Source of the DNA: an uncultured delta proteobacterium
Lineage (GTDB): Bacteria > Myxococcota_A > Polyangia > Fen-1088
Direction: 5' to 3'
Length of the DNA: 64,000 bases
NCBI GenBank assembly: GCA_963737265.1
Contig: CAVTRY010000023.1
Location: forward strand, 192,001 to 256,000
Shown here one piece after another: positions 1-64,000 of this stretch (position 1 is the first letter of the stretch; the number at the start of each line of letters is the position of its first letter). The notes under the pieces were generated by a model, which was given only the letters and a program-made list of their open reading frames with translations, was not told the origin of the DNA and searched no databases. A program made the translations under genes and the position numbers.

Positions 1-1094
1 AGGCAGGCACTGAAATGAGCCTGACCCGGACCGGCGCGGTCATGGGCAGCCCCTATTACATCGCGCCCGAGCAGGCCGCCAACTCGAAAGCGGCCGATCC
101 GCGCGCCGACATCTACTCGCTTGGATGCGTTCTGTTTCACATGCTGGCGGGTACGCCGCCCTTCACCGGCGCCACTCATATCGAAGTGATTCTCAAGCAC
201 ATTGGCGAGCCAATTCCGGATCTGTCGCTGGTCGACCGCGGTATCCCGAAAGGATTGGGCGCGGTCGTCGCCAGGATGATGGCCAAGTCACCCACGGATC
301 GCTACGCGACCCCGACCGAGGCGCGCAGGGCGCTCGATGCGTTCGCGGCACAGGCACTGCCCGCCGCCATTTCGCCGAACGCCATTCGAGGCAAGACCCG
401 CGCGCGGCGAGTCTTGTGGGCGCTGGGCGCGGCTTTGCTGTTGCTCGCTGCCACGCTCGCCGTTGTCGTTGCTCGCGGACCGAACGCGCCGAAGGTTTCC
501 GCATCGCAGACGAATCAGCCAGATCGCGTGTCCGCGGTGTCTGCTTCGCATGAGCCGAGCGCGCCCGACGGAACAGCCCACGCGCAAAGCGTGGCCGCTG
601 GCGGCACCGCCCGAGAGCCGAGCGCGCCCGCTCGACGGCGAAACCCGGCATCTCGCCGACCCAGCTACCCAGCGGCGGCGACGAATCCTGCGGGGTATGC
701 GCCGCAAGAGTTGCCGTCGGCTTCCGGCGCCGGCACTCTCAGCGATGCGCTCGCGTCCCACGACACGAACCGACTGCGCCAATTGCTCGACCGCGGAACG
801 CCGCCCAACGTAGGCGACGGCGCGACCTCTCCTTTGCATCAGGCGGTTCACATGGGGCAGCCGCACTACGTGCGGATGTTGCTCGAAAAGGGCGCCAACC
901 CCAACACCCGCGACCAGTTCGGCGAAATGCCGCTGCACTATGCCCTTCGCCGCGGCGACCGCGCGACCGTCGGGATGTTGCTCGACTTCGGGGCCAACCC
1001 GAATGCCCGCGATCGCACCGGCCGCTCGCCGCTCGAAATCGCCGACGGGGATGACTATCTCGTCGCAAGACTTCGGGAAAAGGGCGCCAACTGA
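1..1094 (+). CDS. Ser/Thr protein kinase with TM helix and C-terminal ankyrin repeats (5'-truncated by window edge)
   Basis: Kinase subdomains GSPYYIAPEQ and DIYSLG; hydrophobic TM stretch; ankyrin motifs (SPLHQAV, MPLHYA, GANPNARD). The frame is open to the window start. Confidence 0.85.
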   Translation, partial: AGTEMSLTRTGAVMGSPYYIAPEQAANSKAADPRADIYSLGCVLFHMLAGTPPFTGATHIEVILKHIGEPIPDLSLVDRGIPKGLGAVVARMMAKSPTDRYATPTEARRALDAFAAQALPAAISPNAIRGKTRARRVLWALGAALLLLAATLAVVVARGPNAPKVSASQTNQPDRVSAVSASHEPSAPDGTAHAQSVAAGGTAREPSAPARRRNPASRRPSYPAAATNPAGYAPQELPSASGAGTLSDALASHDTNRLRQLLDRGTPPNVGDGATSPLHQAVHMGQPHYVRMLLEKGANPNTRDQFGEMPLHYALRRGDRATVGMLLDFGANPNARDRTGRSPLEIADGDDYLVARLREKGAN

Positions 1095-3481
1095 ACGGCA
1101 CGCACGCAAAGGCGACGCTTCCGCACTCGGCTCGGCCCCGCGGGTCGTTCGTTTGCGCGTTCGCCCTGATCGCGACAGCCAGCGCTTCCGCCCGCGCGGC
1201 GAGTCCCACGAGCGCGCTCGAAGGCATCGACCGCCTCGTCGCCGACGCCCTCGCACAAGGAAGGCTTCCCGGCTGCGTCGTCGTCATCGGGCGAAAGAGC
1301 GGCGTCGTGTACCAAAAGGCGTTCGGCTCGCGCGCGCTTTCGCCCGAAAACGAGCCGATGACCGAGGATACCCTCTTCGATCTGGCCTCGCTCACCAAGC
1401 CGGTCGCCACCGCCACATCGCTGATGGTGCTGGTCGACCAGGGCAAGGTCGATCTGGACGATCGGGCCGCGCACTACGTACCCGAGCTCGGAGCGCGTGG
1501 CAAAGAGGCCATCACCCTGCGCCAGCTTCTCACTCACGTGTCCGGGCTGCCGGCGGAAACCGCCGTGGACGACTACCAACATGGCCGCGCCGAGGCGGTC
1601 CGCCGCATCGCCGCGCTCCGACTCAAGGCACCGCCAGGCGCGAAGTTTATCTACTCCGACGTCGGCTTCCTCGTGCTCGAAGAAGTCATCCGCCGAGTTG
1701 CCCGCACCGATCTCGCCTCGTTCGCAGCCGACGCCATTTTCAAGCCGCTCGGTATGAGCGAGACCGGCTTCCTGCCGGCGGCGAAAGACCGGGCTCGCAT
1801 CGCGCCAACCGAACAACGAGGCGATCGATGGATGCGCGGTGAGGTGCACGACCCGCGAGCCTTTCGCCTGGGTGGCGTGGCCGGTCACGCGGGACTTTTC
1901 TCCTCGGCCAAGGATCTAGCAAGGTACGCCCGCATGGTGCTCGGTGCGGGGGCGCTCAACGGCGTTCGCGTGCTTTCGGCCGGGGCGACCGCAAGGATGC
2001 TGGCCCCGCACGACGTGCCGGGCGGCATTCGCGCCTTGGGCTGGGACATGCAAACCACCTACTCGGCGAACCGCGGGACTGCGCAGTCGCGGCGAGCGGT
2101 CGGACACGGCGGCTACACCGGCACGTCCTTGTGGATCGATCCGGAACAAGACCTGTTCGTGATCTTTCTCAGCAATCGCGTTCACCCGAACGGCAAGGGA
2201 TCGATCAACGGGCTCGCCGGCTCTATCGCGTCTCTCGCCGGTTCGGCGCTGGGGAAATTCTCACCCGCCGCAACCGATCCGGCTCTCGCCACCGGTCCGT
2301 TGGCGGTCGGGATCGATGCGCTCGTCGCTGAAGACTTCGCTCGCCTGCGGGGCGCGCGCGTGGCCCTGCTCACCAACGACAGTGCTCGGACCCGCGCCGG
2401 GGTTCGCACCACCGATGTGCTTGCCGCTCGCGGCGGTCTCGCGCTGGTAGCGCTGCTCAGCCCCGAGCACGGATTGCCGGCGAATCGCGACGAATTGATC
2501 GGCGATGGCATCGATGCCAAAACGCGACTGCCAGTCTTCAGCTTGTATGGCGGTTCGTCCCAAAGATGCTCGAACGAAAAACGCTCGAACGCGCCGGCGG
2601 CACCGCGCTCGGTAATGCTACCGCCCGATATCGACACCATCCTGGTCGATCTTCCCGACGTGGGGACGCGTTTCTTCACCTATGCCGGAACCCTGCACGC
2701 GACGATGAAAGCGGCCGCCTTACGCGGGCTTCGGGTCGTCGTCCTCGATCGGCCGAACCCCATCAACGGCGTCGACGTCGCAGGCCCCATGCTGAAACCA
2801 AGCGAGCAGTCCGCCGTGAACCACTTTCCCTTGCCGGTTCGCCACGGCATGACCATGGGCGAGCTCGCCGAGATGATGAACGCCGACGAACATCTCGGCC
2901 TGCACCTCGAAATCGTGCGCATGCCCCACTACGATCGAACCCTCTACTTCGATCAGACCGGACTGACCTGGTGGCCGCCCTCGCCCAACCTGCGCACCGT
3001 CGAGGAGGCGGTCCTCTATCCCGGCGTCGCACTACTGGAGGGAACCAATGTCTCGGTCGGCCGCGGCACCGAGACGCCCTTCGAAGTCGTGGGCGCACCC
3101 TGGATCGACGGCCGCCGTCTCGCCGATGAGCTTGCGGCCGCCGGCCTCGCCGGTGTCTCGTTTGAAGCCACTCGCTTCACGCCCAGCCCGACGCCCAAGG
3201 TGAACCGATTCGCGGGAATTCTTTGCCACGGAATTCGCCTGCGCGTGAGCGACCGTGCCGCCTTCGAACCGGTGCGATCCGGCATGGCGATCGCGATCGC
3301 CCTACGCCGGCTGTTTGGCGCCAATTGGGACGGCCAGCGCCTGCACAGGATGGTCGGCGACCCCGCGGTCGCCGCTGCGATCCTCAAGACCCGCCGCCTG
3401 TCCGAAATCGAGGCAACCTTCAAAGACGACCTCGCCGCCTTCCGCGCCAGGCGGATGAAATACCTCCTCTATCCGCCCTAG
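1091..3481 (+). CDS. Serine hydrolase (beta-lactamase/AmiE-like) fused to DUF1343/NamZ-like exo-beta-N-acetylmuramidase
   Basis: SxxK motif (FDLASLTK), YSD, GHGGYTGT, then DUF1343 motifs (SPEHG, DRPNP, RHGMTMGE, PSPNL, GRGT). The frame is open from 1055 and encodes a signal-peptide-like segment upstream of the called GTG at 1307; the start is uncertain. Confidence 0.85.
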   Translation: MNGTHAKATLPHSARPRGSFVCAFALIATASASARAASPTSALEGIDRLVADALAQGRLPGCVVVIGRKSGVVYQKAFGSRALSPENEPMTEDTLFDLASLTKPVATATSLMVLVDQGKVDLDDRAAHYVPELGARGKEAITLRQLLTHVSGLPAETAVDDYQHGRAEAVRRIAALRLKAPPGAKFIYSDVGFLVLEEVIRRVARTDLASFAADAIFKPLGMSETGFLPAAKDRARIAPTEQRGDRWMRGEVHDPRAFRLGGVAGHAGLFSSAKDLARYARMVLGAGALNGVRVLSAGATARMLAPHDVPGGIRALGWDMQTTYSANRGTAQSRRAVGHGGYTGTSLWIDPEQDLFVIFLSNRVHPNGKGSINGLAGSIASLAGSALGKFSPAATDPALATGPLAVGIDALVAEDFARLRGARVALLTNDSARTRAGVRTTDVLAARGGLALVALLSPEHGLPANRDELIGDGIDAKTRLPVFSLYGGSSQRCSNEKRSNAPAAPRSVMLPPDIDTILVDLPDVGTRFFTYAGTLHATMKAAALRGLRVVVLDRPNPINGVDVAGPMLKPSEQSAVNHFPLPVRHGMTMGELAEMMNADEHLGLHLEIVRMPHYDRTLYFDQTGLTWWPPSPNLRTVEEAVLYPGVALLEGTNVSVGRGTETPFEVVGAPWIDGRRLADELAAAGLAGVSFEATRFTPSPTPKVNRFAGILCHGIRLRVSDRAAFEPVRSGMAIAIALRRLFGANWDGQRLHRMVGDPAVAAAILKTRRLSEIEATFKDDLAAFRARRMKYLLYPP

Positions 3482-3589
3482 CGATTTCGGCGCACGGCCC
3501 TTGCGCGCCACCCGCGCCGCCCGAACTTCCGCAACTGCCTAAGCGCCGCCTTCTGATAGTATTCCCCGACTAGGACGGTTCCAAATAAC

Positions 3590-5104
3590 GTGATAGGGCA
3601 TAAAGTCAACAACTACGAGCTTCAGCGACTTCTGGGCGAGGGCGGCATGGGGGCGGTGTATCTGGCCGAGCATCCCCTGCTCGGCCGCAAGGCCGCGGTC
3701 AAGATTCTCAAGCGCGAGTTCGTGGCCAACCAGGATCTCGTTCAGCGCTTTCTCAACGAGGCGCGGGCGGCGAACGCGATTCACCACCCGAACATCATCG
3801 ACATCATCGACGTCGGCCTGCTGCCCGAGGGCGTTCCCTACATGATGATGGAATTTCTCGAAGGCGAAAGCCTCGCCTCGCGTCTGCAACGGGTGCGGCG
3901 CCTGCCGCTTGGCGAAGCCGTGAAGCATGCGCGCCAGACGGCTTCGGCCCTGGCTGCGGCGCATGCGCTCGGCATCGTTCATCGCGACCTCAAGCCGGAC
4001 AACCTTTTCGTCATTCCCGATGCGCAGAACCCGGGTCAAGAGCGCATCAAGGTCCTCGACTTCGGCATTGCGAAGCTGCGCCCCGAATTCGCACCGGGGA
4101 CGCCCAAGACGAGCGTGGGCTCGCTGATGGGGACGCCGGCCTATATGTCGCCCGAACAGTGCATGGGCAAGACGAGCGAGATCGATCACCGCTCGGACAT
4201 CTATGCGCTCGGAATCATCTTCTACGAAATGCTGTGCGGACAGCCGCCGTTTGCCGGACAGAACTTCGGCGAGCTGTTCCTCCAGCACGTCAACGGCGTG
4301 CCCCGACCGCCGCGATCGCTCGTGGCCGAGATTCCGGTCCATCTCGAAGCCGTGATTCTGAAGGCCCTGGAGAAGCAGCCGGGCGATCGCATTCAGACCA
4401 TGGACGACTTCATCGCCCTGCTCGCCGAGGGAGGTGGGGCACGCACCCTGCTCGCCGCCCCGCCGGTCGGGCGGACCGCGATTCTCGACGACGGTGCATT
4501 TCCGCCACGAGCCCATGCGGCGGTCAGGTCACCCCGCCGGCCGGCCACCCCGATCCCGACGCTGACAACGCTGTCGTCCGCGATTGGGCAAACGGAAGAG
4601 AGTGGCGATGCGCTGTCGACGGTGCGTCGCGGACGTCGCATTGCTGCCTTGGCAATCGGAGGCATCGCCATCTGTGCTTTGGGCGTGGGTGTGGGGCTGA
4701 AGTATTGGCAGCACCCTGCCGGGGAGGGCCTGCAATCCCCGGAGCGTCCAGGCGAAACTTCACAGCCAACCGCCGCGCCGGCCGAGCCGCTGCCGGCCTT
4801 CGTGCCGCCGCCTACCGAGCTGGCAGCTCCCAAAGCGCCGGAGATACCGTCGGCGGAGATCGCGCGAAAACACGAAGGGATCGGCGCCGCAGAGGACATC
4901 CCACCTGCGGACAAGAATCCCGTTGCCGGCGAACGGGCAAAGAGGCATGCGGGCGGGCGACCTCGAGGCCACGCGCAGCGAGAGGAAACGCACGAAACGT
5001 CGCCCAAACCCTCGCCGCCCATCGAGGCGCCTTTGCCCAGTGCCCCAACCCAGCCCACAAGTCCCGCCGCGGCACCTCGCATCATCAAGCGCGACAAGTT
5101 CTGA
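3590..5104 (+). CDS. Membrane Ser/Thr protein kinase (Pkn2-like)
   Basis: GEGGMGAVY, AAVK, HRDLKPDN, DFG and GTPAYMSPEQ motifs; TM helix; Pro-rich tail. Confidence 0.95.
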   Translation: MIGHKVNNYELQRLLGEGGMGAVYLAEHPLLGRKAAVKILKREFVANQDLVQRFLNEARAANAIHHPNIIDIIDVGLLPEGVPYMMMEFLEGESLASRLQRVRRLPLGEAVKHARQTASALAAAHALGIVHRDLKPDNLFVIPDAQNPGQERIKVLDFGIAKLRPEFAPGTPKTSVGSLMGTPAYMSPEQCMGKTSEIDHRSDIYALGIIFYEMLCGQPPFAGQNFGELFLQHVNGVPRPPRSLVAEIPVHLEAVILKALEKQPGDRIQTMDDFIALLAEGGGARTLLAAPPVGRTAILDDGAFPPRAHAAVRSPRRPATPIPTLTTLSSAIGQTEESGDALSTVRRGRRIAALAIGGIAICALGVGVGLKYWQHPAGEGLQSPERPGETSQPTAAPAEPLPAFVPPPTELAAPKAPEIPSAEIARKHEGIGAAEDIPPADKNPVAGERAKRHAGGRPRGHAQREETHETSPKPSPPIEAPLPSAPTQPTSPAAAPRIIKRDKF

Positions 5105-5144
5105 TAGTGCCGTGAGAAAAGTAGCCTTGTTCCCGCGAGCGGAC

Positions 5145-5302
5145 TCAAGACGTGTCCATAAATGGACCCGTCTTGAAGATTTTTGAAGGGAGGGCCGCTG
5201 CCCTCCCCTCGTCCGCGAAGTAAATTCGCGGACTTCACCCCACCTGCAGCCGAGCCCTTGGCTCGGCTGCAGAAGAACTGTCCAATTTTTGGACAGTTCT
5301 TC
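5145..5302. repeat. Five consecutive inverted repeats (hairpin cluster)
   Basis: Stems at about 5145-5175, 5185-5210, 5211-5233 (GTCCGCGAA/TTCGCGGAC), 5244-5272 (CTGCAGCCGAGCC/GGCTCGGCTGCAG) and 5272-5302 (GAAGAACTGTCCAA/TTGGACAGTTCTTC). Confidence 0.8.
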
Positions 5303-5366
5303 AGCTTGGATATAATCAGGTATTCAGCGGCTCGAACGATATCTTCTTAACTTTCGCAGCAGGCCA

Positions 5367-6365
5367 ATGGCTAGACAGCGTTCCAAGGTGCTCGTCGTGA
5401 ACGGGGACAGCGAGATTGCCCTCGCCCTTCACCGTGCCCTCTATCTCGGAAACGATCGCTTCGACGTGCTCGTCGCGGGCAGCGCCGAAGTAGCCCGCGA
5501 GATCGTTCGCGACGTGGGCATCGAGGTGCTGGTCACCGATTCCGACCTACCCGGTATGAGCGGCGTGGATCTCGTGTGCTGGGCCGCCATCGAATTCCCG
5601 GAGAGTTTTTTCGTCGTGATCACGGACGACGATGTCCCCGACCTACAAGACAAGATGCAAGGGCTTGGCTGTCTGCGCCTGGTGCGTAAACCCTGTCAGC
5701 CACAAGCCGTCCTCAAGATCGTCCGCGAAGCGCTCGATTGTCGTCATCGGCTCTCGGGATGCTTCTCGGCCCTGTCTGCCGCCGATCTGATTCAAATGCT
5801 TTGTTTGGCCCAACGAACCTCGTCGCTCCACATCAGCGCCCATGGGGTGCAAGGGACGGTCATGGTCAAGGAGGGAAAGCTGCTCCATGTAACGTGGGGC
5901 ACGTTGGTCGGGCAACGCGCCCTGCGCGAAATCATCGCGGCGGAAGACGGCGTGTTCCGCACGGCCCCCCTGCCGCCCGAGATCGAGCCAACCATCACCG
6001 GCGACTGGCAGCACGCCCTGATGGAGGCCGTGCGCGCGCTCGACGAACGCGCGCATGGATCGCTGCGCCAGTCGGGATCGTTTCCGGCTATCCGCGTGGA
6101 CGACTCGCTTTTCGACAACATGCTAAGCAGCACGCCCGCGCAGGAGGCGAAACACGTGCGCGCCCCGAACAGCCACGGCGACGGGCGCGCCATGCCCCGC
6201 TCGCCGGGCGCGGCATCGTCGCTCGTGGACAAGGGATTCGCGGCGTTGCGGGCGGGAAATATCGACGACGCACGCCAGTGCTGGCTCGCCGCCAAGCACC
6301 TCGATCCGGAAAACCGTTCGCTCGATTTGAACTTGAAAAAACTGGAAGGCAAGACTTCCCGCTAG
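5367..6365 (+). CDS. Response regulator receiver + DUF4388 (PATAN-like) domain protein
   Basis: N-terminal REC (VLVTDSDLPGMSG, RKP); 'LSAADLIQMLCLAQRTSSLHI...G.V.VKEGKLLH' resembles DUF4388; TPR-like tail. Confidence 0.8.
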   Translation: MARQRSKVLVVNGDSEIALALHRALYLGNDRFDVLVAGSAEVAREIVRDVGIEVLVTDSDLPGMSGVDLVCWAAIEFPESFFVVITDDDVPDLQDKMQGLGCLRLVRKPCQPQAVLKIVREALDCRHRLSGCFSALSAADLIQMLCLAQRTSSLHISAHGVQGTVMVKEGKLLHVTWGTLVGQRALREIIAAEDGVFRTAPLPPEIEPTITGDWQHALMEAVRALDERAHGSLRQSGSFPAIRVDDSLFDNMLSSTPAQEAKHVRAPNSHGDGRAMPRSPGAASSLVDKGFAALRAGNIDDARQCWLAAKHLDPENRSLDLNLKKLEGKTSR

Positions 6366-6418
6366 ACGCGGCAGCGATTGGTGGAAGTCGAGAGCGTAAA
6401 TCGCAATCGGAGGTCCGT

Positions 6419-6905
6419 ATGGGTCCTGGTGAAACAAGAGACGAATTGCAGGGTCTGCTGGTAGTCATGGCGTCGCTGTCGCACGGGCTGGAACAGATGC
6501 TGGGCCGTGGCGCGGATACCGTGACCTTTCGCGCGGGCAGGACGGTAGGGCTCAAGAGCTCGGTCAGCCGCCGGGAGGCGGACATCCTTCCCGCGTTGGC
6601 GATCGTCGGCGAAGAGCTCAAGGCCAAGGGCATCGTCTGGCCCTTCGAAGCCTGGAAGCCTGCCGCGGCGCCGAGCTTCGTCTACGAGAAAGGCGGCAAG
6701 CAGGCGGTCAAGTTGGTGTTCCGCAATTGCATGGTTCGCTGTTCGCTTTTCCGCTACGGCCACGAACAGAAACAGTCGCTGTGCATGATGAACCACGGAC
6801 TGTTCTGCGGGTACGTGCAAAAAATCACCGGCAAGCGCGCCGAGCTCGAACATCCTGCACGCAGGCGAAAACGCCTGCCTCAAAGAGCTCGTGTTGCAGG
6901 GCTAG
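6419..6905 (+). CDS. V4R-like domain protein (apparent +1 frameshift at ~6850)
   Basis: GGAGG RBS, ATG 6419; C-x3-C, LC..HGLFCG. Removing one A from GCTCGAAC at 6844 gives ...ELDILHAGENACLKELVLQG* ending at TAG 6905, just before the next gene. Confidence 0.7.
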
Positions 6906-6914
6906 GAGAACACC

Positions 6915-7850
6915 ATGGCCAACAAGGTAACGGTTTCATTCGAATGGTTGTCCGGCTGCTCGGGCTGCGAGCTCAGCATCGTGGATCTGCACGAGCGCCT
7001 GCTCAAGGTGCTTGAGGAAATCGACATCGTCCGCCTGCCCATCTTGATGGACGTGAAGGGCTACCCGAAGGCAGCGCTGGGAATCGTCACGGGCGCGCTG
7101 CGCACCCACCACGACATCGAATGCGCGAAGAAGATGCGCGAAAGCTGTAACGCCATCCTGGCGTTCGGCACGTGCGGCGTGTACGGCGGTCCACAGGGAT
7201 CGGGCTACGCCCACACCCAGGCCGAGCTGGCCGAGACCGCATTCGTCAAGAACCCGACGACCAGCACCCACTTCGTGCCCGACAAAGACGTTCCGAAATT
7301 GCTGGAAGAAGGCGTCCTGCCCCTCGATGCGGCCATCCCGGTGGATTTGTACTTGCCCGGTTGCCCACCGCACGCGTTCTACGTCTTCGAGGCGCTGTCG
7401 GCGATTCTGCACCAGAGCCAACCCGACTTCGGCCGCCACAACGTGTGCTTCCACTGCGACCGCAAGATGAAACACACCGACGTGACGACACTGCGCCGGG
7501 TGCACGAAGGGAGCTACGAAAAGGACACCTGCTTCCTTTCGCAGGGAATCCTGTGCATGGGCAGTGCGACCCTGGATCGCTGCCGCGGCGCCTGCCCGAC
7601 GCGCGGCATGCCCTGCTCCGGCTGCACCGGGCCGTCCGAATCCATCGTCCTCGAACCCAACCGGGATATCCGCACCGAGATCGCCACGCGCATGTCCATG
7701 ATGACCAAGATTTCCAAGGCCGCTATCACCACCGAGATCGAAGCGCGTGCCAAGACCTACTACGCCTACGCCATGGCGTCGCCGGTCTTCCGGCAAAAAC
7801 CAACCTTCCTCCTCAGACGCTGGATCTCCCAGCAAGGAGCCGCCCGATGA
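6915..7850 (+). CDS. [NiFe]-hydrogenase small subunit, MvhG/VhuG-like
   Basis: WLSGCSGC, FGTCGVYGG, PGCPP, CFHC and CFLSQGILCMG...C..RGMPCSGCTGP motifs; no Tat leader. Confidence 0.9.
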   Translation: MANKVTVSFEWLSGCSGCELSIVDLHERLLKVLEEIDIVRLPILMDVKGYPKAALGIVTGALRTHHDIECAKKMRESCNAILAFGTCGVYGGPQGSGYAHTQAELAETAFVKNPTTSTHFVPDKDVPKLLEEGVLPLDAAIPVDLYLPGCPPHAFYVFEALSAILHQSQPDFGRHNVCFHCDRKMKHTDVTTLRRVHEGSYEKDTCFLSQGILCMGSATLDRCRGACPTRGMPCSGCTGPSESIVLEPNRDIRTEIATRMSMMTKISKAAITTEIEARAKTYYAYAMASPVFRQKPTFLLRRWISQQGAAR

Positions 7851-9252
7851 GCCGCACCCTTTCCATCGATCCCGTCACCCGCATCGAAGGTCACGCCAAG
7901 GTCCACATCGAAATAGGCGACGACGGCAAGGTGGGCGCCGCCACCATGCACGTGCTGGAATTTCGCGGCTTCGAGCGCTTCGTGCAGGGCATGCAAGCCG
8001 AGCTCATGCCCACCATCACCACGCGCATCTGCGGCACCTGCCCCCACGCCCATCACCTGGTCGCCGCCAAATGCCTGGACAAAATGTTTTCGGCGCCGCC
8101 GCCCAAGACCGCCTTGCTTTTGCGCCAGCTGCTCAATTGCGGCAGCATGATCCACTCGCACGCCATTCACTTCTTCGCCTTGGCTGGCCCGGATCTCTTC
8201 CTCGGCCCGTCGAGCCCGGTGGCCAAGCGCAATCTGGTCGGCTTGCTTGAAGTCGCGCCCGATTTGGCCAAGAAAGCGCTGCGTCTGCGCAGCATCGGAC
8301 AAAAAATCGTCGAGGCCGTGGGCGGGCGAGGCACCCACCCCGTCACCGCCGTGGCCGGCGGCATGTCGTGCAGCCTTGGCAAGGACAACCTTGAAACGCT
8401 GAAGGCCTTGACGAGCGAAGGCCTGGAACTCGCCAAGCTGGTGCTCGATGCCGGCAAGAAGGCGCTGCTCAAGGATGCCAGCCTGATGGCCCGACTGCCG
8501 CTGGCGGTTCACGATATGGGAACCCTGCAGGGCAACAAGCTCGATCTCTACGACGGAACCCTGCGCGTGCGGCGACCCGACGGAAGCGTTGCCCTGGATT
8601 TTCCGGCGCAAGACTACGCCAAGTACATGCGCGAGGAGGCCCTGCCGTACAGCTATGGCAAGCAGGTCTTGTTGCAAGACAAGGGTGGCGCTTCCCAGGT
8701 ATACCGCGTGGGACCGCTCGCCCGGCTCAATTGCGCCGAGGCCACCGGAACGCCGCTCGCCGATGCCGCCCTCGGCGACTTTAAAAAAATCTGCGGTGAT
8801 CCCACCAACAAAACCGTGGCAGGTCACTGGGCGCGTCTCGTAGAACTGCTCCACTGCGCCGAAAAGGCCGCGGCCATCCTGTGCGACGAGGCCATTCTGT
8901 CCGACGATGTACGCGCCAAGACGGGCGCGCTTAACCGGCACGCCGTCGCGCACGTCGAAGCTCCGCGTGGCGTGCTCATCCACGACTATCAAGTGGACGA
9001 GAACGCCATCATTCAGTCCGCCAATTTCGTGGTGGCGACCCAACACAACATCGCCAGCATCAACACCAGCATCAAGGATGCCGCCACCAGCCTGCTCGGC
9101 AAGAGCGACCAGGAACTGCTCGAACGGCGTCGAATTCGCGATCCGCTGTTACGACCCATGCCTGTCGTGCTCGAACCCATCGCGTGGGTCAGATGCCCAT
9201 GGAAATCAGCATTCATCGCAAGGGCGACTGCGTGCGCAACATTAGGCGTTAG
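7847..9252 (+). CDS. [NiFe]-hydrogenase large subunit, MvhA-like (two apparent +1 frameshifts near the 3' end)
   Basis: PVTRIEGH, L1 motif RICGTC, EAPRG. Removing one A at each GCTCGAAC (9118, 9169) restores LLDGVEFAIRCYDPCLSCSTH plus a cleavable-type extension ending at TAG 9252. ATGA overlap with the small subunit. Confidence 0.9.
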
Positions 9253-9265
9253 CGAGGAGATAGCC

Positions 9266-9985
9266 ATGCCCCATGTCCAAATCGAAGAGCCTGGCTGCCG
9301 CGACTGCGGCCTGTGCGTGGACATCTGTCCCACCGACGTGTTCGCGCGCGAGGAAGCCAAGAACATCGCCAAGGTCGCGCGCGAGGACGATTGCATCGGC
9401 TGCACATCGTGCGTGTACATCTGCCCCTCTCGTTGTCTCACCGTCACCGACGCCGTCGCGCAGCGTCCGTTCCATCGCATCGAGAAGAACGAGGCCTTGA
9501 TTTCGCACTTCCTGCAACAAACGCCGGCGACCGCGCAGCTTTCGCAGGCCGATTACGACGAGGCCTTGAAAGACACGCACGTGCGCTTGCGCGCCCTGGC
9601 CGACGCCTTGAAGGAAGTCATGGGACGCGGCCAAAAGGCAGTGGGCCGATCCGCGGGAACCCTGGCCGCCACGCACATGCCCGAGATGTACGAGACCAGC
9701 AACATCAACGACCTGCTCGCTGCCCTGCGCCGCCGCTTCGCCCATGCCTTCGAATTCGAAGCCAAGGTAGAGGGCGATGGCGACACCGTGACCCTGACCT
9801 TTCCCGGCTGCGCCCTTCGCAGCGTGGTGGCCGGGCAAGGCGAGGTGGTCGGCTCGGCCAACCTGTGCGACTTGTTCCACGAGTACTGGGCGGGCCTCAT
9901 GGGCGCCTTTGCCGGCCGCAACTACAGCGTGACCACGCTATCCACCGTCGGCCAGTGCTCGATGAAATTTCAGATTCGTGGTTAG
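9266..9985 (+). CDS. 2x[4Fe-4S] ferredoxin fused to V4R-like domain
   Basis: GAGGAG RBS; CRDCGLCVDICP and CIGCTSCVYICP; C-terminal FPGC...LCDLFHEYWAGLMG...C pattern. Confidence 0.8.
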   Translation: MPHVQIEEPGCRDCGLCVDICPTDVFAREEAKNIAKVAREDDCIGCTSCVYICPSRCLTVTDAVAQRPFHRIEKNEALISHFLQQTPATAQLSQADYDEALKDTHVRLRALADALKEVMGRGQKAVGRSAGTLAATHMPEMYETSNINDLLAALRRRFAHAFEFEAKVEGDGDTVTLTFPGCALRSVVAGQGEVVGSANLCDLFHEYWAGLMGAFAGRNYSVTTLSTVGQCSMKFQIRG

Positions 9986-10019
9986 AACGACAACACCCAC
10001 TTACCAGGAGGATTGGATC

Positions 10020-10400
10020 ATGGCTTCGCGTACCGAAAAAATGCAGGACATCTTGCGCGGCCTTCGAGGGGCCTCGCCCGACATCATTGGCGCCGCCGTA
10101 GTCAGCATCGACGGCTTCATCGTCGCCTCCGTGCTGCCCGCGGAAGTCGACGAAGAATTGGTTTCGGGCATGGCGGCGGCCATGCTGGGCGTCGGCGAGC
10201 GCATCTCGTCCGAGCTCATGGCCTCGGTCATGGAACAAGTCTACGTCCGCAGCGAGAAGGGCTACGTCGTGCTTAACGCCGTCGGCGCCGACTCCGTGCT
10301 CGTCGTGCTGACCACCAAGGACGCCAAGCTCGGCCTCGTATTCATCGAGGTCAAGCGTCGCTGCGTCGAATTGGCCAAGGCGATTCAAGCGTCCGCGTAA
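10020..10400 (+). CDS. Roadblock/LC7 (MglB-like) protein
   Basis: AAVVSIDGFIVAS, VSGMAAAMLGVGERISSEL and KLGLVF roadblock pattern; AGGAGG RBS. Confidence 0.9.
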   Translation: MASRTEKMQDILRGLRGASPDIIGAAVVSIDGFIVASVLPAEVDEELVSGMAAAMLGVGERISSELMASVMEQVYVRSEKGYVVLNAVGADSVLVVLTTKDAKLGLVFIEVKRRCVELAKAIQASA

Positions 10401-11044
10401 TGACCTCCACGGGCGCACCCGTGGCAGGCACGATCGCAGCCGGTCGCCTGCCAGGGGCAAACCCCTCGCGCTTCTCGCCCGCCCAATCTGGCCTCATCGT
10501 TCTATTGCTTCTCGTTGGGGTCGCCGATCTGGCAGTGCTGGACGCGATGGTGTTGCCCCGCTACCTCGCCCTCAAGGCGAGTGCTGGTGTCGTCGTGCCC
10601 GCGCGAAACGAAACTGCGCCCGCGCCGATTCCACTCCCGACCGGCTTTCCCGCGCCGCCCGCGCCCCAGGTGGCGGAGATCCCCGCGCCGGCGATCCCGA
10701 CGGCCGAGACTCCCGAGGCTCTTCGGCCGCTGCTGTTCTGGCGAAACGCCTCGCTTCTCACGGAAGACGCCCAAAGCACACTCTCGCGCTTGCGTGACAT
10801 CATGGCCGCGCGGCCCGCATTACTAGTCCGTTTGAGCGGACACACCGACGATCTCGGGCCTGTCCCCGTCAATCGTGTGCTCTCCTGGCGACGGGCGCGC
10901 GCCGCCCAGGCATGGCTGGTCGAGCGCGGCATCGATAAAATGCGTATCGAGGTTCAGGGCTTGGGCGCCACCATGCCCGTGGATGGCGTCGTCGTTCCGT
11001 CGGCTCGTGCGAAAAATCGCCGGGTCGAGATCGAGTTTCGCTAG
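10400..11044 (+). CDS. Membrane-anchored OmpA/MotB-like C-terminal peptidoglycan-binding protein
   Basis: TM helix, Pro-rich linker, GHTDD..G....N..LS..RA and NRRVEI motifs; TAATG overlap with the roadblock gene. Confidence 0.85.
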   Translation: MTSTGAPVAGTIAAGRLPGANPSRFSPAQSGLIVLLLLVGVADLAVLDAMVLPRYLALKASAGVVVPARNETAPAPIPLPTGFPAPPAPQVAEIPAPAIPTAETPEALRPLLFWRNASLLTEDAQSTLSRLRDIMAARPALLVRLSGHTDDLGPVPVNRVLSWRRARAAQAWLVERGIDKMRIEVQGLGATMPVDGVVVPSARAKNRRVEIEFR

Positions 11045-11055
11045 AGGACCTATTC

Positions 11056-12910
11056 ATGTCGCTCCTTCACTTACTGATTCTCCTTAGCGCCGCTGGCGCG
11101 CTGGTGTTTTTTTTCACCGGGTGGCTGGCGCGCGGTGGGCGACGAACCGGTGCGGCCGAGGTCGCGCGCCAGGACCCTGAAACCCAAGCCGCGCGCGAGA
11201 CCGCGCAGGCCGTGGAGAGCGAGCGCAAGCGAGCGCACGAGCAACTGGAAGAGTTGCAGACGACCTTGAAGGAGACCGCGGCTCGTCTGCTTGCCGAACA
11301 ACAGCGATGCGCGACGGCCAGCGAGGCAAAGACAGCGGCCGAGCGTGAACGCGACGACGCGCAAGCAGAGGCGCAGCGCTTGCTTCGCGAGACCAAGACC
11401 CTCGGCGAACGCCTGCGTGCCGCCGAGACCCACAATCGGCAGGCGTTCGAACAAGAGGAGAGCACTGCCGAGGCGTGGGAGCGCCAGTTACAGGAGCAGA
11501 GGGCGGAGCAACTGCGACGGAAGGATATCGTCGATACCGAGTTGAAGAGCGTGCGCCAGGCGCTCGAACGAAGAGAAGGCCGCAAGCGCCCTGCTGGCGC
11601 AACGTGAGCAGACCGTGCAAGGCAGCAAAACCGAGCTTGAGCGCGAGCTTGCGCAAGCCCGGTCGGAACGGCAGCGCCACGAAGGCGACCTCAGAGTCTT
11701 GGCCGAGTCGCTCGGCCGCGCCGAGGAAGACAAGCGGGCAGCGGTGGTCTTGCAAGCCCAAAGCGAAGCGAGTTGGCGGCAGAAGCTGGAAACCACGTTG
11801 GCCAAGAGCGCGATTCAGGTATCCGAGCTTTCCGCCTCGTGGGCAGCAAAGCAAGATGGTCTTCTTGGCGATCTCCAGCGTCTGTCGGAAGAGCTATCGC
11901 GATGCAAAGCAGATTGCGACGAGCTGGCTACGCAAAACCACGAGCTTTCCGCCCAGCATCGCGTGGTCAGCGAGGCGCTGTCGGCGGTGGGCTCCACCGC
12001 GGCCACGGCACAAAACGAGTGGCACGAAGCACAGACGCGCCTGGCGGAGCTGGAGAACTTGCGGCGGGAAAACGCGGCCCTTCGCGAAGAAAAGTCGCAC
12101 GCAGAAGACTCGGCGCGAGAGCTAGCGGTACGCGGAGACGATGCACGCGAGGTGCGCGTCCAGCTCGCGGCCGCGCAAGCCAAGCTGTTCGAGCTGGAGC
12201 GGATTCTGGAAGAGAACCGCAAGCTGCGCGACGAGGCGGCGGATCTTCGCCAGCACGGCGAGGCCGCGTCAGAGCTGGAAAAACTGACTACCGAGCACAA
12301 GCGCCTCCGCCTCGACGCCGAGCTGATGGCCCGCCGACTGCTCGATCTCCAGCAAGACCAGAGCGAATTGGCCGATCTGCGCGCGCGGGCGCAGGACATG
12401 GCGGCGCTGGGCGGGGAAGTGGAATACCTGCGCCGGCGAGAAAAAGACTTGGAAGCTCGGCTTTATGCCAGCGGGCGCCTGACGCGGGACGATCTTCCCG
12501 CCATGACCGGCGTGCAGGCCCTGCACACCGTCGGCACCGACATGGAGGCGAGCTTGCACGCTCTGGTCCGCCCCGACGGCGCGCGGACCGCCGTGCTGGC
12601 CGACGTCCAGGGCTTCCTTATCGCCAGCGCGGGCGAAACCCATCCGCAGGAAGGACTGGCCGCCTTCGCCGCCATCGCCAGCGACATGGTCGCCCGCACG
12701 CGCATGCTGTTGCCGCTGGCCGATGTGTCCTCGGTGCGCATCAGCGATACCAATCAAATCGTTCTGTCATGCCGGCTCTTCGCCACCGGCGGTCAGGGTC
12801 TCGGGGTCGCCACCTTGGGTCCCGGCGAGCCAAGTCGCGAGGATGCGGATCGGGTGGTGAGCGAGCTGACGACGGCGGTCGTAGGCAAGACAGAGCCCAC
12901 CGACGAGTGA
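11056..12910 (+). CDS. TM-anchored long coiled-coil protein with C-terminal roadblock-like domain (apparent +1 frameshift at ~11568)
   Basis: ORFs 11056-11607 and 11615-12910 join (ALDEEKAASALLAQREQTVQGSK) if one A is removed from GCTCGAAC at 11562; C-terminus TAVLADVQGFLIASAG...LAAFAA. Confidence 0.7.
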
Positions 12911-12927
12911 AGCCATCCCGCTTTCGC

Positions 12928-13485
12928 TCACGAATGACCGGGATCGGACTTGCCCAGCAGGATGTCCTCGATGGCCGGATCCACGTACCCTCGGCTGGCC
13001 TCGCGCCCCTGCGCAAGCTGCTCCTGGCTCGCGCCGATGGCTCGCAGCACATGGGCCACCGCTTCGGGAATAGCTTGGCGAACCTCGGCGGTCAGATCGC
13101 GGCCATAGCGATCGAAGCACTGCCCCTCGATACCGACGAAGACGATGGACGGTCGACGTCCGCCGGGGGCCATGCGCTCGGCGACGTCGATGAGCTCCGC
13201 GATGCCCACGGTGTGCGAAATCGCGGCGCCGGCGGCGTAACGGGCGATGGCCGCGCCTTCCATCGCGACGCACGTCCCGGCCGGACGCCCCGTGCTCATG
13301 GCATCGACCAGAATAATTCGTTCCGCCCCTTGCACGACCTCCAGCAGATCGAAACCGAGTTGAGGTGTTAGCTCGACGTGCACGCCCGGCGGCAACGACA
13401 ACGACGCCAGAATTCGTCCCACCCGAATCGCAACGCCGTCGTCGCAAACCAGTTCGTTGCCCAAACAGAAAATTCGCGTGTTCAT
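12928..13485 (-). CDS. Hydrogenase maturation protease (HycI/HybD family)
   Basis: CLGNELVCDDGVA, IILVDA and SH motifs; adjacent to the hydrogenase operon. Confidence 0.9.
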   Translation of the reverse strand: MNTRIFCLGNELVCDDGVAIRVGRILASLSLPPGVHVELTPQLGFDLLEVVQGAERIILVDAMSTGRPAGTCVAMEGAAIARYAAGAAISHTVGIAELIDVAERMAPGGRRPSIVFVGIEGQCFDRYGRDLTAEVRQAIPEAVAHVLRAIGASQEQLAQGREASRGYVDPAIEDILLGKSDPGHS

Positions 13486-13554
13486 GACGTGCCGACGGGG
13501 ACTTGTCCCGTTGCAAATCCTACCACCGGTCGAGCAAAGTCATCGCTATTCTCC

Positions 13555-15030
13555 CTAGTACCAAGCCAACGCGCGGGGTGGCAGCTTATGCGATGGATCG
13601 GCGTTGGTCGTCGTTGTGGCCGAAAGGGTGCCGGCGACAAGATCGAACGCGCGAACGAAGGCCGCGCTGGTTGTCGTTCCGTCCGCGACCACGATGCGCC
13701 CCCTGTCCACATCGGCCAGCACCGCACCCAGGGAAAATCCCTCGGCCGAATCGAACACCTTTACGGGCTGGCCGCCCGTCATCGACAACGACCACAATCG
13801 ATCGGGCGGAGAATTCGACAGATCCCCAAGCGTCACCGCGGCGACGTTGTTTTCGCCGAGCGCCGCCAGCGACGAATTGGAAAAGGGCAAGCTGCCCACT
13901 GTCGCGGCACCAACCAGCGAGACAACCACGGGTGGGGCGACGCTCAAGTCGATAGCCGCGATGGCCGAAGTGGCCGCCTGCTGCGGTCCGTAGGCGCCAT
14001 CGCAAGCAACCAGGAGCTTGCGCTCGGCCGCAAGGTAGCTAAGCGCGCCGCAGTCTTTCGCCCCCGCAATGTCGATAGTCCCCACGACTTGGTCGAGATT
14101 CGGATCCACAACCACAACCCGCCCCACGCCGTAACTACCATAGTCAGCGGCAATTCCGTTGAGCGACACGAAGACCTTGCCCTCGGCCAAAAGCGCACGA
14201 TCGGCACGGGGCAAGATATTGGCACCAGCGGGCGCGTAGGGTTTCAAATCGATCCGCCCCAGAATCTTGAGCTGGCTTGGATCGACGATGAGGAGATCGT
14301 CGCCTTCGTCGAAATCGCCGGGTGCTGGCGTGGGCTTCGCGTTCTCTTCGAAGCGCGAAACGTATGCCTTGCTTGCCGACAGCGTCACCACGTCGTGGGG
14401 ATTCGAGGCGAAGCCGGTTCCGACGGCAAGCTGGCGGAGAGGCGCGCACGTCGCCGGGTCGAGCCAGGTCAACGCGGCGTTCTGCCGATCGATAATCACG
14501 ACCTCGCCACCAATTGTCGGCTGTGAAGGCAGCACCACGTCGCCTGTCAGGGTCATGGTGAACCCCTGCGGCCCGGAACCCGAATTGAAGCAACCGTCTT
14601 TGAGCAGGTTGCCGTCGCGATCGAGAAAGGAGATGGACGAGGATTGATAGTCGCTGTTCACGACCACGATTCCGTTCGGCGCGGTAATCGGGTTTGCCCC
14701 TGCCTCGGCCGGCGAGGCATCGACAGCGGCTGTGCTTGGCCCTGCCTCGGCCGGCGAGGCATCGACGGCACTGCTTGGCTGTGCTTCGGCCGCCGCGGCA
14801 TCGACAGCGGCAGTGCTTGGCCCTGCTTCGGCCGCCGTGGCATCGACGGCGGCAGTGCTTGGCCCTGCTTCGGCCGCCGTGGCGTCGACAGCGGCACCGC
14901 CGTCGATATTAGCGCCAGCGTTGGCGTCGACTGGAGGAGGACTGCCGGTGTTGCTGCCACACGCGCCAAAGGTGGATGCAACTACCAACGCCAAGAAGAA
15001 ACGACCCACAATTTCGAAACGACGATTCAT
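13555..15030 (-). CDS. Lipoprotein, probable beta-propeller (BtuG-like partner of the TonB receptor)
   Basis: Lipobox FGAC; Ala-rich repeat linker; NPHDV..LS..KAYVSR propeller-like motifs; coupled to the TonB receptor gene. Confidence 0.7.
   Translation of the reverse strand: MNRRFEIVGRFFLALVVASTFGACGSNTGSPPPVDANAGANIDGGAAVDATAAEAGPSTAAVDATAAEAGPSTAAVDAAAAEAQPSSAVDASPAEAGPSTAAVDASPAEAGANPITAPNGIVVVNSDYQSSSISFLDRDGNLLKDGCFNSGSGPQGFTMTLTGDVVLPSQPTIGGEVVIIDRQNAALTWLDPATCAPLRQLAVGTGFASNPHDVVTLSASKAYVSRFEENAKPTPAPGDFDEGDDLLIVDPSQLKILGRIDLKPYAPAGANILPRADRALLAEGKVFVSLNGIAADYGSYGVGRVVVVDPNLDQVVGTIDIAGAKDCGALSYLAAERKLLVACDGAYGPQQAATSAIAAIDLSVAPPVVVSLVGAATVGSLPFSNSSLAALGENNVAAVTLGDLSNSPPDRLWSLSMTGGQPVKVFDSAEGFSLGAVLADVDRGRIVVADGTTTSAAFVRAFDLVAGTLSATTTTNADPSHKLPPRALAWY
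14699..14893 (-). repeat. Coding tandem repeat, ~42 bp (AVDATAAEAGPSTA) x ~4.5
   Basis: Visible in the translation and the DNA of the lipoprotein linker. Confidence 0.85.
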
Positions 15031-15032
15031 GT

Positions 15033-17120
15033 CTACTGTTCCTTTGTCTTGTTGTTTGCGGATGACCACGCAAGGGTCAGGTAAAACTCACGCCCGGGGA
15101 GCGGGTAATTGGCCAAATCGTAAACTGGAGAATTGGCGAGGTTTTGTGCACTGAACCGCATGGAGAGATTGGCGGGCAGGCCGGCGTAGACGCCGGCGCC
15201 AAAGAGCAGGCGCGGCGCGACTCGGTTCAGGTTGGTCGGATCGGTATAGTTGCCGCCGGTTGCATCCATGTCCACATACAGCCCGACTTGCGTGCGTGAT
15301 CTGAATTGGATTGCGCGCCATTCTGGCCGCGCGTAGAGACGGTACCGGGGACGCAACGGCAACTGGCGGCCGTTGGCCGCGACGACCGAGGACGTATCGC
15401 GGGCATCGGTATAGGTGCCAGCCGCGGCAATTCGCGCGTGGCTGCCGAATTCAAGCGACGCATTGCTCTCGACCCCGAGAATACGCGCGCTTCCGACGTT
15501 GTAGGCCCTGGCGCGCCCAACGCCGACCTTGTACTGAATCAGCTGGTTGGCCAGGCTAGCGAACAGAGCGGTAGACCAGGAAACGGCGATTGGTCCGCGC
15601 TTCCAGCACACAACCGGTCCGACGTCACCATTGAGCCCCGATTCCGGCACCAGTCCCGGGTTGCCCTGCAAGTAGCCAGTGTTGCCATAGAGCTCAATGG
15701 TGGACGGCAAACGCGCATAACGCCCTCCGTTCGCGCGCACAGCAATCCAGGATCCCATGTCCTTGACCAGCGACAAACGCGGGATGGGCAGAACGTGCGT
15801 GACCTCGCCCGAGGTAGGCTGGAATTGGCCAAGCAAGGAACGGCCCGAGGTGTCTTCGCGCGCGGCCTCGATGCGAAAGGAGGCGATGACGTCCAAGGTG
15901 ATGGGCTGGAGCCAGAAGTCGCTTTCAATTCCGGAGGCGCCAAAGACCCGTGTGGCCGGCGCGCCGTCGAGGCCGGTACCGACAGAGTCCGAAGGACGAA
16001 AACGGTCGAGACGTGCATCGAATACGCCGGACAAGCTCAGCCAAGGTCGAGCAAGTCGCCGCCAAGCGAGAGTGGCGCCCGCCGCGCGTGTTCGGTCGTA
16101 GGCATTGGTGGGGCTGGCATTGATCTGGTGGGCAAGATCTTCAAAGTGCGAAAGATCGTAGTCGCCGTAGGCCGTCGCGCGCAGGCGTCCCAGCAAGCCA
16201 CTGTCCCGGTTCGATTCAAAGGCCAGGATTCCCGTTGCACGCAGGGTGCCGAGACGCGCCGTCGGGTCTGCGATGCTTCCGATGCCGGGTAGCCCTTGGT
16301 CGCGGTCGAAAAAGATGAGCGAGGCCGTCAGGCGTCGGTCGCCCGGCAGATCCAACACAGCCTTCGCGGTGCCGTCAGCTTGATGAAGGTCATTGTTGCG
16401 TCGCTTGACCGTTCGGTCCTCGGTCACGTTCAGGGTCGTGCCCTGGGTATCGACGTAGGGAAAGTCGCCGTCGCTGGTGAGTAGATGGACGCCGCCGTAG
16501 ACGTGCCACCGTCCCGAATTCCACGAAGCGCGCCCGCCGCCGTAGTAGGTGCCAAACGAACCGCCGCCGGTCTCCAGCTCAACGCGGTTGTGCCTGGGCG
16601 CTGCCGTGGTGATGGAAACCACGCCGCCGATGGCCGAGGCGCCGAATCCGATGGGGCTCATACCACGGTAGATTTCGATGCGTTCCACGTCGCCGAGCGG
16701 AATGGCACCGAGATCCACGCCACCTCCCGTGGCCGTGTTGAAGGGAACGCCGTCCACGTAGACCAACACTTGATTGGCCGTCGAGCCGCGCAAAGACACG
16801 GTCGCGGTTGATCCCATGCCGCCCAAGCGGGTAACGGCCGTCCCCACTTGCTCCGACAAAAGCTGCGACACCGATTCCGCCGCACGCGGCGTGCGATCCT
16901 GCGTGATGACCGAGGCCGAGGCGGCGCGATCTTCGCGCGGCGCCTCGCCCGACGTGGGAGCCGCCACCACCACGGTCTCGTAAACCGATGGCTGGGCGAA
17001 CGCGGTTCGCGCATAGAACCCGGCCGCGCCGCAACCCTGCAGCGCAATCAGCGTCGTGAAATGATGGATGAACCGTCCACGGGCGTACCGCGCGCCCGTG
17101 CCAGGTCGATGGAACCGCAC
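15033..17120 (-). CDS. TonB-dependent receptor, BtuB-like
   Basis: TonB box (ETVVV), plug (SLRGS..NQVLVYVDGVP, VERIEIYRG), C-terminal NL.N...YPLPGREFYLTL; downstream of a B12 riboswitch. The GTG 17120 start is inferred. Confidence 0.85.
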   Translation of the reverse strand: MRFHRPGTGARYARGRFIHHFTTLIALQGCGAAGFYARTAFAQPSVYETVVVAAPTSGEAPREDRAASASVITQDRTPRAAESVSQLLSEQVGTAVTRLGGMGSTATVSLRGSTANQVLVYVDGVPFNTATGGGVDLGAIPLGDVERIEIYRGMSPIGFGASAIGGVVSITTAAPRHNRVELETGGGSFGTYYGGGRASWNSGRWHVYGGVHLLTSDGDFPYVDTQGTTLNVTEDRTVKRRNNDLHQADGTAKAVLDLPGDRRLTASLIFFDRDQGLPGIGSIADPTARLGTLRATGILAFESNRDSGLLGRLRATAYGDYDLSHFEDLAHQINASPTNAYDRTRAAGATLAWRRLARPWLSLSGVFDARLDRFRPSDSVGTGLDGAPATRVFGASGIESDFWLQPITLDVIASFRIEAAREDTSGRSLLGQFQPTSGEVTHVLPIPRLSLVKDMGSWIAVRANGGRYARLPSTIELYGNTGYLQGNPGLVPESGLNGDVGPVVCWKRGPIAVSWSTALFASLANQLIQYKVGVGRARAYNVGSARILGVESNASLEFGSHARIAAAGTYTDARDTSSVVAANGRQLPLRPRYRLYARPEWRAIQFRSRTQVGLYVDMDATGGNYTDPTNLNRVAPRLLFGAGVYAGLPANLSMRFSAQNLANSPVYDLANYPLPGREFYLTLAWSSANNKTKEQ

Positions 17121-17204
17121 AAAAGACCCTTCTGCCCGCGCGGGAAGAAGGGTTCGGCTAACACCGGACGGCCTTCTCCGCGGAAGGACATTGGAAGTAC
17201 GTGG

Positions 17205-17387
17205 ATCGCGAGTGGATATCCTGGCTCGGAAGCAGCACGACAGGGTCGTGTGGCGTCGATTCTCGCCTTCCCAGGGCATGCACCCCAGTGGCGTCACGAG
17301 AATCTTCTTCTCCCTTACAGTGGCGGGACCGCGCCGGATTCGCACCGGCTTCCCCATTCAGAGGCGTGGCTACCTCTGACTCGCGAT
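17205..17387 (-). ncRNA. Cobalamin (AdoCbl) riboswitch
   Basis: The minus strand reads GGGAAGCCGGTGCGAATCCGGCGCGGTCCCGCCACTGTAA...GCCACTGGG...GGGAAGGC...GAGCCAGGA, closed by TCGCGAGT/ACTCGCGA pairing, 5' of a TonB receptor. Confidence 0.92.
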
Positions 17388-17563
17388 GGCTATTCAGTTT
17401 TCAGAACTGGGCGCACCCTAGTGATCCGGCGCGCGGCTGTCAAGCGCGTGTGCCTTTCTCGACGGAGGTGCGTCAGCCAAAGTTCTTCCCCTTGGGCTGA
17501 AACCTTTGCGGCATACCGGCAATCCAAGAGCAGCGCCGCTGTACTGCCGTGGCGTCTTCCAGC

Positions 17564-18223
17564 ATGAACACGACGATTCATTCCGATCGCCAGCGCTTAG
17601 AGACCATTCGGCGTTTGGGCTCGTCCACCTTCAATTACTGGTTCGGCTATGTCGCCAACCTCACCCTCGTCGCTTGGCTGGTCAGCCACGCCTGGCACGA
17701 TGGCGAGCTGAGCCTGGCTGGCGCGGAGTTTGGCGCGCTCGCCCTCGTCGGCCTCCTGTCGTGGACCTTGGCCGAGTATCTTCTGCACCGCTACGTCTAC
17801 CATGCGTGGTCGTCCTTCCTGAGTGTCGGCCACGCCTTGCACCATCGAAACCCGAACGACCTCATCGGTGTGCCTTGGTACCTGACCACGATCATCGTCG
17901 TTGCGGTTTTCGCGCTGCTGTCCATTCCATTTCGCGCGTCCATTGTTGGCGTGGTCATGGGCTTCAATTGGCTGGGATACATCTTCTATTGCATCTGTCA
18001 CCATGGCAGTCACCACTGGAACACCAAGCGTGGCTGGCTGAACAAAATGAAACGCCACCATTTGGCCCATCATGGACACCCGGAATACAATTGGGGGTTC
18101 ACGACACCCTGGTGGGATCTCGTCTTTCGCACGTATTACCGCCGCCGCAAGAACGCAGCGACCGAGCCCGGTGCGCTTCAGACCACCAGTCAGCCCGACC
18201 ATTTCCGAGACGCACGCGTATGA
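17564..18223 (+). CDS. Fatty acid hydroxylase / sterol desaturase family membrane protein
   Basis: His boxes EYLLHRYVYH, HALHH, HHGSHH, HHLAHH; NWGFTTPWWDLVFRT. Confidence 0.88.
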   Translation: MNTTIHSDRQRLETIRRLGSSTFNYWFGYVANLTLVAWLVSHAWHDGELSLAGAEFGALALVGLLSWTLAEYLLHRYVYHAWSSFLSVGHALHHRNPNDLIGVPWYLTTIIVVAVFALLSIPFRASIVGVVMGFNWLGYIFYCICHHGSHHWNTKRGWLNKMKRHHLAHHGHPEYNWGFTTPWWDLVFRTYYRRRKNAATEPGALQTTSQPDHFRDARV

Positions 18224-18693
18224 CGGCGCTGGCCAGGCGGAAATGCGGGGTGATCGTCAGATCGGGCGTTGGCCAGCGGGACCGGAAGACTAGGCGGCGA
18301 AGGTCTCGCCTTCCCCTGGTTCTTGAATGGGTTCGGCACCACGCGGGATCCATGGCGGCGACCGCGGTCGACTTCGTCATCATGATCGGATGCGTGGAGC
18401 TTTTCCATTTCAGTCCCGTCGAAGGCACGACAGTCGGCGCCCTGTGCGGCGGCTTCGCGAGCTTCTTGCTCGGACGCCACTGGGTCTTCCATCGCGCGGA
18501 TGAAGGAACGGCCGGGCAGCTCTTGCGCTACGCGATGGTCGCGGGCGCCAGTCTCGGCCTCAACGACCTGGGAGAATTCCTGCTGGTTCGCGCGGGCCTT
18601 GGCTACGTGGTGGCCCGTGTGATCGTCGCGGCGACGGTCAGCAATTTGTGGAACTATCCGCTGCACAAATTCTTCGTCTTCAGAGGCCGTTGA
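18220..18693 (+). CDS. GtrA family membrane protein
   Basis: ATAVDF, RHWVF and WNYPLHKFFVF motifs; ATGA overlap; the start is uncertain. Confidence 0.8.
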   Translation: MTALARRKCGVIVRSGVGQRDRKTRRRRSRLPLVLEWVRHHAGSMAATAVDFVIMIGCVELFHFSPVEGTTVGALCGGFASFLLGRHWVFHRADEGTAGQLLRYAMVAGASLGLNDLGEFLLVRAGLGYVVARVIVAATVSNLWNYPLHKFFVFRGR

Positions 18694-18696
18694 AGC

Positions 18697-18870
18697 CTTC
18701 GCATAGATCCAACAAAATCAAACGGGCTGCGTTCGGTCTCGCAGATAATGGTCGACAAGGTCACTGCCGTCCGGCGTGACAAGATCGGGAAGGCCGTCGG
18801 TCGTCTGGATGACGGAACCATGGTGCGAGTCAACCGGGCCATAGCTCTGTGGTTTGGCCTTGTAGCGTAG
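18697..18870 (+). pseudogene. C-terminal fragment of a PemK/MazF toxin
   Basis: LRIDPTKSNGLRSVSQIMVDKVTAVRRDKIGKAVGRLDDGTMVRVNRAIALWFGL*; the N-terminus is absent. Confidence 0.8.
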
Positions 18871-19004
18871 TGCTAGATAGCCAATAGGCCATTGAGCTGG
18901 CCGCAGGAATAGCGGTACGCCCGGTTGCCGCTCTCGCTTGCGCGGGTTAGGAACACGCCGCATGCCTGTTCGCACCAAGCGCTGGAACGATCCCGCGGAA
19001 GCAG

Positions 19005-19205
19005 ACGACGGGCGAGCAGCACCACCAGCTCCGCGCCACTCGTCGCCCTGTGGATCTCTGTCGTCGGGCTGTACAGAATTTCGCTGAGCAAATCTAGGGT
19101 ATCCACATCGTCGTCGGCGATGACGATGCGCGCTGTCACCCATTCGCTCGGTTGCACTTGCCGTTGGGCCAGACGACCAAGCTCAGAAGCCGTTGACTGG
19201 TTCAT
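19005..19205 (-). pseudogene. N-terminal fragment of a response regulator
   Basis: RIVIADDDVDTLDLLSEIL...ATSGAEL, then an abrupt loss of similarity. Confidence 0.6.
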
Positions 19206-19612
19206 CAGAAACCTACCTTTCGATTCGCTGCAATCATCACGCTGCTCACGCTGCACAGCTCTGCATGGGGAATGCCAGAATAACGACGATGTCGCCCCGC
19301 CCGGCACAAGCAGATTTTTCGGCAATCCCGCTGGTCTGTTTCCGCCGGAATGTCGAGAGCGCATTGTCAATTCGCCCACGACATGCGGACCATGCCGGTC
19401 ATCTTTGCGAATAGCGCAGCCGATCTCTGGCGCGCACAGCGACTCCTTGTCGCGCGGCGCGGATTGGCTGCGACAAAACGACCCGGCAATAGCGTCGGTC
19501 CGTGCCCGCGAGAGGCGTGCCACAGGGCAGAATTCGACTCTGACGGACGTCACCGACCCGCGCGACACGACTTTCGGAGCAACATTTTGCTTCGCTTGCC
19601 GATAACCTTTCC

Positions 19613-19822
19613 ATGGCTATTCATCGAGCAGCAATCAAGACGAGCTTTTCCATGCACTCGGAGCCGGGTACGTGGTTTGGCAAATTCTTGACTCGGATCG
19701 GTTCAAGCGTCGTGAAAGACGTCCCGGCAAGCCTCGAAGCGTGCGAGTCATGCCGCGAAGAGACGTGCACGCAACAACGCTGGCTGAGCTGTGCCAAACG
19801 CCTCGCCGCCGAAGCGCAGTAA
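19613..19822 (+). CDS. Small Cys-rich hypothetical protein
   Basis: ACESCREETCTQQRWLSC pattern; coding status is not certain. Confidence 0.4.
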   Translation: MAIHRAAIKTSFSMHSEPGTWFGKFLTRIGSSVVKDVPASLEACESCREETCTQQRWLSCAKRLAAEAQ

Positions 19823-19915
19823 GCAACGAGCCGATGTTGCCCGTCGACGCACTGGAGCGAACGAGAGCATCGCCATCACGCGCCGCCACTTCGACGCAGC
19901 CCTCGGGCTTACGGC

Positions 19916-21322
19916 CTGATCCCTAACCGAGGGTAGTTTTCCGCAGATCCCTCCTGATCCCCTAACCGAGGGTAGTTTTCCTTTCCAGATCCCCAACCGC
20001 GCAGATCGCTAACCGCCGCGCAGATCCCTAACCGAGGGTCGAGATCCTAACCGCAGGGTCGAGATCCTAACCGCGCCGAGATCCTAACCGAGGGTAGTTT
20101 TCTCCCCTTCCCTGATCCTAACCGAGGGTAGTTTTCCGCAGATCCCTAACGGTTCCGCAGCTCCCTAACCGCAAACCGAGGGTAGATCCCTAACCGCAGA
20201 TCCCTCCGCCTGATCCCTAACCGAGGGTAGTTTTCCGCAGATCCCTAACGGTTCCGCAGCTCCCTACAGATCCCTAACCGAGGGTAGTTTTCACCGAGGG
20301 TAGTTTTCGTCAGATCCCTAACCGCGCAGATCCCAGATCCCTAACCGTCAGATCCCTAACCGAGGGTAGTTTTCACCGAGGGTAGTTTTCGTCAGATCCC
20401 TAACCGCGCAGATCCCCAACCGAGGGCAGTTTCGCGTAACCGCGCAGATCCCTAACCGAGGGTAGTTTCGCGTCGTCGTCAGATCCTACCGTGATCCCTA
20501 ACCGAGGGTAGTTTTCCTTTCCAGATCCCCAACCGCGCAGATCGCTAACCGCCGCGCAGATCCCTAACCGCCTGATCCCTAACCGAGGGTAGTTTTCCGC
20601 AGATCCCTAACGGTTCCGCAGCTCCCTAACCGCAAACCGAGGGTAGATCCCTAACCCAGATCCCTCTCAGATCCCTAACCGAGGGTAGTTTTCACCGAGG
20701 GTAGTTTTCGTCAGATCCCTAACCGCGCAGATCCCTAACCGAGGGTAGTTTCGCGTCGTCGTCAGATCCTAACCGTCCCAGATCCCCAGATCCCCAGATC
20801 CCTAACCGAGGGTGGTTTCCAGATCCCCAACCGAGGGCAGTTTCGAGGACCCCGACGTCCGGAATCCGGACGTTTCTGCGGTTTCGAAGCACCTCATCGG
20901 TTCTCGCAAAGTACCCTCGGACCGGGTCCAGAAGTACCCTCGGACCGGGTCCAGGGGTCATCAAGCACCTCATCGGTTCTCGCAAAGTACCCTCGGACCG
21001 GGTCCACCAAAGTACCCTCGGACCGGGTCCAGGGTCCACGCGGACCGGGTCCACGGGACCGCCCCAGATCCCTAACCGAGGGTGGTTTCCAGAATCCTCA
21101 ACCGAGGGTAGTTTCGAGGACCCGACGTCCGGAATCCGGACGTTTCTGCGGTTCGAAGCACCTCATCGGTTCTCGCAAAGTACCCTCGGACCGGGTCCAG
21201 GGGTCATCAAGCACCTCATCGGTTCTCGCAAAGTACCCTCGGACCGGGTCCACCGGACCGGGTCCACCCACCGGGACCGGGTCCACCGGACCGGGTCCAC
21301 CGGGACCGGGTCCACCGGACCG
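19916..21322. repeat. Mosaic repeat region built from AGATCCCTAACCGAGGGTAGTTT and AAAGTACCCTCGGACCGGGTCCA fragments
   Basis: About 30 whole or partial copies of the first unit, many of the second, plus higher-order duplications; no ORF is called between ~20000 and 20719. Confidence 0.95.
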
Positions 21323-21485
21323 CCGCGCGAAGCCTACGAGACGATGCGTCTGCTCTCCACCCGGAGTGCGAAAGATTTGCCAAGATTCCCCGTAACCGCC
21401 CCTGAGCGAGCTGCGTATGCAGGGGGAATCGCGGAATCCATCCAAAGGCTGGATGGACCCCGCAACCAGGAAAGGAACGTGACCC

Positions 21486-22547
21486 ATGAGAACTCATACG
21501 TTTAGTCGCACGTTGCAGTCGTGTGTTGCTGCCGTTGGTCTGCTCGCCGTTACCTCCAGCAGTCAAGCATCGACAGAAGACGGTAGTCAGCTATGTACGC
21601 TCGGCTCCTCGGGTGTGGGGCAGCCGGGCACTGTGATTTGCAAGAATGTTATGACCGGCGCGACCATACAGTCTGTCCCGGTCGGCACCACCATCGCTGG
21701 CCCTGGGGGCATCGCTGGCAACCTGACCCGCCACGGAAAGAGCGCGCTGGTGACGAACCAGTCGCAGGGCGCGGTGCTTTTCGAGGTGGTCGGGGGACAG
21801 TTGAAGTCGCCCGTCCTGCTTCAGACTGGCGGAGAGGGCTCGCTTTCCGGTGCCCTGAGCGACCGCGGCGCCTACGCGTTGACCGGCACGCGCCTGCTCT
21901 TCTTCCCCAACGGGGAGATGGCGGCCACGAGCAGCCGGGCGCTGCTTATGGCGGACGGATCGGCGGCGCAGGTCACGCTTGCGGGCGACCACGCCTACGT
22001 TTCGGAAAAGAGCGGCTCTCTCGAAGCCTTTTCCCTTGGCCACGACGGCAATATCGTAGGCGGCGCCACGCCGGTTGCCGGAGTTCCCGCCGGCGTGATT
22101 GTGGGCATCACCGGGGTCAGTGATCTGGTCGTGTCGCCCATCGCCCACTTGGCCAGCAATGCCAACCAGTCGACCATTCCAGTCGTCAGCGGGCTCAGCG
22201 TCGGCCAGATCGTCCCGACCAAAGAGGTCGCGGCTTGCTGGGCGGCCAATGACGGCGACGAAGCGTGTGTCACGAATCCGGGCAGCATGACGGTTTCGTG
22301 CGGGCACCTTGGATCGTCCGCCTTCACCAGCTACACCAGCGCCGCGGCTAGCCTCAGCGGAGACACGGTCTTCGACATCGGCATGATGGACATGTCGGTC
22401 GGTATTCTGGGCATGAGCAGCGGAGCACCAGTGCTTCTTACCTTCAGGCGCATGAAACAAGGTGGGGACTTTCTGAGCCCGATCGGGGAATTCCCACTTG
22501 GCATGTCCACTGCCACAGGCGCGATGCTCCTGCCCGCGATTCAGTAA
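21486..22547 (+). CDS. Secreted hypothetical protein (beta-rich)
   Basis: AGGAAAGGA RBS, signal peptide, clean 353-aa ORF. Confidence 0.75.
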   Translation: MRTHTFSRTLQSCVAAVGLLAVTSSSQASTEDGSQLCTLGSSGVGQPGTVICKNVMTGATIQSVPVGTTIAGPGGIAGNLTRHGKSALVTNQSQGAVLFEVVGGQLKSPVLLQTGGEGSLSGALSDRGAYALTGTRLLFFPNGEMAATSSRALLMADGSAAQVTLAGDHAYVSEKSGSLEAFSLGHDGNIVGGATPVAGVPAGVIVGITGVSDLVVSPIAHLASNANQSTIPVVSGLSVGQIVPTKEVAACWAANDGDEACVTNPGSMTVSCGHLGSSAFTSYTSAAASLSGDTVFDIGMMDMSVGILGMSSGAPVLLTFRRMKQGGDFLSPIGEFPLGMSTATGAMLLPAIQ

Positions 22548-22626
22548 GGTCGGAGGCCCCAAGGAGCTGGCTGATCGACGGCCCAAGCGGTGGCCGGCTC
22601 CTGTGCCCGGGCTGGAGAGCACGCCT

Positions 22627-22880
22627 TCAGGTGGCGTGTCGAGCGACCAGACGCCGGCCAAGCGCGGTCAGCTCGGCCAAGTCGAATGGCTTGTCCAGCA
22701 AGGCCACAGCGCCCGCTGGTGAAGGTCATGGCTGCCGAAAGCAGTGATGACGACAACCGGCGGCAGGAGCGGGCTTCGGCATAGATCCTCCAGCGCCAGA
22801 AGTCCGCTCCACCCAGGCATCCTGACGTCGGAGACCAACAAGTCGAATGGTTCGACGCCCGAGTTGTGCAGCATCGAGGT
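22627..22880 (-). pseudogene. Degraded response regulator receiver domain
   Basis: FDLLVSDVRMPGWSGL, VVVITAFG, then frameshifted LDKPFD. Confidence 0.7.
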
Positions 22881-23388
22881 GAATGCGCGGGCGGCTTCGT
22901 ATGGTTACTTCTGCGTTGGCGTGAACCTGCCTGTCCGGTGACATATTCGAACCCACCTTCCCGCGCATGGCTAACTATCCTCCACCCTTGATACTGGCAT
23001 CGGTGGTGCCAGACACGGAATTGGGCGACTATGAGCTGAGGCAAGCGGCATGCCACGGAAGTTCCTAATGACTCATGCGATGATTGCATCGCTCGCAACC
23101 GAGGCCATCCGCCACGTGTGGCAGGTTGTCACGCCAAGGGCTGTAGAATTACGCCTCAGCGTCGAGTTGCCCGCGTGTGAGTCGTAGCAAGATGTCACGC
23201 GAGGCAGATTGCCACGCCATCGGGTTGCCGGGCTGTTCGGTTCCGTGGCTGTCCACTCCCCGAAAAACCTTGGATTTCCGCCCAAGGAGGCCAGGAATTG
23301 CGGCACGACTGACGGCACGCGATTTGCTGAATGCTGTGCCGAGGAGAAACGAGAGACTGCGTGAACCGCCAAATCCAAGGAGAAGACC

Positions 23389-23694
23389 ATGACCCGTGTT
23401 CCTAATGCATTCCTTTCTCTGATCCTCAGCGCGGGGTTGCTCGTCAGCACCGGGTGCGAGGACGAGGCAAACAAGACCGCACTCAACACCTGCCGTACCA
23501 GTCTCGAAAGCCTCCAGAAGACCTCGACTGCACAGGTTGCAAACGTGAACGAATTGAAACAAGAACTGGCCCAGTCTCAGGCCAAGGTCGAGGAGCTGAC
23601 CAAAGAGGTTGACCAGCTCAAGAGTCCCAAGTCGGGCAAGGCAGAGGTTACCGCGGCCAAGCCCGCCGCTCCGGCGAAGAAGAAAAGGAAGTAA
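23389..23694 (+). CDS. Small coiled-coil lipoprotein
   Basis: AAGGAG RBS, lipobox STGC, heptad pattern. Confidence 0.75.
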   Translation: MTRVPNAFLSLILSAGLLVSTGCEDEANKTALNTCRTSLESLQKTSTAQVANVNELKQELAQSQAKVEELTKEVDQLKSPKSGKAEVTAAKPAAPAKKKRK

Positions 23695-23735
23695 AAGCTC
23701 GCGGCCCAACAACTTCACCTGAAAGGACTTTACGC

Positions 23736-24308
23736 ATGAGAAACCGGATTGCCGTCTTTATCATCCTTGCTTCAATCGGGCTCGCCTGCTCTCACCAGCA
23801 GCAGCAGAAGGCACCGACTGTCGCGCCACCGCAAGCGCCCGCCCCGAGGCGGACTGCCGAGAACACATCCCCGACTACCGAGCGCACTTGTTCGTCGGAC
23901 ATAGATTGTGGCGAACGGCAGCTTTGCATCCGTTTCAAATGCGTCGACATCACGCCCGGCCTCGCTGAGTGCAATACGGCGCGCATCCACTTTGATTTCA
24001 ACCAAGCTGACATCCACCCGGACGAAACAGCGAAACTTCAGCGTATGGGGCGTTGCTTGAAGGCCGATCATGCGCTTCACGTGACCATCGAAGGTAACGC
24101 CGACGAACGGGGAACCGAGGACTGGAACCTCGCGCTCGGCGACAAACGTGCCACGGCGGTCGAGAACTACCTGGAGCAACTGGGTGTTTCGAAGACTCAA
24201 CTCAAGACCGTTAGCTACGGAAAGGAGCGTCCCCTTTGTACCCAACACAACGAAGAGTGCTGGGCGAAGAATCGTCGGGCCGCTTTGAAGCCGAAGGAAG
24301 GGCGCTAG
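23736..24308 (+). CDS. Pal-like OmpA family lipoprotein
   Basis: Lipobox GLAC; IHFDFN, IEGNADERGT..WNLALG.KRA, VSYGKERP and NRRA motifs. Confidence 0.9.
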   Translation: MRNRIAVFIILASIGLACSHQQQQKAPTVAPPQAPAPRRTAENTSPTTERTCSSDIDCGERQLCIRFKCVDITPGLAECNTARIHFDFNQADIHPDETAKLQRMGRCLKADHALHVTIEGNADERGTEDWNLALGDKRATAVENYLEQLGVSKTQLKTVSYGKERPLCTQHNEECWAKNRRAALKPKEGR

Positions 24309-25060
24309 ACCTCGTCATTCAAAACCGCGTTCGCCCGCTTGGCCGTGGAAGTTTCCTCGGAGGTATTGCCGCGACGGTAGCCGTCCATCTTTGCCTTGCC
24401 GCGCTCGTCTTTTTCGCGCACGTCAAATCACCGCCACCCGTTGAGGTACCTCGTGATGTTTTGGTGACCAGGTTGGTTTCGCTCGGCAAACCACCCGACA
24501 AGCGCTGGCTCCCCCGCATCGTCCAGCCACAACCGAAAGCACCACCACGCCTGTTGAAGGTCACCGAAAATCCCAATGCGGCGCCAGCGCCCAAAGAGGC
24601 GCCGCGACCTGACGACGCCGAGCTGTCGAAGGAAGTGCAGCACGCTCTCAAGCGAGCTCAGCGTCTGGCGCAAGCCGAAGCTAGCCAGGAAGATCCCCTG
24701 GGAGCGCTGACCGGATCCACCCAAGGCACATCTACGCAAGGTGTGACCGGCGACGAATATGCGACGGCCATCTACACCGCAATCCGCAAGAATTGGAACA
24801 TCCCCACGGGCCTCATCACCGACACCGAGCTGGCTGGCCTCACCGCCGAGGTTCGGCTCTCGATTCTCGGCGACGGAACGCTGTCCCGCATCGAGATGCG
24901 GAAGCCCTCGGGCAACCAGTATTTCGACGACTCTTGCCTGCAGGCCGTAAAGACCACCCATCAAGTTCCGCCGCCACCGGCCAATCTGCGCGAGAGATTC
25001 GAGCGTGGCACACTGCTGGAATTTTCCGGCAAAGACATGGCCCACCAAGGAACAGCATGA
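24236..25060 (+). CDS. TolA/TonB C-terminal domain protein
   Basis: TM anchor with His (AVHL), Pro-rich linker, W.IP...SGNQYFD.SCLQAV. The true start is probably near 24310; no canonical start codon was found. Confidence 0.75.
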   Translation: MYPTQRRVLGEESSGRFEAEGRALDLVIQNRVRPLGRGSFLGGIAATVAVHLCLAALVFFAHVKSPPPVEVPRDVLVTRLVSLGKPPDKRWLPRIVQPQPKAPPRLLKVTENPNAAPAPKEAPRPDDAELSKEVQHALKRAQRLAQAEASQEDPLGALTGSTQGTSTQGVTGDEYATAIYTAIRKNWNIPTGLITDTELAGLTAEVRLSILGDGTLSRIEMRKPSGNQYFDDSCLQAVKTTHQVPPPPANLRERFERGTLLEFSGKDMAHQGTA

Positions 25061-25188
25061 GTGGATTGGGGGATTCCGCTTGACCAATCCCCAGCATTGA
25101 TAGTTCGGCGGCAAACCCGTCGCGAATCCCAGATCTATGAAGGCGGCGCACAAAACCCGTCGTGGGGCCCCATGCCCGCCGAATCGCC

Positions 25189-26571
25189 CTAACCGTTGGG
25201 CAATCGAATGATGAAGGTCGAGCCAGCACCGACTTGGCTGTGCACCTCGACCTGTCCTCCGTGAGCTTCCACGATAGCCTTGACGAGGCTGAGCCCAAGC
25301 CCAAGTCCACGTTCGCTCCGACTTTGATCTGACCGATAGAGACGCTGCCAAATGCGCGGCTGATCCTCGGCGGAGATACCCACGCCGGTATCCTTCACCA
25401 CAAGAGATGCCCAGGGCTCCGCGCGCGTCGTGGTGAGCTCGACCTGTCCGCCGTTGGGCGTGTACTTGATCGCGTTGTCGAGGAGGTTTGCCACTGCTTG
25501 TCGCAGACGAATGGCATCGGCCTTGACGTTCACGCCGGTGGCCAGGTGGGTAAGGATGCGAATGCCCCTCTCCTCCCCGACGTCCTGATAGACGTCGAGG
25601 ACATTCCTTGCCAGCTCGCTCAGATCGACGTTGCTCCGGTCGAGCTTCATCACGCCGTTCTCGGCTTCCGAAATGTCCATCAGGGTCTTCAACATCGCCA
25701 ACACGTGATCGGACTCTTCCAACGTGTCGGCCAAGGCATCGCGCACCCGCTGTGGATCCGCCACGTCACGAAGTGCCACTTCCGCGCCGGTGCGCAGGCG
25801 AGTCAGTGGGGTACGCAAATCGTGGGCGACATTATCGAGCGCTTCGCGCATGCCACGCACGAGCGCCTCATTGCGCGAAAGCACGCCGTTGAAAAGGTGG
25901 GAAAGCTCATCGAGCTCGTCGCCGGTGCCCCGTTCAACGACCCGCAAGGCGAGATCGCCGGAGTCAATCACCTTGCGTGCCGTGGTGGCAAGGCGCTGCA
26001 CCGGACGCAACGCCCGACGGGTGAGAAAGAAGCCTCCGACGAGCCCAAGCGCCACCGCTCCGATCCATACCGCGACCAATCCTGTCCGCAGGTGTCCGAC
26101 GACCTCCTGCGTCTGTTCGTCGCTGATCGCAACTTGGAGCCAGCGCCCCTCGGAAAGCGGCGCAGCCGTCAAGTTCCACAGCGAACCGCTATTCAGATCC
26201 CGCACTGAACGCACCGTCTGGGACGATGGGTGCGCCGCCATCGCGTCCGCGGCGAAGGACAGCCCGGGATTTGATCTCTCGAAGATCGTGATATCGGTGT
26301 GGTCGACCACGCGAACGTACACCAGCCGCTGCCCATACTCGGGCGACTCGGCCATCTTCCTAAGACCTTCGATGCCTTGTGCCTCGAATGCCTGCTTGTG
26401 CCGATTCAAGCTGCTGGCAAGAGTCTCGACGATCCGCTCCTGGATTGACGAGCGAATGCGAAATTCCGCGGCGGCAGCCAGAAGAATCGTACTTGCGAGA
26501 AAGACCAGGAAATACCAGCCCGTCAGCCGGAACCCCAACGAGCGCAGTCGGCTACTCCTTGCGGAGGACAT
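25189..26571 (-). CDS. HAMP-domain sensor histidine kinase (CusS/BaeS-like)
   Basis: Two TMs, HAMP domain, AHDLRTPL, NLLDNAIKY, DTGVG and GLGLGL motifs. Confidence 0.95.
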   Translation of the reverse strand: MSSARSSRLRSLGFRLTGWYFLVFLASTILLAAAAEFRIRSSIQERIVETLASSLNRHKQAFEAQGIEGLRKMAESPEYGQRLVYVRVVDHTDITIFERSNPGLSFAADAMAAHPSSQTVRSVRDLNSGSLWNLTAAPLSEGRWLQVAISDEQTQEVVGHLRTGLVAVWIGAVALGLVGGFFLTRRALRPVQRLATTARKVIDSGDLALRVVERGTGDELDELSHLFNGVLSRNEALVRGMREALDNVAHDLRTPLTRLRTGAEVALRDVADPQRVRDALADTLEESDHVLAMLKTLMDISEAENGVMKLDRSNVDLSELARNVLDVYQDVGEERGIRILTHLATGVNVKADAIRLRQAVANLLDNAIKYTPNGGQVELTTTRAEPWASLVVKDTGVGISAEDQPRIWQRLYRSDQSRSERGLGLGLSLVKAIVEAHGGQVEVHSQVGAGSTFIIRLPNG

Positions 26572-27229
26572 ACCCGACCCCGCGCAAGGTTTGGACGAGC
26601 TTCACTGGAAAGTCGCGATCGATCTTTCGGCGCAAGCGGCTGACCAGCACGTCGACCACGTTCGTCTGCGGATCGAAGGAATAGTTCCAGATGTGCTCGA
26701 GGATCATCGTCTTGGACAGCACACGTCCGACATTGCGTAGCAGGTAGACGAGGAGCGCGAACTCACGCGCTTGCAGCTCTATCGATTGTCCGCCGCGCGT
26801 GACCCGGCGTGATTCCAGGTCGAGCGTCAGATCTTCAAACGCAAGCACGCGCGCCGCCTCGCTTGCGCCGCTCGACCGTCGCACCAGCGCGTGCAAGCGG
26901 GCGAGCAGCTCGGCGAACGAGAAGGGCTTGGTCAAGTAGTCGTCGGCGCCGGCCGAAAGTCCCTTCACCCGGTCCTCCACATCGCTCTTCGCGCTGAGAA
27001 TGATGATGGGCACCTTGTGCCTGCGTTCGCGCAGCTCTCGAATCAGGCCAAGCCCGTCGCGACCAGGCAGCATAAGATCGACTATCGTCGCGTCGAAGCG
27101 ATCGTCCAGGGCAAACCCGAATCCCTCCTCGCCATTACGACTCCATTCGACGACATGCCCTTCCTGCCGCAAGCCTTGGACGACAAAATTGCCGATCTTT
27201 TCGTCGTCTTCGATGAGAAGGAATCGCAT
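26552..27229 (-). CDS. OmpR-family response regulator
   Basis: LIEDD, DLMLP, DDYLTKPF and TLRGVGY motifs. Confidence 0.95.
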   Translation of the reverse strand: MRFLLIEDDEKIGNFVVQGLRQEGHVVEWSRNGEEGFGFALDDRFDATIVDLMLPGRDGLGLIRELRERRHKVPIIILSAKSDVEDRVKGLSAGADDYLTKPFSFAELLARLHALVRRSSGASEAARVLAFEDLTLDLESRRVTRGGQSIELQAREFALLVYLLRNVGRVLSKTMILEHIWNYSFDPQTNVVDVLVSRLRRKIDRDFPVKLVQTLRGVGYVLRKE

Positions 27230-27259
27230 GGTGTGGACGGCACAACCGCCGTGTCCCGG

Positions 27260-27344
27260 TCAAGATCGCCGCGGAGTTACGAATTGCACCGCCGCGAATT
27301 GTACCCAAACCCCGCGTCCCTGGCCATCGCGCACGCGCGGGAAG
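27260..27344 (-). repeat. Degenerate copy of the last 85 bp of batE (28748-28832)
   Basis: Colinear similarity including CGTCCCTGGCCATCGCGCACGCGC and the stop codon; encodes RVRDGQGR..WVQ.AAVQ.V.PRRS*. Confidence 0.9.
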
Positions 27345-27474
27345 CATGCTCGCTGAAGCGGGTGCCAAATGGTCAGCGCACATGGACCATCCTTGCCATT
27401 GCGGTGCGGTTAGGCCAAGTTATGCGGCGCTCGTTGCCGCGTTCCGGCTGCGCGCCACCTTCATTCGACGGTCT

Positions 27475-28311
27475 ATGGAAGCGCTCGAATTCACCATCGC
27501 AGTCTTTGCAGGCTCGGTCACGGCCGGGCTGTTGGGCGCGCTCACCGGGCTCGGCGGCGGGGTGGTTCTCATCCCACTGCTCACGCTGCTGTTCAAGGTG
27601 GACATCCGCTACGCCATGGGGGCCTCCCTAGTCGCCGTGATTGCCACATCCTCCGGCTCTGCCGCGGCCTACATCAAGGAGGGGTTCTCGAACATCCGCA
27701 TCGGTATGTTCCTCGAGGTGGCCACCACGCTGGGTGCACTGGGTGGAGCGCTCTTGGCTACCCGTGTCCCGACCCAAGCCTTGGCCTCTATCCTGGGCGT
27801 AGTTCTGCTCGGTTCGGCCTACCTGTCGCGCAAGCCGCGCTCCCGCACGGAGCGCGAGGTGCCGCCCGATGCTCTCGCCACCCGTCTCGGCATGAACGGC
27901 ACCGTGCCCGAGCCGGAAGGGATGCGCGACTACAACGTCACCCACGTGCCCCTGGGATTCGCCCTCATGTTGGGAGCTGGCGCACTGTCGGGTTTACTCG
28001 GAATCGGCTCGGGAGCCATGAAGGTGCTGGCCATGGATCGCGCCATGAAGATCCCTTTCAAGGTATCGACCACCACCAGCAACTTCATGATCGGCGTCAC
28101 CGCCGCCTCCAGCGCTGGCGTCTTCCTTGAGCGAGGATACATCGAGCCTGGGTTGGCCATGCCCGTGGTGCTGGGCGTGCTAGCTGGCTCGGTCGTGGGC
28201 ACACGCATCCTCACCCGCGGTCAGACCAAGCGGCTGCGCCCGCTCTTTAGCGTAGTGATCGCCGCGCTCGGGGTCGAGATGATCCTCAAGGGCATGCACG
28301 GGACGCCATGA
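27475..28311 (+). CDS. Sulfite exporter TauE/SafE family
   Basis: GALTGLGGG, VIATSSG, GLLGIGSG and STTTSNFMIGVTA motifs. Confidence 0.9.
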   Translation: MEALEFTIAVFAGSVTAGLLGALTGLGGGVVLIPLLTLLFKVDIRYAMGASLVAVIATSSGSAAAYIKEGFSNIRIGMFLEVATTLGALGGALLATRVPTQALASILGVVLLGSAYLSRKPRSRTEREVPPDALATRLGMNGTVPEPEGMRDYNVTHVPLGFALMLGAGALSGLLGIGSGAMKVLAMDRAMKIPFKVSTTTSNFMIGVTAASSAGVFLERGYIEPGLAMPVVLGVLAGSVVGTRILTRGQTKRLRPLFSVVIAALGVEMILKGMHGTP

Positions 28312-28312
28312 G

Positions 28313-28708
28313 ATGAACCCCTCGCCGCCGTCGCTCGACAAACGCGTGGAGAGCAAGATCGCCAACCTGCTCCGGTTCGGCGTCCTGCTATCCGCCGGAT
28401 TGATTGTGGTCGGGGCGGCCCTCTATCTGCGGCGGCACGAACAATCGGCCGCCGCCTATCGTGTGTTCCGTGACGATCTCCCCGAGCTACGCACGGTGGG
28501 AGGCATCTTCCGTTCTGCCTGCGCGCTCCGTGGACGCGGGGTCATTCAACTTGGCATCTTGGCCTTAATCGCCACGCCGGTGGCACGCGTCGTGTTGTCG
28601 ATCTGGGGATTCGCGGTCATGCGAGACAGGACCTACGTAGTCATCGCCAGCTTGGTACTTGCCACTTTGTGCTACAGCCTCTTCGGGACCTCGGCCCGGC
28701 TGGGCTAG
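28313..28708 (+). CDS. DUF1634 membrane protein
   Basis: LLRFGVLLS and QLGILALIATPVARV motifs; usual TauE partner. Confidence 0.85.
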   Translation: MNPSPPSLDKRVESKIANLLRFGVLLSAGLIVVGAALYLRRHEQSAAAYRVFRDDLPELRTVGGIFRSACALRGRGVIQLGILALIATPVARVVLSIWGFAVMRDRTYVVIASLVLATLCYSLFGTSARLG

Positions 28709-28747
28709 CGCCACGACTGCAAATCACCTTCGCCAATCGCGCCGCGA

Positions 28748-29527
28748 TCACGATCGCCGGGGAACGACCAATTGCACTGCCGCCGATTGTACCCAACCCC
28801 GGCGTCCCTGGCCATCGCGCACGCGCAGGAAGTCTCCGTGGTGGCCGATGATGGAGATCTCCTCGCCCTCGCTGAGCACGGCTTCGCTGGCCGCCGAATC
28901 GAACGGAGAGACTCGGACGGGCGCGGTCTTTCTCTCGACGACCACCGCATGATCCAGATCTCGATCCAGAACCACAGCCGCAGCAAGTGTCGACACGCCA
29001 ACCAGGGCGGCGAAGACCCCGGCATGGACAAGGCGACGCATCCGCCACTTTCGTCCCGCTAGAAACGCCACACACGCCAGCCAGAAACCGGAGAGCGCAA
29101 GCAGGGTCCAGGTGGTCAGAGAAAAGGTCCGTGCCAATCGCTGATACCAAGGTTGCATAGGAGCCGGCAGACCGGCCTTCGCCCGAACATAGGCCAGGTT
29201 GGCTGCGATGTCAGGATCGCGCGGCGCAAGCACCTGCGCGCGCTCGTAGTTCAATACCGCAAGGCCCACATTGCCCTCCTGGGCATAAGCGTTGGCGAGA
29301 TCGTAGAGGAGCGGTGCCGACCACCCGTGCGATCGCGCGAGAGTGTCGAAATCCGCCACTGCATCGGCGTAGTGTCCCCCGGAATAGGCGCGGTTGGCCT
29401 CGTCGAAGCTCGGGCCACCCGACTCGGCGCGTGCGGGGCTGGCAACGCTCAGCACTACAGCAGCCGCTAGTAGGAAGCTGCCGGGGTTCAGCCAACGCGA
29501 CAAGGTCGACGATGTCCCACAGGTCAT
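28748..29527 (-). CDS. batE: BatE-like TPR + SH3 protein
   Basis: TPR (YDLANAY...AVLNYERA...P.D.DI..NL), two TMs, SH3-like GWV; operon position. Confidence 0.8.
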   Translation of the reverse strand: MTCGTSSTLSRWLNPGSFLLAAAVVLSVASPARAESGGPSFDEANRAYSGGHYADAVADFDTLARSHGWSAPLLYDLANAYAQEGNVGLAVLNYERAQVLAPRDPDIAANLAYVRAKAGLPAPMQPWYQRLARTFSLTTWTLLALSGFWLACVAFLAGRKWRMRRLVHAGVFAALVGVSTLAAAVVLDRDLDHAVVVERKTAPVRVSPFDSAASEAVLSEGEEISIIGHHGDFLRVRDGQGRRGWVQSAAVQLVVPRRS

Positions 29528-31383
29528 GTTCGGTTCTCCATCTGGTCGAGCCTACGCTCGATGGTTTCTTGAAGCGTGGCCAACGACGACGGATCCTCGG
29601 CCACGCCGCCGTAGCGAAGACGCTCTGCCGACCTCAGCGCAGCGACAATGGGCTCGTCGTCCTGGCCCAGCCTGGCCGCGGCCTCGGCAGAGGTAATCTC
29701 GTCGGGGGCGACCTTCCACATCTCGCCGAGGCGCTGGCGCAAGGCTGCCCCGGCTGCTTCATGGAAGCGGATCGTATCTCCGGCGGCAGCGGCGCTCTTC
29801 ATCGCCGCGCGATGCTGCGCAACGGTTTCGCGAAGAGCTCGTCGACGCGTGCGCTCGGAGATCCCCCGCGCACGCGGCCGAGCAAACACGATCCCCAGCC
29901 CAAGCCAAGGAACGGCCACGGTCGGCCAAAACCACGAACGCCGATACGGTGGCAACAGCGTTGCCACGAATCGCCCTTCGTCAACCTGGTTGGGCCGCAA
30001 CCCCACTGTTGGCTCTTCAGCAGTTGAGGGGGAAAGCTTTGGCAGATTCGCGGTGGGCGCAGGGGTTCCGGCCTGGATGATCGCGATGTCCGCCAAGATC
30101 GGCGTGGTCGACCGAGTCACGTACTGGTTTCGCTCGGGATCGAAGAAGCTGAACGACAGGGAGGGAAGCTCGATTCGGCCACTCGCCTGCGGCACCACCG
30201 CCTGTTCGAAGATCTTGGTACCCTCCGGCGTGAGCTTTGCGCTTGGTGGATAGGTCTTCCAATTCGCCGAAGAGGACAGACCTGGAATCGATACTCGGTC
30301 CAGGTTGCCCTGCCCCGTGACCTCGATCTTCAAGGTCATGGGCGCAAACATCGCACCTGAGCTCGGCGCAAGGCTTGCGCGCACGTCGAAACGCCCGACC
30401 GCGCCGTTGTAGTCGGCCGGCTGGCCCTTGCTGGGCGGGGCCAACACCTCGACCGCCTGCACCGGCGCGCGCAGGGTCATCTCGCGCTCCCGCACCTGGC
30501 CGAACACGTCGCCGAGACCGCCGCCGAAAACGGATTGCTTCATAAAGGAACGCATCATCGCCGAAGGCGAGGCCGAAAACGCGTCGTCATCGTCGAGCAT
30601 GCCGGCAAAGGGATCTGTGGCAGGCCGTTGCGAAGCCTCGCGATAGCGTGCCACGATGGGAAGCGATGCCTGGGTTGCGAAGTGCCCAGGCATGGCGGCC
30701 GAAGCTTGCCCCGTCCAGGTGGCGACGCGGTATGGGACGCCGCCGATCGATTCAACGCTCTGCCGGGGCTTGTCCTCCATATGGTTGATGGTGAAGGCAG
30801 CAATCCCCAAGCTCGGCACACCCGAGAGCGTGACCTCGGTGCCGGCGCGGAAATACGCCTTGAACGTCACGGGCACGGATTGCCCGATGAATAGCTTCTT
30901 GCTCGGCAGCACGACGCGAAGAAAGGCCAGTGAACTCTGCTCGGCTCCCTGGTGAGCTGAGCCACCGGGCGCCGAAGGCAGAGTCGCCGTGGGACCGAAG
31001 GTCGCAGGCCCGCTTCCACTGCCAGCGGGACCGACTTTGAGGGTGAGCGTGTGTCCTCCGACCGGGATGTTGTACGTACCCGGCCGATCCGCGACAACCT
31101 GATAGAGAAACCAGGTGTGCTGCGACATCACGCCATTGATGTCGGTCATCTCGGTGCTTTGGCCAGTGCGCTGAAAATGCAGACCTTCTACGTGCGGAAG
31201 TGCCGGTTGGCTGCCATCGGCCGCAGCCACGCGAAGCTCGGCGGCCTCGTCGAGCGCGATCTGCGACGGACTGATCTCCGCCGTCGCTTCGGCGCCCGCG
31301 GCGGCGGCGTTTCTTCCCAGTGCCAGGAGCGTACCCAGACCGATAGCGGCTAGTTTGAGGTGGGCATGCTTGTTCGATTGCAT
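29524..31383 (-). CDS. batD: BatD family protein
   Basis: Signal peptide, GAVGRF, G.GNL and FSFFDP motifs; operon position. Confidence 0.85.
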   Translation of the reverse strand: MQSNKHAHLKLAAIGLGTLLALGRNAAAAGAEATAEISPSQIALDEAAELRVAAADGSQPALPHVEGLHFQRTGQSTEMTDINGVMSQHTWFLYQVVADRPGTYNIPVGGHTLTLKVGPAGSGSGPATFGPTATLPSAPGGSAHQGAEQSSLAFLRVVLPSKKLFIGQSVPVTFKAYFRAGTEVTLSGVPSLGIAAFTINHMEDKPRQSVESIGGVPYRVATWTGQASAAMPGHFATQASLPIVARYREASQRPATDPFAGMLDDDDAFSASPSAMMRSFMKQSVFGGGLGDVFGQVREREMTLRAPVQAVEVLAPPSKGQPADYNGAVGRFDVRASLAPSSGAMFAPMTLKIEVTGQGNLDRVSIPGLSSSANWKTYPPSAKLTPEGTKIFEQAVVPQASGRIELPSLSFSFFDPERNQYVTRSTTPILADIAIIQAGTPAPTANLPKLSPSTAEEPTVGLRPNQVDEGRFVATLLPPYRRSWFWPTVAVPWLGLGIVFARPRARGISERTRRRALRETVAQHRAAMKSAAAAGDTIRFHEAAGAALRQRLGEMWKVAPDEITSAEAAARLGQDDEPIVAALRSAERLRYGGVAEDPSSLATLQETIERRLDQMENRT

Positions 31384-31388
31384 GGTCT

Positions 31389-33399
31389 TCACCAATCCTT
31401 TCGGACCGTATCTTCAGCACTCGGGCGGTTCGGCCCCGTGGGCGCCATGGGCATCAGCTTCTCGTCTCCACGAACGGCATCGAGAAGTTGTTTGGCATCG
31501 TTCTTGGAGAGCTTTCCGGGAACCTCGGGCTCCTTTGGCTCCTTGCTTGCTTCATCGCCCGCGTTCGCCGTGCCGGCCGGAGGCTGTCCGGGCGAAGCCG
31601 CCGCCGGCTTCGGCTGGGCTATCCCCTGCTGCGGCTGTCCGGAGTTCTGCGCATTCTGCTGGTCCTGTGGACCCTTCTGGTTCTTCTTGATCCTGCTGGT
31701 CTTTCTGATTCTTCTGTTCCTCGCCCTGTTGGCCGTTCTGGGCCTGCTTGTCTTGCTTGTTCTGTCGGCCCTGCTGGTCCTGCTTGCCCTGTTGGCCAGA
31801 CTTGCCCGACTTGTCGTCCTTCTTCTTGTCGTTCTTCTTCTCGTCCTGCTGCTTCTTCTTTTCGTCTTGCTGTTTCTGCTGCTCTTCGAGCGCGGCCAGC
31901 CTTCGCTTGACTAGATCCCGGTTGAAAACAGCGTCTTGGTCCTTCGGATTCAGCTTCAAGGCCGATTCGTAGGATGCGATGGACTTCTTCCACTTCTCCG
32001 TGGTCATCTCGGGTTGCTTGGCTACTGTCTCTTGCCCGACCCGGTAAAGAACATTGCCGAGGTCGTAGTAGGCGTTCTCCTGCAAGTCGAGACGATCCGA
32101 GTGCAGGGATCGATCGAGCGCGGCCCCGGCTTTCGCGAAGTCGCCGCTTTTGTAGGCGGCGACGCCGAGGTTGTATTGCAGCTTCACGTCCTCGGGCGAA
32201 CGAGCCAGCGCGCGGCCATATTCTTCCGCCGATTGCTTGAACTTGCCTTCGTGATACGCCCGCTCGGCATCGCGAGTAGACGCCTGCGCCGCGTGCGCCG
32301 CCGTCAATGACAATCCCACCACCAGCGGGACAACCACTCTGCGCCGCAGCGACGCGAACTTCGGCCAGCGCTTCTCCGGCTCCGCCTCGACCCGCCTGCG
32401 CTGGCGCCGCTCGCCCAAAAGTGGTTCAAGCGCCAAGCAGAGAATCGAGAATCCGAGCGGCCACTGAAAGCGTTCGATGGGGATCTGGTGCATGCGCGAC
32501 TTGAGATCTCCGCGCGGCAGCTTCGCCAGTACATCCTGGTACAGGGCCTCGAGTCCCCGTCCGTCCGCGCCCAGCCTCCGGTAGTCGCCACCGGTCACGC
32601 GCGCGATGGCTTGCAAGGTGTTCTCGTCAAGCTCGGAGCGCACGAAGGCGCCCTTCTCGTCGCGAACGAACTGGCCGGGCTCACCCAGGGGAATCAGCTC
32701 GCCACTTTGTGTTCCGACCCCAACGGTGTAGATGTGAATTCCATCGCCCGAGGCCGCGCGCGCCGCATCGACAGCGTGGCTTTCCAGGTCCTCGCCATCG
32801 GTGAGAAAGACCAGGAGCTTGTGGTTCGCGGGCTGATTGTGTAACGCCGTACGTGCCACCTCGATGGCCCGGCCCACGTCGGTACCGCCTCGTGGAATGG
32901 TCGACGTATCGATGGCATCAAGGGTCTGCTCGAATACGCCCCGGTCAAGGGTGAGCGGGCACTGCAAGAACGCATCCCCAGCGAAGGCCACCAAGCCCAC
33001 GCGGTCGCCCTCGAACTTCGACAGCAGATCGCGAATGGCCAGCTTGGCCCGGGTCAGCCGATCCGGCTTGAGATCTGGCGCCAGCATGCTCTTCGAGGTA
33101 TCGAGCGCAAAGAGCAAATCGAGCCCACGCCGGTGGGCCTCTTCCCAGCGCACGCCCCATTGCGGTCGCGCCAGGGCCATGCAGCCGAACAAGGCACCGG
33201 TGACCAGGAGGGCTCTCTTGAATCCTCGCCGTATGCGCGACAGGGTCGAGGTCGGCCCTTTGCGGCGCGAGCTGAACGCGGCAAGCGCGAGCTTGCGCTT
33301 GCGGTCGAGCCGCGCGCCGAGAACGAGGACGACCGTGGCGAGAACAAGTCCGCCAAGCAGCCAGATGGGATGGACCAAGGTGATGGAGTGGATGGTCAT
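31389..33399 (-). CDS. VWA + TPR protein (BatB/BatC fusion), apparent frameshift ~31688
   Basis: ARPQWG, DTSKSM, DRVGLVAFAG, TDGED, TPRs and a Q/K-rich linker. Removing one A restores a tail ending LSKNDAKQLLDAV...RKDW*. Confidence 0.85.
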
Positions 33400-34394
33400 G
33401 GGATCCTCTTGAAACGCGTGAGTCCGAGACCTATTTCGCCCGCCAAGAGCAGCATTCCGGGGAACACCATCCAGGCGAACCGCTCGTCGTGATGCTCGTA
33501 CTTCTTCAAGGTTCTGGTGGTCTTTTCCAGGCCGTCGATGGCGCCATAGACACGTTCGAGCGAACCAGCGTCGGTGGCGCGATAGAAGCGTCCGCCCGTG
33601 GTGTCGGCGATGTTCTTGAGTAAGCCTTCATCCACGTCGACTTTGGTCATGACGATATGCGTATTGCCGTGACTATCGGTGATGGGCATGGGCGCCTCGC
33701 CCTTGGAGCCGACCCCGATGGTGTAGACCTTGACACCGAGGGCCTGCGCCGCCTGCGCGGCCAGAGCCGGGTCGATCTTGCCGGCGTTGTTCTGCCCGTC
33801 GGTGAGCAGAACCACCAGCTTGGATTTCGACTTCTGGTCGCGCAGGCGATTGACGCTCGCGGAAAGCGCCGAGCCGATCGCGGTGCCGTCCTTGATCATG
33901 CCCGGTTGCAGGCGGTCGAGATTCTGCAGCAGCCAATCGTGGTCGAGCGTCAGCGGACTCATGAGATAGGGCTCGGCCGAGAACGCCACCAGGCCAATGC
34001 GATCGTTGGGGCGATTCTTGATGAACTCTCCGACCACGGACTTCACCACATCAAGCCGACTGCGCGGCTGCCCCCCCTCGGTCAAATCAAGGGCTTGCAT
34101 CGAACCGGATATATCGACCGCGAGCACCAGATCCACGCCGCTGGCTTGCACCTCGGTCGAGGCGTGCCCGAGCTGGGGACGGGCGAGACCCACGATAAGA
34201 AGTGCCAATCCCACCCAGCGTGCGATCTTCAGAAAGCGGCCCCAGCGGCTGCGCGGGGCGCGTGCAACCTCGCGCGCGGTCTCGATGCTCGAATAGGTGA
34301 CGGCTGGCCTGGCCCCTTTTCGCCCCAGCCACAGCGCGAGCAACGGCAAGAGCGCAAGCGCCCATAGGATCTGTGGATTCAAGAAAAGGTTCAT
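33396..34394 (-). CDS. batA: BatA-like VWA domain protein
   Basis: LARPQ, DISGSM, DRIGLVAF, GTAIG, LLTDGQNNAG and TGGRFYRA motifs. Confidence 0.9.
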   Translation of the reverse strand: MNLFLNPQILWALALLPLLALWLGRKGARPAVTYSSIETAREVARAPRSRWGRFLKIARWVGLALLIVGLARPQLGHASTEVQASGVDLVLAVDISGSMQALDLTEGGQPRSRLDVVKSVVGEFIKNRPNDRIGLVAFSAEPYLMSPLTLDHDWLLQNLDRLQPGMIKDGTAIGSALSASVNRLRDQKSKSKLVVLLTDGQNNAGKIDPALAAQAAQALGVKVYTIGVGSKGEAPMPITDSHGNTHIVMTKVDVDEGLLKNIADTTGGRFYRATDAGSLERVYGAIDGLEKTTRTLKKYEHHDERFAWMVFPGMLLLAGEIGLGLTRFKRIP

Positions 34395-35041
34395 GACGCC
34401 CTCACGGGTTCGGGTTTGCTTTCGGGTGCGCTCTGCGCGGTATCGAGCACGAATCGGCGGGCCAGATCGTTGAGCGACACCATTTGCTCCCGGGGCAACG
34501 GCATTCGGGCGAACTTCGCCAGGTCGCAGGCCCCGAGGAATTTTTGCAAGGAATCTCGGTGATCGCCGAGTCGTGCGTTCGCCTGGGCTAGGATGCCCTC
34601 AAAGAATTCCTCGGTCGTCGAATGGGCGGCCCGCAGCAGGAAGCGCTCTTCGATGTACTCGCGGACGGCGTCGGAGGCTGCCCCGGCGTACTCGCGCACT
34701 TGCCCGGCCACCGCCAGCGGCTGCGCCTGCTCAAGACGCAACAGCGCTCGCTCGTGCGGCTTGAGCGGTTTCGCTCGTCGTCGCCGTATCACCACGGCGG
34801 CCACTCCACCCAAACCAGCCAGCACTACCGCGCCTCCCCCGAACGCCAACCAGCGCCACCACGGAGGGATCGGCACCGGCCCGCGAACGTCCCGAATGTC
34901 TTCCGTGGCGGGCGAAGGTGCTGGCCCTGCCGCCGACATCGTTGCAGGCACCGGCGGCACCAGCGCGGTCGACGCCCACAGCGGCGTGGACGACAGAAGA
35001 CCACCAAGGAGCAAGGTCAACAGTGAACCGCGAGATTTCAT
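34391..35041 (-). CDS. Hypothetical membrane protein (DUF4381-like) of the bat operon
   Basis: DIRDVRGP, TM, TTEEF and CDLAKFA motifs; ATGA coupling. Confidence 0.75.
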   Translation of the reverse strand: MKSRGSLLTLLLGGLLSSTPLWASTALVPPVPATMSAAGPAPSPATEDIRDVRGPVPIPPWWRWLAFGGGAVVLAGLGGVAAVVIRRRRAKPLKPHERALLRLEQAQPLAVAGQVREYAGAASDAVREYIEERFLLRAAHSTTEEFFEGILAQANARLGDHRDSLQKFLGACDLAKFARMPLPREQMVSLNDLARRFVLDTAQSAPESKPEPVRAS

Positions 35042-35946
35042 CGCCGCCTCCCTCGTCGCGAGCGGAAAAGTGCGATCAACACGGGAAGAAAGGGCAGCGA
35101 GGTGTCGACTTCGACGCTGTCGACGGATTCGACGCGCAGCGCTCGTTCGAGCCGTTGATCTCTTTCCCGGGCACGCTCGGCAAAGCGCTCGCGCACGTCC
35201 TTCGATCCAGTATCTATCTCGATCATTTCGCCGGTCTCGGCGTCCTCCACTGTGAGTAGACCGACCTCGAGAAGATTGCGTTCGCGTGGATCGTTCACGT
35301 GCAAGGCCACGAGGTCGTGTCGGCGCCTGACCATGCGCAACGAACGCCGCAGCGCCGACAGTGCCTTGCTTGGATCGCCACCACTTTGGAGATCCGAGAG
35401 AATGCACACCATGGCGCGCCTTCGGGTCACGGCATTGATGAAATCGAGGGCGTGGGCCACGTCCGTGCCTCGCCGTTTGGGCTGGCAGCTCAGGACTTCA
35501 CGTACGATGCGCAGAACGTGCTGACGGCCTTTGCGCGGCGGAACGAAGGTTTCGATCTGATCGGAGAACAAAACCAGCCCCACCTTGTCGTTATTGCGAA
35601 CCGCTGACAGCGCCAGCACGCACGCGATCTCCGCTTCGATCTCGCGCTTGGTGTGCTGGGACGAACCGAAGTCCCCCGAGGCGCTCACGTCGACCGCGAG
35701 CAGAATGGTCAGCTCGCGCTCTTCGCGGTACTTCTTGACGAACGGGCGACCGGCTCGCGCGGTGACGTTCCAGTCGATGGTGCGCACCTCGTCGCCGGGC
35801 ACGTATTCGCGGACTTCCTCGAAGTCCATGCCACGGCCGCGAAACATCGAGTGGAATTGTCCGGCAAGGGCGTCGGTGGCGAGCCGACGCGTGCGAATAT
35901 CGATGAGCCGGACTTGTTTCAGAAGATCTTTGATATTCGTATCCAT
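35038..35946 (-). CDS. DUF58 protein
   Basis: GMDFEEVREYVPGDEVRTIDWNVTAR, EERE and DVSAS motifs. Confidence 0.93.
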   Translation of the reverse strand: MDTNIKDLLKQVRLIDIRTRRLATDALAGQFHSMFRGRGMDFEEVREYVPGDEVRTIDWNVTARAGRPFVKKYREERELTILLAVDVSASGDFGSSQHTKREIEAEIACVLALSAVRNNDKVGLVLFSDQIETFVPPRKGRQHVLRIVREVLSCQPKRRGTDVAHALDFINAVTRRRAMVCILSDLQSGGDPSKALSALRRSLRMVRRRHDLVALHVNDPRERNLLEVGLLTVEDAETGEMIEIDTGSKDVRERFAERARERDQRLERALRVESVDSVEVDTSLPFLPVLIALFRSRRGRRR

Positions 35947-35956
35947 GGTCGTCCCT

Positions 35957-37033
35957 TTACGGGTTCGGTAACGCGGCGAGAATCTTGGCCACTAGATCGT
36001 CGGCTTGGATGTTCTCTGCTTCTGCTTCGTAGGTCAGACCGAGCCGGTGTCGCAATACATCCGGGGCTAGGGTTTTGACGTCGGATGGAATGACGTAGCC
36101 ACGGCCATGCATAAAGGCCCAGGCACGCGAAGCCAGGGTCAGGGCGATGGTGGCGCGCGGGGATGCGCCGAACAGGAAGTAATCGGCGAGCGGCAAATTG
36201 TAACTGGCCGGAGCCCGCGTCGCGGTGACGATGTCCACGATGTAGTCGCGAATCTTGTCGTCGACGTAGATATGGTTGACCACGCCGCGCGCATGCGCGA
36301 GCTGGGGCAGCGAGACGATCGGATCGACATCCAGCTTGGGCTCGCTGGTCGCCATGGCATCCAGGATCGCGCGCTCTTCCGACTTGGAGGGATAGTTGAT
36401 GACGAGCTTGAGCAGAAAGCGGTCGACCTGCGCCTCGGGCAAGGGATAGGTGCCTTCCTGCTCGATAGGGTTTTGCGTCGCCATCACCAGGAACGGATCG
36501 GGCAGGCGATAGGTCTCCTCGCCTAGCGTAACTTGGTGCTCTTGCATGGCCTCGAGCAGGGCCGATTGCACCTTGGCCGGCGCGCGGTTGATCTCGTCTG
36601 CCAGCACTAAGTTGGAAAAGATCGGACCGTGCTTGGCTTGGAAGCTGCCTTGAGTCGGGTTGTAGATCATGGTGCCGACCACGTCGGCGGGCAGCATGTC
36701 GGGCGTGAATTGCAGCCGGCGAAACTTCGCGCCCTTGAGCGTCTGGGCCAAGGTCTTCAGCGCCAGGGTTTTGGCTAACCCCGGCACGCCTTCCAGCAAT
36801 AGATGACCGCTGGTCAAAAGGCCAACGATCAGGCGGTCAACCAAGTAGCGTTGCCCGACGATGACACGGGCCATTTCCGTTTGCAGGGGGGAAACCCACC
36901 CCGCCGAGTCCAGCACTTCCTTCTGGATTTGTTGCACGTCACCGTGCCATCCACTTCGGCCGTGGTTGGCATCGAACGCATTGGTGTTGACCGGGCTGGC
37001 GCTGATCGGGGCGGCATTGACTGAAGCTTCCAT
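35957..37033 (-). CDS. moxR: MoxR-family AAA+ ATPase
   Basis: EGVPGLAKT, QFTPDMLPAD, DEINRAPAKVQSALLEAM, ATQNP and GASPRA motifs; RBS before ATG 37033. Confidence 0.95.
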   Translation of the reverse strand: MEASVNAAPISASPVNTNAFDANHGRSGWHGDVQQIQKEVLDSAGWVSPLQTEMARVIVGQRYLVDRLIVGLLTSGHLLLEGVPGLAKTLALKTLAQTLKGAKFRRLQFTPDMLPADVVGTMIYNPTQGSFQAKHGPIFSNLVLADEINRAPAKVQSALLEAMQEHQVTLGEETYRLPDPFLVMATQNPIEQEGTYPLPEAQVDRFLLKLVINYPSKSEERAILDAMATSEPKLDVDPIVSLPQLAHARGVVNHIYVDDKIRDYIVDIVTATRAPASYNLPLADYFLFGASPRATIALTLASRAWAFMHGRGYVIPSDVKTLAPDVLRHRLGLTYEAEAENIQADDLVAKILAALPNP

Positions 37034-37199
37034 GTCTTCTTCTCCTTGTTGGTCTGACTGTCGAAAAGAAGTATGGGGTTTCAACCCATGCCGAAATCTT
37101 GCAGGACCATTACAGCGGTGAAGGGTTCGCGGGCGATCGGTTGGTCTCAGATCGCGCGTCAGGCGCGGCTCAGGCGGGTCGGAAGCGCCTTGCAGTCGC

Positions 37200-37660
37200 C
37201 CCACCCCTTCTACGGTTGCTTTTCGATCGCGTTCTTCACGCCAGCAGCCGTCGTGCTGACTGGGGCTCCTCTCGACATCGCGCCGCTGTCGCGTCCGGCG
37301 AAGGAGTAGACTAATCGCGCGCACCATCAAGGTTACCCCCGACCAGGCCATCACAATCGCTAGCGGTACAGCGACTACCCTCGGCCAAAGAACCGCGATG
37401 GTAGCTCCCGCAAGGAGGATGCCGGCGAAGATTGCCATCAGACTGCTTTGAACAAATCCGACTGACCGCTGCCGACTGACCACGCTCCCCACGGCGTGGG
37501 CAAACCGGACGGCGCCGATGGCTCGCCCCGATGCTCCACGGGACGCAGCCTTGGCCCGCTCTCCACGAAGAGGTGCGCTGGCTTCAGGAACCACGCGACG
37601 ATTGAGACCGATCACGCTCTCGGTGGCGTTCTCCAGGTCCGCGAGAAACATCTCCTCCAT
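37200..37660 (-). pseudogene. C-terminal fragment resembling a cardiolipin synthase/PLD family protein
   Basis: MEEMFLADLENATE...AVLWPRVVAVPL tail; no HKD motifs present; cut by an IS remnant. Confidence 0.55.
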
Positions 37661-37777
37661 TTCACGAGCCAGGCCAATGGCTCCATTGTTCGCCGCTCAC
37701 GGCTCGGTGGCCTCCTGAATTACTACCACCGTGAAGCCGCCTGAGCCTCGGCGATGACTTTCCGGACACCAAGGGGT
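37661..37777 (+). mobile_element. 3' remnant of an integrase-core (DDE) transposase and element end
   Basis: GSIVRRSRLGGLLNYYHREAA* is a typical transposase C-terminus; followed by TTTCCGGACACCAAGGG. Confidence 0.65.
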
Positions 37778-37836
37778 CTGCCTCGCGAAATGCATCACGA
37801 CGGCGGATTGCCCAGGCTGGCTCGATAGCTGAGCAG

Positions 37837-39858
37837 TTACAGTACCGAAATACTGATTGTACCGGTGTGGGTACCGGCTTTGATGTCTGTCTTTGTCCCG
37901 TTGACGGTCATGACCAGCGTCTTGCCGGTGGGAGCCGCAAGCGTCGCGCCGTCTTCAATCGTCAGGCTCGACAGAGACGACGTGGCGGCAACGGTCCAAG
38001 CGGAGCCGCTCTTAAGCGAAACGGAGAGGTTGTTCGTACCGCTCCAGCTTGAATTCGGGAGCCAGTTTGCCTTGGTGACGCCCTTTGAAGCCCACAGCGC
38101 CATCCAGCTGTCGTACGTCCCCTGAACGACGGCGCCCGTCAGCGTTGTCTTGTCCAGCGTGATCGCCATGTCGCGCTGATAGTCATCGTGCAGGATGTTG
38201 CCCGTAACATTCATGTCTGCCATGATAACAGTAATAGGTTTGACGCTGGCATTGTCCCCAGCCTTGAGGTAGTTGCCCATGCTGTCGCTGTTGAGAGCGG
38301 AGTGGACCAAAACGCCATTATAGGCGTCCATCTTCGTGTTCGTCAGGGTGATATTCGAGCTGGTGCTCTTGGTCAAGACAACGTCGCCGCTGACAAGATC
38401 GACATACGCCTGAGTGGCGGTGCTGTATGTTGAGTAATCAAAAGTGCTCCTATAGGCCGCCGAGGTGGAAAGCGTGCTGTTCGTGACAGTGATCGTACTG
38501 CACTGCGCCGCACTCTTCCCGCTGCCCATCATATCGGGAGCGTGGGTCATAATGGCGTTGCGCCCACCGGTGATCACAGAGCCTGCAGTTGTTGTCCCGC
38601 CGATGTTGTATTTTGTGACGTCGGCCGGGGCAGACGCGCCATCAGCTATTGTGATTTGGCCATTTGTAGAAATAATTGCGCCGATTTCGGCGGAAAGTAG
38701 GATGCTGCCGTAGAACCAGTCGCGGCAGCTGGTGTCTGCATACGTGCCGTAGCCGCCGTTGAGGGCCTTGTCCGTAGTGTTGTACGCATACAGATCAAGC
38801 CCGTCGCCGGAAGCCGAGTCGGTCGACAGACCTGCCCAGCCTTCGTTGATAACAGTGGAGTTGAAGTAATATGTCTTCGACGCTCCGATGGAGAAATTCG
38901 TCCGTGCCGAGCCGGAAATCAGAAGCGGCTCGTTGGAGAACGGGAGCGAAATGGCGCTCGTGTGGCCGTCCGCGGCGCCGGTCGTCACAAAGTAGGAATC
39001 ATTGACGATCAGCGTGCCGCCGAGGTTGCTGACGGCATAGCGCTGTGAGCCGTCGACCTGAATGTACGCGTTTTTGACATTGAGCGTGGAACCGGAGTCA
39101 ACACTGGCGCCGGTTGAGCCCGTCGATGCCGAGGAATCCACGTCGCTGTCGAGAGAAAAGAGGATAACGCTGTCGAAGGTGCCGACGAGGCTGCTGCCGG
39201 CAATTTGCGTGATGCTTGTGCCGACGTAGCTTTTGGAGGGGTCAGCGTATGTGCTGTATGTCTTAGAGTCGCCGCCGAGGGTATACGTGCTGTCTCCTGT
39301 GACGACGAGACCGCTCGCATTGTAGAAGTTAGAGGTCATCAGAAGGCCGGAGGTGGAAGTGCCGGTGATCTTGGCGCGGCTGGCAATGGCGACGGTGCCG
39401 TCCGCGTATGATTTGGAGGAATCCTCCGCGCCGCCTTTGATATAGATGGCCGACTGTGCAGTTGTTGTGCCTGCGCCGCCGCCGCCTGTGTCGCTCATGT
39501 TGGGAGGCATGCCACCGCCGTCGCCCATGTTGGGAGGCGTGCCACCACCATCGAGTCCGATAGGCAGGGATCCACCGTCGGCCGGCGTCGGAGGCAGCGC
39601 GGCGTCGGAGTTGCCTGCGTCTAAACCGGCGGCTCCGCCAGCCGTAGTCGCTCCGCCGGTGCCCAGGCTGCCGCCGCTACCTTTCGGGCCGTCGGCGCCC
39701 TGCGACGACCCCGCGGCGCCGCCTGAGCTCTGGCTGCCGCCAGTCCCGTCACTGCCGCCCGGTCCCTTCACACCGGTGGCATCCGACGAGCAAGCGCCGA
39801 GTGCCATCGCCACGAGTAGTAGAGCAGTGGTCGTGGCCGGTCGTAAGTTTCTCTTCAT
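37837..39858 (-). CDS. Large Ser/Thr/Gly-rich lipoprotein, probable beta-helix/adhesin-like
   Basis: GGAGGAG RBS, lipobox LGAC, Gly-rich linker, beta-helix-like tail; visibly lower GC than the flanks. Confidence 0.75.
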   Translation of the reverse strand: MKRNLRPATTTALLLVAMALGACSSDATGVKGPGGSDGTGGSQSSGGAAGSSQGADGPKGSGGSLGTGGATTAGGAAGLDAGNSDAALPPTPADGGSLPIGLDGGGTPPNMGDGGGMPPNMSDTGGGGAGTTTAQSAIYIKGGAEDSSKSYADGTVAIASRAKITGTSTSGLLMTSNFYNASGLVVTGDSTYTLGGDSKTYSTYADPSKSYVGTSITQIAGSSLVGTFDSVILFSLDSDVDSSASTGSTGASVDSGSTLNVKNAYIQVDGSQRYAVSNLGGTLIVNDSYFVTTGAADGHTSAISLPFSNEPLLISGSARTNFSIGASKTYYFNSTVINEGWAGLSTDSASGDGLDLYAYNTTDKALNGGYGTYADTSCRDWFYGSILLSAEIGAIISTNGQITIADGASAPADVTKYNIGGTTTAGSVITGGRNAIMTHAPDMMGSGKSAAQCSTITVTNSTLSTSAAYRSTFDYSTYSTATQAYVDLVSGDVVLTKSTSSNITLTNTKMDAYNGVLVHSALNSDSMGNYLKAGDNASVKPITVIMADMNVTGNILHDDYQRDMAITLDKTTLTGAVVQGTYDSWMALWASKGVTKANWLPNSSWSGTNNLSVSLKSGSAWTVAATSSLSSLTIEDGATLAAPTGKTLVMTVNGTKTDIKAGTHTGTISISVL

Positions 39859-40224
39859 TCGTCTCCTCCGAAGTGTTTTGTCAGCCGGGCGCAGACTGGA
39901 ATGCGCGAGTCTTCCCTTAGCGACACCAGCGAGACGCAACCGATTGCAGGTCCTCCGTGAGAAGAGCCTGCACCGACACATCGTCCGCGATCTTAGTACA
40001 GCGCCCCGCAAGTTCGCGCCCCGCTAGGCGCGGGGGCGCCCGCCGGGCAAGGCGCGACGAGGGCGCATGGTGAACCATGTAACCGAGGAGCAACGCAGCC
40101 CGGCGGGATGGATCCGCGACGAGATGGGCACGAAATTGTGGGAACCTGTACTTAGCGACACAGATGGGCCGAAGACCGAGACTTGGTCAGCACCGCCGCC
40201 TACGCGCAACTGTTCACGTGTTGG

Positions 40225-40600
40225 TCAAGAAAGGCTTTGGGAGGTCGCAGGCTGCGTCGAACCCTCGATCCGAGCCAAGAGCGCGCTGAAGTCTCCGCCG
40301 TTATCGATAGCGCGAAAGAGGCGGTCGCGCACCCCGCGATCGGACCAACCGGCGTTGAGCATTGGAACGACGGCCAGGCCATCTACTACCTGGAGAATGT
40401 CACGAGTCAAATCGGTGACAGGCAAGCCCGGGTAAATGTCGCGTAGAAAGCTGTCAGCGCGTCGATGCCCGATGAGCGCCCGATAGGTCATGAAGAGCCA
40501 GCACACCTCCGGAAGGTGGCGGTCGACCGTCTCCCACAGGGATCGAGCTCGCGACGCCAAGATCATCGTGTTCTACAGAGCACCTTGGCGAAAGAGACCC
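40225..40600 (-). pseudogene. Possible C-terminal fragment of a sugar-phosphate nucleotidyltransferase-like protein
   Basis: DLTRDILQ...LAVVPMLNAGWSDRG motif. Confidence 0.4.
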
Positions 40601-40884
40601 ATGGCAGTTTCGGCGTCTGGCTTCTCCACGAGACGCTTCACGTGTTATGCGCGATCCGATGCGGCGCCGAGCCTGTCGCGCCAGCGCCACCGCCACGCAA
40701 AGGCTTTGTAGCAGCACCAGCCCAGCCATGCCCGAGATGCGGTGGACGAGGGTCAGCACCACCTCGGCCAACCATTCGTGATTCAGCCAGGGCTGCCGCG
40801 ACGTGTACGAAAACGGTGAAGTGGACCCCAAAAATGGGACCAGGAGCTAAGGTGTAGTCCGCCTCAACAACGAGGCAGGACACG

Positions 40885-41178
40885 ATGAAAACGAACCGCC
40901 AAAAGCACACAGCACTCTTCAAGGCGCAGGTAGCTCTCGAAGCCATGCGGGAGCAGGCAACGGTTGTGGAGATCGGGCGCCGATACAAGATCAACCCGAA
41001 CCTGGTTCACAAGTGGAAGAAGGAAGCCGTCACACGGCTGGCCATGGTTTTCGAACCAGGCCATGCAAATGCAGAGGAATCGGCGAACGCCGAACGCGAA
41101 TCGGAATTGCTGCGCAAGGTGGGGCAGCTGACGCTGGAGAATGATTTTTTAGCACGCGGGCTCGCGCGCATTCGCTGA
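40885..41178 (+). CDS. IS3 transposase OrfA (HTH)
   Basis: FKAQVALEA and LVHKWKK; T-run slippery candidate GATTTTTTAG near the end. Confidence 0.9.
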   Translation: MKTNRQKHTALFKAQVALEAMREQATVVEIGRRYKINPNLVHKWKKEAVTRLAMVFEPGHANAEESANAERESELLRKVGQLTLENDFLARGLARIR

Positions 41179-41192
41179 CGGAGAAGCGCGCC

Positions 41193-42029
41193 ATGATCGA
41201 GCCCCACAACGACCTATCTGTCCGTCGGCAGTGCGAGCTGCTGAATCTTGCGAGATCGGGCATCTACTGGGAGCCGATGCCGATGGCAGAGGAAGATCTG
41301 GCCATCTGCAAGGAGCTGGACAAGCTGCATCTCGAATTGCCAGCATTCGGCAGCCGGAAGCTGTCACGGTTGCTAAAGGCACAGGGGCAGACGGTGAATC
41401 GCAAACGGGTGCAGAGACTGATGCGAATCATGGGCATCGAAGCGCTGGCGCCCAAACCACGGACGACCGTGCCCGCGCCGGAACATACGAAATTCCCGTA
41501 CTTGCTGCGCCATCTCGCGATCATTCGGCCCAATCAGGTGTGGGCCTCGGATATCACGTACATCCCGACGAGACAGGGGCATTGCTACCTGGTCGCCGTG
41601 ATGGATTGGTACACGCGCCGGGTTCTGTCCTGGCGCATTTCAAACACGATGGACAGCCGTTTTTGCATCGAGGTCGTGGAAGAAGCTCTTGCGAACTTCG
41701 GCTTGCCGGAGATCTTCAACACCGACCAGGGGTCGCAGTTTACCGACGACAACTTCACATCGGTTTTGCTGGACAAGGGCGTAAAGGTCAGCATGGACGG
41801 TCGCGGCCGATTCATGGACAACATCTTCGTCGAGCGTCTATGGCGGTCTGTCAAATGCGAGGAGGTCTACTTGAACGACTACCGAGACGTGGCCGACGCC
41901 CGCAGTGGCATCGCGATCTACCTGGACAAGTACAACCACAGGCGGCCTCACCAAACCCTTGGATTTCAGACACCCGTAGCGTTTTACGAATTCGAACTAA
42001 AGAAGTCGGCGATGAAAGAGGCCGCCTAA
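41193..42029 (+). CDS. IS3 transposase OrfB (DDE)
   Basis: WASDITYI, NTDQGSQF and DNIFVERLWRSVKCEEV motifs. Confidence 0.95.
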   Translation: MIEPHNDLSVRRQCELLNLARSGIYWEPMPMAEEDLAICKELDKLHLELPAFGSRKLSRLLKAQGQTVNRKRVQRLMRIMGIEALAPKPRTTVPAPEHTKFPYLLRHLAIIRPNQVWASDITYIPTRQGHCYLVAVMDWYTRRVLSWRISNTMDSRFCIEVVEEALANFGLPEIFNTDQGSQFTDDNFTSVLLDKGVKVSMDGRGRFMDNIFVERLWRSVKCEEVYLNDYRDVADARSGIAIYLDKYNHRRPHQTLGFQTPVAFYEFELKKSAMKEAA

Positions 42030-42540
42030 ATCGCCGCTGCATCATGCTGATGGCACGCTGCCCACAACTGCAACGCGTTCACCTGCTTCTGTGGGGCCGT
42101 GCGCGCATTGCATCCGTGGACAGCAGCCATCAGCATGCCTCCGCTCTCAACAATTTCCTTGCCGGCGAGGCTCACCCGGATCTACAAACAAACCCACGCG
42201 GACTCTCTCTTAGCTCGGGCCATTTCTGGTCCTACCAAAGGGGTCCACTTCACGGATCGGTGGCGGGCAGCGCGTGCCGCGTCAGGATTTCTTGTCCCGC
42301 ACGCAGGTACCAGAATAGGTCGAAGGACACGGGGCGATGGGCCGCCAAGACGGCCATGGCCAACAGCAAGAGTGTCCAGCAAAGGGGGGCTGCTGGCTGC
42401 CCAAAGCCGGGCTTGGCGCGGACTTTGGCGACGAGTAAGTCGGACGACACGACCTTGGCAGAGTAGCGAAGATCCGCAAAACTACACGAGCAAAGGGAAA
42501 TTGCGCCGAAATTGGGTATGAATATCGGCGGGAGGTCCAC

Positions 42541-45500
42541 TTGCCCATCCGTTCTTTCTTAGCAAGCCACCGCTACCTTCGGCGACTGTTGCTCGTCAGC
42601 GTGGTGGCGGGCGCGCTTTTCACCGTCCTCGGATTCCTCGTGATTCCAGCCCTGGCCCGCAGCATTGGCCAACGCAAACTCTCCGAGTTCCTGCATCGCC
42701 AGGTCACGATCGAATCGCTGCGATTCAATCCCTATGCTCTCTCGGCCACCATCCGGGGGCTACGCATTCGCGACCGCGACGGCGCGCGCGACTTGTTCAC
42801 GCTCAAAGAAGCGTACGTCAACCTGCAACTCGCCTCGCTCTTCAAGGGCGGCGTGGTGGTCAAACAAGTGCGCGTGGTGGAACCGACCGTCAGCTTGGTT
42901 CGTGTTGGCGAGGATCGTTACAACTTCTCGGATATCTTGGACGACCTGGCGAAAATGCCGCCCGCTCCGCCGCCGCCCGCGGACGCCAAGCCGGCGCGCT
43001 TCTCGCTGAGTAACCTTGAACTCACGAATGGCCATATCGAACTCGACGACCGATTCAAGGCGACCCACCACACTATCGCGAACCTCAACATCAGCGTTCC
43101 CTTCGTCTCCAATTTTCCCTACCTGGTCGAGACCTTCGTCCAGCCGGCTTTCTCGGCCACCATCAACGGCACTCGCCTTGCCATCCAGGGCAGCACCAAA
43201 CCCTTTTCCGATTCGCGCGAGTCTTCGATCAACGTCAATCTGGTCAAGGTCGACCTGCCTCACTACTTGGCGTACTTGCCGCTCAAGCTGAAGATGAAGC
43301 TGCGCTCGGCAATCTTGGACACCAGTTTGAAGGTGACCTTCATCCAGTACCCTGACCATGCACCCCGCGTGGACGTGGCCGGTGGCGTGGCGCTGTCCGC
43401 CTTGGACATCGTCGACGACAAGGATCGTCCGCTGGTGAAGCTGCCGCTCCTCGACATCGCCATCAACTCGTCGGATCTGCTGTTCGACAGAGTTGCGCTT
43501 GGGCATGTCCTGCTGCAGTCGTTGGCGGTTCACGTGCGGCGCGGCGCCAAGGGTGAACTGCAATTTCAGTCGTTGCTCGCGACCCTAGCGCCGTCCGCGC
43601 CCACGCCTTCCGGCGCAAAGAAGACCAAGGACAGCAGCGCACCGCCCTGGGACATCACTGCCGACGAGTTCAAGCTGGATGGCGCGAAGATCGTCTTCAC
43701 CGACGATTCCAACGCGCGCCCCTTCAAAACCATCGTCGATCCGCTGACGGTAACCCTGCGCAACTTCACTACTGCCCCGGGCGGCCAGGCGCAACTCGCG
43801 CTATCGGCGACCACCGATGCCGGCCTGCAGCTGCGCGTCGCCGGCCGCCTCGGTGCGGAGCCGATGTCGTTCGAGGGCAGCGTGGACTGCAAGGGTGTTG
43901 CCCTGGCCAGCTTCGCACCCTATTACGCGTCTCAGATCTTGTTCGACGTGAGGCAGGGAACACTCGATTGCAATATTCCGCTGCGACTCGGCCGCAAAGG
44001 CAGGGCCATGGAATTGTCCGTGAGCGGCCTGCGCGCCGATGTGCGCGACCTGCAACTGCGCCGCCGTGGTGACCAGGAAGACTTCTTTCGCCTGCCCGAG
44101 TTTTCCCTGCGCGAGACCAACCTCGATCTTGCCCGCCGCGAAGTCGTTCTCGGCGACATCGCCACCGCGGGGGCACGTATTCGTCTCGAACGCGGCAGCC
44201 TGACCCAGCTTTGGAATCTGGAGACTCTGCTGCCGGTGCCGCCTGCTCCCCCGCGCAGCGTGCCCGCGCCCCTTGCGGCCAGCGCCGACCTCGAACGCAA
44301 GGAAGCGCCGTTTACGGTCACCGTGCGCAAGCTGGATGTGAAAGACTGGGCGGTGCACGTGGAAGATCGCGCCCCGCGCACGGCCGCCATCACCAACCTC
44401 GACCGCATTGGCATTCGCGTTGACGGCCTCGGCACCGCGCACGGGCAGCAGGGGCGGGTGACGGTGCAAGCCCGGTTGAATCAGACCGGTTCCATCCATG
44501 TTGCCGGCAGCGTGGGCCTCACGCCGCTGCAAGCCGATGTGCAGCTGAAACTGAAGACGATTCCCATCGTGCCGCTGCAGCCGTACTTTCAGGACAGCGT
44601 GGCGCTGTTGCTGACCAGCGGTCACGTCGGGGCAATTGGTCGTGTGGTGCTCACCAGCGGAGCCAAGGGACCCATGGTCAACTACAAGGGTGAATTCGTT
44701 GTCGGCGACGTGGTGGCGGTCACCCCCGGCAGCGGCGAGGAACTGGCACGCTTGGGCGAACTCCACGCCAGCGGCATCGATGCCACCACCCTGCCGTTCA
44801 AGCTGAACATTGCCGAGATCGCCATCGGCGACTATGGCGCGCAGGTAGTGATCAACCCCGACAAAACCATCAACCTGGCGTCCCTCGTTTCAAGCTCCAG
44901 CAAGGGCGCCACCAAGCCCGCCGCTCCACCAGAAAAGCAAACGACGGTCCCCGCAACCAAGGCCGACGAGGCGCCGTCACCCGTCGTTCATGTGGGAGCC
45001 GTCGTCCTGCGCGGAGGCAACATCCGCATGACGGATCGGTCGATCCATCCGGCCTTCAACACCACCCTCGGCGATCTCGGCGGTCGCATCGCCGGGTTGT
45101 CGTTCGAGGAGTCCGAGCGCGCCTCGGTGGAAATCCAGGGGAAGCTGGGCAACGGCCCGCTGGAAATCGCCGGTCGCATGAACCCGCTGGCCAAAAAGCC
45201 GTTCATCGATCTGGCCGTGAAGGTGTCGGACGTCGATCTCTCGGCGATGACGCCCTATGCGGGAAAGTACGCGGGCTACGCGGTCGAGAAGGGACAGCTT
45301 TACCTTGATCTGAAGTACCTCATCGAGGCCCGCCGGCTGGAGGCCAAGAACGACGTGAAGTTGTCCCAGTTCACCTTCGGACAATCGATTGAGAGCAAAG
45401 ACGCAACCCATTTGCCGGTGCGCCTGGCCGTGTCGCTGCTTAAAGATCGCCACGGCGTGATCCACCTGGATTTGCCGGTCAGTGGCTCTCTCGACGATCC

Positions 45501-46167
45501 GAAATTCAGCGTTTGGGGCGTGGTGGTCATGGTGCTCGAAAACCTTCTCGTCAAGGCCGCCACCTCGCCTTTCGCCCTCATCGGATCGCTGTTCGGGCAA
45601 GGCGAGGAACTGTCGTGGATCGAATTCGAACCTGGTCGCGCCGACGTCCCGCCGGCCGAGCGCACGAAGGTCGAAACCTTGGGCAAGGCATTGTTCGAAC
45701 GACCGGCGTTGCGACTCGAGGTGGAGGGCCACGCCGATCCGGCGCGTGACCTTGAAGCCCTTCGCTGGCTGGAATTGCAGCGCAAGGTGAAGGCGCAGAA
45801 GGTGAAGGAAACCGTCGCTGGCGGCAACGAGGCAAGCGCAAATATCGCCGTGAGCGAGGCCGAGTATCCCAAGTACCTGAAGCTGGCCTACCGCGCCGAC
45901 GAGAAGACCGTCAAACCCAAGAACGCGCTTGGCATGGTCAAGGACATCCCCACCAGCGAAATGGAACGCCTGATGTTGGCCGCCATCACGGTCAGCCAGG
46001 ACGATCTTCGCTTGCTGGCCCGCCAACGCGCCCAAGTCGCGCGCGAGCAAATCCTGCGGGCACGAAAGATCGAGACCGAGCGTGTGTTCCTGGTGGAACC
46101 CAAGACCATCCAGCCCGACCCCAAGAAAATGGTCAGCAACAGCCGCATCGACTTTCGCCTGCGGTAG
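42541..46167 (+). CDS. DUF748 repeat protein (AsmA-like)
   Basis: N-terminal TM; FNPYALS, YAGYAVEKG and LLKDR.G.I.LDLPVSGSLDDPKFS motifs; OmpA-like tail. Confidence 0.88.
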   Translation: MPIRSFLASHRYLRRLLLVSVVAGALFTVLGFLVIPALARSIGQRKLSEFLHRQVTIESLRFNPYALSATIRGLRIRDRDGARDLFTLKEAYVNLQLASLFKGGVVVKQVRVVEPTVSLVRVGEDRYNFSDILDDLAKMPPAPPPPADAKPARFSLSNLELTNGHIELDDRFKATHHTIANLNISVPFVSNFPYLVETFVQPAFSATINGTRLAIQGSTKPFSDSRESSINVNLVKVDLPHYLAYLPLKLKMKLRSAILDTSLKVTFIQYPDHAPRVDVAGGVALSALDIVDDKDRPLVKLPLLDIAINSSDLLFDRVALGHVLLQSLAVHVRRGAKGELQFQSLLATLAPSAPTPSGAKKTKDSSAPPWDITADEFKLDGAKIVFTDDSNARPFKTIVDPLTVTLRNFTTAPGGQAQLALSATTDAGLQLRVAGRLGAEPMSFEGSVDCKGVALASFAPYYASQILFDVRQGTLDCNIPLRLGRKGRAMELSVSGLRADVRDLQLRRRGDQEDFFRLPEFSLRETNLDLARREVVLGDIATAGARIRLERGSLTQLWNLETLLPVPPAPPRSVPAPLAASADLERKEAPFTVTVRKLDVKDWAVHVEDRAPRTAAITNLDRIGIRVDGLGTAHGQQGRVTVQARLNQTGSIHVAGSVGLTPLQADVQLKLKTIPIVPLQPYFQDSVALLLTSGHVGAIGRVVLTSGAKGPMVNYKGEFVVGDVVAVTPGSGEELARLGELHASGIDATTLPFKLNIAEIAIGDYGAQVVINPDKTINLASLVSSSSKGATKPAAPPEKQTTVPATKADEAPSPVVHVGAVVLRGGNIRMTDRSIHPAFNTTLGDLGGRIAGLSFEESERASVEIQGKLGNGPLEIAGRMNPLAKKPFIDLAVKVSDVDLSAMTPYAGKYAGYAVEKGQLYLDLKYLIEARRLEAKNDVKLSQFTFGQSIESKDATHLPVRLAVSLLKDRHGVIHLDLPVSGSLDDPKFSVWGVVVMVLENLLVKAATSPFALIGSLFGQGEELSWIEFEPGRADVPPAERTKVETLGKALFERPALRLEVEGHADPARDLEALRWLELQRKVKAQKVKETVAGGNEASANIAVSEAEYPKYLKLAYRADEKTVKPKNALGMVKDIPTSEMERLMLAAITVSQDDLRLLARQRAQVAREQILRARKIETERVFLVEPKTIQPDPKKMVSNSRIDFRLR

Positions 46168-46321
46168 GCTAACCCGGGCTGGCGGGTAGGCGACGAGATC
46201 GCTGTCCTGCTCTTCTCGAAAACTCGCTCCAGGGAGGGGCATCAGCTTCGGCCAGGATTGCCGGGTGGCCGGTCGGTGTGGCACCCTTGCGTCTTTCAGG
46301 TGCGACTACACGGAGGACAAG

Positions 46322-46645
46322 ATGAGCGAGATCATTCGCTTCGGCGTTTCGATGGATGAAGACCTGCTGGGGCGATTCGACCGGCTGTGCAAGCGGCGCA
46401 AGTATCAGAACCGATCGGAGGCACTCCGCGATCTGGTGCGCGACGCCCTGGTGCGCGAGCAATGGCAGGGCGACGAGGAGATCGTCGGCACGATCACGCT
46501 CATCTACGACCATCACACACGCGAGCTTTCCGACAATCTCACGCACATGCAACACGACCACTTTGACGCCATCCTCTCGAACCTCCATGTTCATCTGGAC
46601 CATAACAACTGTCTGGAGGTCATCGCTGTGCGTGGCAGTGCTTCC
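46322..46645 (+). pseudogene. nikR: Nickel-responsive regulator NikR, 3'-truncated
   Basis: RFGVSM, NRSEALRDL, YDHH and HVHLDHNNCLEVI motifs; the last ~30 residues are replaced by unrelated sequence. Confidence 0.85.
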
Positions 46646-46735
46646 TTGGAACGACAATGCGGACGGCGGAGCCAGCCTTCTGGCCGGCCCGCGAGCGCAT
46701 CCCCAGATCTCATGCCAGGCGGCGCGCATCCCCGG

Positions 46736-47134
46736 CTATCTCGACCTCTTCGTCGCGGTGACGAGGTACTGGTCGGCATCGTCGATGCTCGCCCGCACCT
46801 CGTAGCCAGCCGCCGTGAGCGTCGCAGCGGTCTCGGCAGCCGGAGGGAGAAGATCGGCGCAGATGGGATCCCCGGCGGCGGCGTGAATCTCATTGATCTT
46901 CTGACGCGAGATCAGGTGCCAGATGTGCAGGTGGCCACCCGGACGCAGCACTCGCGCCAATTCGCCGAGCGCGCCATCTCGGTCGCGCAGGTGGGGCCAG
47001 ACCGAGAAGCAGATGATCCGGTCGGCTGCGCTGTCAGCGAGTGGCAGAGCCTCGGCGCTTCCCACGTGCCACGTCACGCGTAAGTCTCGCACCTTGGCAC
47101 GGGCGACCTCGATCATGCGCGGCGAGATGTCCAC
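46736..47134 (-). pseudogene. Class I SAM methyltransferase, 5'-truncated
   Basis: DISPRMIEVAR, AEALPL and RVLRPGG motifs; motif I is missing next to the IS boundary. Confidence 0.75.
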
Positions 47135-47149
47135 TTCACTTCAAGCCTG

Positions 47150-48931
47150 GGGTGGGTTGCACGGGTCCGGGTTTCATGACTGGGCGGCCTGGGCTTGGGT
47201 GTGAGGCCAGAGGGCGAGCCAGGCCCCCGGGTTGTAGAAGGCAACCCTGAGCGCGACCATGGCTTCAAGGCCGACCTCGCTCCAGAGCATGCCGCCTTGC
47301 TTGCAGCGCCGGCCGACGAGGCGCTTGTTGGTGCTTTCGATGGCGGCACTGGCCAGCGGATAGCCGGCAGCGTGGTATGCGGGGTAGTCCATCATGTGCT
47401 TGTGGCGGCTCAGGTAGCCGGTCAAGTCGTCGAGGGCTTTGACCGCTTGGCTGCCGGTGGAGCGCTGCCGCTCTTGGGCGAGGCCCGAGAGCACCTGGTC
47501 GACCTTGCCGTCCATGATGGCCTCGGTACGTGGCAAGACCCAAGATGGCACTGCTTTCTTGTCCGGCACGACCTTGTGACCTGCCTCCCAGACATGCTGC
47601 TTGGCGTGCTGGCAGTCGAGGATGCCAAGCAACGGCTGGTCGCAGAAGATCTCGTCGCTGTGCTCGATGAAGTAAGCGCCACCGTCGGAGACACGGACTA
47701 CCTTCTGGCGAGACAGCACGCCCTGGGTCGTGGCGGCGGCGTGCAGCTTGTGCCAAAAGCCGTCTCGGTCGTTGAGTGTTGCGACGTAGCGCCGGTCCAG
47801 CAAGACGCCTCGGCCGGGGCTCTCCTCGCAGGCGTGTTCCCCGAGGTAGGTCAGTCCCATGCACACCTCGCGGCCGGCGACCCGTGGTGAGCGCCCGGTG
47901 GGCCCCATGGGCGAGCCAGCGACCTCGGACAGGGTACTCGGCGCCTGATGGCGAAGGGCACGTTCGCCGGTCTCGCTGACCGCTGCCGACTGTGTGGCGT
48001 TCGGGACCGCAGACGGCGCCTTCGCCTCGTCGGTCGCTTTGCGCCGTGGCTCTTGTCCTGGTTTCCAGGTCAGGACGTGAACACCGTCAACCTCGATCAC
48101 GCCGAAGCCCTCTGTACGCTTGGGCGCACACAGGTCACCGCGAGCCTGGGCGTGCACCTGTTGGTCGTACTTGCTCCAATGGGCTTCGGCATCGGCCTGG
48201 GCGGCCTGGGCGGCACGCGTTCCATCTTCGGTCACCCATCGCTTGGCGGTGCTCCCGTCGGGAGCCACGGCCCACAGGTAACGGAGTTCCTCGACGGCCT
48301 CGTCGAAGCTGCCCATCCGGCAGGCCAGCCTTTCGGTCGCCTCGCGCACATCGTCGGCGTATTCGCCCGCAGGAAGGCCCCAAGCCTCGTCAAAGGCAAA
48401 CCAGCTGCGGCCGCAAACACACTCGTTGCGTCGACGATCGGCTTCCACCCGACCGAATCTCGCCACGAACGTCGTTCTCTCAAATCCTCTGGATTTGGCT
48501 TGCTTTCCACAGGTGCAGACTTGTCCAGGTCCATGAGCCCGCGCGGCCTGCTGGATGACCAGTTCCATGGCTCTTCGGCCCACAGTCGACAACGTCGTCG
48601 CCAGCGCAGCCCCCAGCGTCGCCACGGACATGCCATCGCCGCGCAGCGCTTGTTGTTCGAGCTCGTTCAATTTCTGGACGAGCGGTTCCAGAGCCTGCAA
48701 AGTCAATCCTGCGACATTGGGTCGTCTCATGGCGGTGCCTCCTTCTTGGATAGCTGAAGGCATCGCCATGAATCTCCTTCCTACGCAAATTCCTTCCATT
48801 TTGGGAACCACGCCAGGGCCCGTTTTCCGAGCGCGCCACCCACCAACTCGCCCTCGAATCAACGTCCCGTAGCGCGCTCGGAAAACGGGCCCTTCAGCCG
48901 CCACCAGAACCCGGGCCCGTGCAACCCACCC
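47150..48931 (-). mobile_element. ISKra4-like insertion sequence
   Basis: IRs GGGTGGGTTGCACGGG(T/C)CCGGGTT at both ends; 9-bp duplication TCAAGCCTG (47141-47149, 48932-48940). Confidence 0.9.
47174..48730 (-). CDS. ISKra4-family (UPF0236-like) transposase
   Basis: EVDG, SDGG, LDCQHA and SAAIESTNK...R.KQGGMLW motifs; AGGAGG before ATG 48730. Confidence 0.85.
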   Translation of the reverse strand: MRRPNVAGLTLQALEPLVQKLNELEQQALRGDGMSVATLGAALATTLSTVGRRAMELVIQQAARAHGPGQVCTCGKQAKSRGFERTTFVARFGRVEADRRRNECVCGRSWFAFDEAWGLPAGEYADDVREATERLACRMGSFDEAVEELRYLWAVAPDGSTAKRWVTEDGTRAAQAAQADAEAHWSKYDQQVHAQARGDLCAPKRTEGFGVIEVDGVHVLTWKPGQEPRRKATDEAKAPSAVPNATQSAAVSETGERALRHQAPSTLSEVAGSPMGPTGRSPRVAGREVCMGLTYLGEHACEESPGRGVLLDRRYVATLNDRDGFWHKLHAAATTQGVLSRQKVVRVSDGGAYFIEHSDEIFCDQPLLGILDCQHAKQHVWEAGHKVVPDKKAVPSWVLPRTEAIMDGKVDQVLSGLAQERQRSTGSQAVKALDDLTGYLSRHKHMMDYPAYHAAGYPLASAAIESTNKRLVGRRCKQGGMLWSEVGLEAMVALRVAFYNPGAWLALWPHTQAQAAQS

Positions 48932-49009
48932 TCAAGCCTGGGGCTTGAAGCTTTGGGGCGATAGCGAGAACCTTCGATGCCCTGGCTCGAACCTACCAGC
49001 CGACGGCTC

Positions 49010-49203
49010 GTCGGAGAACGTTCCAGATCGACACCATCTGCCCGCGCTGCAAGACTCCTCTTCGCCTCATCGCTCTCATCAAGACCGAGGACACGATAAT
49101 GAAGATCCTCTCCGCCATGGGTTTGCCCACTGAGGCACCCAAACTCTTTCCTGCGCGACCACCTCCCTCTCAATCTGGCGGCGATGGTGGAGACTGGCTG
49201 AAC
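49010..49203 (+). mobile_element. C-terminal remnant of an IS91-like transposase
   Basis: RRTFQIDTICPRCKTPLRLIALI...KILSAMGLPTEAP...PARPPP. Confidence 0.65.
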
Positions 49204-49278
49204 TGTGGTACCGGCAAGATTTTGGCTGATTTGACCTCACCCACGGGCGACTTGGTCGAGTGGGAGGTTCAAGAGTGA
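49204..49278 (+). pseudogene. C-terminal remnant of a Phd/YefM-type antitoxin
   Basis: GTGKILADLTSPTGDLVEWEVQE* with GTGA overlap onto the PIN gene. Confidence 0.5.
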
Positions 49279-49669
49279 AAATTCTGCTCGATACGCACAT
49301 TTGGATTTGGAGTCATCTGGACCCGTCCAGGATCAACAAGCGCCTGACCCAGGCTTTGCTCGATCGGGCCAACGAGTTGTGGCTTTCGCCCATCAGCCTG
49401 TGGGAATGCACGGTGTTGGCTGGCAAGAAGCGCTTGGCCCTGAGGGATGGACCGAGGCATGGATTGCCACTGCGCTGGCGGCGGCGCCAATGCATGAGGC
49501 GCCCTTGAACAACGAGGTGGCCCTCACCAGCCGCGCGGTCAAAGTTGAACATGACGACCCCGCTGACAGGTTTCTTGCAGCTACCGCAGCCGTTTACGAT
49601 CTTGTGCTTGCAACCGCGGATTCGCGGCTCCTGCGGGGCACAGGATTCAAGACCCTCGACAACAGATAA
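49275..49669 (+). CDS. vapC: PIN/VapC toxin (one apparent frameshift ~49450)
   Basis: LLDTHIWIW, SPISLWE, HDDPADRFLAATA and LATAD motifs split over two frames. Confidence 0.8.
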
Positions 49670-49698
49670 ATGACCAGCGCGTGCTGGCCGGCGCCGAC

Positions 49699-49796
49699 CT
49701 AAAGCCGCACAAGACTTGCAACCTCGATGTTCCAGCACGAGCTTGTATCGTAGATGACCTCCAGCCCGTTCGCGTTGGCGAGACCGAAAGATATTG
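49699..49796 (-). repeat. Degenerate copy of the effector 3' end (stub 4)
   Basis: ISFGLANANGLEVIYDTSSCWNIEV immediately after the immunity-like stop codon. Confidence 0.85.
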
Positions 49797-51035
49797 TCAG
49801 TAGGCAATCAGCAGCCAGTCGCCTTCGCTGCTCTGGCCGATGGCGAAGCGGGGGCGTTTGAACTTCGTTCGCTGCAGTTGGAGAAGAATTTCTCTTATCT
49901 CTACCTTGTTTTCGGCAATGATGTTTCCGTGTTCCGTAACGCTCGAAAATTTCCTGCAGCTGTTGTCGTGAAAGAGCACTTGCGCTGCCCAAGTAGGAGC
50001 TACGACCTCGCCTCCAAAGTCTGCCAATTTGCGCTTCCAGACTGTCTCCAACCCACGATTTGTTCGGAAGAGAACCGTGTCATCTCTTTCATCGCTGATT
50101 TTCCAAAAGAGGAAATCACTGCCCCGAGAGGCGAACGGCAGACTTGTAGGTGCCCGTTCCGTTTCGTACCTGGTGCGGACCAACCCCCCCCATCGCGGTA
50201 TGCCAGTCGGATCTTGAGGGCTCTTGCCTTTGGACCAGAACCATTCCCGCTTCGTGTTCATCCACGAAAGCGCCTTTTGCACTACGACGGCTCCCCGTGT
50301 GTCGAGAACAGTTGCTGTCGACGGCCAGACCTCGTCGAACAGGCCAGGTACATTGCCATAGGGGTAGATCTCCTTGAAGGCCTCGATGAGGAGTAGATCC
50401 CCCGCTTCGGAGGCTATCGCTCCAGTCTGATCGAGCTGGAGCCCGCACGAACAGGGTTGTTTAGCGTCTCCTGCCGAATCGGGGCAGCGCGGTTTGTCGA
50501 TAGCGGCCAAGGGGCGCGACTTTTCCACCGACTCGCGGCCATCAAGATCGAAATAGGAAACGACCTTATCGCTCACCACCCACAGCCCGGTGGGACTTGA
50601 CCGATAGAGCGTAGTCTTCGTGGCCTGAACGACGAATGACCGAGCCCGGCCCTTGTGCAGAGTCCCGGTATCGATTTCGACGACCTCGCTGGCACTCGCT
50701 ACGACGAAGCGGTTGCCAAAGACCTGCCCGGTCTTGACCTCGCCGACGATGTCGAGAGGGCTTCGTCCCAGCTCGTGCCCCTCTCTGTCCCAAAGCATGA
50801 GAGCGAGGGCATCCGTTTCCAGGTTCTTCACAATGGCCAGGATCTTGCCCCCGGGCAAGGGATAGACCGGCGGTATGAACTCGCCTTGCACCTGCCAGCT
50901 TGCCTGCCATCCCGTGAGCTGCAGTCGTTGGCTCAGACCACGCACCGTCACTCGATTCTCTTCGGCGCGAACATTGCCCGTCATGATAAGTCCTGCAAAT
51001 ACGAGTCCAGCAAATACGAGGATCGCACATCGCAT
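49797..51035 (-). CDS. Putative immunity protein paralog 4 (signal peptide)
   Basis: Paralog of 58348-59565; ends RPRFAIGQSSEGDWLLIAY. The function is inferred from context. Confidence 0.7.
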   Translation of the reverse strand: MRCAILVFAGLVFAGLIMTGNVRAEENRVTVRGLSQRLQLTGWQASWQVQGEFIPPVYPLPGGKILAIVKNLETDALALMLWDREGHELGRSPLDIVGEVKTGQVFGNRFVVASASEVVEIDTGTLHKGRARSFVVQATKTTLYRSSPTGLWVVSDKVVSYFDLDGRESVEKSRPLAAIDKPRCPDSAGDAKQPCSCGLQLDQTGAIASEAGDLLLIEAFKEIYPYGNVPGLFDEVWPSTATVLDTRGAVVVQKALSWMNTKREWFWSKGKSPQDPTGIPRWGGLVRTRYETERAPTSLPFASRGSDFLFWKISDERDDTVLFRTNRGLETVWKRKLADFGGEVVAPTWAAQVLFHDNSCRKFSSVTEHGNIIAENKVEIREILLQLQRTKFKRPRFAIGQSSEGDWLLIAY

Positions 51036-51046
51036 GGCTACAGAGC

Positions 51047-51445
51047 CCTATCGGTAGGGGGCGAATTGGCGACGCCACGAAAAGTTCGGGGCTTCGTTAT
51101 CGTGGAGGAGACCATCTGTCGGCTCTCACGGTATATCTGAGTGCCTTCCCACTCGGATTCACCAGGGAGCGGCGCATCTCTCTCGCTCTGGCCCACCTAT
51201 TCGCCAACCCATAGGGGGCGCGCAGCGGCGGTCAAGGGCGCGCAGCGGCTCGCGAAGCGAGCGAACCCTTGACGGCTGCGAGCACCCCCGCACGATTGCC
51301 GAATGTGGGACGCGGGTGCCCGTCCGCCCTTGGGTGTCCGTGATAATCCACCCGGTGGATCACGAAATAGCGTGATATCCAACACCAGCATTCTCACCAT
51401 AAGTCGTAGATGTCCTCCAGCCCATTCGCGTTGGCGAAACCGGCA
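51047..51445 (-). repeat. Effector 3' stub 3, interrupted by a ~290 bp structured insert (51111-51400)
   Basis: GFANANGLEDIYDL | insert | LLHDNEAPNFSWRRQFAPYR*. Confidence 0.8.
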
Positions 51446-51729
51446 TCAATACGCGATCAGCAACCAATCTCCCTCGGCACTCTGACCGATGGCGAAACGG
51501 GGTCGCGCGCCTCGCGTGGCGTCCTGTTCTAGATAAATCTCTCGGATGGGCACGGTCGCCTCGACCTTGTGCCCCCCGCGATCAGAAATACTTGAGAACC
51601 GATAGCGGCTATCGTGAAGAAGAATTGACGATGTCCACGATGGCGAGATGAAGATCTGACCTGGGAAATCCCGTAGGCTGCGTTCCCACGAGATGCTGGA
51701 CGTCAACTACATTCACCCGGTGACGTCAA

Positions 51730-52578
51730 TTACATCGCCCCATTGTTGTCGGGGGTAGTTGTCGTTGGTTGATCGGTAGTTGTCGTAGTTGTCGCTGGGG
51801 TGGTGACGCCTCTCTTTCGTGCTTCTTCGCTGCGGTAGCTGGGGCCGGTCATCTCAAGGATGACCGCGTGGTGGACCAGTCGGTCGATGGCGGCGGCGGT
51901 GGTCATGGGATCCTTGAAAATGCGGATCCAATCGCTGAAGACCAGGTTGCTGGTGATGAGGACGCTCTTGCGTTCGTACCGCTCGGCCAGGAAGGTGAAA
52001 AGGACCTCCATTTCATCGCGGCTCTGCTGGACGTAGCCGATGTCGTCGAGGATCACGGCGTGATAGATGTCGAGCGCGGCCAGTTCTCGTTCCAGGCGAA
52101 GGTCGCGCTTGGCGGCCAGCAGCCTCTGGACAAGCGCGAAGGTCGGCGTGAAGAGGACCCGGTAGCCGCGCCGGATGAGTTCGTGGCCGATGGCAGCCAC
52201 AACGTGACTTTTGCCTCGGCCGGGCAGTCCGAAGACGAGCAGGTTCTCCCCACGTTCGACAAAGCCACCCTCACACAGGCTCGCCATCTGCTTCATCACC
52301 TTGGGTGACAGCCGACCACGTTCCAGGGTGGCCAGGGTTTTCTCCGTGGGAAGGTCCGAATCGCGAAGCGCGCGATCGATGCGACGGGTTCGGCGCTCTT
52401 CGATTTCCAGTTCGGCCAGGTGCTGGAGGTATTGGCTGAAGGTCCACCCCTCGCGGCTGGCCTTGATCGCGATCTCCTCGGCGTGCCGGGTGAAGGCAGG
52501 CAGCTTGAGCGCGCGCAGAAGCACCAGCAGAGCGTCGAGCGCGCTCGGCTTGACCGTGTCTACGGAGACGTTGGTCAT
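51730..52578 (-). CDS. istB: IS21 helper ATPase IstB
   Basis: GLPGRGKSH, ILDDIGY, ITSN and AAIDRLVHH motifs. Confidence 0.95.
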   Translation of the reverse strand: MTNVSVDTVKPSALDALLVLLRALKLPAFTRHAEEIAIKASREGWTFSQYLQHLAELEIEERRTRRIDRALRDSDLPTEKTLATLERGRLSPKVMKQMASLCEGGFVERGENLLVFGLPGRGKSHVVAAIGHELIRRGYRVLFTPTFALVQRLLAAKRDLRLERELAALDIYHAVILDDIGYVQQSRDEMEVLFTFLAERYERKSVLITSNLVFSDWIRIFKDPMTTAAAIDRLVHHAVILEMTGPSYRSEEARKRGVTTPATTTTTTDQPTTTTPDNNGAM

Positions 52579-54073
52579 GATGCCACCTGTTCGAGGAGCA
52601 GGTCGTAGGACGCGAGATCGACCAGCGGTGCTTCGAGCGCGGGGACGCTCGGTGGATAGGTACTGTCCGTCGCCTGTGTGCATCTCTTCTTGGTTGCATC
52701 CGCCGTCAAGATGGTCCCATCGGCAAGCAGAGTCGTGAGCGCTTGCTCAACATCGGCTTCCATCGTGCTGGCGGCCAGGTGAAGAATGCGCAGGTATTCA
52801 ACGTCGCCTTTGATTCCAGGCTTGGTCGCCTGGATCGCGTCGTATGCCCGCCTGAAAGTCACGCTTGGAAACAGCTCTTCTCGGTAGACGTAGCGAGAAA
52901 ACGCGCCCGGCTTGCGCACCAAAGACCAGATGACGTGCCGGTAGTCGATGCGCGCGGTCTTGCCTCGCAGCCTGTCGCAGGCCAATTCCAAGTTGTCGGC
53001 GTAGTACACCTCGATTCGGTGCTCGAACACGCGGACTCTCACCCGTGCGCCGATCAGCCTCGACGGCACCGAGTAGGCGCACGACTTGACCCGGATGGTG
53101 CTCGTCGACGCCACAGGTGCCGTCATTTCTGCGTACTCCGGCAAACGCTCCACCACCAGCGGCCGCATGGCTTCGATCTCCTCGGCGACGCGCGGGCCTC
53201 GCGAAGCGTTGGCTTTGCGGACCACCTTGGCTACGAAGCGTTCGTAGTCGTCTTGGTCCGCGAAGTCGCGGCTGCCACGCACCAGCAGCGCTTGTTCAAG
53301 CCGACGCTTGAGCGCGCCGTTGCTGGCCTCCACATCGCCGTTTTGTTCCTTGGCCCCGACGGCTGTAGTTCGTGGCTCCATTCCGAGGTGCCGCATGACC
53401 GCCTTGTATTCATCGTTGAAAGTGCGATCTTCCGCATCGCGAGCGATCTGATGTGTCGCCGCCGTCGAGTGGTCGGTTTGGTGGTATCGCGGCACCCGCC
53501 CAAGCTGGAACAGCGCCGACTGGATCCCTCGCCGAAGCGCTGCCAGAGACTCCGACAGACACGCGGTCGCCCATTGCCAGTTCGAGTACGGCAGCACCGT
53601 CACGCACAAAAGGTGCACAAATAGCTGGCCCACGATCGTCACACCAAGCTCCGCCGTCGACGTGAAGTCGGTTTGCGCGGCTTCACCGGGCCGATGCGCC
53701 TGCGTGAACCAAATCTCACGCGCAGGACCATGCTCGGCCCGCCAGCGACGGATTCGCCGCTGCATTGTCCGAAGATGGCTCTCGTTGTACCGCCCTGGCT
53801 GCTTCGCCTCCAGCAGCTCCAGCACCGTCTGAGCCTCCAGCCCAGGCGTTTCCTCCAGCAACTTGGCCACGGCTGGCCAGTCCTCGGCGAACGCGTCAGG
53901 CGCGTCCGCCACCACCGCGGCTGCCGTAGCTCCGACGGTAGCTTGCCCGCGGCGATGTATCGCCGCCCTGTCTTCCGGTCCATGCCCGCCTTCATGGCGG
54001 CCTGGCCTACTTTTCCAATCTTGCTCATCTCTTCCATCAAACGCCTCACTTGGGCGTCGGTGACCGGCTTCAA
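52575..54073 (-). CDS. istA: IS21 transposase IstA (apparent 1-bp deletion ~53898)
   Basis: AGGAGG + TTG start; HTH (AGMDRKT.RRY); WRTR/PDAF split; QTDFT, TDH, NGDVE and YSVPSRLIG motifs. Confidence 0.9.
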
Positions 54074-55161
54074 AGGTGCCTCCTGCCCGCTTGCGGGCTT
54101 GGAGGTCTACCTCACGGTCACCGTCGCGCCTCAAAGCGGGGCGACGTAGCTGTCGTCTTTGGGGAGATGTAATTGTCGCTCAGCAACGAGAGGTCGAATC
54201 TGCGATCTCTACGCTGCAAAACCGTCTCTCGCGATCCCGAGATGAACAGGAAGTCGGTGCCGCGAGAAACGAAGAAACGGCCTGCTCCGATTCCGTCGGT
54301 CACATATCGGGTTCGCACCAGTCCCCCGCGGCCGATGCCAATCGGATTCTGAGAGCCAGTGCTCTCACTCCAGAACCATTCCCACTTGGTCTTCATCCAG
54401 GAATAGGGTCTTTGTACGATGATGTGTCCCTGGTAATCTAGAACTGTCACGACTGAAGGCCAAACCTTGTCGGTTGCACTGGTGCTGATAGGATATCTCT
54501 CCAAGTAGACATCGAGAATCAACACCTCGCCGGCATCGGATACCAGCATCTCCGCTTCGTTCGGTTGGAAGCCTGCCGAGCAAGGAGCTTTGATGCTCGT
54601 GAAGTCACTTGGACATGCAGGTTTGTCCGAAACTGACACCAACGGCCGAGTCTTTGTCACGGGGGCGCCGCCGTCCAAGTCGAAGTAGGAAAGCGCTCGA
54701 TCGCTGACTGCCCAAAGGCCGGTGGGTCCGGCGAAGTATGTGGTCTTCTCGGAGGGAACAGGGAACTTTCGCGTCCGGCCAGGGCTCAGGCTGTCGGTGC
54801 CGTACTCCGCGACCTCACCCGCCGACGCGATGACCACGCGCTTGTCGAAAACGCGAGAGGCCACTATGCCACCTGCGAGAGCCAAGGAAGATTGGGCCAG
54901 TTCTTGGCCTTCCTTGCTCCACAAGACAAGATCTCTCGGCTCCTTCTCAGGCGACTTGACGACGGCGAGAATCTTGCCGCCTGGAAGCGTATGGAGAGGT
55001 GGAAAGACCTCACCCCCGGCCATCCATGAGGTCTGCCAGCCGCTGAGCTGTAACCGTTGGTTCAGTCCGCGGACTGTCACGCGGTCTCCTTCTGCGCGAG
55101 CGTTTCCGGTCATCATCAATCCTGCCAAGGTGAGAAGGAAGCATTTCATCGCACCACGATC

Positions 55162-55377
55162 CTACTTGTAGGCGACAAATTGACGGCGCCAGGTGAAGTT
55201 GGGGGCTTCATTGTGGGTGTGGAGGAGTCCGGCGTTCTCGCCGTGGGGAATGATGTCGTACTTCTGCGGACCCCAAAAGTTCCCGAACGATGGCTTGGCC
55301 TCGACCTCGATGTTCCAGCGCGAGCTGACGTCGTAGATGTCCTCCAGCCCGTTCGAGTTGGTGAAGCCGAAGGACAT
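55162..55377 (-). CDS. Intact 71-aa copy of the effector C-terminus (stub 2)
   Basis: ATG 2 nt after the immunity-like stop; MSFGFTNSNGLEDIYD...NEAPNFTWRRQFVAYK*. Confidence 0.7.
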   Translation of the reverse strand: MSFGFTNSNGLEDIYDVSSRWNIEVEAKPSFGNFWGPQKYDIIPHGENAGLLHTHNEAPNFTWRRQFVAYK

Positions 55378-55379
55378 CG

Positions 55380-56591
55380 TCAATAAGCAATCAGCAGCCA
55401 GTCGCCTTCGGCGCTTTGGCCGATGGCGAAACGGGGGCGCTCGTAGTGAGTCTTTTGCTGCTCCTCCGCGATCCCATCGATACTGATCAGCTGCTCCCTT
55501 TTGCTTCGGCCTTGGTCTGATATGGTCGAAAATCTGTAGCATCCATGGTCGTGTAAGAGCATGGGTGAAACCCAGGATGGAGAGCTGATGAACCCGCCGG
55601 CAAGATCTCGAATGCTTTGTTTCCAAACCGGTTTAAGTAGTCGGTTCCAGCGGTGAATGACCATTTCGTCTCTGCCAGACCAGTAGAGGAAGTCGCTACC
55701 ACGGGAGGCAAAGAGACGGCCAGCGGCGATGCTATCGGTAACATATCGGGTTCGCACCAGCCCCCAGTCTGCAGGGCCTCCGGATTGTGGGCTACCTCCT
55801 TGGGTCCAGAACCATTCCCGCTTGGTCTTCATCCATGAGTAAGGCTTCTGCACCGCGATGTTCCCACGCGAATCGAGAACGGTCACGGCTGAAGGCCAAA
55901 CCTGGTCTGGGAGCACCCCAGTCGTACTGATTGGATATCTCTCTAAGTAGACATCGATGATGAGCATCTCTCCGGTGTCGGATACCAGCATCTCCGCTTC
56001 GTTCGGCTGGAAGCCTGCCGAGCACGGCTCTTTTATGCTCGAAGGGTCACTGGAACACGCAGGCTTGTCCGAAACCGACACCAATGGCCGAGTCCTTGTC
56101 ATGGAGGCGCCGCCGTCCAAGTCAAAGTAAGAAAGCGCTCGATCAGTGACCACCCAAAGGCCGGTAGGTCCGGCGGCATATACGGTCTTCTCGGAGGAAA
56201 CGGGCAACTTTCGCGTCCGGTCGGGGCGCAGTTTGTCGATGTCGTACTCCACGACCTCACCTGCCGACGCGATGATAAGGCGCTTATCGAAAACGCGAGA
56301 AGCCACTACGTCACCTGCAAGCGCCAAGGGAGTTCGTGCCAGTTCGCGGCCTTCCTTGCTCCACAGGACGAGATCCTTCGGGTCCGTCTCTGGTGCGTTG
56401 ACGACGGCGAGAATCTTGCCACCTGGAAGCGTATGGATGGGGGGAAGAATTGCGCCTTTGGCCAACCATGAGGCATGCCAGCCAGTGAGCTGCAAGCGTT
56501 GGTTCAGTCCGCGGACTGTCACGCGGGCCCATTCAGCGTGGGCGTCTTCGACCATCATCAATCCTACCAAAATGAAAAGGATGTATCTCAT
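55380..56591 (-). CDS. Putative immunity protein paralog 2 (signal peptide)
   Basis: RVTVRGLNQRLQL...EGDWLLIAY; GGGGAG RBS. Confidence 0.75.
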   Translation of the reverse strand: MRYILFILVGLMMVEDAHAEWARVTVRGLNQRLQLTGWHASWLAKGAILPPIHTLPGGKILAVVNAPETDPKDLVLWSKEGRELARTPLALAGDVVASRVFDKRLIIASAGEVVEYDIDKLRPDRTRKLPVSSEKTVYAAGPTGLWVVTDRALSYFDLDGGASMTRTRPLVSVSDKPACSSDPSSIKEPCSAGFQPNEAEMLVSDTGEMLIIDVYLERYPISTTGVLPDQVWPSAVTVLDSRGNIAVQKPYSWMKTKREWFWTQGGSPQSGGPADWGLVRTRYVTDSIAAGRLFASRGSDFLYWSGRDEMVIHRWNRLLKPVWKQSIRDLAGGFISSPSWVSPMLLHDHGCYRFSTISDQGRSKREQLISIDGIAEEQQKTHYERPRFAIGQSAEGDWLLIAY

Positions 56592-56603
56592 CTCCCCGCG
56601 ATC

Positions 56604-58136
56604 CTACTTGTAGGCGGGGAATTGACGACGCCAGGTGAAGTTGGGCGCCTCATTATGGAAGTGAAGTAATCCGGTATTCTCGCCGTGAGGAATGATCTCG
56701 TACTCCTGCGAACCCCAAAAGTTCCCAAGCGAGGGCTTGGCTTCGACCTCGATGTTCCAGCACGAGCGTGTATCGTAGATATCGTCGAGCCCTCCCGCAC
56801 TTCCGAAGCAGAAAGACATGAATCTGCCGGCCTTGGAGCCGAATTGAAGCCACGCCATGAACTCTTTGGCGTCAGTCTTAAGAATATCAAACGAGCTTTC
56901 CGCAGGCGCGAATTTGTCGGGGGCAAGTTGATGTCTAGCCCTGAATTTCTGTGGATCGCGAGTGAGCGGAATCTTGACCCAAGGGTTCTCATTCTTGACC
57001 GTTGCCTTTCCAAAGAGGACCACGTCCATGTTCATGGCCAGCATGTCTGGGAAGGTCTCTTGGAAGGTGATCTTGATGGCGTGCGGAACCTCTTCAGCGT
57101 TCGCTCGCTCAAAGGGCTCGACGTTGATCGCCTTGAACACTCCGTCTTTCATCACGTGTAGGTAGTCCACCGCGACGGCCAGCCTGGGCTTGGTTTTGTT
57201 GAGCGTGGGGTACACGGGCTCGATGCTGGTCACATCGCCGGTGTCCGAGATGGTCACCATCGTGCCCGAGGGGCGGTCGCTGCCATATTCGCCGAACATG
57301 GCGCCACCGCCATAGAACCCGTCGAAGTTGATGCGCGGGAGCGGACCCGCGGAATCCGACACGATGATAGGTGGGCGGCCATTGATACGAGGCGCTGGAT
57401 TGACGACCCCGCTCGGACTCCGCATGCCGTAGGCCTCGGTTGGGTAGCCTTTGTCGTCAGCCGCTCCAAGCAGGTACATACTCTTGCGGTGCGAGTGGCC
57501 GGAAAACCCGCATGCCGTGACTTTGCCGTCGGCCATCTGCTTGTACAGTTCGGATCGCCGCTTTTCGAAGGTGCCGAAGTCGTATTTGCCAAAGGGGGCT
57601 CCGCCGCGAAGGAGCCCAGTGCCACCGACATCCACGTGGCCTAGGGTCGGACCCTCGCCATAGGAAACGGTCTCGACGTAGCTCACGAAGGTGAAGTGGC
57701 TCATGATCACGGTCTTCTTGCCCCCGGCGCCCGCATCGGGCTGGGCAAGCGCGAGCTGCGCTGCGGTGACCGCCTCGTTGGCGCGCGGAAGATGTCCCAA
57801 TAGACCGCCCTGGCCGAGCGAGCCAGGTAGGCTCACCGATTCTTCGCTTTCGCCCCAGCCCAACCCGACGAGAAGAATCTTGGGTAGCTGCACTTTGAAA
57901 TCCGAGAAGGGCGACAGGACTGCGTGGAACCACTCGTAGTATTGCGGATCGAAGAGTTCCCCCAGCGAGCCCAGGACCACCGCGCGCAGGGTGAGCTGGG
58001 GCGCGTCTTCGCCGCGAAACGCGCGCCGGTACCACGTTTCCTCGTCGAACGTGGCAACTTCCGCAGGTTGGATTTCAAGGGGACGGCCGGCGGCGATTTC
58101 CTCGGGCGTGTGCGCCGGTTTTTGGAACCAGGACAT
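56604..58136 (-). CDS. Chimeric ORF: OPT-transporter-like N-terminus fused to the C-terminal half of the metallophosphoesterase
   Basis: The first ~57 aa end in PQLTLRAVVLGS; the remainder aligns to 59580-60901. Confidence 0.7.
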   Translation of the reverse strand: MSWFQKPAHTPEEIAAGRPLEIQPAEVATFDEETWYRRAFRGEDAPQLTLRAVVLGSLGELFDPQYYEWFHAVLSPFSDFKVQLPKILLVGLGWGESEESVSLPGSLGQGGLLGHLPRANEAVTAAQLALAQPDAGAGGKKTVIMSHFTFVSYVETVSYGEGPTLGHVDVGGTGLLRGGAPFGKYDFGTFEKRRSELYKQMADGKVTACGFSGHSHRKSMYLLGAADDKGYPTEAYGMRSPSGVVNPAPRINGRPPIIVSDSAGPLPRINFDGFYGGGAMFGEYGSDRPSGTMVTISDTGDVTSIEPVYPTLNKTKPRLAVAVDYLHVMKDGVFKAINVEPFERANAEEVPHAIKITFQETFPDMLAMNMDVVLFGKATVKNENPWVKIPLTRDPQKFRARHQLAPDKFAPAESSFDILKTDAKEFMAWLQFGSKAGRFMSFCFGSAGGLDDIYDTRSCWNIEVEAKPSLGNFWGSQEYEIIPHGENTGLLHFHNEAPNFTWRRQFPAYK

Positions 58137-58240
58137 GCGGCTAGGTTAATCGATACTCGGGCGCGGGCGAGAGACTTCGGCCCGGCGCACCGCGCCGTCG
58201 CCGCGCTTGGCGTGGGATTACGGATGTCGGGGGTGGGGGC

Positions 58241-58345
58241 TCAGAAATTCCCAAAGGATGGCCTGGCCTCGACCTCGATGTTCCACCGCGAGCCGAGGTC
58301 GTAGACATCTTCGAGGCCGTTCGCGTTGGCGAAGCTGAATGACAT
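58241..58345 (-). repeat. Truncated effector 3' stub 1
   Basis: MSFSFANANGLEDVYDLGSRWNIEVEARPSFGNF* (TGG changed to TGA). Confidence 0.85.
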
Positions 58346-58347
58346 CG

Positions 58348-59565
58348 TCAATAAGCAATCAGCAGCCAGTCGCCCTCGGTGCTTTGGCCGATGGCGAAGC
58401 GGGGGCGCTGGAACTTCGTCCGCTGTAGTTCGAGAAGGATTTCTCTTATTTCTAGCTTGCTCTCGGTGATAATGGTCCCGTGCCCCGTAACACTCGAAAA
58501 TTTCCGGCAGCCGTTATCGTGAAGCAACACTTGCGATGTCCAAGAGGGAGATACAATCTCGCCTCCAAAGTCCGCCAATTTGCGCTTCCAGACTGTCTCC
58601 AACCCACGATTTGTTCGGAAGAGAACCGTGTCATCTCTTTCATCGCTGATTTTCCAAAAGAGGAAATCACTGCCCCGAGAGGCGAACGGCAGGCTTGCAG
58701 GTGCCCGTTCCGTTTCATACCTGGTGCGGACCAACCCCCAATCCGCAGGGCCTCCAGATTGCGGGCTACCACCCAGGGTCCAGAACCATTCTCGCTTGTT
58801 CTTCATCCACGAAAGCGCCTTTTGCACGACGATTGCGCCCGTGGCGTCGAGAACGGACGCCGCGGATGGCCAGACCTCGTCGAATAAGCCCGGTACGTTG
58901 CCGTAGGGGTAGATCTCCTTGAAGACCTCGACGAGGAGTAGATCTCCTGTTTCCGAAGCTATTGCTCTGGTCTGACCGAACTGGAGCCCGGTCGAACACG
59001 GTTGTTTGGCTTCCCCCGACGAATCAGGGCAGCGCGGTTTGTCGACAGCAACCAGGGGCCGCGCCTTCTCCACGGGCTGGTGGCCGTCGAGAGCGAAATA
59101 GGAAACCGCTTTGTCGCTGATCACCCACAGCCCGGTGGGGCTAGGCCGATAGAGTGTCGTCTTCGTAGCTTGAACGACGAACGAGCGCACTCGGCCCTTG
59201 CGCAAGGTCCCGGTATCGATTTCGACGACCTCGCTGGCGCTCGCGACGACCAAGCGGTTTCCAAAGACCTGCCCGGCCTTGACCTCGCCCGCGATGTCGA
59301 GAGGACATCGGCCCAGCTGATGCCCATCTTTGTCCCAAAGGAGGAGAGCGAGTGCATCACCTCCTACCTCCCTCACGATGGCCAAGAGCTTGCCCCCGGG
59401 CAGGGGATAGACCGGCGGTACAATTTCGCCTTGAACTTGCCAGCTTGCCTGCGATCTCGTGAGCTGCAGTTGCGGGCTCAGGCCGCGCACCGTCACTCGA
59501 TTCTCTTCGGCACGCACATTGCCCGTCATGATGAGTCCTGCAAGTACGAGGGTTGCATATCGCAT
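58348..59565 (-). CDS. Putative immunity protein paralog 1 (signal peptide)
   Basis: Directly follows the 876-aa phosphoesterase; MRYATLVLAGLIMTGNVRA signal peptide. Confidence 0.75.
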   Translation of the reverse strand: MRYATLVLAGLIMTGNVRAEENRVTVRGLSPQLQLTRSQASWQVQGEIVPPVYPLPGGKLLAIVREVGGDALALLLWDKDGHQLGRCPLDIAGEVKAGQVFGNRLVVASASEVVEIDTGTLRKGRVRSFVVQATKTTLYRPSPTGLWVISDKAVSYFALDGHQPVEKARPLVAVDKPRCPDSSGEAKQPCSTGLQFGQTRAIASETGDLLLVEVFKEIYPYGNVPGLFDEVWPSAASVLDATGAIVVQKALSWMKNKREWFWTLGGSPQSGGPADWGLVRTRYETERAPASLPFASRGSDFLFWKISDERDDTVLFRTNRGLETVWKRKLADFGGEIVSPSWTSQVLLHDNGCRKFSSVTGHGTIITESKLEIREILLELQRTKFQRPRFAIGQSTEGDWLLIAY

Positions 59566-59579
59566 GGCTGCGCGGTTTC

Positions 59580-62210
59580 CTATCGATAGGGCTCGAACTG
59601 GCGGCGCCACGAGAAGTTTGGGGCTTCATTGTGGGTGCGGAGGAGTCCGGTGTTCTCGCCGTGGGGTATGATGTCGTATTTTTGCAAGCCCCAGAAATTC
59701 CCAAACGAGGGTTTGGCCTCGACCTCGATGTTCCACCGCGAGCCGAGGTCGTAGATGTCCTCCAGCCCGTTCGCGTTGGTGAAGCCGAAGGACATGAAAC
59801 GTCCAGCCTTGGAGCCCAAGGTAAGCCAATCGAAGAAATCCTGACTTTGGAGCAATGGAATGGTGAAGATCGAAGTCGGTGGTAGTTTGGGGTTCTTTGG
59901 CTGGCGCTCAAGCGCAATCCTGATCCACCCATGAGCGAGTGAAGGCTTTCCGAAAAGGGCAATGTCCATTCCGTCAACAAGTTGGGGAGGAAAATGTTGG
60001 TGAAAGGTGAGGTTTATGGTGTGCTGGCACGTCGTCGCCTGCGCCCGTTCGAAAGGTTCGACGGCAATCTCCTTGAACACCTGGTCTTTCATCACGTGCA
60101 GGTAGTCCACCGCGACGGCCAGCCTGGGCTTGGTTTTGTCGAGCGTGGGGTACACGGGCTCGATGCTGGTCACATCGCCGGTGTCCGAGATGGTCACCAT
60201 CGTGCCCGAGGGGCGGTCGCTGCCATATTCGCCGAACGTGGCGCCACCGCCATAGAACCCGTCGAAGTTGATGCGCGGGAGCGGACCCGCGGAATCCGAC
60301 ACGATGATAGGTGGGCGGCCATTGATACGAGGCGCTGGATTGACGACCCCGCTCGGACTCCGCATGCCGTAGGCCTCGGTTGGGTAGCCTTTGTCGTCAG
60401 CCGCTCCGAGCAGGTACATACTCTTGCGGTGCGAGTGGCCGGAAAACCCGCATGACGTGATTTTGCTGTCGGCCATCTGCTTGTACAGTTCGGATCGCCG
60501 CTTTTCGAAGGTGCCGAAGTCGTATTTGCCAAAGGGGGCTCCGCCGCGAAGGAGCCCAGTGCCACCGACATCCACGTGGCCTAGGGTCGGACCCTCGCCA
60601 TAGGAAACGGTCTCGACGTAGCTCACGAAGGTGAAGTGGCTCATGAGTACGGTCTTCTTGCCCGCGGTTGCATCGGGCTTGGCTAGCGCGAGCTGCGCAG
60701 CGGTGACCGCCTCGTTGGCGCGCGGAAGGTGTCCCAACAGACCACCCTGGCCGAGCGACCCCGGCAAGCTCACTGATTCTTCGCTTTCGCCCCAGCCCAA
60801 CCCGACGAGAAGAATCTTGGGCAGCTGCAGGTTGAAATCCGAGAAGGGGGTCAGGACGGCATAGAACCACTCGTAGTATTGCGGATCGAAGAGCTCCCCC
60901 AAGGCAACGCTGTCCCAAGATTCGCCGAAGGCCAGCATGGCCTCGTAAAAGGTCAGGTTGTGGTCGGCCGGGATGCCTTCGTTGGCCTTCTTCAAACCCA
61001 GAAGAAGCCTTGGCGAGATGCCGTAGATGTGGTTCTTCTTGTAGCAATCGTGGTTTCCCGTCACCGCGAACGCCGGTTTGCCTTTGCTCGCGCAGAAGTT
61101 CCGGATCGCCGTGAAGAAGGCGATGTAGTCGACGTAGGATTGGTAGTTGCGTTTGTAGTTGTTGTCGACGTCGACCAGATCCCAGATGGCGGCGGCGCTT
61201 GGAGAGCGCAGCTTTTCCGCGCCGACGCCGTTGTGATAGGGGAAGGCATTGTCGACGTGCTCGATAAGGTCGCCGCCGACGAGCAGCACGTCGATGCCCT
61301 TGTTGTCGAGGGCATCGAGGATCGACAGAAATGAACGCTCGAAGGTGTTCATCATCGAGCCGATAACTGGCGATTCCGCGGTTCCGGATTCGGCATCGAT
61401 CACGCGGGCGGGGCTTTTGGCCAAGAGCTTCTGCCGGGCGTTGATGTGGATATCGGTGACATGCCCGAGGTTGAGCATCTGCAAGGATCCTGCCGCGTAC
61501 ACATAGAGCGGGTGATAGGCCACGATGCGCTGGTCGAGGTCGACCCGCGAGTAATCCACACCCTCGCCGTCGAGCTCGAATTCGTGCGTGCCGAAGCCGC
61601 CGCTGCCTTGCAGGGCCGGGCCGTTCAGGCGCTTAAAAACCTTGCGTATCTGGAGGTCCTGATATTCGGAATTCCCTGAACCGTCGTCCGCGCCAGGGCT
61701 GCCCGCTCCCTGCGAAGCTGCCGCCAGGCAAGACTCGTGTACCTGGATGGCGTAGAAACCGTCCAGCTCCTTGGGCAGCCAGTTGGAAACCGTGTCGTGC
61801 AGGACGCCACGAAAGATCCCCTTGGTCTTGAGCTGGCCGACTGCATCGCGCTCCACCGGCTCGACCGCGATCTTGCCCGTGGGATCGTCGAACAAATCGT
61901 CGTCCGTCACGCGTTTCTTGGCATCGAGGCCGGGCGCGAATTTGAGGTGGCGGTTTACGTCGTCGATGGCGAGGGCGGGCGACTTGGGCGCGGCCACCAG
62001 GAGCTCGATCATGCCCTTGTTCTCGCCGCGCACGTGCAGGTTGGGCGTCAGCAGCGAGGGAAACAGCACCACTGCCGGAATGTTCGGTCGCGTGTCGATG
62101 GTGTTGAGGTGCTCGGGGGCGACCTGGAATTTGCCCTGCGACGGATCGGGTCGCGACACGAACGAGAAGGCTCGCCACACCAGGTTGTAGATATCGGGTT
62201 TACTGGCCAT
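59580..62210 (-). CDS. Large calcineurin-like metallophosphoesterase, putative secreted effector
   Basis: All five motifs are present: TDIH, GGDL, GNHD, SH, GHSH. No signal peptide; followed by the paralog array. Confidence 0.8.
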   Translation of the reverse strand: MASKPDIYNLVWRAFSFVSRPDPSQGKFQVAPEHLNTIDTRPNIPAVVLFPSLLTPNLHVRGENKGMIELLVAAPKSPALAIDDVNRHLKFAPGLDAKKRVTDDDLFDDPTGKIAVEPVERDAVGQLKTKGIFRGVLHDTVSNWLPKELDGFYAIQVHESCLAAASQGAGSPGADDGSGNSEYQDLQIRKVFKRLNGPALQGSGGFGTHEFELDGEGVDYSRVDLDQRIVAYHPLYVYAAGSLQMLNLGHVTDIHINARQKLLAKSPARVIDAESGTAESPVIGSMMNTFERSFLSILDALDNKGIDVLLVGGDLIEHVDNAFPYHNGVGAEKLRSPSAAAIWDLVDVDNNYKRNYQSYVDYIAFFTAIRNFCASKGKPAFAVTGNHDCYKKNHIYGISPRLLLGLKKANEGIPADHNLTFYEAMLAFGESWDSVALGELFDPQYYEWFYAVLTPFSDFNLQLPKILLVGLGWGESEESVSLPGSLGQGGLLGHLPRANEAVTAAQLALAKPDATAGKKTVLMSHFTFVSYVETVSYGEGPTLGHVDVGGTGLLRGGAPFGKYDFGTFEKRRSELYKQMADSKITSCGFSGHSHRKSMYLLGAADDKGYPTEAYGMRSPSGVVNPAPRINGRPPIIVSDSAGPLPRINFDGFYGGGATFGEYGSDRPSGTMVTISDTGDVTSIEPVYPTLDKTKPRLAVAVDYLHVMKDQVFKEIAVEPFERAQATTCQHTINLTFHQHFPPQLVDGMDIALFGKPSLAHGWIRIALERQPKNPKLPPTSIFTIPLLQSQDFFDWLTLGSKAGRFMSFGFTNANGLEDIYDLGSRWNIEVEAKPSFGNFWGLQKYDIIPHGENTGLLRTHNEAPNFSWRRQFEPYR

Positions 62211-62219
62211 GTGTTTTTC

Positions 62220-63326
62220 CTAGCGGGTGGGGAAGCGGGCGCCCGGGCCATAGCTTAGCCCATCGGCTCGCACGACAAGGTCAGGGGCATAAGAAACTCG
62301 TTCCAGCACCAGGCCCTGCACGCGCGCTTCTTGCAACCCCAGGACCGTGGTTAGTTGGGTGTCGCGGATGGCGAGGCCGTCCACCGAGCTTCGGCCGAGG
62401 TCGAGGCCGGCCAGGCACGAACGCTCGATGCTGTTGTTATCCGCGATGGTACAGCCCTGCCAAAAGGCGCCGTCGATGAAGCTGTCGCTGACCATGAGAT
62501 TGTCGATGTTGGCGTGGCCAAAGGAAACCAGGCCCAGGGTCGGACAGCGGTCGATGGCGAGGCCCGCGACCTTGCCGCCCGCCACCGCGACACCGACCAA
62601 TTCGCCGCAACCGAGCAGACTTAGGCCCGTGCTGCTCACCTCGGTCAGGCGCAAGGCGCGTCCGTGAATTTGGTCGAAGGTGAGGGCGACCCATGTCCCG
62701 AGCACGAAATCCAGACCGTCGACCAGAGCACTTTGCACCAGCATTCCCCGCCCCCGTGCCGCGGTGAATGTCACGCCCGCAAGGGTTCCCCCGACCACGG
62801 CCACATCCTCGATCTGGGCGTGGTCGAAGCGCGTACCGCGTAGCTCCGGCGTCAGGAGTCGCAGGTTGCCAAACTGCGAGCGCAAGAAACTGCCACCGCG
62901 GTCTACGAGCGACTGGAATTCGGCGCGCTCGAACAGCGAATCCTTCCAGGTACAGCCTTGCAAGTTGAGCTCTGCCGCGCTGGAGTCCACGATGCGGACG
63001 CGGCCCATCTGACAAAAGTCGAATCCGCAGCGCTCCAGGCGCGAGCGTTCGAAACCCACGTCGTCGAAGGTACAGGCGGTGAACGTCACCTCGTGCAGCG
63101 CCGCCCGCGCAAATGCGGTTGCCGACAGCCTGGTGTTGTGGAAGTCGACCCCGGCAAAGCGCACGCCGTGGAACCCCTGGTCCCGGATTTCTAGACCCTG
63201 GACGCTGCGGTCCTGAAAGACGATCGGCCCCTTCTTGCTGGCTTCGGCCAAGAAGACCGGGTCGATTAGCAGCCGCTGCTCTTCGTCGGTGAGGGGTGGT
63301 CGGGCGGAGGGATTGGGGGGCGCCAT
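62220..63326 (-). CDS. Pentapeptide repeat protein
   Basis: Regular 5-residue F/L periodicity (FAGVDFHNTRLSATAF...). Confidence 0.85.
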   Translation of the reverse strand: MAPPNPSARPPLTDEEQRLLIDPVFLAEASKKGPIVFQDRSVQGLEIRDQGFHGVRFAGVDFHNTRLSATAFARAALHEVTFTACTFDDVGFERSRLERCGFDFCQMGRVRIVDSSAAELNLQGCTWKDSLFERAEFQSLVDRGGSFLRSQFGNLRLLTPELRGTRFDHAQIEDVAVVGGTLAGVTFTAARGRGMLVQSALVDGLDFVLGTWVALTFDQIHGRALRLTEVSSTGLSLLGCGELVGVAVAGGKVAGLAIDRCPTLGLVSFGHANIDNLMVSDSFIDGAFWQGCTIADNNSIERSCLAGLDLGRSSVDGLAIRDTQLTTVLGLQEARVQGLVLERVSYAPDLVVRADGLSYGPGARFPTR

Positions 63327-63359
63327 GGGTTCTCCTGCGGGCGGTTCGGCCGTGCCGGG

Positions 63360-64000
63360 TTACCTGCCGTGGGCCGCGTGGAGTGCGGCGAGGAAGTCGT
63401 CATCGACCACGTCTTGGTCATCCAGCAGCTTGACCCAGCGGAAATGCGCGATGGCGGTGTGGGTGGCATCGTCGGCGTTTCCGTCGATCGGGCCCGTGTA
63501 GAAGCCGAGGTTCTGCAGGCGGGCTTGGATTCCCGAGGTGGTGTCGGACGGATCCAGTCCGCCCACGGCGAAATCGTAGGCAGCAAAGGGCTGGTCGGCG
63601 GCGCTCCCCGCGCGCGAGAGCTCGACGTGGACCTTGCTGGTATCGGGTGGCAAGTCGATTTCCAGTTTTCCGGTCGAAGGTAGCGTGCCCTCCACGGCGC
63701 CACCGGTGTCAGGGGTTGCCTTGAAGGTGACCGGGTTCTCCTCGCTGCACTTGACTCCGGCGAAGCGCACGCGCAGCACCTCGGCCGCGCCCTGCACGAC
63801 GTATTCAGCCGCGCCACCCGGGACCTCCGCCTCGCGCGCGAGCTTGCTCGGGATGGCGACCTTGTCGCCCGGCAAGAGGATGTGGGCGGTTCCGCGCAAC
63901 TTGCGCAGGTCTTCGTTCTTCGCAAAATCCCAAATGGTCTGCCAACGAATGAAGCCATGCGCCCGAGCGATCGTGGGCAACCGGTCGCCTTGCTCGACCG
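63360..64000 (-). CDS. LysM-like + peptidoglycan-binding domain protein (5'-truncated by window edge)
   Basis: IA..HGF..WQTIW....N...ILLPGD.V.IP and GIQARLQNLGFYTGPIDG motifs. Confidence 0.8.
   Translation of the reverse strand, partial: VEQGDRLPTIARAHGFIRWQTIWDFAKNEDLRKLRGTAHILLPGDKVAIPSKLAREAEVPGGAAEYVVQGAAEVLRVRFAGVKCSEENPVTFKATPDTGGAVEGTLPSTGKLEIDLPPDTSKVHVELSRAGSAADQPFAAYDFAVGGLDPSDTTSGIQARLQNLGFYTGPIDGNADDATHTAIAHFRWVKLLDDQDVVDDDFLAALHAAHGR

Follow-up and report, generated by a model that had tools for sequence, protein, structure and literature searches.

A patchwork of nested, truncated repeats in an uncultured delta proteobacterium, very probably a gene-less end array of a RAYT-like element

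Y1 genes flanked by non-GTAG inverted repeats, which also occur alone or grouped, are described as TIRtrons in the available sections of Di Nocera 2013 (PMC3733652). In the available text of Quentin et al. (PMC6006769), TIRYTs are linked to subclass 2.1 and no REPs are given beside subclasses 2.1 and 2.3. REPINs are reported only with RAYT groups 2 and 3 in the corresponding parts of PMC5581495 and bioRxiv 2021.07.10.451892, and ordered tandem REPIN clusters are known (PMC3116915, in part). For the RAYT groups without canonical REPs no substrate is known, and the amplification and diversification of REP/BIME arrays is still a model, as far as the available sections of PMC6006769 and bioRxiv 2021.07.10.451892 go. 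After cleavage by an HUH enzyme, the tyrosine is linked to the downstream fragment at its 5' side, and the upstream fragment has a free 3'-OH (PMC3333891 and PMC8266576, in part). Two models are illustrated in the available portion of PMC3333891, namely excision-integration (Fig. 7A) and the nick-primed amplification of BIMEs (Fig. 7B), in which the host extends the 3'-OH as a primer before it is joined again to the first phosphotyrosine.

The window (the whole stretch of DNA that was analysed, 64 kb in length) comes from an uncultured delta proteobacterium, and its repeat region at 19917-21322 was read in the original prediction as a mosaic of shuffled fragments of two related 23-mers. Motif A (AGATCCCTAACCGAGGGTAGTTT) was present in the window in 5 exact copies, with 13 at ≤2 mismatches and 18 at ≤6 mismatches, the last of which were confined to 19917-21114 and to the + strand, in agreement with the single strand predicted. 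The predicted number of about 30 copies was reproduced with the 5' 12-mer of motif A, for which 30 matches (≤1 mismatch) were obtained vs 0.25 expected from shuffles; GATC unit starts numbered 41 in the repeat region and represented 30 distinct unit types. Motif B was present in 5 exact copies, with 6 at ≤2 mismatches. Since CCC-nnn-CCGAGGGTA-S-TTT is common to motif A and the reverse complement of motif B, A and B are inverted ends, and the second zone, rightly assigned to the other 23-mer, is therefore an array of the same type as that of A on the opposite strand. The box CCGAGGGTAS, a putative transposase-recognition site with its first copy at 19927-19936 (+ strand), is common to both 23-mers; it had 26 exact matches in the 64-kb window vs 0.09 expected from shuffles, 24 of them inside the element (18 on the + strand and 6 on the - strand), and none of the 14 aligned units, which were chosen by the box and came from the window and three other genomes, showed a change in it. 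Box arrays were found at this one locus of the window only. Lone exact boxes without the remaining unit were observed within ORFs at 12985-12994 and 37375-37384, the shuffles having given ≤1.

The recurrence of blocks of about 80 bp proved to be exact over 75 bp (19960-20034 = 20496-20570) and 79 bp (20117-20195 = 20578-20656), respectively, the latter being the longest exact internal repeat of the region, with no 80-mer repeated. No single period was found in the region, in which only short local tandem arrays with periods of 8-76 were detected, in agreement with the statement that it is no fixed-period tandem repeat, and it did not resolve to a VNTR; the statement that it is no CRISPR was borne out by unit lengths of 7-44 nt, by recurring linkers and by the lack of any Rfam match in the repeat region. 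The window's only Rfam match was a cobalamin riboswitch (17194-17399), which precedes a TonB-dependent receptor. In 19400-21600, neither promoter-like nor terminator-like sites were detected, no tRNA was found, no match was obtained by blastn of the repeat region with plasmid and phage sequences, and the ORFs crossing the array were translations of the repeat. The mosaic at 19917-21322 was confirmed as a real feature. An assembly or library artefact, which had been allowed for in the original prediction, would fit the single-base homopolymer variants between copies (CC/CCC/CCCC), but is highly improbable, because exact repetition within the region ends at 79 bp and the same build is shared by three other genomes; the box is, moreover, translated in six independent database proteins. 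These points clear the architecture, not the exact array length here.

The array is neighboured by a 69-aa ORF without family and by a lactonase-like protein; for the window's right neighbour, the top Atlas cluster was commonest in Myxococcota, and the next two were from other phyla. About 0.7-1.2 kb to the left of the array, a patchwork of gene fragments was observed at 18709-19205, in which a PemK/MazF gene is represented by its 3' third and a response regulator (- strand, weak Pfam match) by a truncated start, with a short intervening stretch that we take to resemble a DUF488 start (no match in the family search). An IS3-type element (40816-42253) and an ISKra4-like element (47150-48931), both with inverted repeats, were also seen in the window, the latter with a 25-bp inverted repeat inside it (48815-48893). 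At 49721-62210, paralogous ORFs on the - strand recur at a spacing of about 1.44 and 2.97 kb; they lack a Pfam family (a metallophosphoesterase domain is present in one), and their cluster is interrupted by an IS21-type element (51730-54134). A diverged segment of ~60 bp, present at 27280-27345 and 28765-28830 upstream of two different genes and in opposite orientations relative to their starts, is perhaps a shared promoter element.

In the left end array (19917-20843, + strand), 40 units of end motif A follow one another head-to-tail; most of them retain the outer start W-GATCCC and are either truncated inward, mostly at position 13, or of full length (23), with short, C-rich and A-poor linkers at their joints. 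A higher-order duplication is superimposed on it, by which the unit order 3-4-5...1-11...15-16...20 of 19955-20491 is found again in 20492-20779. The minimal unit of ~110 bp (20821-20930) consists of one end A, the core and one inverted end B, and forms a single long imperfect hairpin as a REPIN-like doublet, in which the inverted match reaches about 32 bp. The folding energy of this hairpin (20819-20932) was -24.6 kcal/mol on the + strand (z -3.16), with z -2.20 on the - strand, whereas single units folded no better than their shuffles (z -1.13 to +0.73). Beyond the minimal unit, 39 more A units are added to the left, and opposite-strand B units to the right. The core of ~65 bp (20844-20907), located between the ends and carrying a palindrome (20855-20873), separates the two zones and is itself duplicated; the CGAGAAC(C) that adjoins the B box in it was also present directly upstream of the RAYT-like start codons at three related loci (L004, L007 and L002). 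The first copy of the right end array (20887-21061, - strand) is composed of B units with the retained outer start TGGACCC and with inward truncation to lengths of 44, 23, 22, 13 and 7 nt. The arrangement of two A units, core and B array is present twice, 270 bp apart, first from 20796 and again at 21066-21322, and both copies open at an A start; the second right end array (21156-21322, - strand) terminates in five short GGACCGGGTCCA-type fragments. The units of the element form long runs of the same orientation, with changes of direction confined to the core and the 270-bp duplication. Just beyond the left end, a small palindrome, AGCCCTCGGGCT (19898-19909), includes CCCTCGG, which is complementary to 7 bases of the box, and could be a target feature or due to chance. 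The sequence ACCGCCGCGC, from the linker of one recurring unit (20003-20021), is seen again at the right boundary of the element (21318-21330), possibly by a template switch or by chance.

For the estimation of polarity, distinct junctions were counted with duplicates collapsed, and uniform starts (2/18) were taken as the null. Under p-values that presume independent junctions, which shared history violates, the downstream unit started at position 1-2 in 22 of 30 junctions of the window's left array (p 2e-15), in 8 of 8 of its right array (p 2e-8) and in 24 of 36 of the eight arrays from three other genomes (p 4e-15), and the upstream unit stopped at ≤14 in 20 of 30, 6 of 8 and 16 of 36, respectively. 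The array fragments thus keep their outer end and are not randomly shuffled, contrary to the original prediction. In the left zone, 37 of the 57 parsed segments opened at the G of GATCCC (positions 1-2 pooled), and the segment ends clustered at position 13 (16 segments) and position 23 (18 segments). The linkers, predicted to be very short, were indeed short, but in the left zone their length varied between 0 and about 13 nt; most junctions contained extra linker bases, which at the distinct left junctions amounted to 58 C, 25 T, 19 G and 4 A. Each array was mostly made of its own 5' variant, with left and right variants unmixed within a zone, as local copying would predict. Internal starts were found at 8 of 30 left junctions, some of which fit microhomology (CCG, AG) or a 16-bp tandem duplication, and the outermost right-hand fragment was without the fixed start. 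A C|T or C|A joint, as in the known cleavage by TnpA-REP, was seen at 18 of 22 junctions of the left array, at 2 of 8 of the right one and at 9 of 24 in the other genomes, the background being about 30%, and a general junction rule of this kind was dropped as true for the left array only.

By these junctions the growth of the arrays through the host can be weighed, i.e. that the element is the same, the transposase has been idle since insertion, and short G+C-rich repeats allowed the arrays to grow by unequal recombination and by slippage during replication. The CCG or AG microhomology junctions, the 16-bp tandem duplication from mid-unit, the exact blocks of 50-79 bp and the lack of an enzyme gene in the window agree with it. 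It gives, however, no reason for one fixed boundary, nor for the accumulation of starts at position 1-2, which is seen on opposite strands for the two ends and again in three other genomes whose 5' variants differ, and most junctions contain extra linker bases, of which just 4 of 106 are A in the left array. Growth of this kind is therefore considered rather unlikely.

The GTDB genomes were scanned by exact match with a pattern spanning both ends, and 7 loci were returned. Two of these (L005 and L006), each a lone match in a Bacteroidota record that had no second exact box, were deemed chance and excluded from the array counts. The other five were from three MAGs labelled Proteobacteria or delta proteobacterium, with eight small arrays of the same build. 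A RAYT-like Y1/HUH gene was present beside the arrays at three of these five loci, intact in two and internally deleted in one, and no such gene was found in the 64-kb window or in the surrounding DNA examined of L001 and L003. At L007, the intact gene of 316 aa is bracketed by two inward-facing arrays; at L004, the intact gene (81% identity to that of L007) has an upstream array, and the contig stops 123 bp past the stop codon; at L002, both arrays lie around the internally deleted gene, in which residues 1-9 are fused to 138-305, with a further array about 1 kb away. A candidate 3-bp target-site duplication (ACG) was seen by eye at L007 and none at L002, and the right boundary in the window was unclear. 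Gene-bearing and gene-less arrays coexist, because L003 and L004 share a genome and L002 and L007 share a contig. The neighbours of L002 (5056-6407), L003 (6413-10328) and L007 (93-923) are presumably toxin-antitoxin, HTH and AAA-ATPase look-alikes, i.e. variable regions.

When searched for elsewhere, the window's 23-mer was found exact twice at L003, in another genome. About 110 bp of unrelated DNA (6045-6145) lie there between two exact 23-mers and are cut off at the next unit start; this insert we take to resemble the left end and the first codons of an IS5-type element. Such DNA between exact copies would fit excision-integration, by which end fragments are excised as ssDNA pieces or circles and re-inserted beside the ends with old target DNA as linkers, and which shares the link to the same enzyme and the fixed 5' joint. 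The arrays are, however, mostly homogeneous for their own 5' variant with left and right variants unmixed, and the linkers are very short and of low complexity, by which this route is judged to be improbable.

Since similar patchworks flank a transposase gene in related genomes, the region in the window is likely a footprint of that enzyme. It is very probably a gene-less RAYT-like end array, and we read it as an end array that is non-autonomous and has overgrown, belonging to a RAYT-like (TIRtron-like) element that probably stems from Myxococcota. An HUH/RAYT-like enzyme acting in trans, as suggested at the outset, is in keeping with the gene flanked by box arrays at three of five loci and absent from the window, while the chemistry of cutting and rejoining is what we infer.

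The cognate protein of L004 and L007 (316 aa) was assigned as a RAYT-like Y1/HUH transposase. The NCBIfam model NF047646 (REP_Tyr_transpos) was matched at 31.5 and 30.5 bits (E about 1e-7), below its curated cut-off of 80; no Pfam match was obtained for the L004 and L007 proteins alone, and Y1_Tnp was matched by 46 of 107 relatives. In the 107 aligned sequences, H60, H62 and N124-P125 were conserved in ≥90% and Y120 was invariant, and N59-H60-x-H62, Y120 and N124-P125 conform to the RAYT / TnpA-Y1 class 2 arrangement (HuH to Y---NP about 58-67 aa). A HTH or Bac_DnaA_C Pfam match was not found in the 107 members at E≤0.01. The structure model of the protein (pLDDT 96.6) had E. coli TnpA-REP (4ER8) as the top match by Foldseek (E 1.4e-7) and by VIA (Z 15.1, rmsd 2.5, 154 aligned), with IS200/IS605 TnpA second-best, and 4ER8 was also the top PDB match by profile (E 9e-4), the PDB search with the single sequence having given no meaningful match. 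The TnpA-REP fold is thus predicted for the cognate protein. Homologues in the databases numbered 2253 at E≤0.001, many JGI relatives being named RayT; the Atlas look-alike clusters were commonest in Myxococcota, and tblastn of the L004 protein vs plasmids and phages gave no match.

With a Y1/HUH gene inside these ends in other genomes, an RT-templated (telomerase- or DRT-like) addition or a DDE-transposase MITE is extremely improbable. Templated addition, too, typically leaves a constant start and variable stops, and the inverted ends, opening TG/AG, would suit a MITE. The RT-like alternative of the original prediction found no support, as no RT was detected among the 55 window ORFs scanned and the gene beside the arrays of the relatives is of the Y1/HUH type; the IS3-, IS21- and ISKra4-type elements of the window are >19 kb off and without a box copy. 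An IS3/IS4-like DDE reading of the ends was abandoned because the enclosed gene proved to be Y1.

Of the 120 close homologues listed, 6 were annotated with N-terminal extensions of >16 aa; the translated box was present in each of these, in 5 exactly and in 1 by variants allowed after it had been seen, the background being 0.0026 per residue. Among 150 representatives (50% clustering) searched with a stricter pattern, the box was shown by an extended close relative at 84% identity and by 0 of 9 extended distant relatives (37-42% identity). Because it is shown by the extended close homologues and by none of the nine distant ones, the box appears, by sequence comparison, to be specific to the close clade of the cognate protein.

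Nick-extend-rejoin by the transposase is the best mechanism in our analysis, and we hold it with moderate confidence. It starts from the anatomy, the polarity, the gene linkage, the fold and the catalytic residues given above. The element would be laid out as an inward left end array, a gene (here the 65-bp core) and an inward right end array. The 316-aa transposase, encoded elsewhere and acting in trans, would bind the box CCGAGGGTAS and nick about 10 nt upstream of it, at the outer end of the unit, its tyrosine remaining linked to the 5' end. The upstream free 3'-OH would then be extended by a host polymerase, so that the unit is re-copied, or be trimmed back; copying would often stall at the box edge (positions 11-13) or just beyond (23), and such stalls would often leave a few slipped or untemplated C-rich bases as the origin of the linkers. 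Finally, the 3'-OH would attack the phosphotyrosine and thus become connected with the fixed start. Over many such rounds on either strand, a set of nested, truncated ends that share one start may build up, and the block duplications of ~290 and 270 bp may stem from longer run-throughs. The nick position, the polymerase step, the linker origin and the action in trans are here predicted parts of the scheme. Under nick-primed amplification, the downstream start should be fixed and the upstream stop variable, the two strands should mirror each other, and duplications should begin at unit starts; all of this was seen. Against a purely nick-extend-rejoin course are the internal starts, the failure of C|T / C|A outside the left array, the poor unit hairpins, the outermost right fragment without start and the cognate gene not being in the window.

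The 24 intact boxes in 1.4 kb and the invariance of the box beside varying flanking positions would also suit an array that selection keeps as a multivalent site where the transposase or a host protein binds or is decoyed, its history being secondary; many units are, however, truncated ahead of the box with irregular spacing, no promoter- or terminator-like site was found in 19400-21600, and the polarity is left unexplained, so that such selection is very unlikely. Tentatively, with nick-extend-rejoin retained, the 316-aa Y1 clade might recognise a non-hairpin box and re-copy its ends from a fixed nick with untemplated bases, by which the array could be an ordered tape of events, an extension that we regard as doubtful. 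If true, nick-primed amplification would gain direct evidence from genomes, and RAYTs of the type described without REPs would gain an activity; a Y1 nuclease directed by a sequence box, not a hairpin, would also widen the HUH recognition modes. A cognate pair is defined by the 10-bp box with its predicted nick site and an intact enzyme, and the arrays log many separate junctions, the polarity of which directly tests nick-extend-rejoin. The effect on the host is probably small.

Neither the CCGAGGGTAS box nor polar arrays of nested truncations were found described in the literature searched, which lay largely outside subscription journals, and neither the box nor the searched myxobacterial names were found in the supplementary text files of PMC3733652 and PMC6006769. 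The element resembles the REP/BIME/REPIN systems with TnpA-REP of E. coli, Pseudomonas and Stenotrophomonas in the closest solved structure (4ER8), in two inverted units that give a long hairpin of about 110 bp (20819-20932, z -3.16) as in REPINs, and in its locally amplified mosaics, for which the nick-primed amplification model was published. A known REP/BIME family, into which the region might have resolved, was nevertheless not recognised: unlike in a canonical GTAG REP, there is no 5' GTAG foot before a stable hairpin, GTAG/GTAC being 3' of a stem of 3-4 bp; unlike in BIMEs, the units within a zone are head-to-tail and not alternating REP/iREP; and the truncations are inside the repeat itself. 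REPs and REPINs have many dispersed extragenic copies per genome; the 64 kb covered here gave one locus. With IS200/IS605 TnpA the HUH/Y1 fold is shared, but the ends here are symmetric, inverted and without stable subterminal hairpins, the cognate protein has Y---NP and theirs Y---Q, and two copies in one genome are diverged, not identical. The studied Y1 enzymes recognise hairpins, whereas single units here fold poorly. In comparison with subclass 2.1 of Quentin 2018 (= Bertels group 1 RAYTs), the protein has 316 aa vs a subclass median of 238, and the C-terminal HTH-like tail present in all 20 TIRYTs assigned there had no HTH Pfam counterpart in the 107 members.

With TIRtrons/TIRYT the element shares the RAYT-like Y1 gene between non-GTAG inverted repeats (on both sides at L007 and L002, on one side at L004), the NHxH and Y---NP motifs at similar spacing, and the occurrence of repeats singly, as dimers and in groups, the window copy itself being gene-less. 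It differs from them in the conserved box, CCGAGGGTAS here vs GGGGWSAS in most, not all, TIRs; no exact match to GGGGWSAS was present in the 14 aligned units, the outer 8 nt of which have 1-2 mismatches to its complement by eye. Each end here is, moreover, a polar stack of nested truncated copies, and theirs is one TIR. Because the REP/BIME features were lacking, the TIRtron layout was present, and the HTH tail and an exact GGGGWSAS were absent, the element was not filed in any described family; it works like a REPtron/BIME, and its layout is closest to that of the TIRtrons.

Follow-up and report, generated by a model that had tools for sequence, protein, structure and literature searches.

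The window, the 64,000-nucleotide stretch of DNA analysed here, ends in an array of genes that all lie on the minus strand and were all confirmed among its open reading frames and translations. The array opens with a peptidoglycan-binding (PG-binding) gene of 531 aa, identified by its Pfam PG_binding_1 domain, of which the 3' two-fifths are in the window (63360..64000, to window-equivalent position 64955). It is followed by a pentapeptide-repeat gene of 368 aa (62220..63326; Pfam Pentapeptide_4) and by a metallophosphoesterase (MPE) of 876 aa (59580..62210; Pfam Metallophos), the candidate effector. The original prediction had described a LysM/PG-binding gene, a pentapeptide gene and an 876-aa MPE with all of its motifs and no signal peptide, and all of these are present. 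Only 14 nt separate the effector stop codon from the start of paralog 1 (58348..59565; 405 aa from its ATG), the first of four exported paralogs of about 400 aa and the presumed cognate immunity protein of the effector. All four paralogs have RPRFAIGQSxEGDWLLIAY as their C-terminal end.

Directly 3' of the paralog 1 stop codon, tblastn identified an effector remnant that corresponds to residues 806-839 (58244..58345). Beyond it lies an orphan C-terminal half of the effector (56604..58136), a 510-aa ORF whose residues 57-510 are 79% identical to residues 436-876 of the full gene and which lacks MPE motifs I-III. The first 56 aa of this ORF are foreign, their DNA being 87% identical to a stretch on contig C19. 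Next come paralog 2 (55380..56591; 403 aa), presumed to be the immunity protein for the orphan half, and a 71-aa effector remnant (residues 806-876, 86% identical; 55165..55377; tblastn). The 5' part of paralog 3 (54193..55149) is cut by the insertion of an IS21-family element, with the ORF continuing to 54118. The element, recognised by Pfam, measures 2455 bp (51724..54178), has 19-nt terminal inverted repeats, carries istA (52575-54134) and istB (51730-52683), and occurs in the genome in 19 full-length copies of at least 99.7% identity. Sequence comparison placed the 3' part of paralog 3, from about residue 323/341 to the end, at 51449..51688. A 33-aa effector remnant (residues 844-876; 51051..51146; tblastn) precedes paralog 4 (49797..51035; 412 aa, 79% identical to paralog 1), and a terminal remnant of residues 806-830 (49720..49794) marks the end of the array.

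All paralogs share one junction sequence beyond their stop codons, and the array is therefore a true tandem repeat; the tblastn matches among array copies within the window had E values of 0 to 1e-5, far past chance. Four units, each made of an effector 3' part and a signal-peptide gene of about 400 aa, had been predicted. The tandem repetition stands, but three paralogs are intact and one is disrupted by the IS21 element, and the effector parts are unequal in size (the whole gene, the 510-aa ORF, 71 aa and 33 aa), the remnants that follow paralogs 1 and 4 being additional to these. A single environmental contig has a form of the locus without 56716-58241. Metatranscriptome contigs match parts of the locus with 90-99% likeness, which is not proof of transcription here, and on one side the IS-less joint extends for only 25 nt.

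The Pfam assignment of the MPE to Metallophos (PF00149) has an E value of 8e-6 and a score of 26.9 bits against a cut-off of 21.5. The five motifs (DxH, GD, GNH[DE], H and GHxH) are complete, as D253/H255, G313-D314, G385-N386-H387-D388, H525 and G591-H592-x-H594, and residues D253, H255, D314, N386, H387, H525, H592 and H594 are invariant among 24 homologues. In the AlphaFold model (pLDDT 82, pTM 0.89), N-terminal beta-rich domains (residues 1 to about 240) are followed by a core with insertions (244-692) and a C-terminal domain. The modelled core aligned best with Rv0805 (Z 19.4, rmsd 3.5, 246 aligned), followed by GpdQ (Z 18.6) and purple acid phosphatase (Z 17.1); Mre11 was nearly equal to the phosphodiesterases (Z 16.5), and LpxH reached only Z 9.1. 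Foldseek agreed with the beta-alpha-beta-alpha-beta sandwich fold. By its motifs and predicted fold, the protein is a member of the calcineurin-like metallophosphoesterase superfamily. It shares the common binuclear core and the motifs with the class III phosphodiesterase-type enzymes Rv0805 (3ib7) and GpdQ (2dxl), its best structural matches, but is only 14-16% identical to them and three times larger, with about 200 residues of insertions as well as the N- and C-terminal domains.

The original prediction had named a phospholipid or lipid carrier as candidate substrate; fold searches with the MPE gave generic phosphodiesterase-type MPEs and no substrate-specific match, and a PDB sequence-profile search gave no MPE at all, only a chance hit to geminin (E 0.47). 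A hydrophobic signal was looked for by eye at the N-terminus, and none was seen. Neither the MPE nor the exported paralogs belong to a family in NCBIfam. The original prediction had not recognised the family, and no described family matched it in the Pfam, NCBIfam and PDB sequence searches or in the literature searched.

The 531-aa PG-binding protein consists of a novel N-domain of about 235 aa, a LysM-like stretch recognised by eye only (Pfam LysM gave no score) and the C-terminal PG_binding_1 domain (E 3.1e-5). No signal peptide was found in it, and the ESM Atlas gave no usable match for its N-domain. A LysM-like/PG_binding_1 partner of about 215-250 aa is present in 21 of the 63 related MPE loci that we collected, and PG_binding_1, LysM or OmpA domains are found in neighbours of the MPE or as fusions with it. 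The 531-aa protein is likely secreted together with the effector, as a cell-wall anchor or a loading factor.

The 368-aa protein matched Pentapeptide_4 with an E value of 9e-16, and no signal peptide was found in it. It is not of the DUF2169/TagAB kind, as Pfam found pentapeptide families only, and no DUF2169 domain, in this protein and in its counterparts from other loci; it is instead a partner specific to this family. The TagAB/DUF2169-pentapeptide accessory proteins of the Burkholderia type VI secretion system (T6SS), as described in the accessible text of two reports (PMC13584744, PMC7714669), resemble the partner in their pentapeptide repeats and in their T6SS or vgrG neighbourhoods. Unlike TagAB, the partner family has no DUF2169 domain, and most of its members are exported and lipoprotein-like.

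The signal peptides of the ~400-aa paralogs were identified by eye. These proteins have conserved cysteines and are predicted to be periplasmic and to fold as a beta-propeller (pLDDT 86), for which comparison with known folds returned generic seven-bladed propellers, the best being Sec12 (Z 14.8), with none that stands out. The propeller family is tiny, with 70 representatives in 1.84 billion. The genome contains three full MPE paralogs, whose identity is 100% in residues 1-180 and falls to 42-60% in residues 721-805, a hypervariable stretch within the C-terminal domain; with a contamination estimate of 7.6%, some of these "paralogs" could be alleles of co-assembled strains. Over 10 effector/paralog pairs, 6 of them matched solely via equally sized contigs and not by sequence, the variable region 721-805 co-varied with the downstream paralog (Mantel r = 0.87, p 2e-4), and the partial r given the effector core was 0.80. 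At the level of sequence, the MPE loci thus fit the pattern of polymorphic toxins, with a constant N-terminus, a variable C-terminal stretch and a co-varying gene directly downstream. We presume that the exported propeller is the immunity protein of the effector. The proposal of a polymorphic effector-immunity locus from a family without a name agrees with these features and with the orphan pieces in the array.

No vgrG, PAAR or adaptor gene was found in the window or within about 20 kb of the locus, nor beside its closest relatives (L013 and L015). Past position 64000, where the original prediction had advised a look for vgrG, PAAR or DUF2169 genes, none of these is present, and an RND efflux operon comes next. 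The genome has a T6SS-i cluster elsewhere (TssC, Hcp, TssF and VgrGs at C11:975-1004 kb, all over Pfam cut-offs), and the three MPE paralogs are distant from it. Linkage to a secretion system in homologues had also been asked for, and there it was found. VgrG occurs in 18 of the 63 related loci, Eag/DUF1795 in 8, TssB/TssC/Hcp in 4 and ClpV in 5, so that 22 loci have at least one such marker; the other 41, many of them short contigs, have none. These counts were made with home-built HMMs seeded from Pfam-verified members, a recount that replaced a BLAST cluster in which VgrG was merged with OmpA/PG-binding proteins; a "paar" HMM built from two sequences also matches OmpA/PG-binding proteins and was left out. 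Four loci lie inside T6SS clusters (L018, L019, L021 and L060). In two of them, L018 and L021, PAAR/Eag on one side and ClpV-TssB-TssC-Hcp-VgrG-TssE on the other flank the MPE and pentapeptide genes. PAAR proteins with Eag chaperones are encoded directly upstream in L018, L021 and L025, and the order VgrG-(PG_binding)-MPE is seen in L056, L026 and L039.

The 63 loci are spread over many phyla, from Pseudomonadota to Ignavibacteriota, Latescibacterota and Myxococcota. Closer to the window the gene is patchy: of 12 other species of the genus, 2 have it, and a search of 18 genomes from other genera found none. One protein that joins a piece of MPE to a dCMP-deaminase domain (P0039) was considered as a toxin-domain swap and rejected; its MPE part ends within the catalytic domain, and it is thus an apparent chimera.

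On this evidence we consider it probable that the locus encodes a T6SS cargo effector of an undescribed family, a binuclear-metal phosphodiesterase, together with an immunity array. The pentapeptide partner adjoins the MPE in 47 of the 63 loci. Judged by eye, about 30 of the 46 full-length partners of other loci are exported, with either a signal peptide or a lipobox. The count from a crude script was 26 of the 46; it passed over L019, L020, L044 and L062, whose partners seem exported on inspection. Partners are repeated in tandem in L069 (3 copies), L067 (2), L062 (2), L053 and L042, and in L053, a distant locus, copies of the partner and orphan effector halves follow one another in turn, the halves diverging at the same stretch as the window's MPE. 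Where it is exported, the partner is itself the likelier immunity protein. Because it combines a signal peptide or lipobox with arrays in most other lineages, it probably conferred immunity ancestrally, a role that the propeller has taken over here. The same facts could be taken to mean that the pentapeptide protein confers immunity in the window as well, with the propellers serving as a second, accessory factor in the periplasm or protecting against something else. This is unlikely, since the window's partner lacks a signal peptide and in two of the three paralog loci (C12 and C11) has shrunk to an identical 56-aa in-frame remnant while effector and propeller are intact. Moreover, what follows every effector piece is a propeller gene and not the partner, and it is the propeller whose variation tracks the variable stretch; in a FastTree phylogeny the propeller is confined to the clade whose partner has lost its signal peptide.

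The enzyme might also act in the target cytoplasm on nucleic acids or nucleotides, in the manner of Mre11/SbcD or of cyclic-nucleotide phosphodiesterases, with an acidic pentapeptide beta-helix as a DNA-mimicking inhibitor. The fold matches to Mre11 and SbcD (Z 14-16.5) and to Rv0805 are consistent with such a target, as are the 16 of 46 partners that are cytoplasmic, their mainly acidic character (median pI 5.4) and the PAAR proteins with Eag chaperones. The majority of partners and all propellers are exported, however, and the PG_binding_1, LysM and OmpA domains beside or fused to the enzyme point to the periplasm, which makes a cytoplasmic target quite improbable. We assign a similarly low likelihood to the idea that MPE, pentapeptide and PG-binding proteins form a T6SS accessory module that remodels or anchors the envelope for apparatus assembly and has no toxin, the propeller array being unrelated periplasmic paralogs. 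The four loci within T6SS core clusters and the conservation over many phyla would suit such a module, and the peptidoglycan-binding accessory proteins TagL and TagN are already known, according to the accessible text of one report (PMC13584744). Against it, the three diverged paralogs of this genome are far from its own T6SS cluster, and it is cargo effectors that are usually encoded next to Eag, PAAR and VgrG. Conflict systems, and not structural parts, are marked by a hypervariable stretch that co-varies with the gene downstream, by orphan halves and remnants and by patchy distribution within a genus.

Against the cargo-effector reading stand the missing vgrG, PAAR or adaptor gene near the locus, the 41 related loci with no T6SS marker and two further observations. 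In Enhygromyxa and similar lineages the pentapeptide partner is cytoplasmic and the propeller is absent, which leaves no obvious periplasmic immunity protein. In L053, two orphan halves with identical variable regions are followed by pentapeptide genes that are only 39% identical, at odds with strict one-to-one pairing.

Some T6SS cargo effectors are paired with immunity proteins in the periplasm, for example the Tle lipases with Tli. The window's effector resembles these in lacking a signal peptide and in having an exported, presumed immunity gene directly downstream, and its homologues adjoin VgrG, PAAR or Eag. It differs in its calcineurin-like catalytic domain, Pfam finding only Metallophos and no Tle1-like, lipase or PLD family, in its putative immunity folds (a beta-propeller or an exported pentapeptide beta-helix) and in having no adjacent vgrG. 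Orphan toxin-immunity arrays exist at Rhs, CdiA and Vibrio T6SS loci. The present array is like them in its tandem immunity genes, each preceded by an effector 3' fragment, and in conserved flanks that could act as recombination arms. It is unlike them in that no separate toxin domain is exchanged: the swapped module begins inside a single enzyme, at about residue 372-436, and makes up its C-terminal half, with divergence concentrated in a stretch of about 85 residues. The accessible text of a preprint (bioRxiv 10.64898/2026.07.13.738213) describes a poly-immunity cluster of the Rhs type. MPE-domain proteins have been proposed as T6SS effectors before, as "metallophosphatase-domain" effectors predicted in silico downstream of VgrG in Neisseria (PMC12046857). 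In its accessible text that prediction, comparable with our locus by description only, comes with neither a family definition nor an immunity protein nor an experiment.

The mechanism that we infer would begin with an enzyme made in the cytoplasm without a signal peptide and loaded on the VgrG/PAAR spike through its N-terminal region, the part that is identical in the genome's three paralogs. Loading would probably require the cytoplasmic pentapeptide protein, the LysM-like/PG_binding_1 protein or both. The toxin would be injected into the periplasm of a neighbour, where it may cleave a phosphodiester or pyrophosphate bond in an envelope component. Sister cells would be shielded by the exported seven-bladed propeller, which may bind the stretch 721-805 beside the catalytic core. 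The downstream array could be a store of extra immunity alleles and effector 3' pieces. Conserved effector pieces and conserved 3' ends of the immunity genes would provide homology arms for recombination, making effector and immunity alleles swappable.

A broader scenario is possible, if rather doubtful. A T6SS phosphodiesterase found across more than 10 phyla would hit an envelope intermediate (lipid II/undecaprenyl-PP-linked precursors or phospholipid head groups), and its ancestral immunity protein would be an exported pentapeptide-repeat lipoprotein, a fold that to our knowledge has no precedent in this role. Within a single clade of Myxococcota the new beta-propeller family would have taken over immunity, and the pentapeptide protein, minus its signal peptide, would have been retooled as a cytoplasmic loading factor common to several effector paralogs.

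If confirmed, the metallophosphodiesterase would be a new enzymatic class among T6SS antibacterial effectors, and the exported pentapeptide beta-helix and the beta-propeller would be two new immunity folds. The locus would then also offer a natural case of immunity replacement and of recombinational allele swapping inside an enzyme domain. The substrate of the effector could reveal an unexploited weak step of the Gram-negative envelope.

The locus in the window (G000:C23:192001-256000) probably encodes a phosphodiesterase effector that is delivered by a T6SS and belongs to a hitherto undescribed family, together with an array of beta-propeller immunity proteins. All of its genes are on the minus strand, and their arrangement, described in the original prediction, was confirmed by ORF, Pfam and tblastn mapping. 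A gene for a 531-aa PG-binding protein starts outside the window at the equivalent of position 64955 and ends at 63360; its product has a C-terminal PG_binding_1 domain (E 3.1e-5) and, by eye, a LysM-like stretch. It is followed by the 368-aa pentapeptide-repeat gene (62220-63326; Pentapeptide_4, E 9e-16) and the gene for the 876-aa metallophosphoesterase (MPE; 59580-62210), in which Metallophos is the sole Pfam match.

The array downstream of the MPE was located with tblastn. Paralog 1 (58348-59565) precedes a remnant of effector residues 806-839 (58244-58345) and an orphan 510-aa ORF (56604-58136), whose own residues 57-510 correspond to effector residues 436-876 with 79% identity and whose first 56 residues are foreign, with 192 nt 87% identical to C19:35163-35354 elsewhere in the genome. 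Paralog 2 (55380-56591) is followed by a remnant of residues 806-876 (55165-55377), paralog 3, in two pieces (54193-55149 and 51449-51688), by one of residues 844-876 (51051-51146), and paralog 4 (49797-51035) by a final one of residues 806-830 (49720-49794). From the stop codon of every paralog, an identical DNA junction leads into effector residues ~802-806 onward, so the array was built up as a single unit, consisting of the effector 3' end and a paralog, was duplicated or recombined repeatedly. Third-position GC is 0.64-0.66 in the propeller genes (49797-59610), compared with 0.79-0.83 in the effector (59580-62210) and the genes upstream. The other flank of the array has a housekeeping character, with a Bat/MoxR-vWA operon, a giant AsmA/DUF748 protein and a NikR-like regulator (29524-37660 and 42541-47083).

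Paralog 3 is split by a 2455-bp IS21-family element on the minus strand (51724-54178), with istA and istB identified by Pfam and 19-nt inverted repeats at 51724-51742 and 54160-54178. The genome contains 19 full-length copies with identities of at least 99.7%, besides interrupted and partial ones, so this insertion is recent, and the element looks to be actively expanding. Contigs of a soil metatranscriptome run (X1) have 90-99% likeness to the locus, which is not evidence of expression of the window locus itself. One of them joins 56715 to 58242 (shorter side 166 nt) and lacks the main part of the 510-aa orphan; recombination between the two copies of the segment for residues 806-839 would be expected to give such a form. 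A second, weaker contig, with one side of 25 nt, joins 51720 to 54161 and represents an IS-less form. A propeller fragment covering residues 14-115 occurs with the same scores at C12:251289-251594, C18:289013-289318 and C13:262090-262395, and the C12 fragment adjoins a transposase-like gene of 389 aa, as though a mobile element had brought it along.

All of the MPE motif residues (D253, H255, D314, N386, H387, D388, H525, H592 and H594) are invariant in an alignment of 24 homologues. An AlphaFold model built from that alignment (pLDDT 82, pTM 0.89) has a core, residues 244-692, whose best structural match is the phosphodiesterase Rv0805 (Z 19.4, rmsd 3.5 over 246 residues), followed by the phosphodiesterase GpdQ (Z 18.6), purple acid phosphatase and Lmo2642 (both Z 17.1) and Mre11 (Z 16.5), with LpxH at only Z 9.1; Foldseek returned the same families. 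The predicted fold thus says that the MPE is an active binuclear phosphodiesterase-type enzyme, without pointing to any particular substrate. No named family for it was found in the PDB sequence profile, NCBIfam or literature searched. In the one pertinent literature match, predicted metallophosphatase-domain effectors downstream of VgrG are mentioned for Neisseria (PMC12046857).

The genome has two full MPE loci besides that in the window, at C12:254621-257284 and C11:1334863-1337544, and identity along the proteins varies sharply. Residues 1-180 are 100% identical in all three; residues 436-700 are 94-96% identical among the window effector, the 510-aa orphan and the C12 effector, and 53% identical to C11; identity is 35-60% over residues 721-805 and 48-87% over residues 806-876. 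The highest identity in the variable stretch is that between the orphan and the C12 effector (60%), and their propellers are 71% identical, while paralog 1 is ~52% identical to both of these propellers. Identity of the variable stretch tracked propeller identity (Mantel r 0.87, p 2e-4) in 10 effector/propeller pairs, four from this genome and six metagenomic pairs matched solely on the equal size of their source contigs; the partial r given the effector core was 0.80 for the same pairs. Two contigs, each with two candidate propellers, were left out. Of the other genomes searched, the effector occurs in 2 of the 12 from further species of the genus and in none of the 18 from other genera. Downstream of the C11 effector-propeller pair is an MPE fragment of residues 264-435 (C11:1333079-1333594), 97% identical to the window effector and with one internal stop, which is an orphan of the 5' half, not the 3' half. 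In a 538-aa metagenomic protein (P0039), MPE residues 182-473 (78% identical) are fused with a dCMP/MafB19-like deaminase domain, and the break in the MPE part falls close to that of the orphan effector halves.

By eye, every propeller paralog has an N-terminal Sec-type signal peptide with an AxA-like site at its end. The AlphaFold model (pLDDT 86) is disordered over residues 1-19 and otherwise all-beta, resembling seven-bladed propellers, BamB, clathrin and Sec12 among them (Z up to 14.8), without a specific relative. Neither Pfam nor NCBIfam has a family for these proteins, which are few: 42, all at least 44% identical, in a collection of 5.8 billion clusters, and 70 representatives among 1.84 billion.

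The MPE family itself is large and spans many phyla: of the candidates scored, 189 proteins reach E<=0.001, and species-representative genomes contain 63 distinct loci. Fusions to LysM, BACON, OmpA or PG_binding_1 domains occur in some members. ORFs were called in all 63 loci and surveyed with HMMs from Pfam-verified members. The pentapeptide partner adjoins the MPE in 47 loci, a ~215-250-aa LysM-like/PG_binding_1 protein is found in 21, VgrG in 18, Eag/DUF1795 in eight, ClpV in five, and TssB, TssC and Hcp in four. The propeller is confined to the four closest Myxococcota loci, always downstream of the MPE and in one (L013) twice in tandem. VgrG, Eag or T6SS core genes occur in 22 of the 63 loci, many of the other 41 being short contigs. 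In a Latescibacterota locus (L018) and an Ignavibacteriales locus (L021) the MPE-pentapeptide pair lies between PAAR/Eag and ClpV-TssB-TssC-Hcp-VgrG-TssE, and two Myxococcota loci (L056, L026) have the order VgrG-VgrG-PG_binding-(pentapeptide)-MPE. A gammaproteobacterial locus (L025) reads VgrG-Eag-PAAR-x-x-x-MPE-pentapeptide-PAP2; its PAP2-family membrane phosphatase gene (L025:12705-13616) could be a hint of lipid-phosphate chemistry or a coincidence. A T6SS-i cluster lies at C11:975-1004 kb in the window's own genome, which also has a further T6SS effector locus at C21:330038-338104, where VgrG, a TPR protein and a 1334-aa Rhs protein with a DUF6782-like C-terminus are encoded.

Linkage to a secretion system, on which the original prediction was chiefly to stand or fall, is therefore seen in homologues but not at the window locus. 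The suggested search past position 64000 revealed no vgrG, PAAR or DUF2169 beyond the window end, where an RND efflux operon and unrelated genes lie. The conserved delivery end, the hypervariable stretch, the co-varying exported neighbour, the orphan pieces and the patchy distribution together form an effector-immunity signature, and we consider it very unlikely that these genes are an accessory module and not a toxin system. That the enzyme has its target in the cytoplasm, attacking nucleic acids or nucleotides there, has an equally slight probability in our judgement: Mre11 is among its fold matches, but all propellers are exported.

The genes upstream of the effector are reduced in the C12 and C11 loci, where the pentapeptide partner is cut down to an identical in-frame 56-aa remnant and the PG-binding gene is also internally deleted, with effector and propeller intact in both. 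Given the identical residues 1-180, all three effectors could share one complement of accessory proteins. The N-terminal ~235 aa of the 531-aa PG-binding protein (L001:360-1955, window 63360 onward) form a domain that has no match in Pfam or the ESM Atlas and recurs as a module, with copies at C11:1339078-1341411, C12:265851-268184, C11:200391-201281 and C22:91588-92502. The C-termini joined to this domain are LysM-like/PG_binding_1, OmpA plus PG_binding_1 (in two identical 777-aa proteins) or short tails of ~60 aa, and one copy adjoins an Imm71/Imm72-like gene; the domain may mark further effector loci.

That the pentapeptide protein is the immunity protein in the window locus too seems unlikely. 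The window's partner has no signal peptide; among 46 full-length partners elsewhere, about 30 have one, often with a lipobox, and 16 do not (by eye; a crude script flags 26). One locus (L069) has three tandem partner copies, 72-81% identical, and tandem arrays also occur in L067, L062, L053 and L042. In L053, copies of the exported partner are interleaved with orphan MPE halves, which match the full gene at 100% identity over their own residues ~372-735 and at only 15-58% over ~736-810, the same hypervariable stretch. A FastTree tree of 50 rows (47 loci whose MPE ORF reaches at least 700 aa and the window genome's own three paralogs; 16 loci left out) was midpoint-rooted for drawing only, its root not being established. 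So rooted, it has exported partners in basal clades and cytoplasmic partners with the PG-binding gene in a derived clade of 18 rows; the propeller is seen solely in an 8-row subclade, to which the window's genome belongs. The variable region is the same in two orphan halves of L053, but the pentapeptide genes that follow them are only 39% identical, and in Enhygromyxa and the acidobacterial loci the partner is cytoplasmic and the propeller absent. Although neither these loci nor the provisional root sits neatly with it, our reading of the sequences is that the exported pentapeptide protein would be the older immunity protein, and the propeller its replacement in the lineage of this organism.
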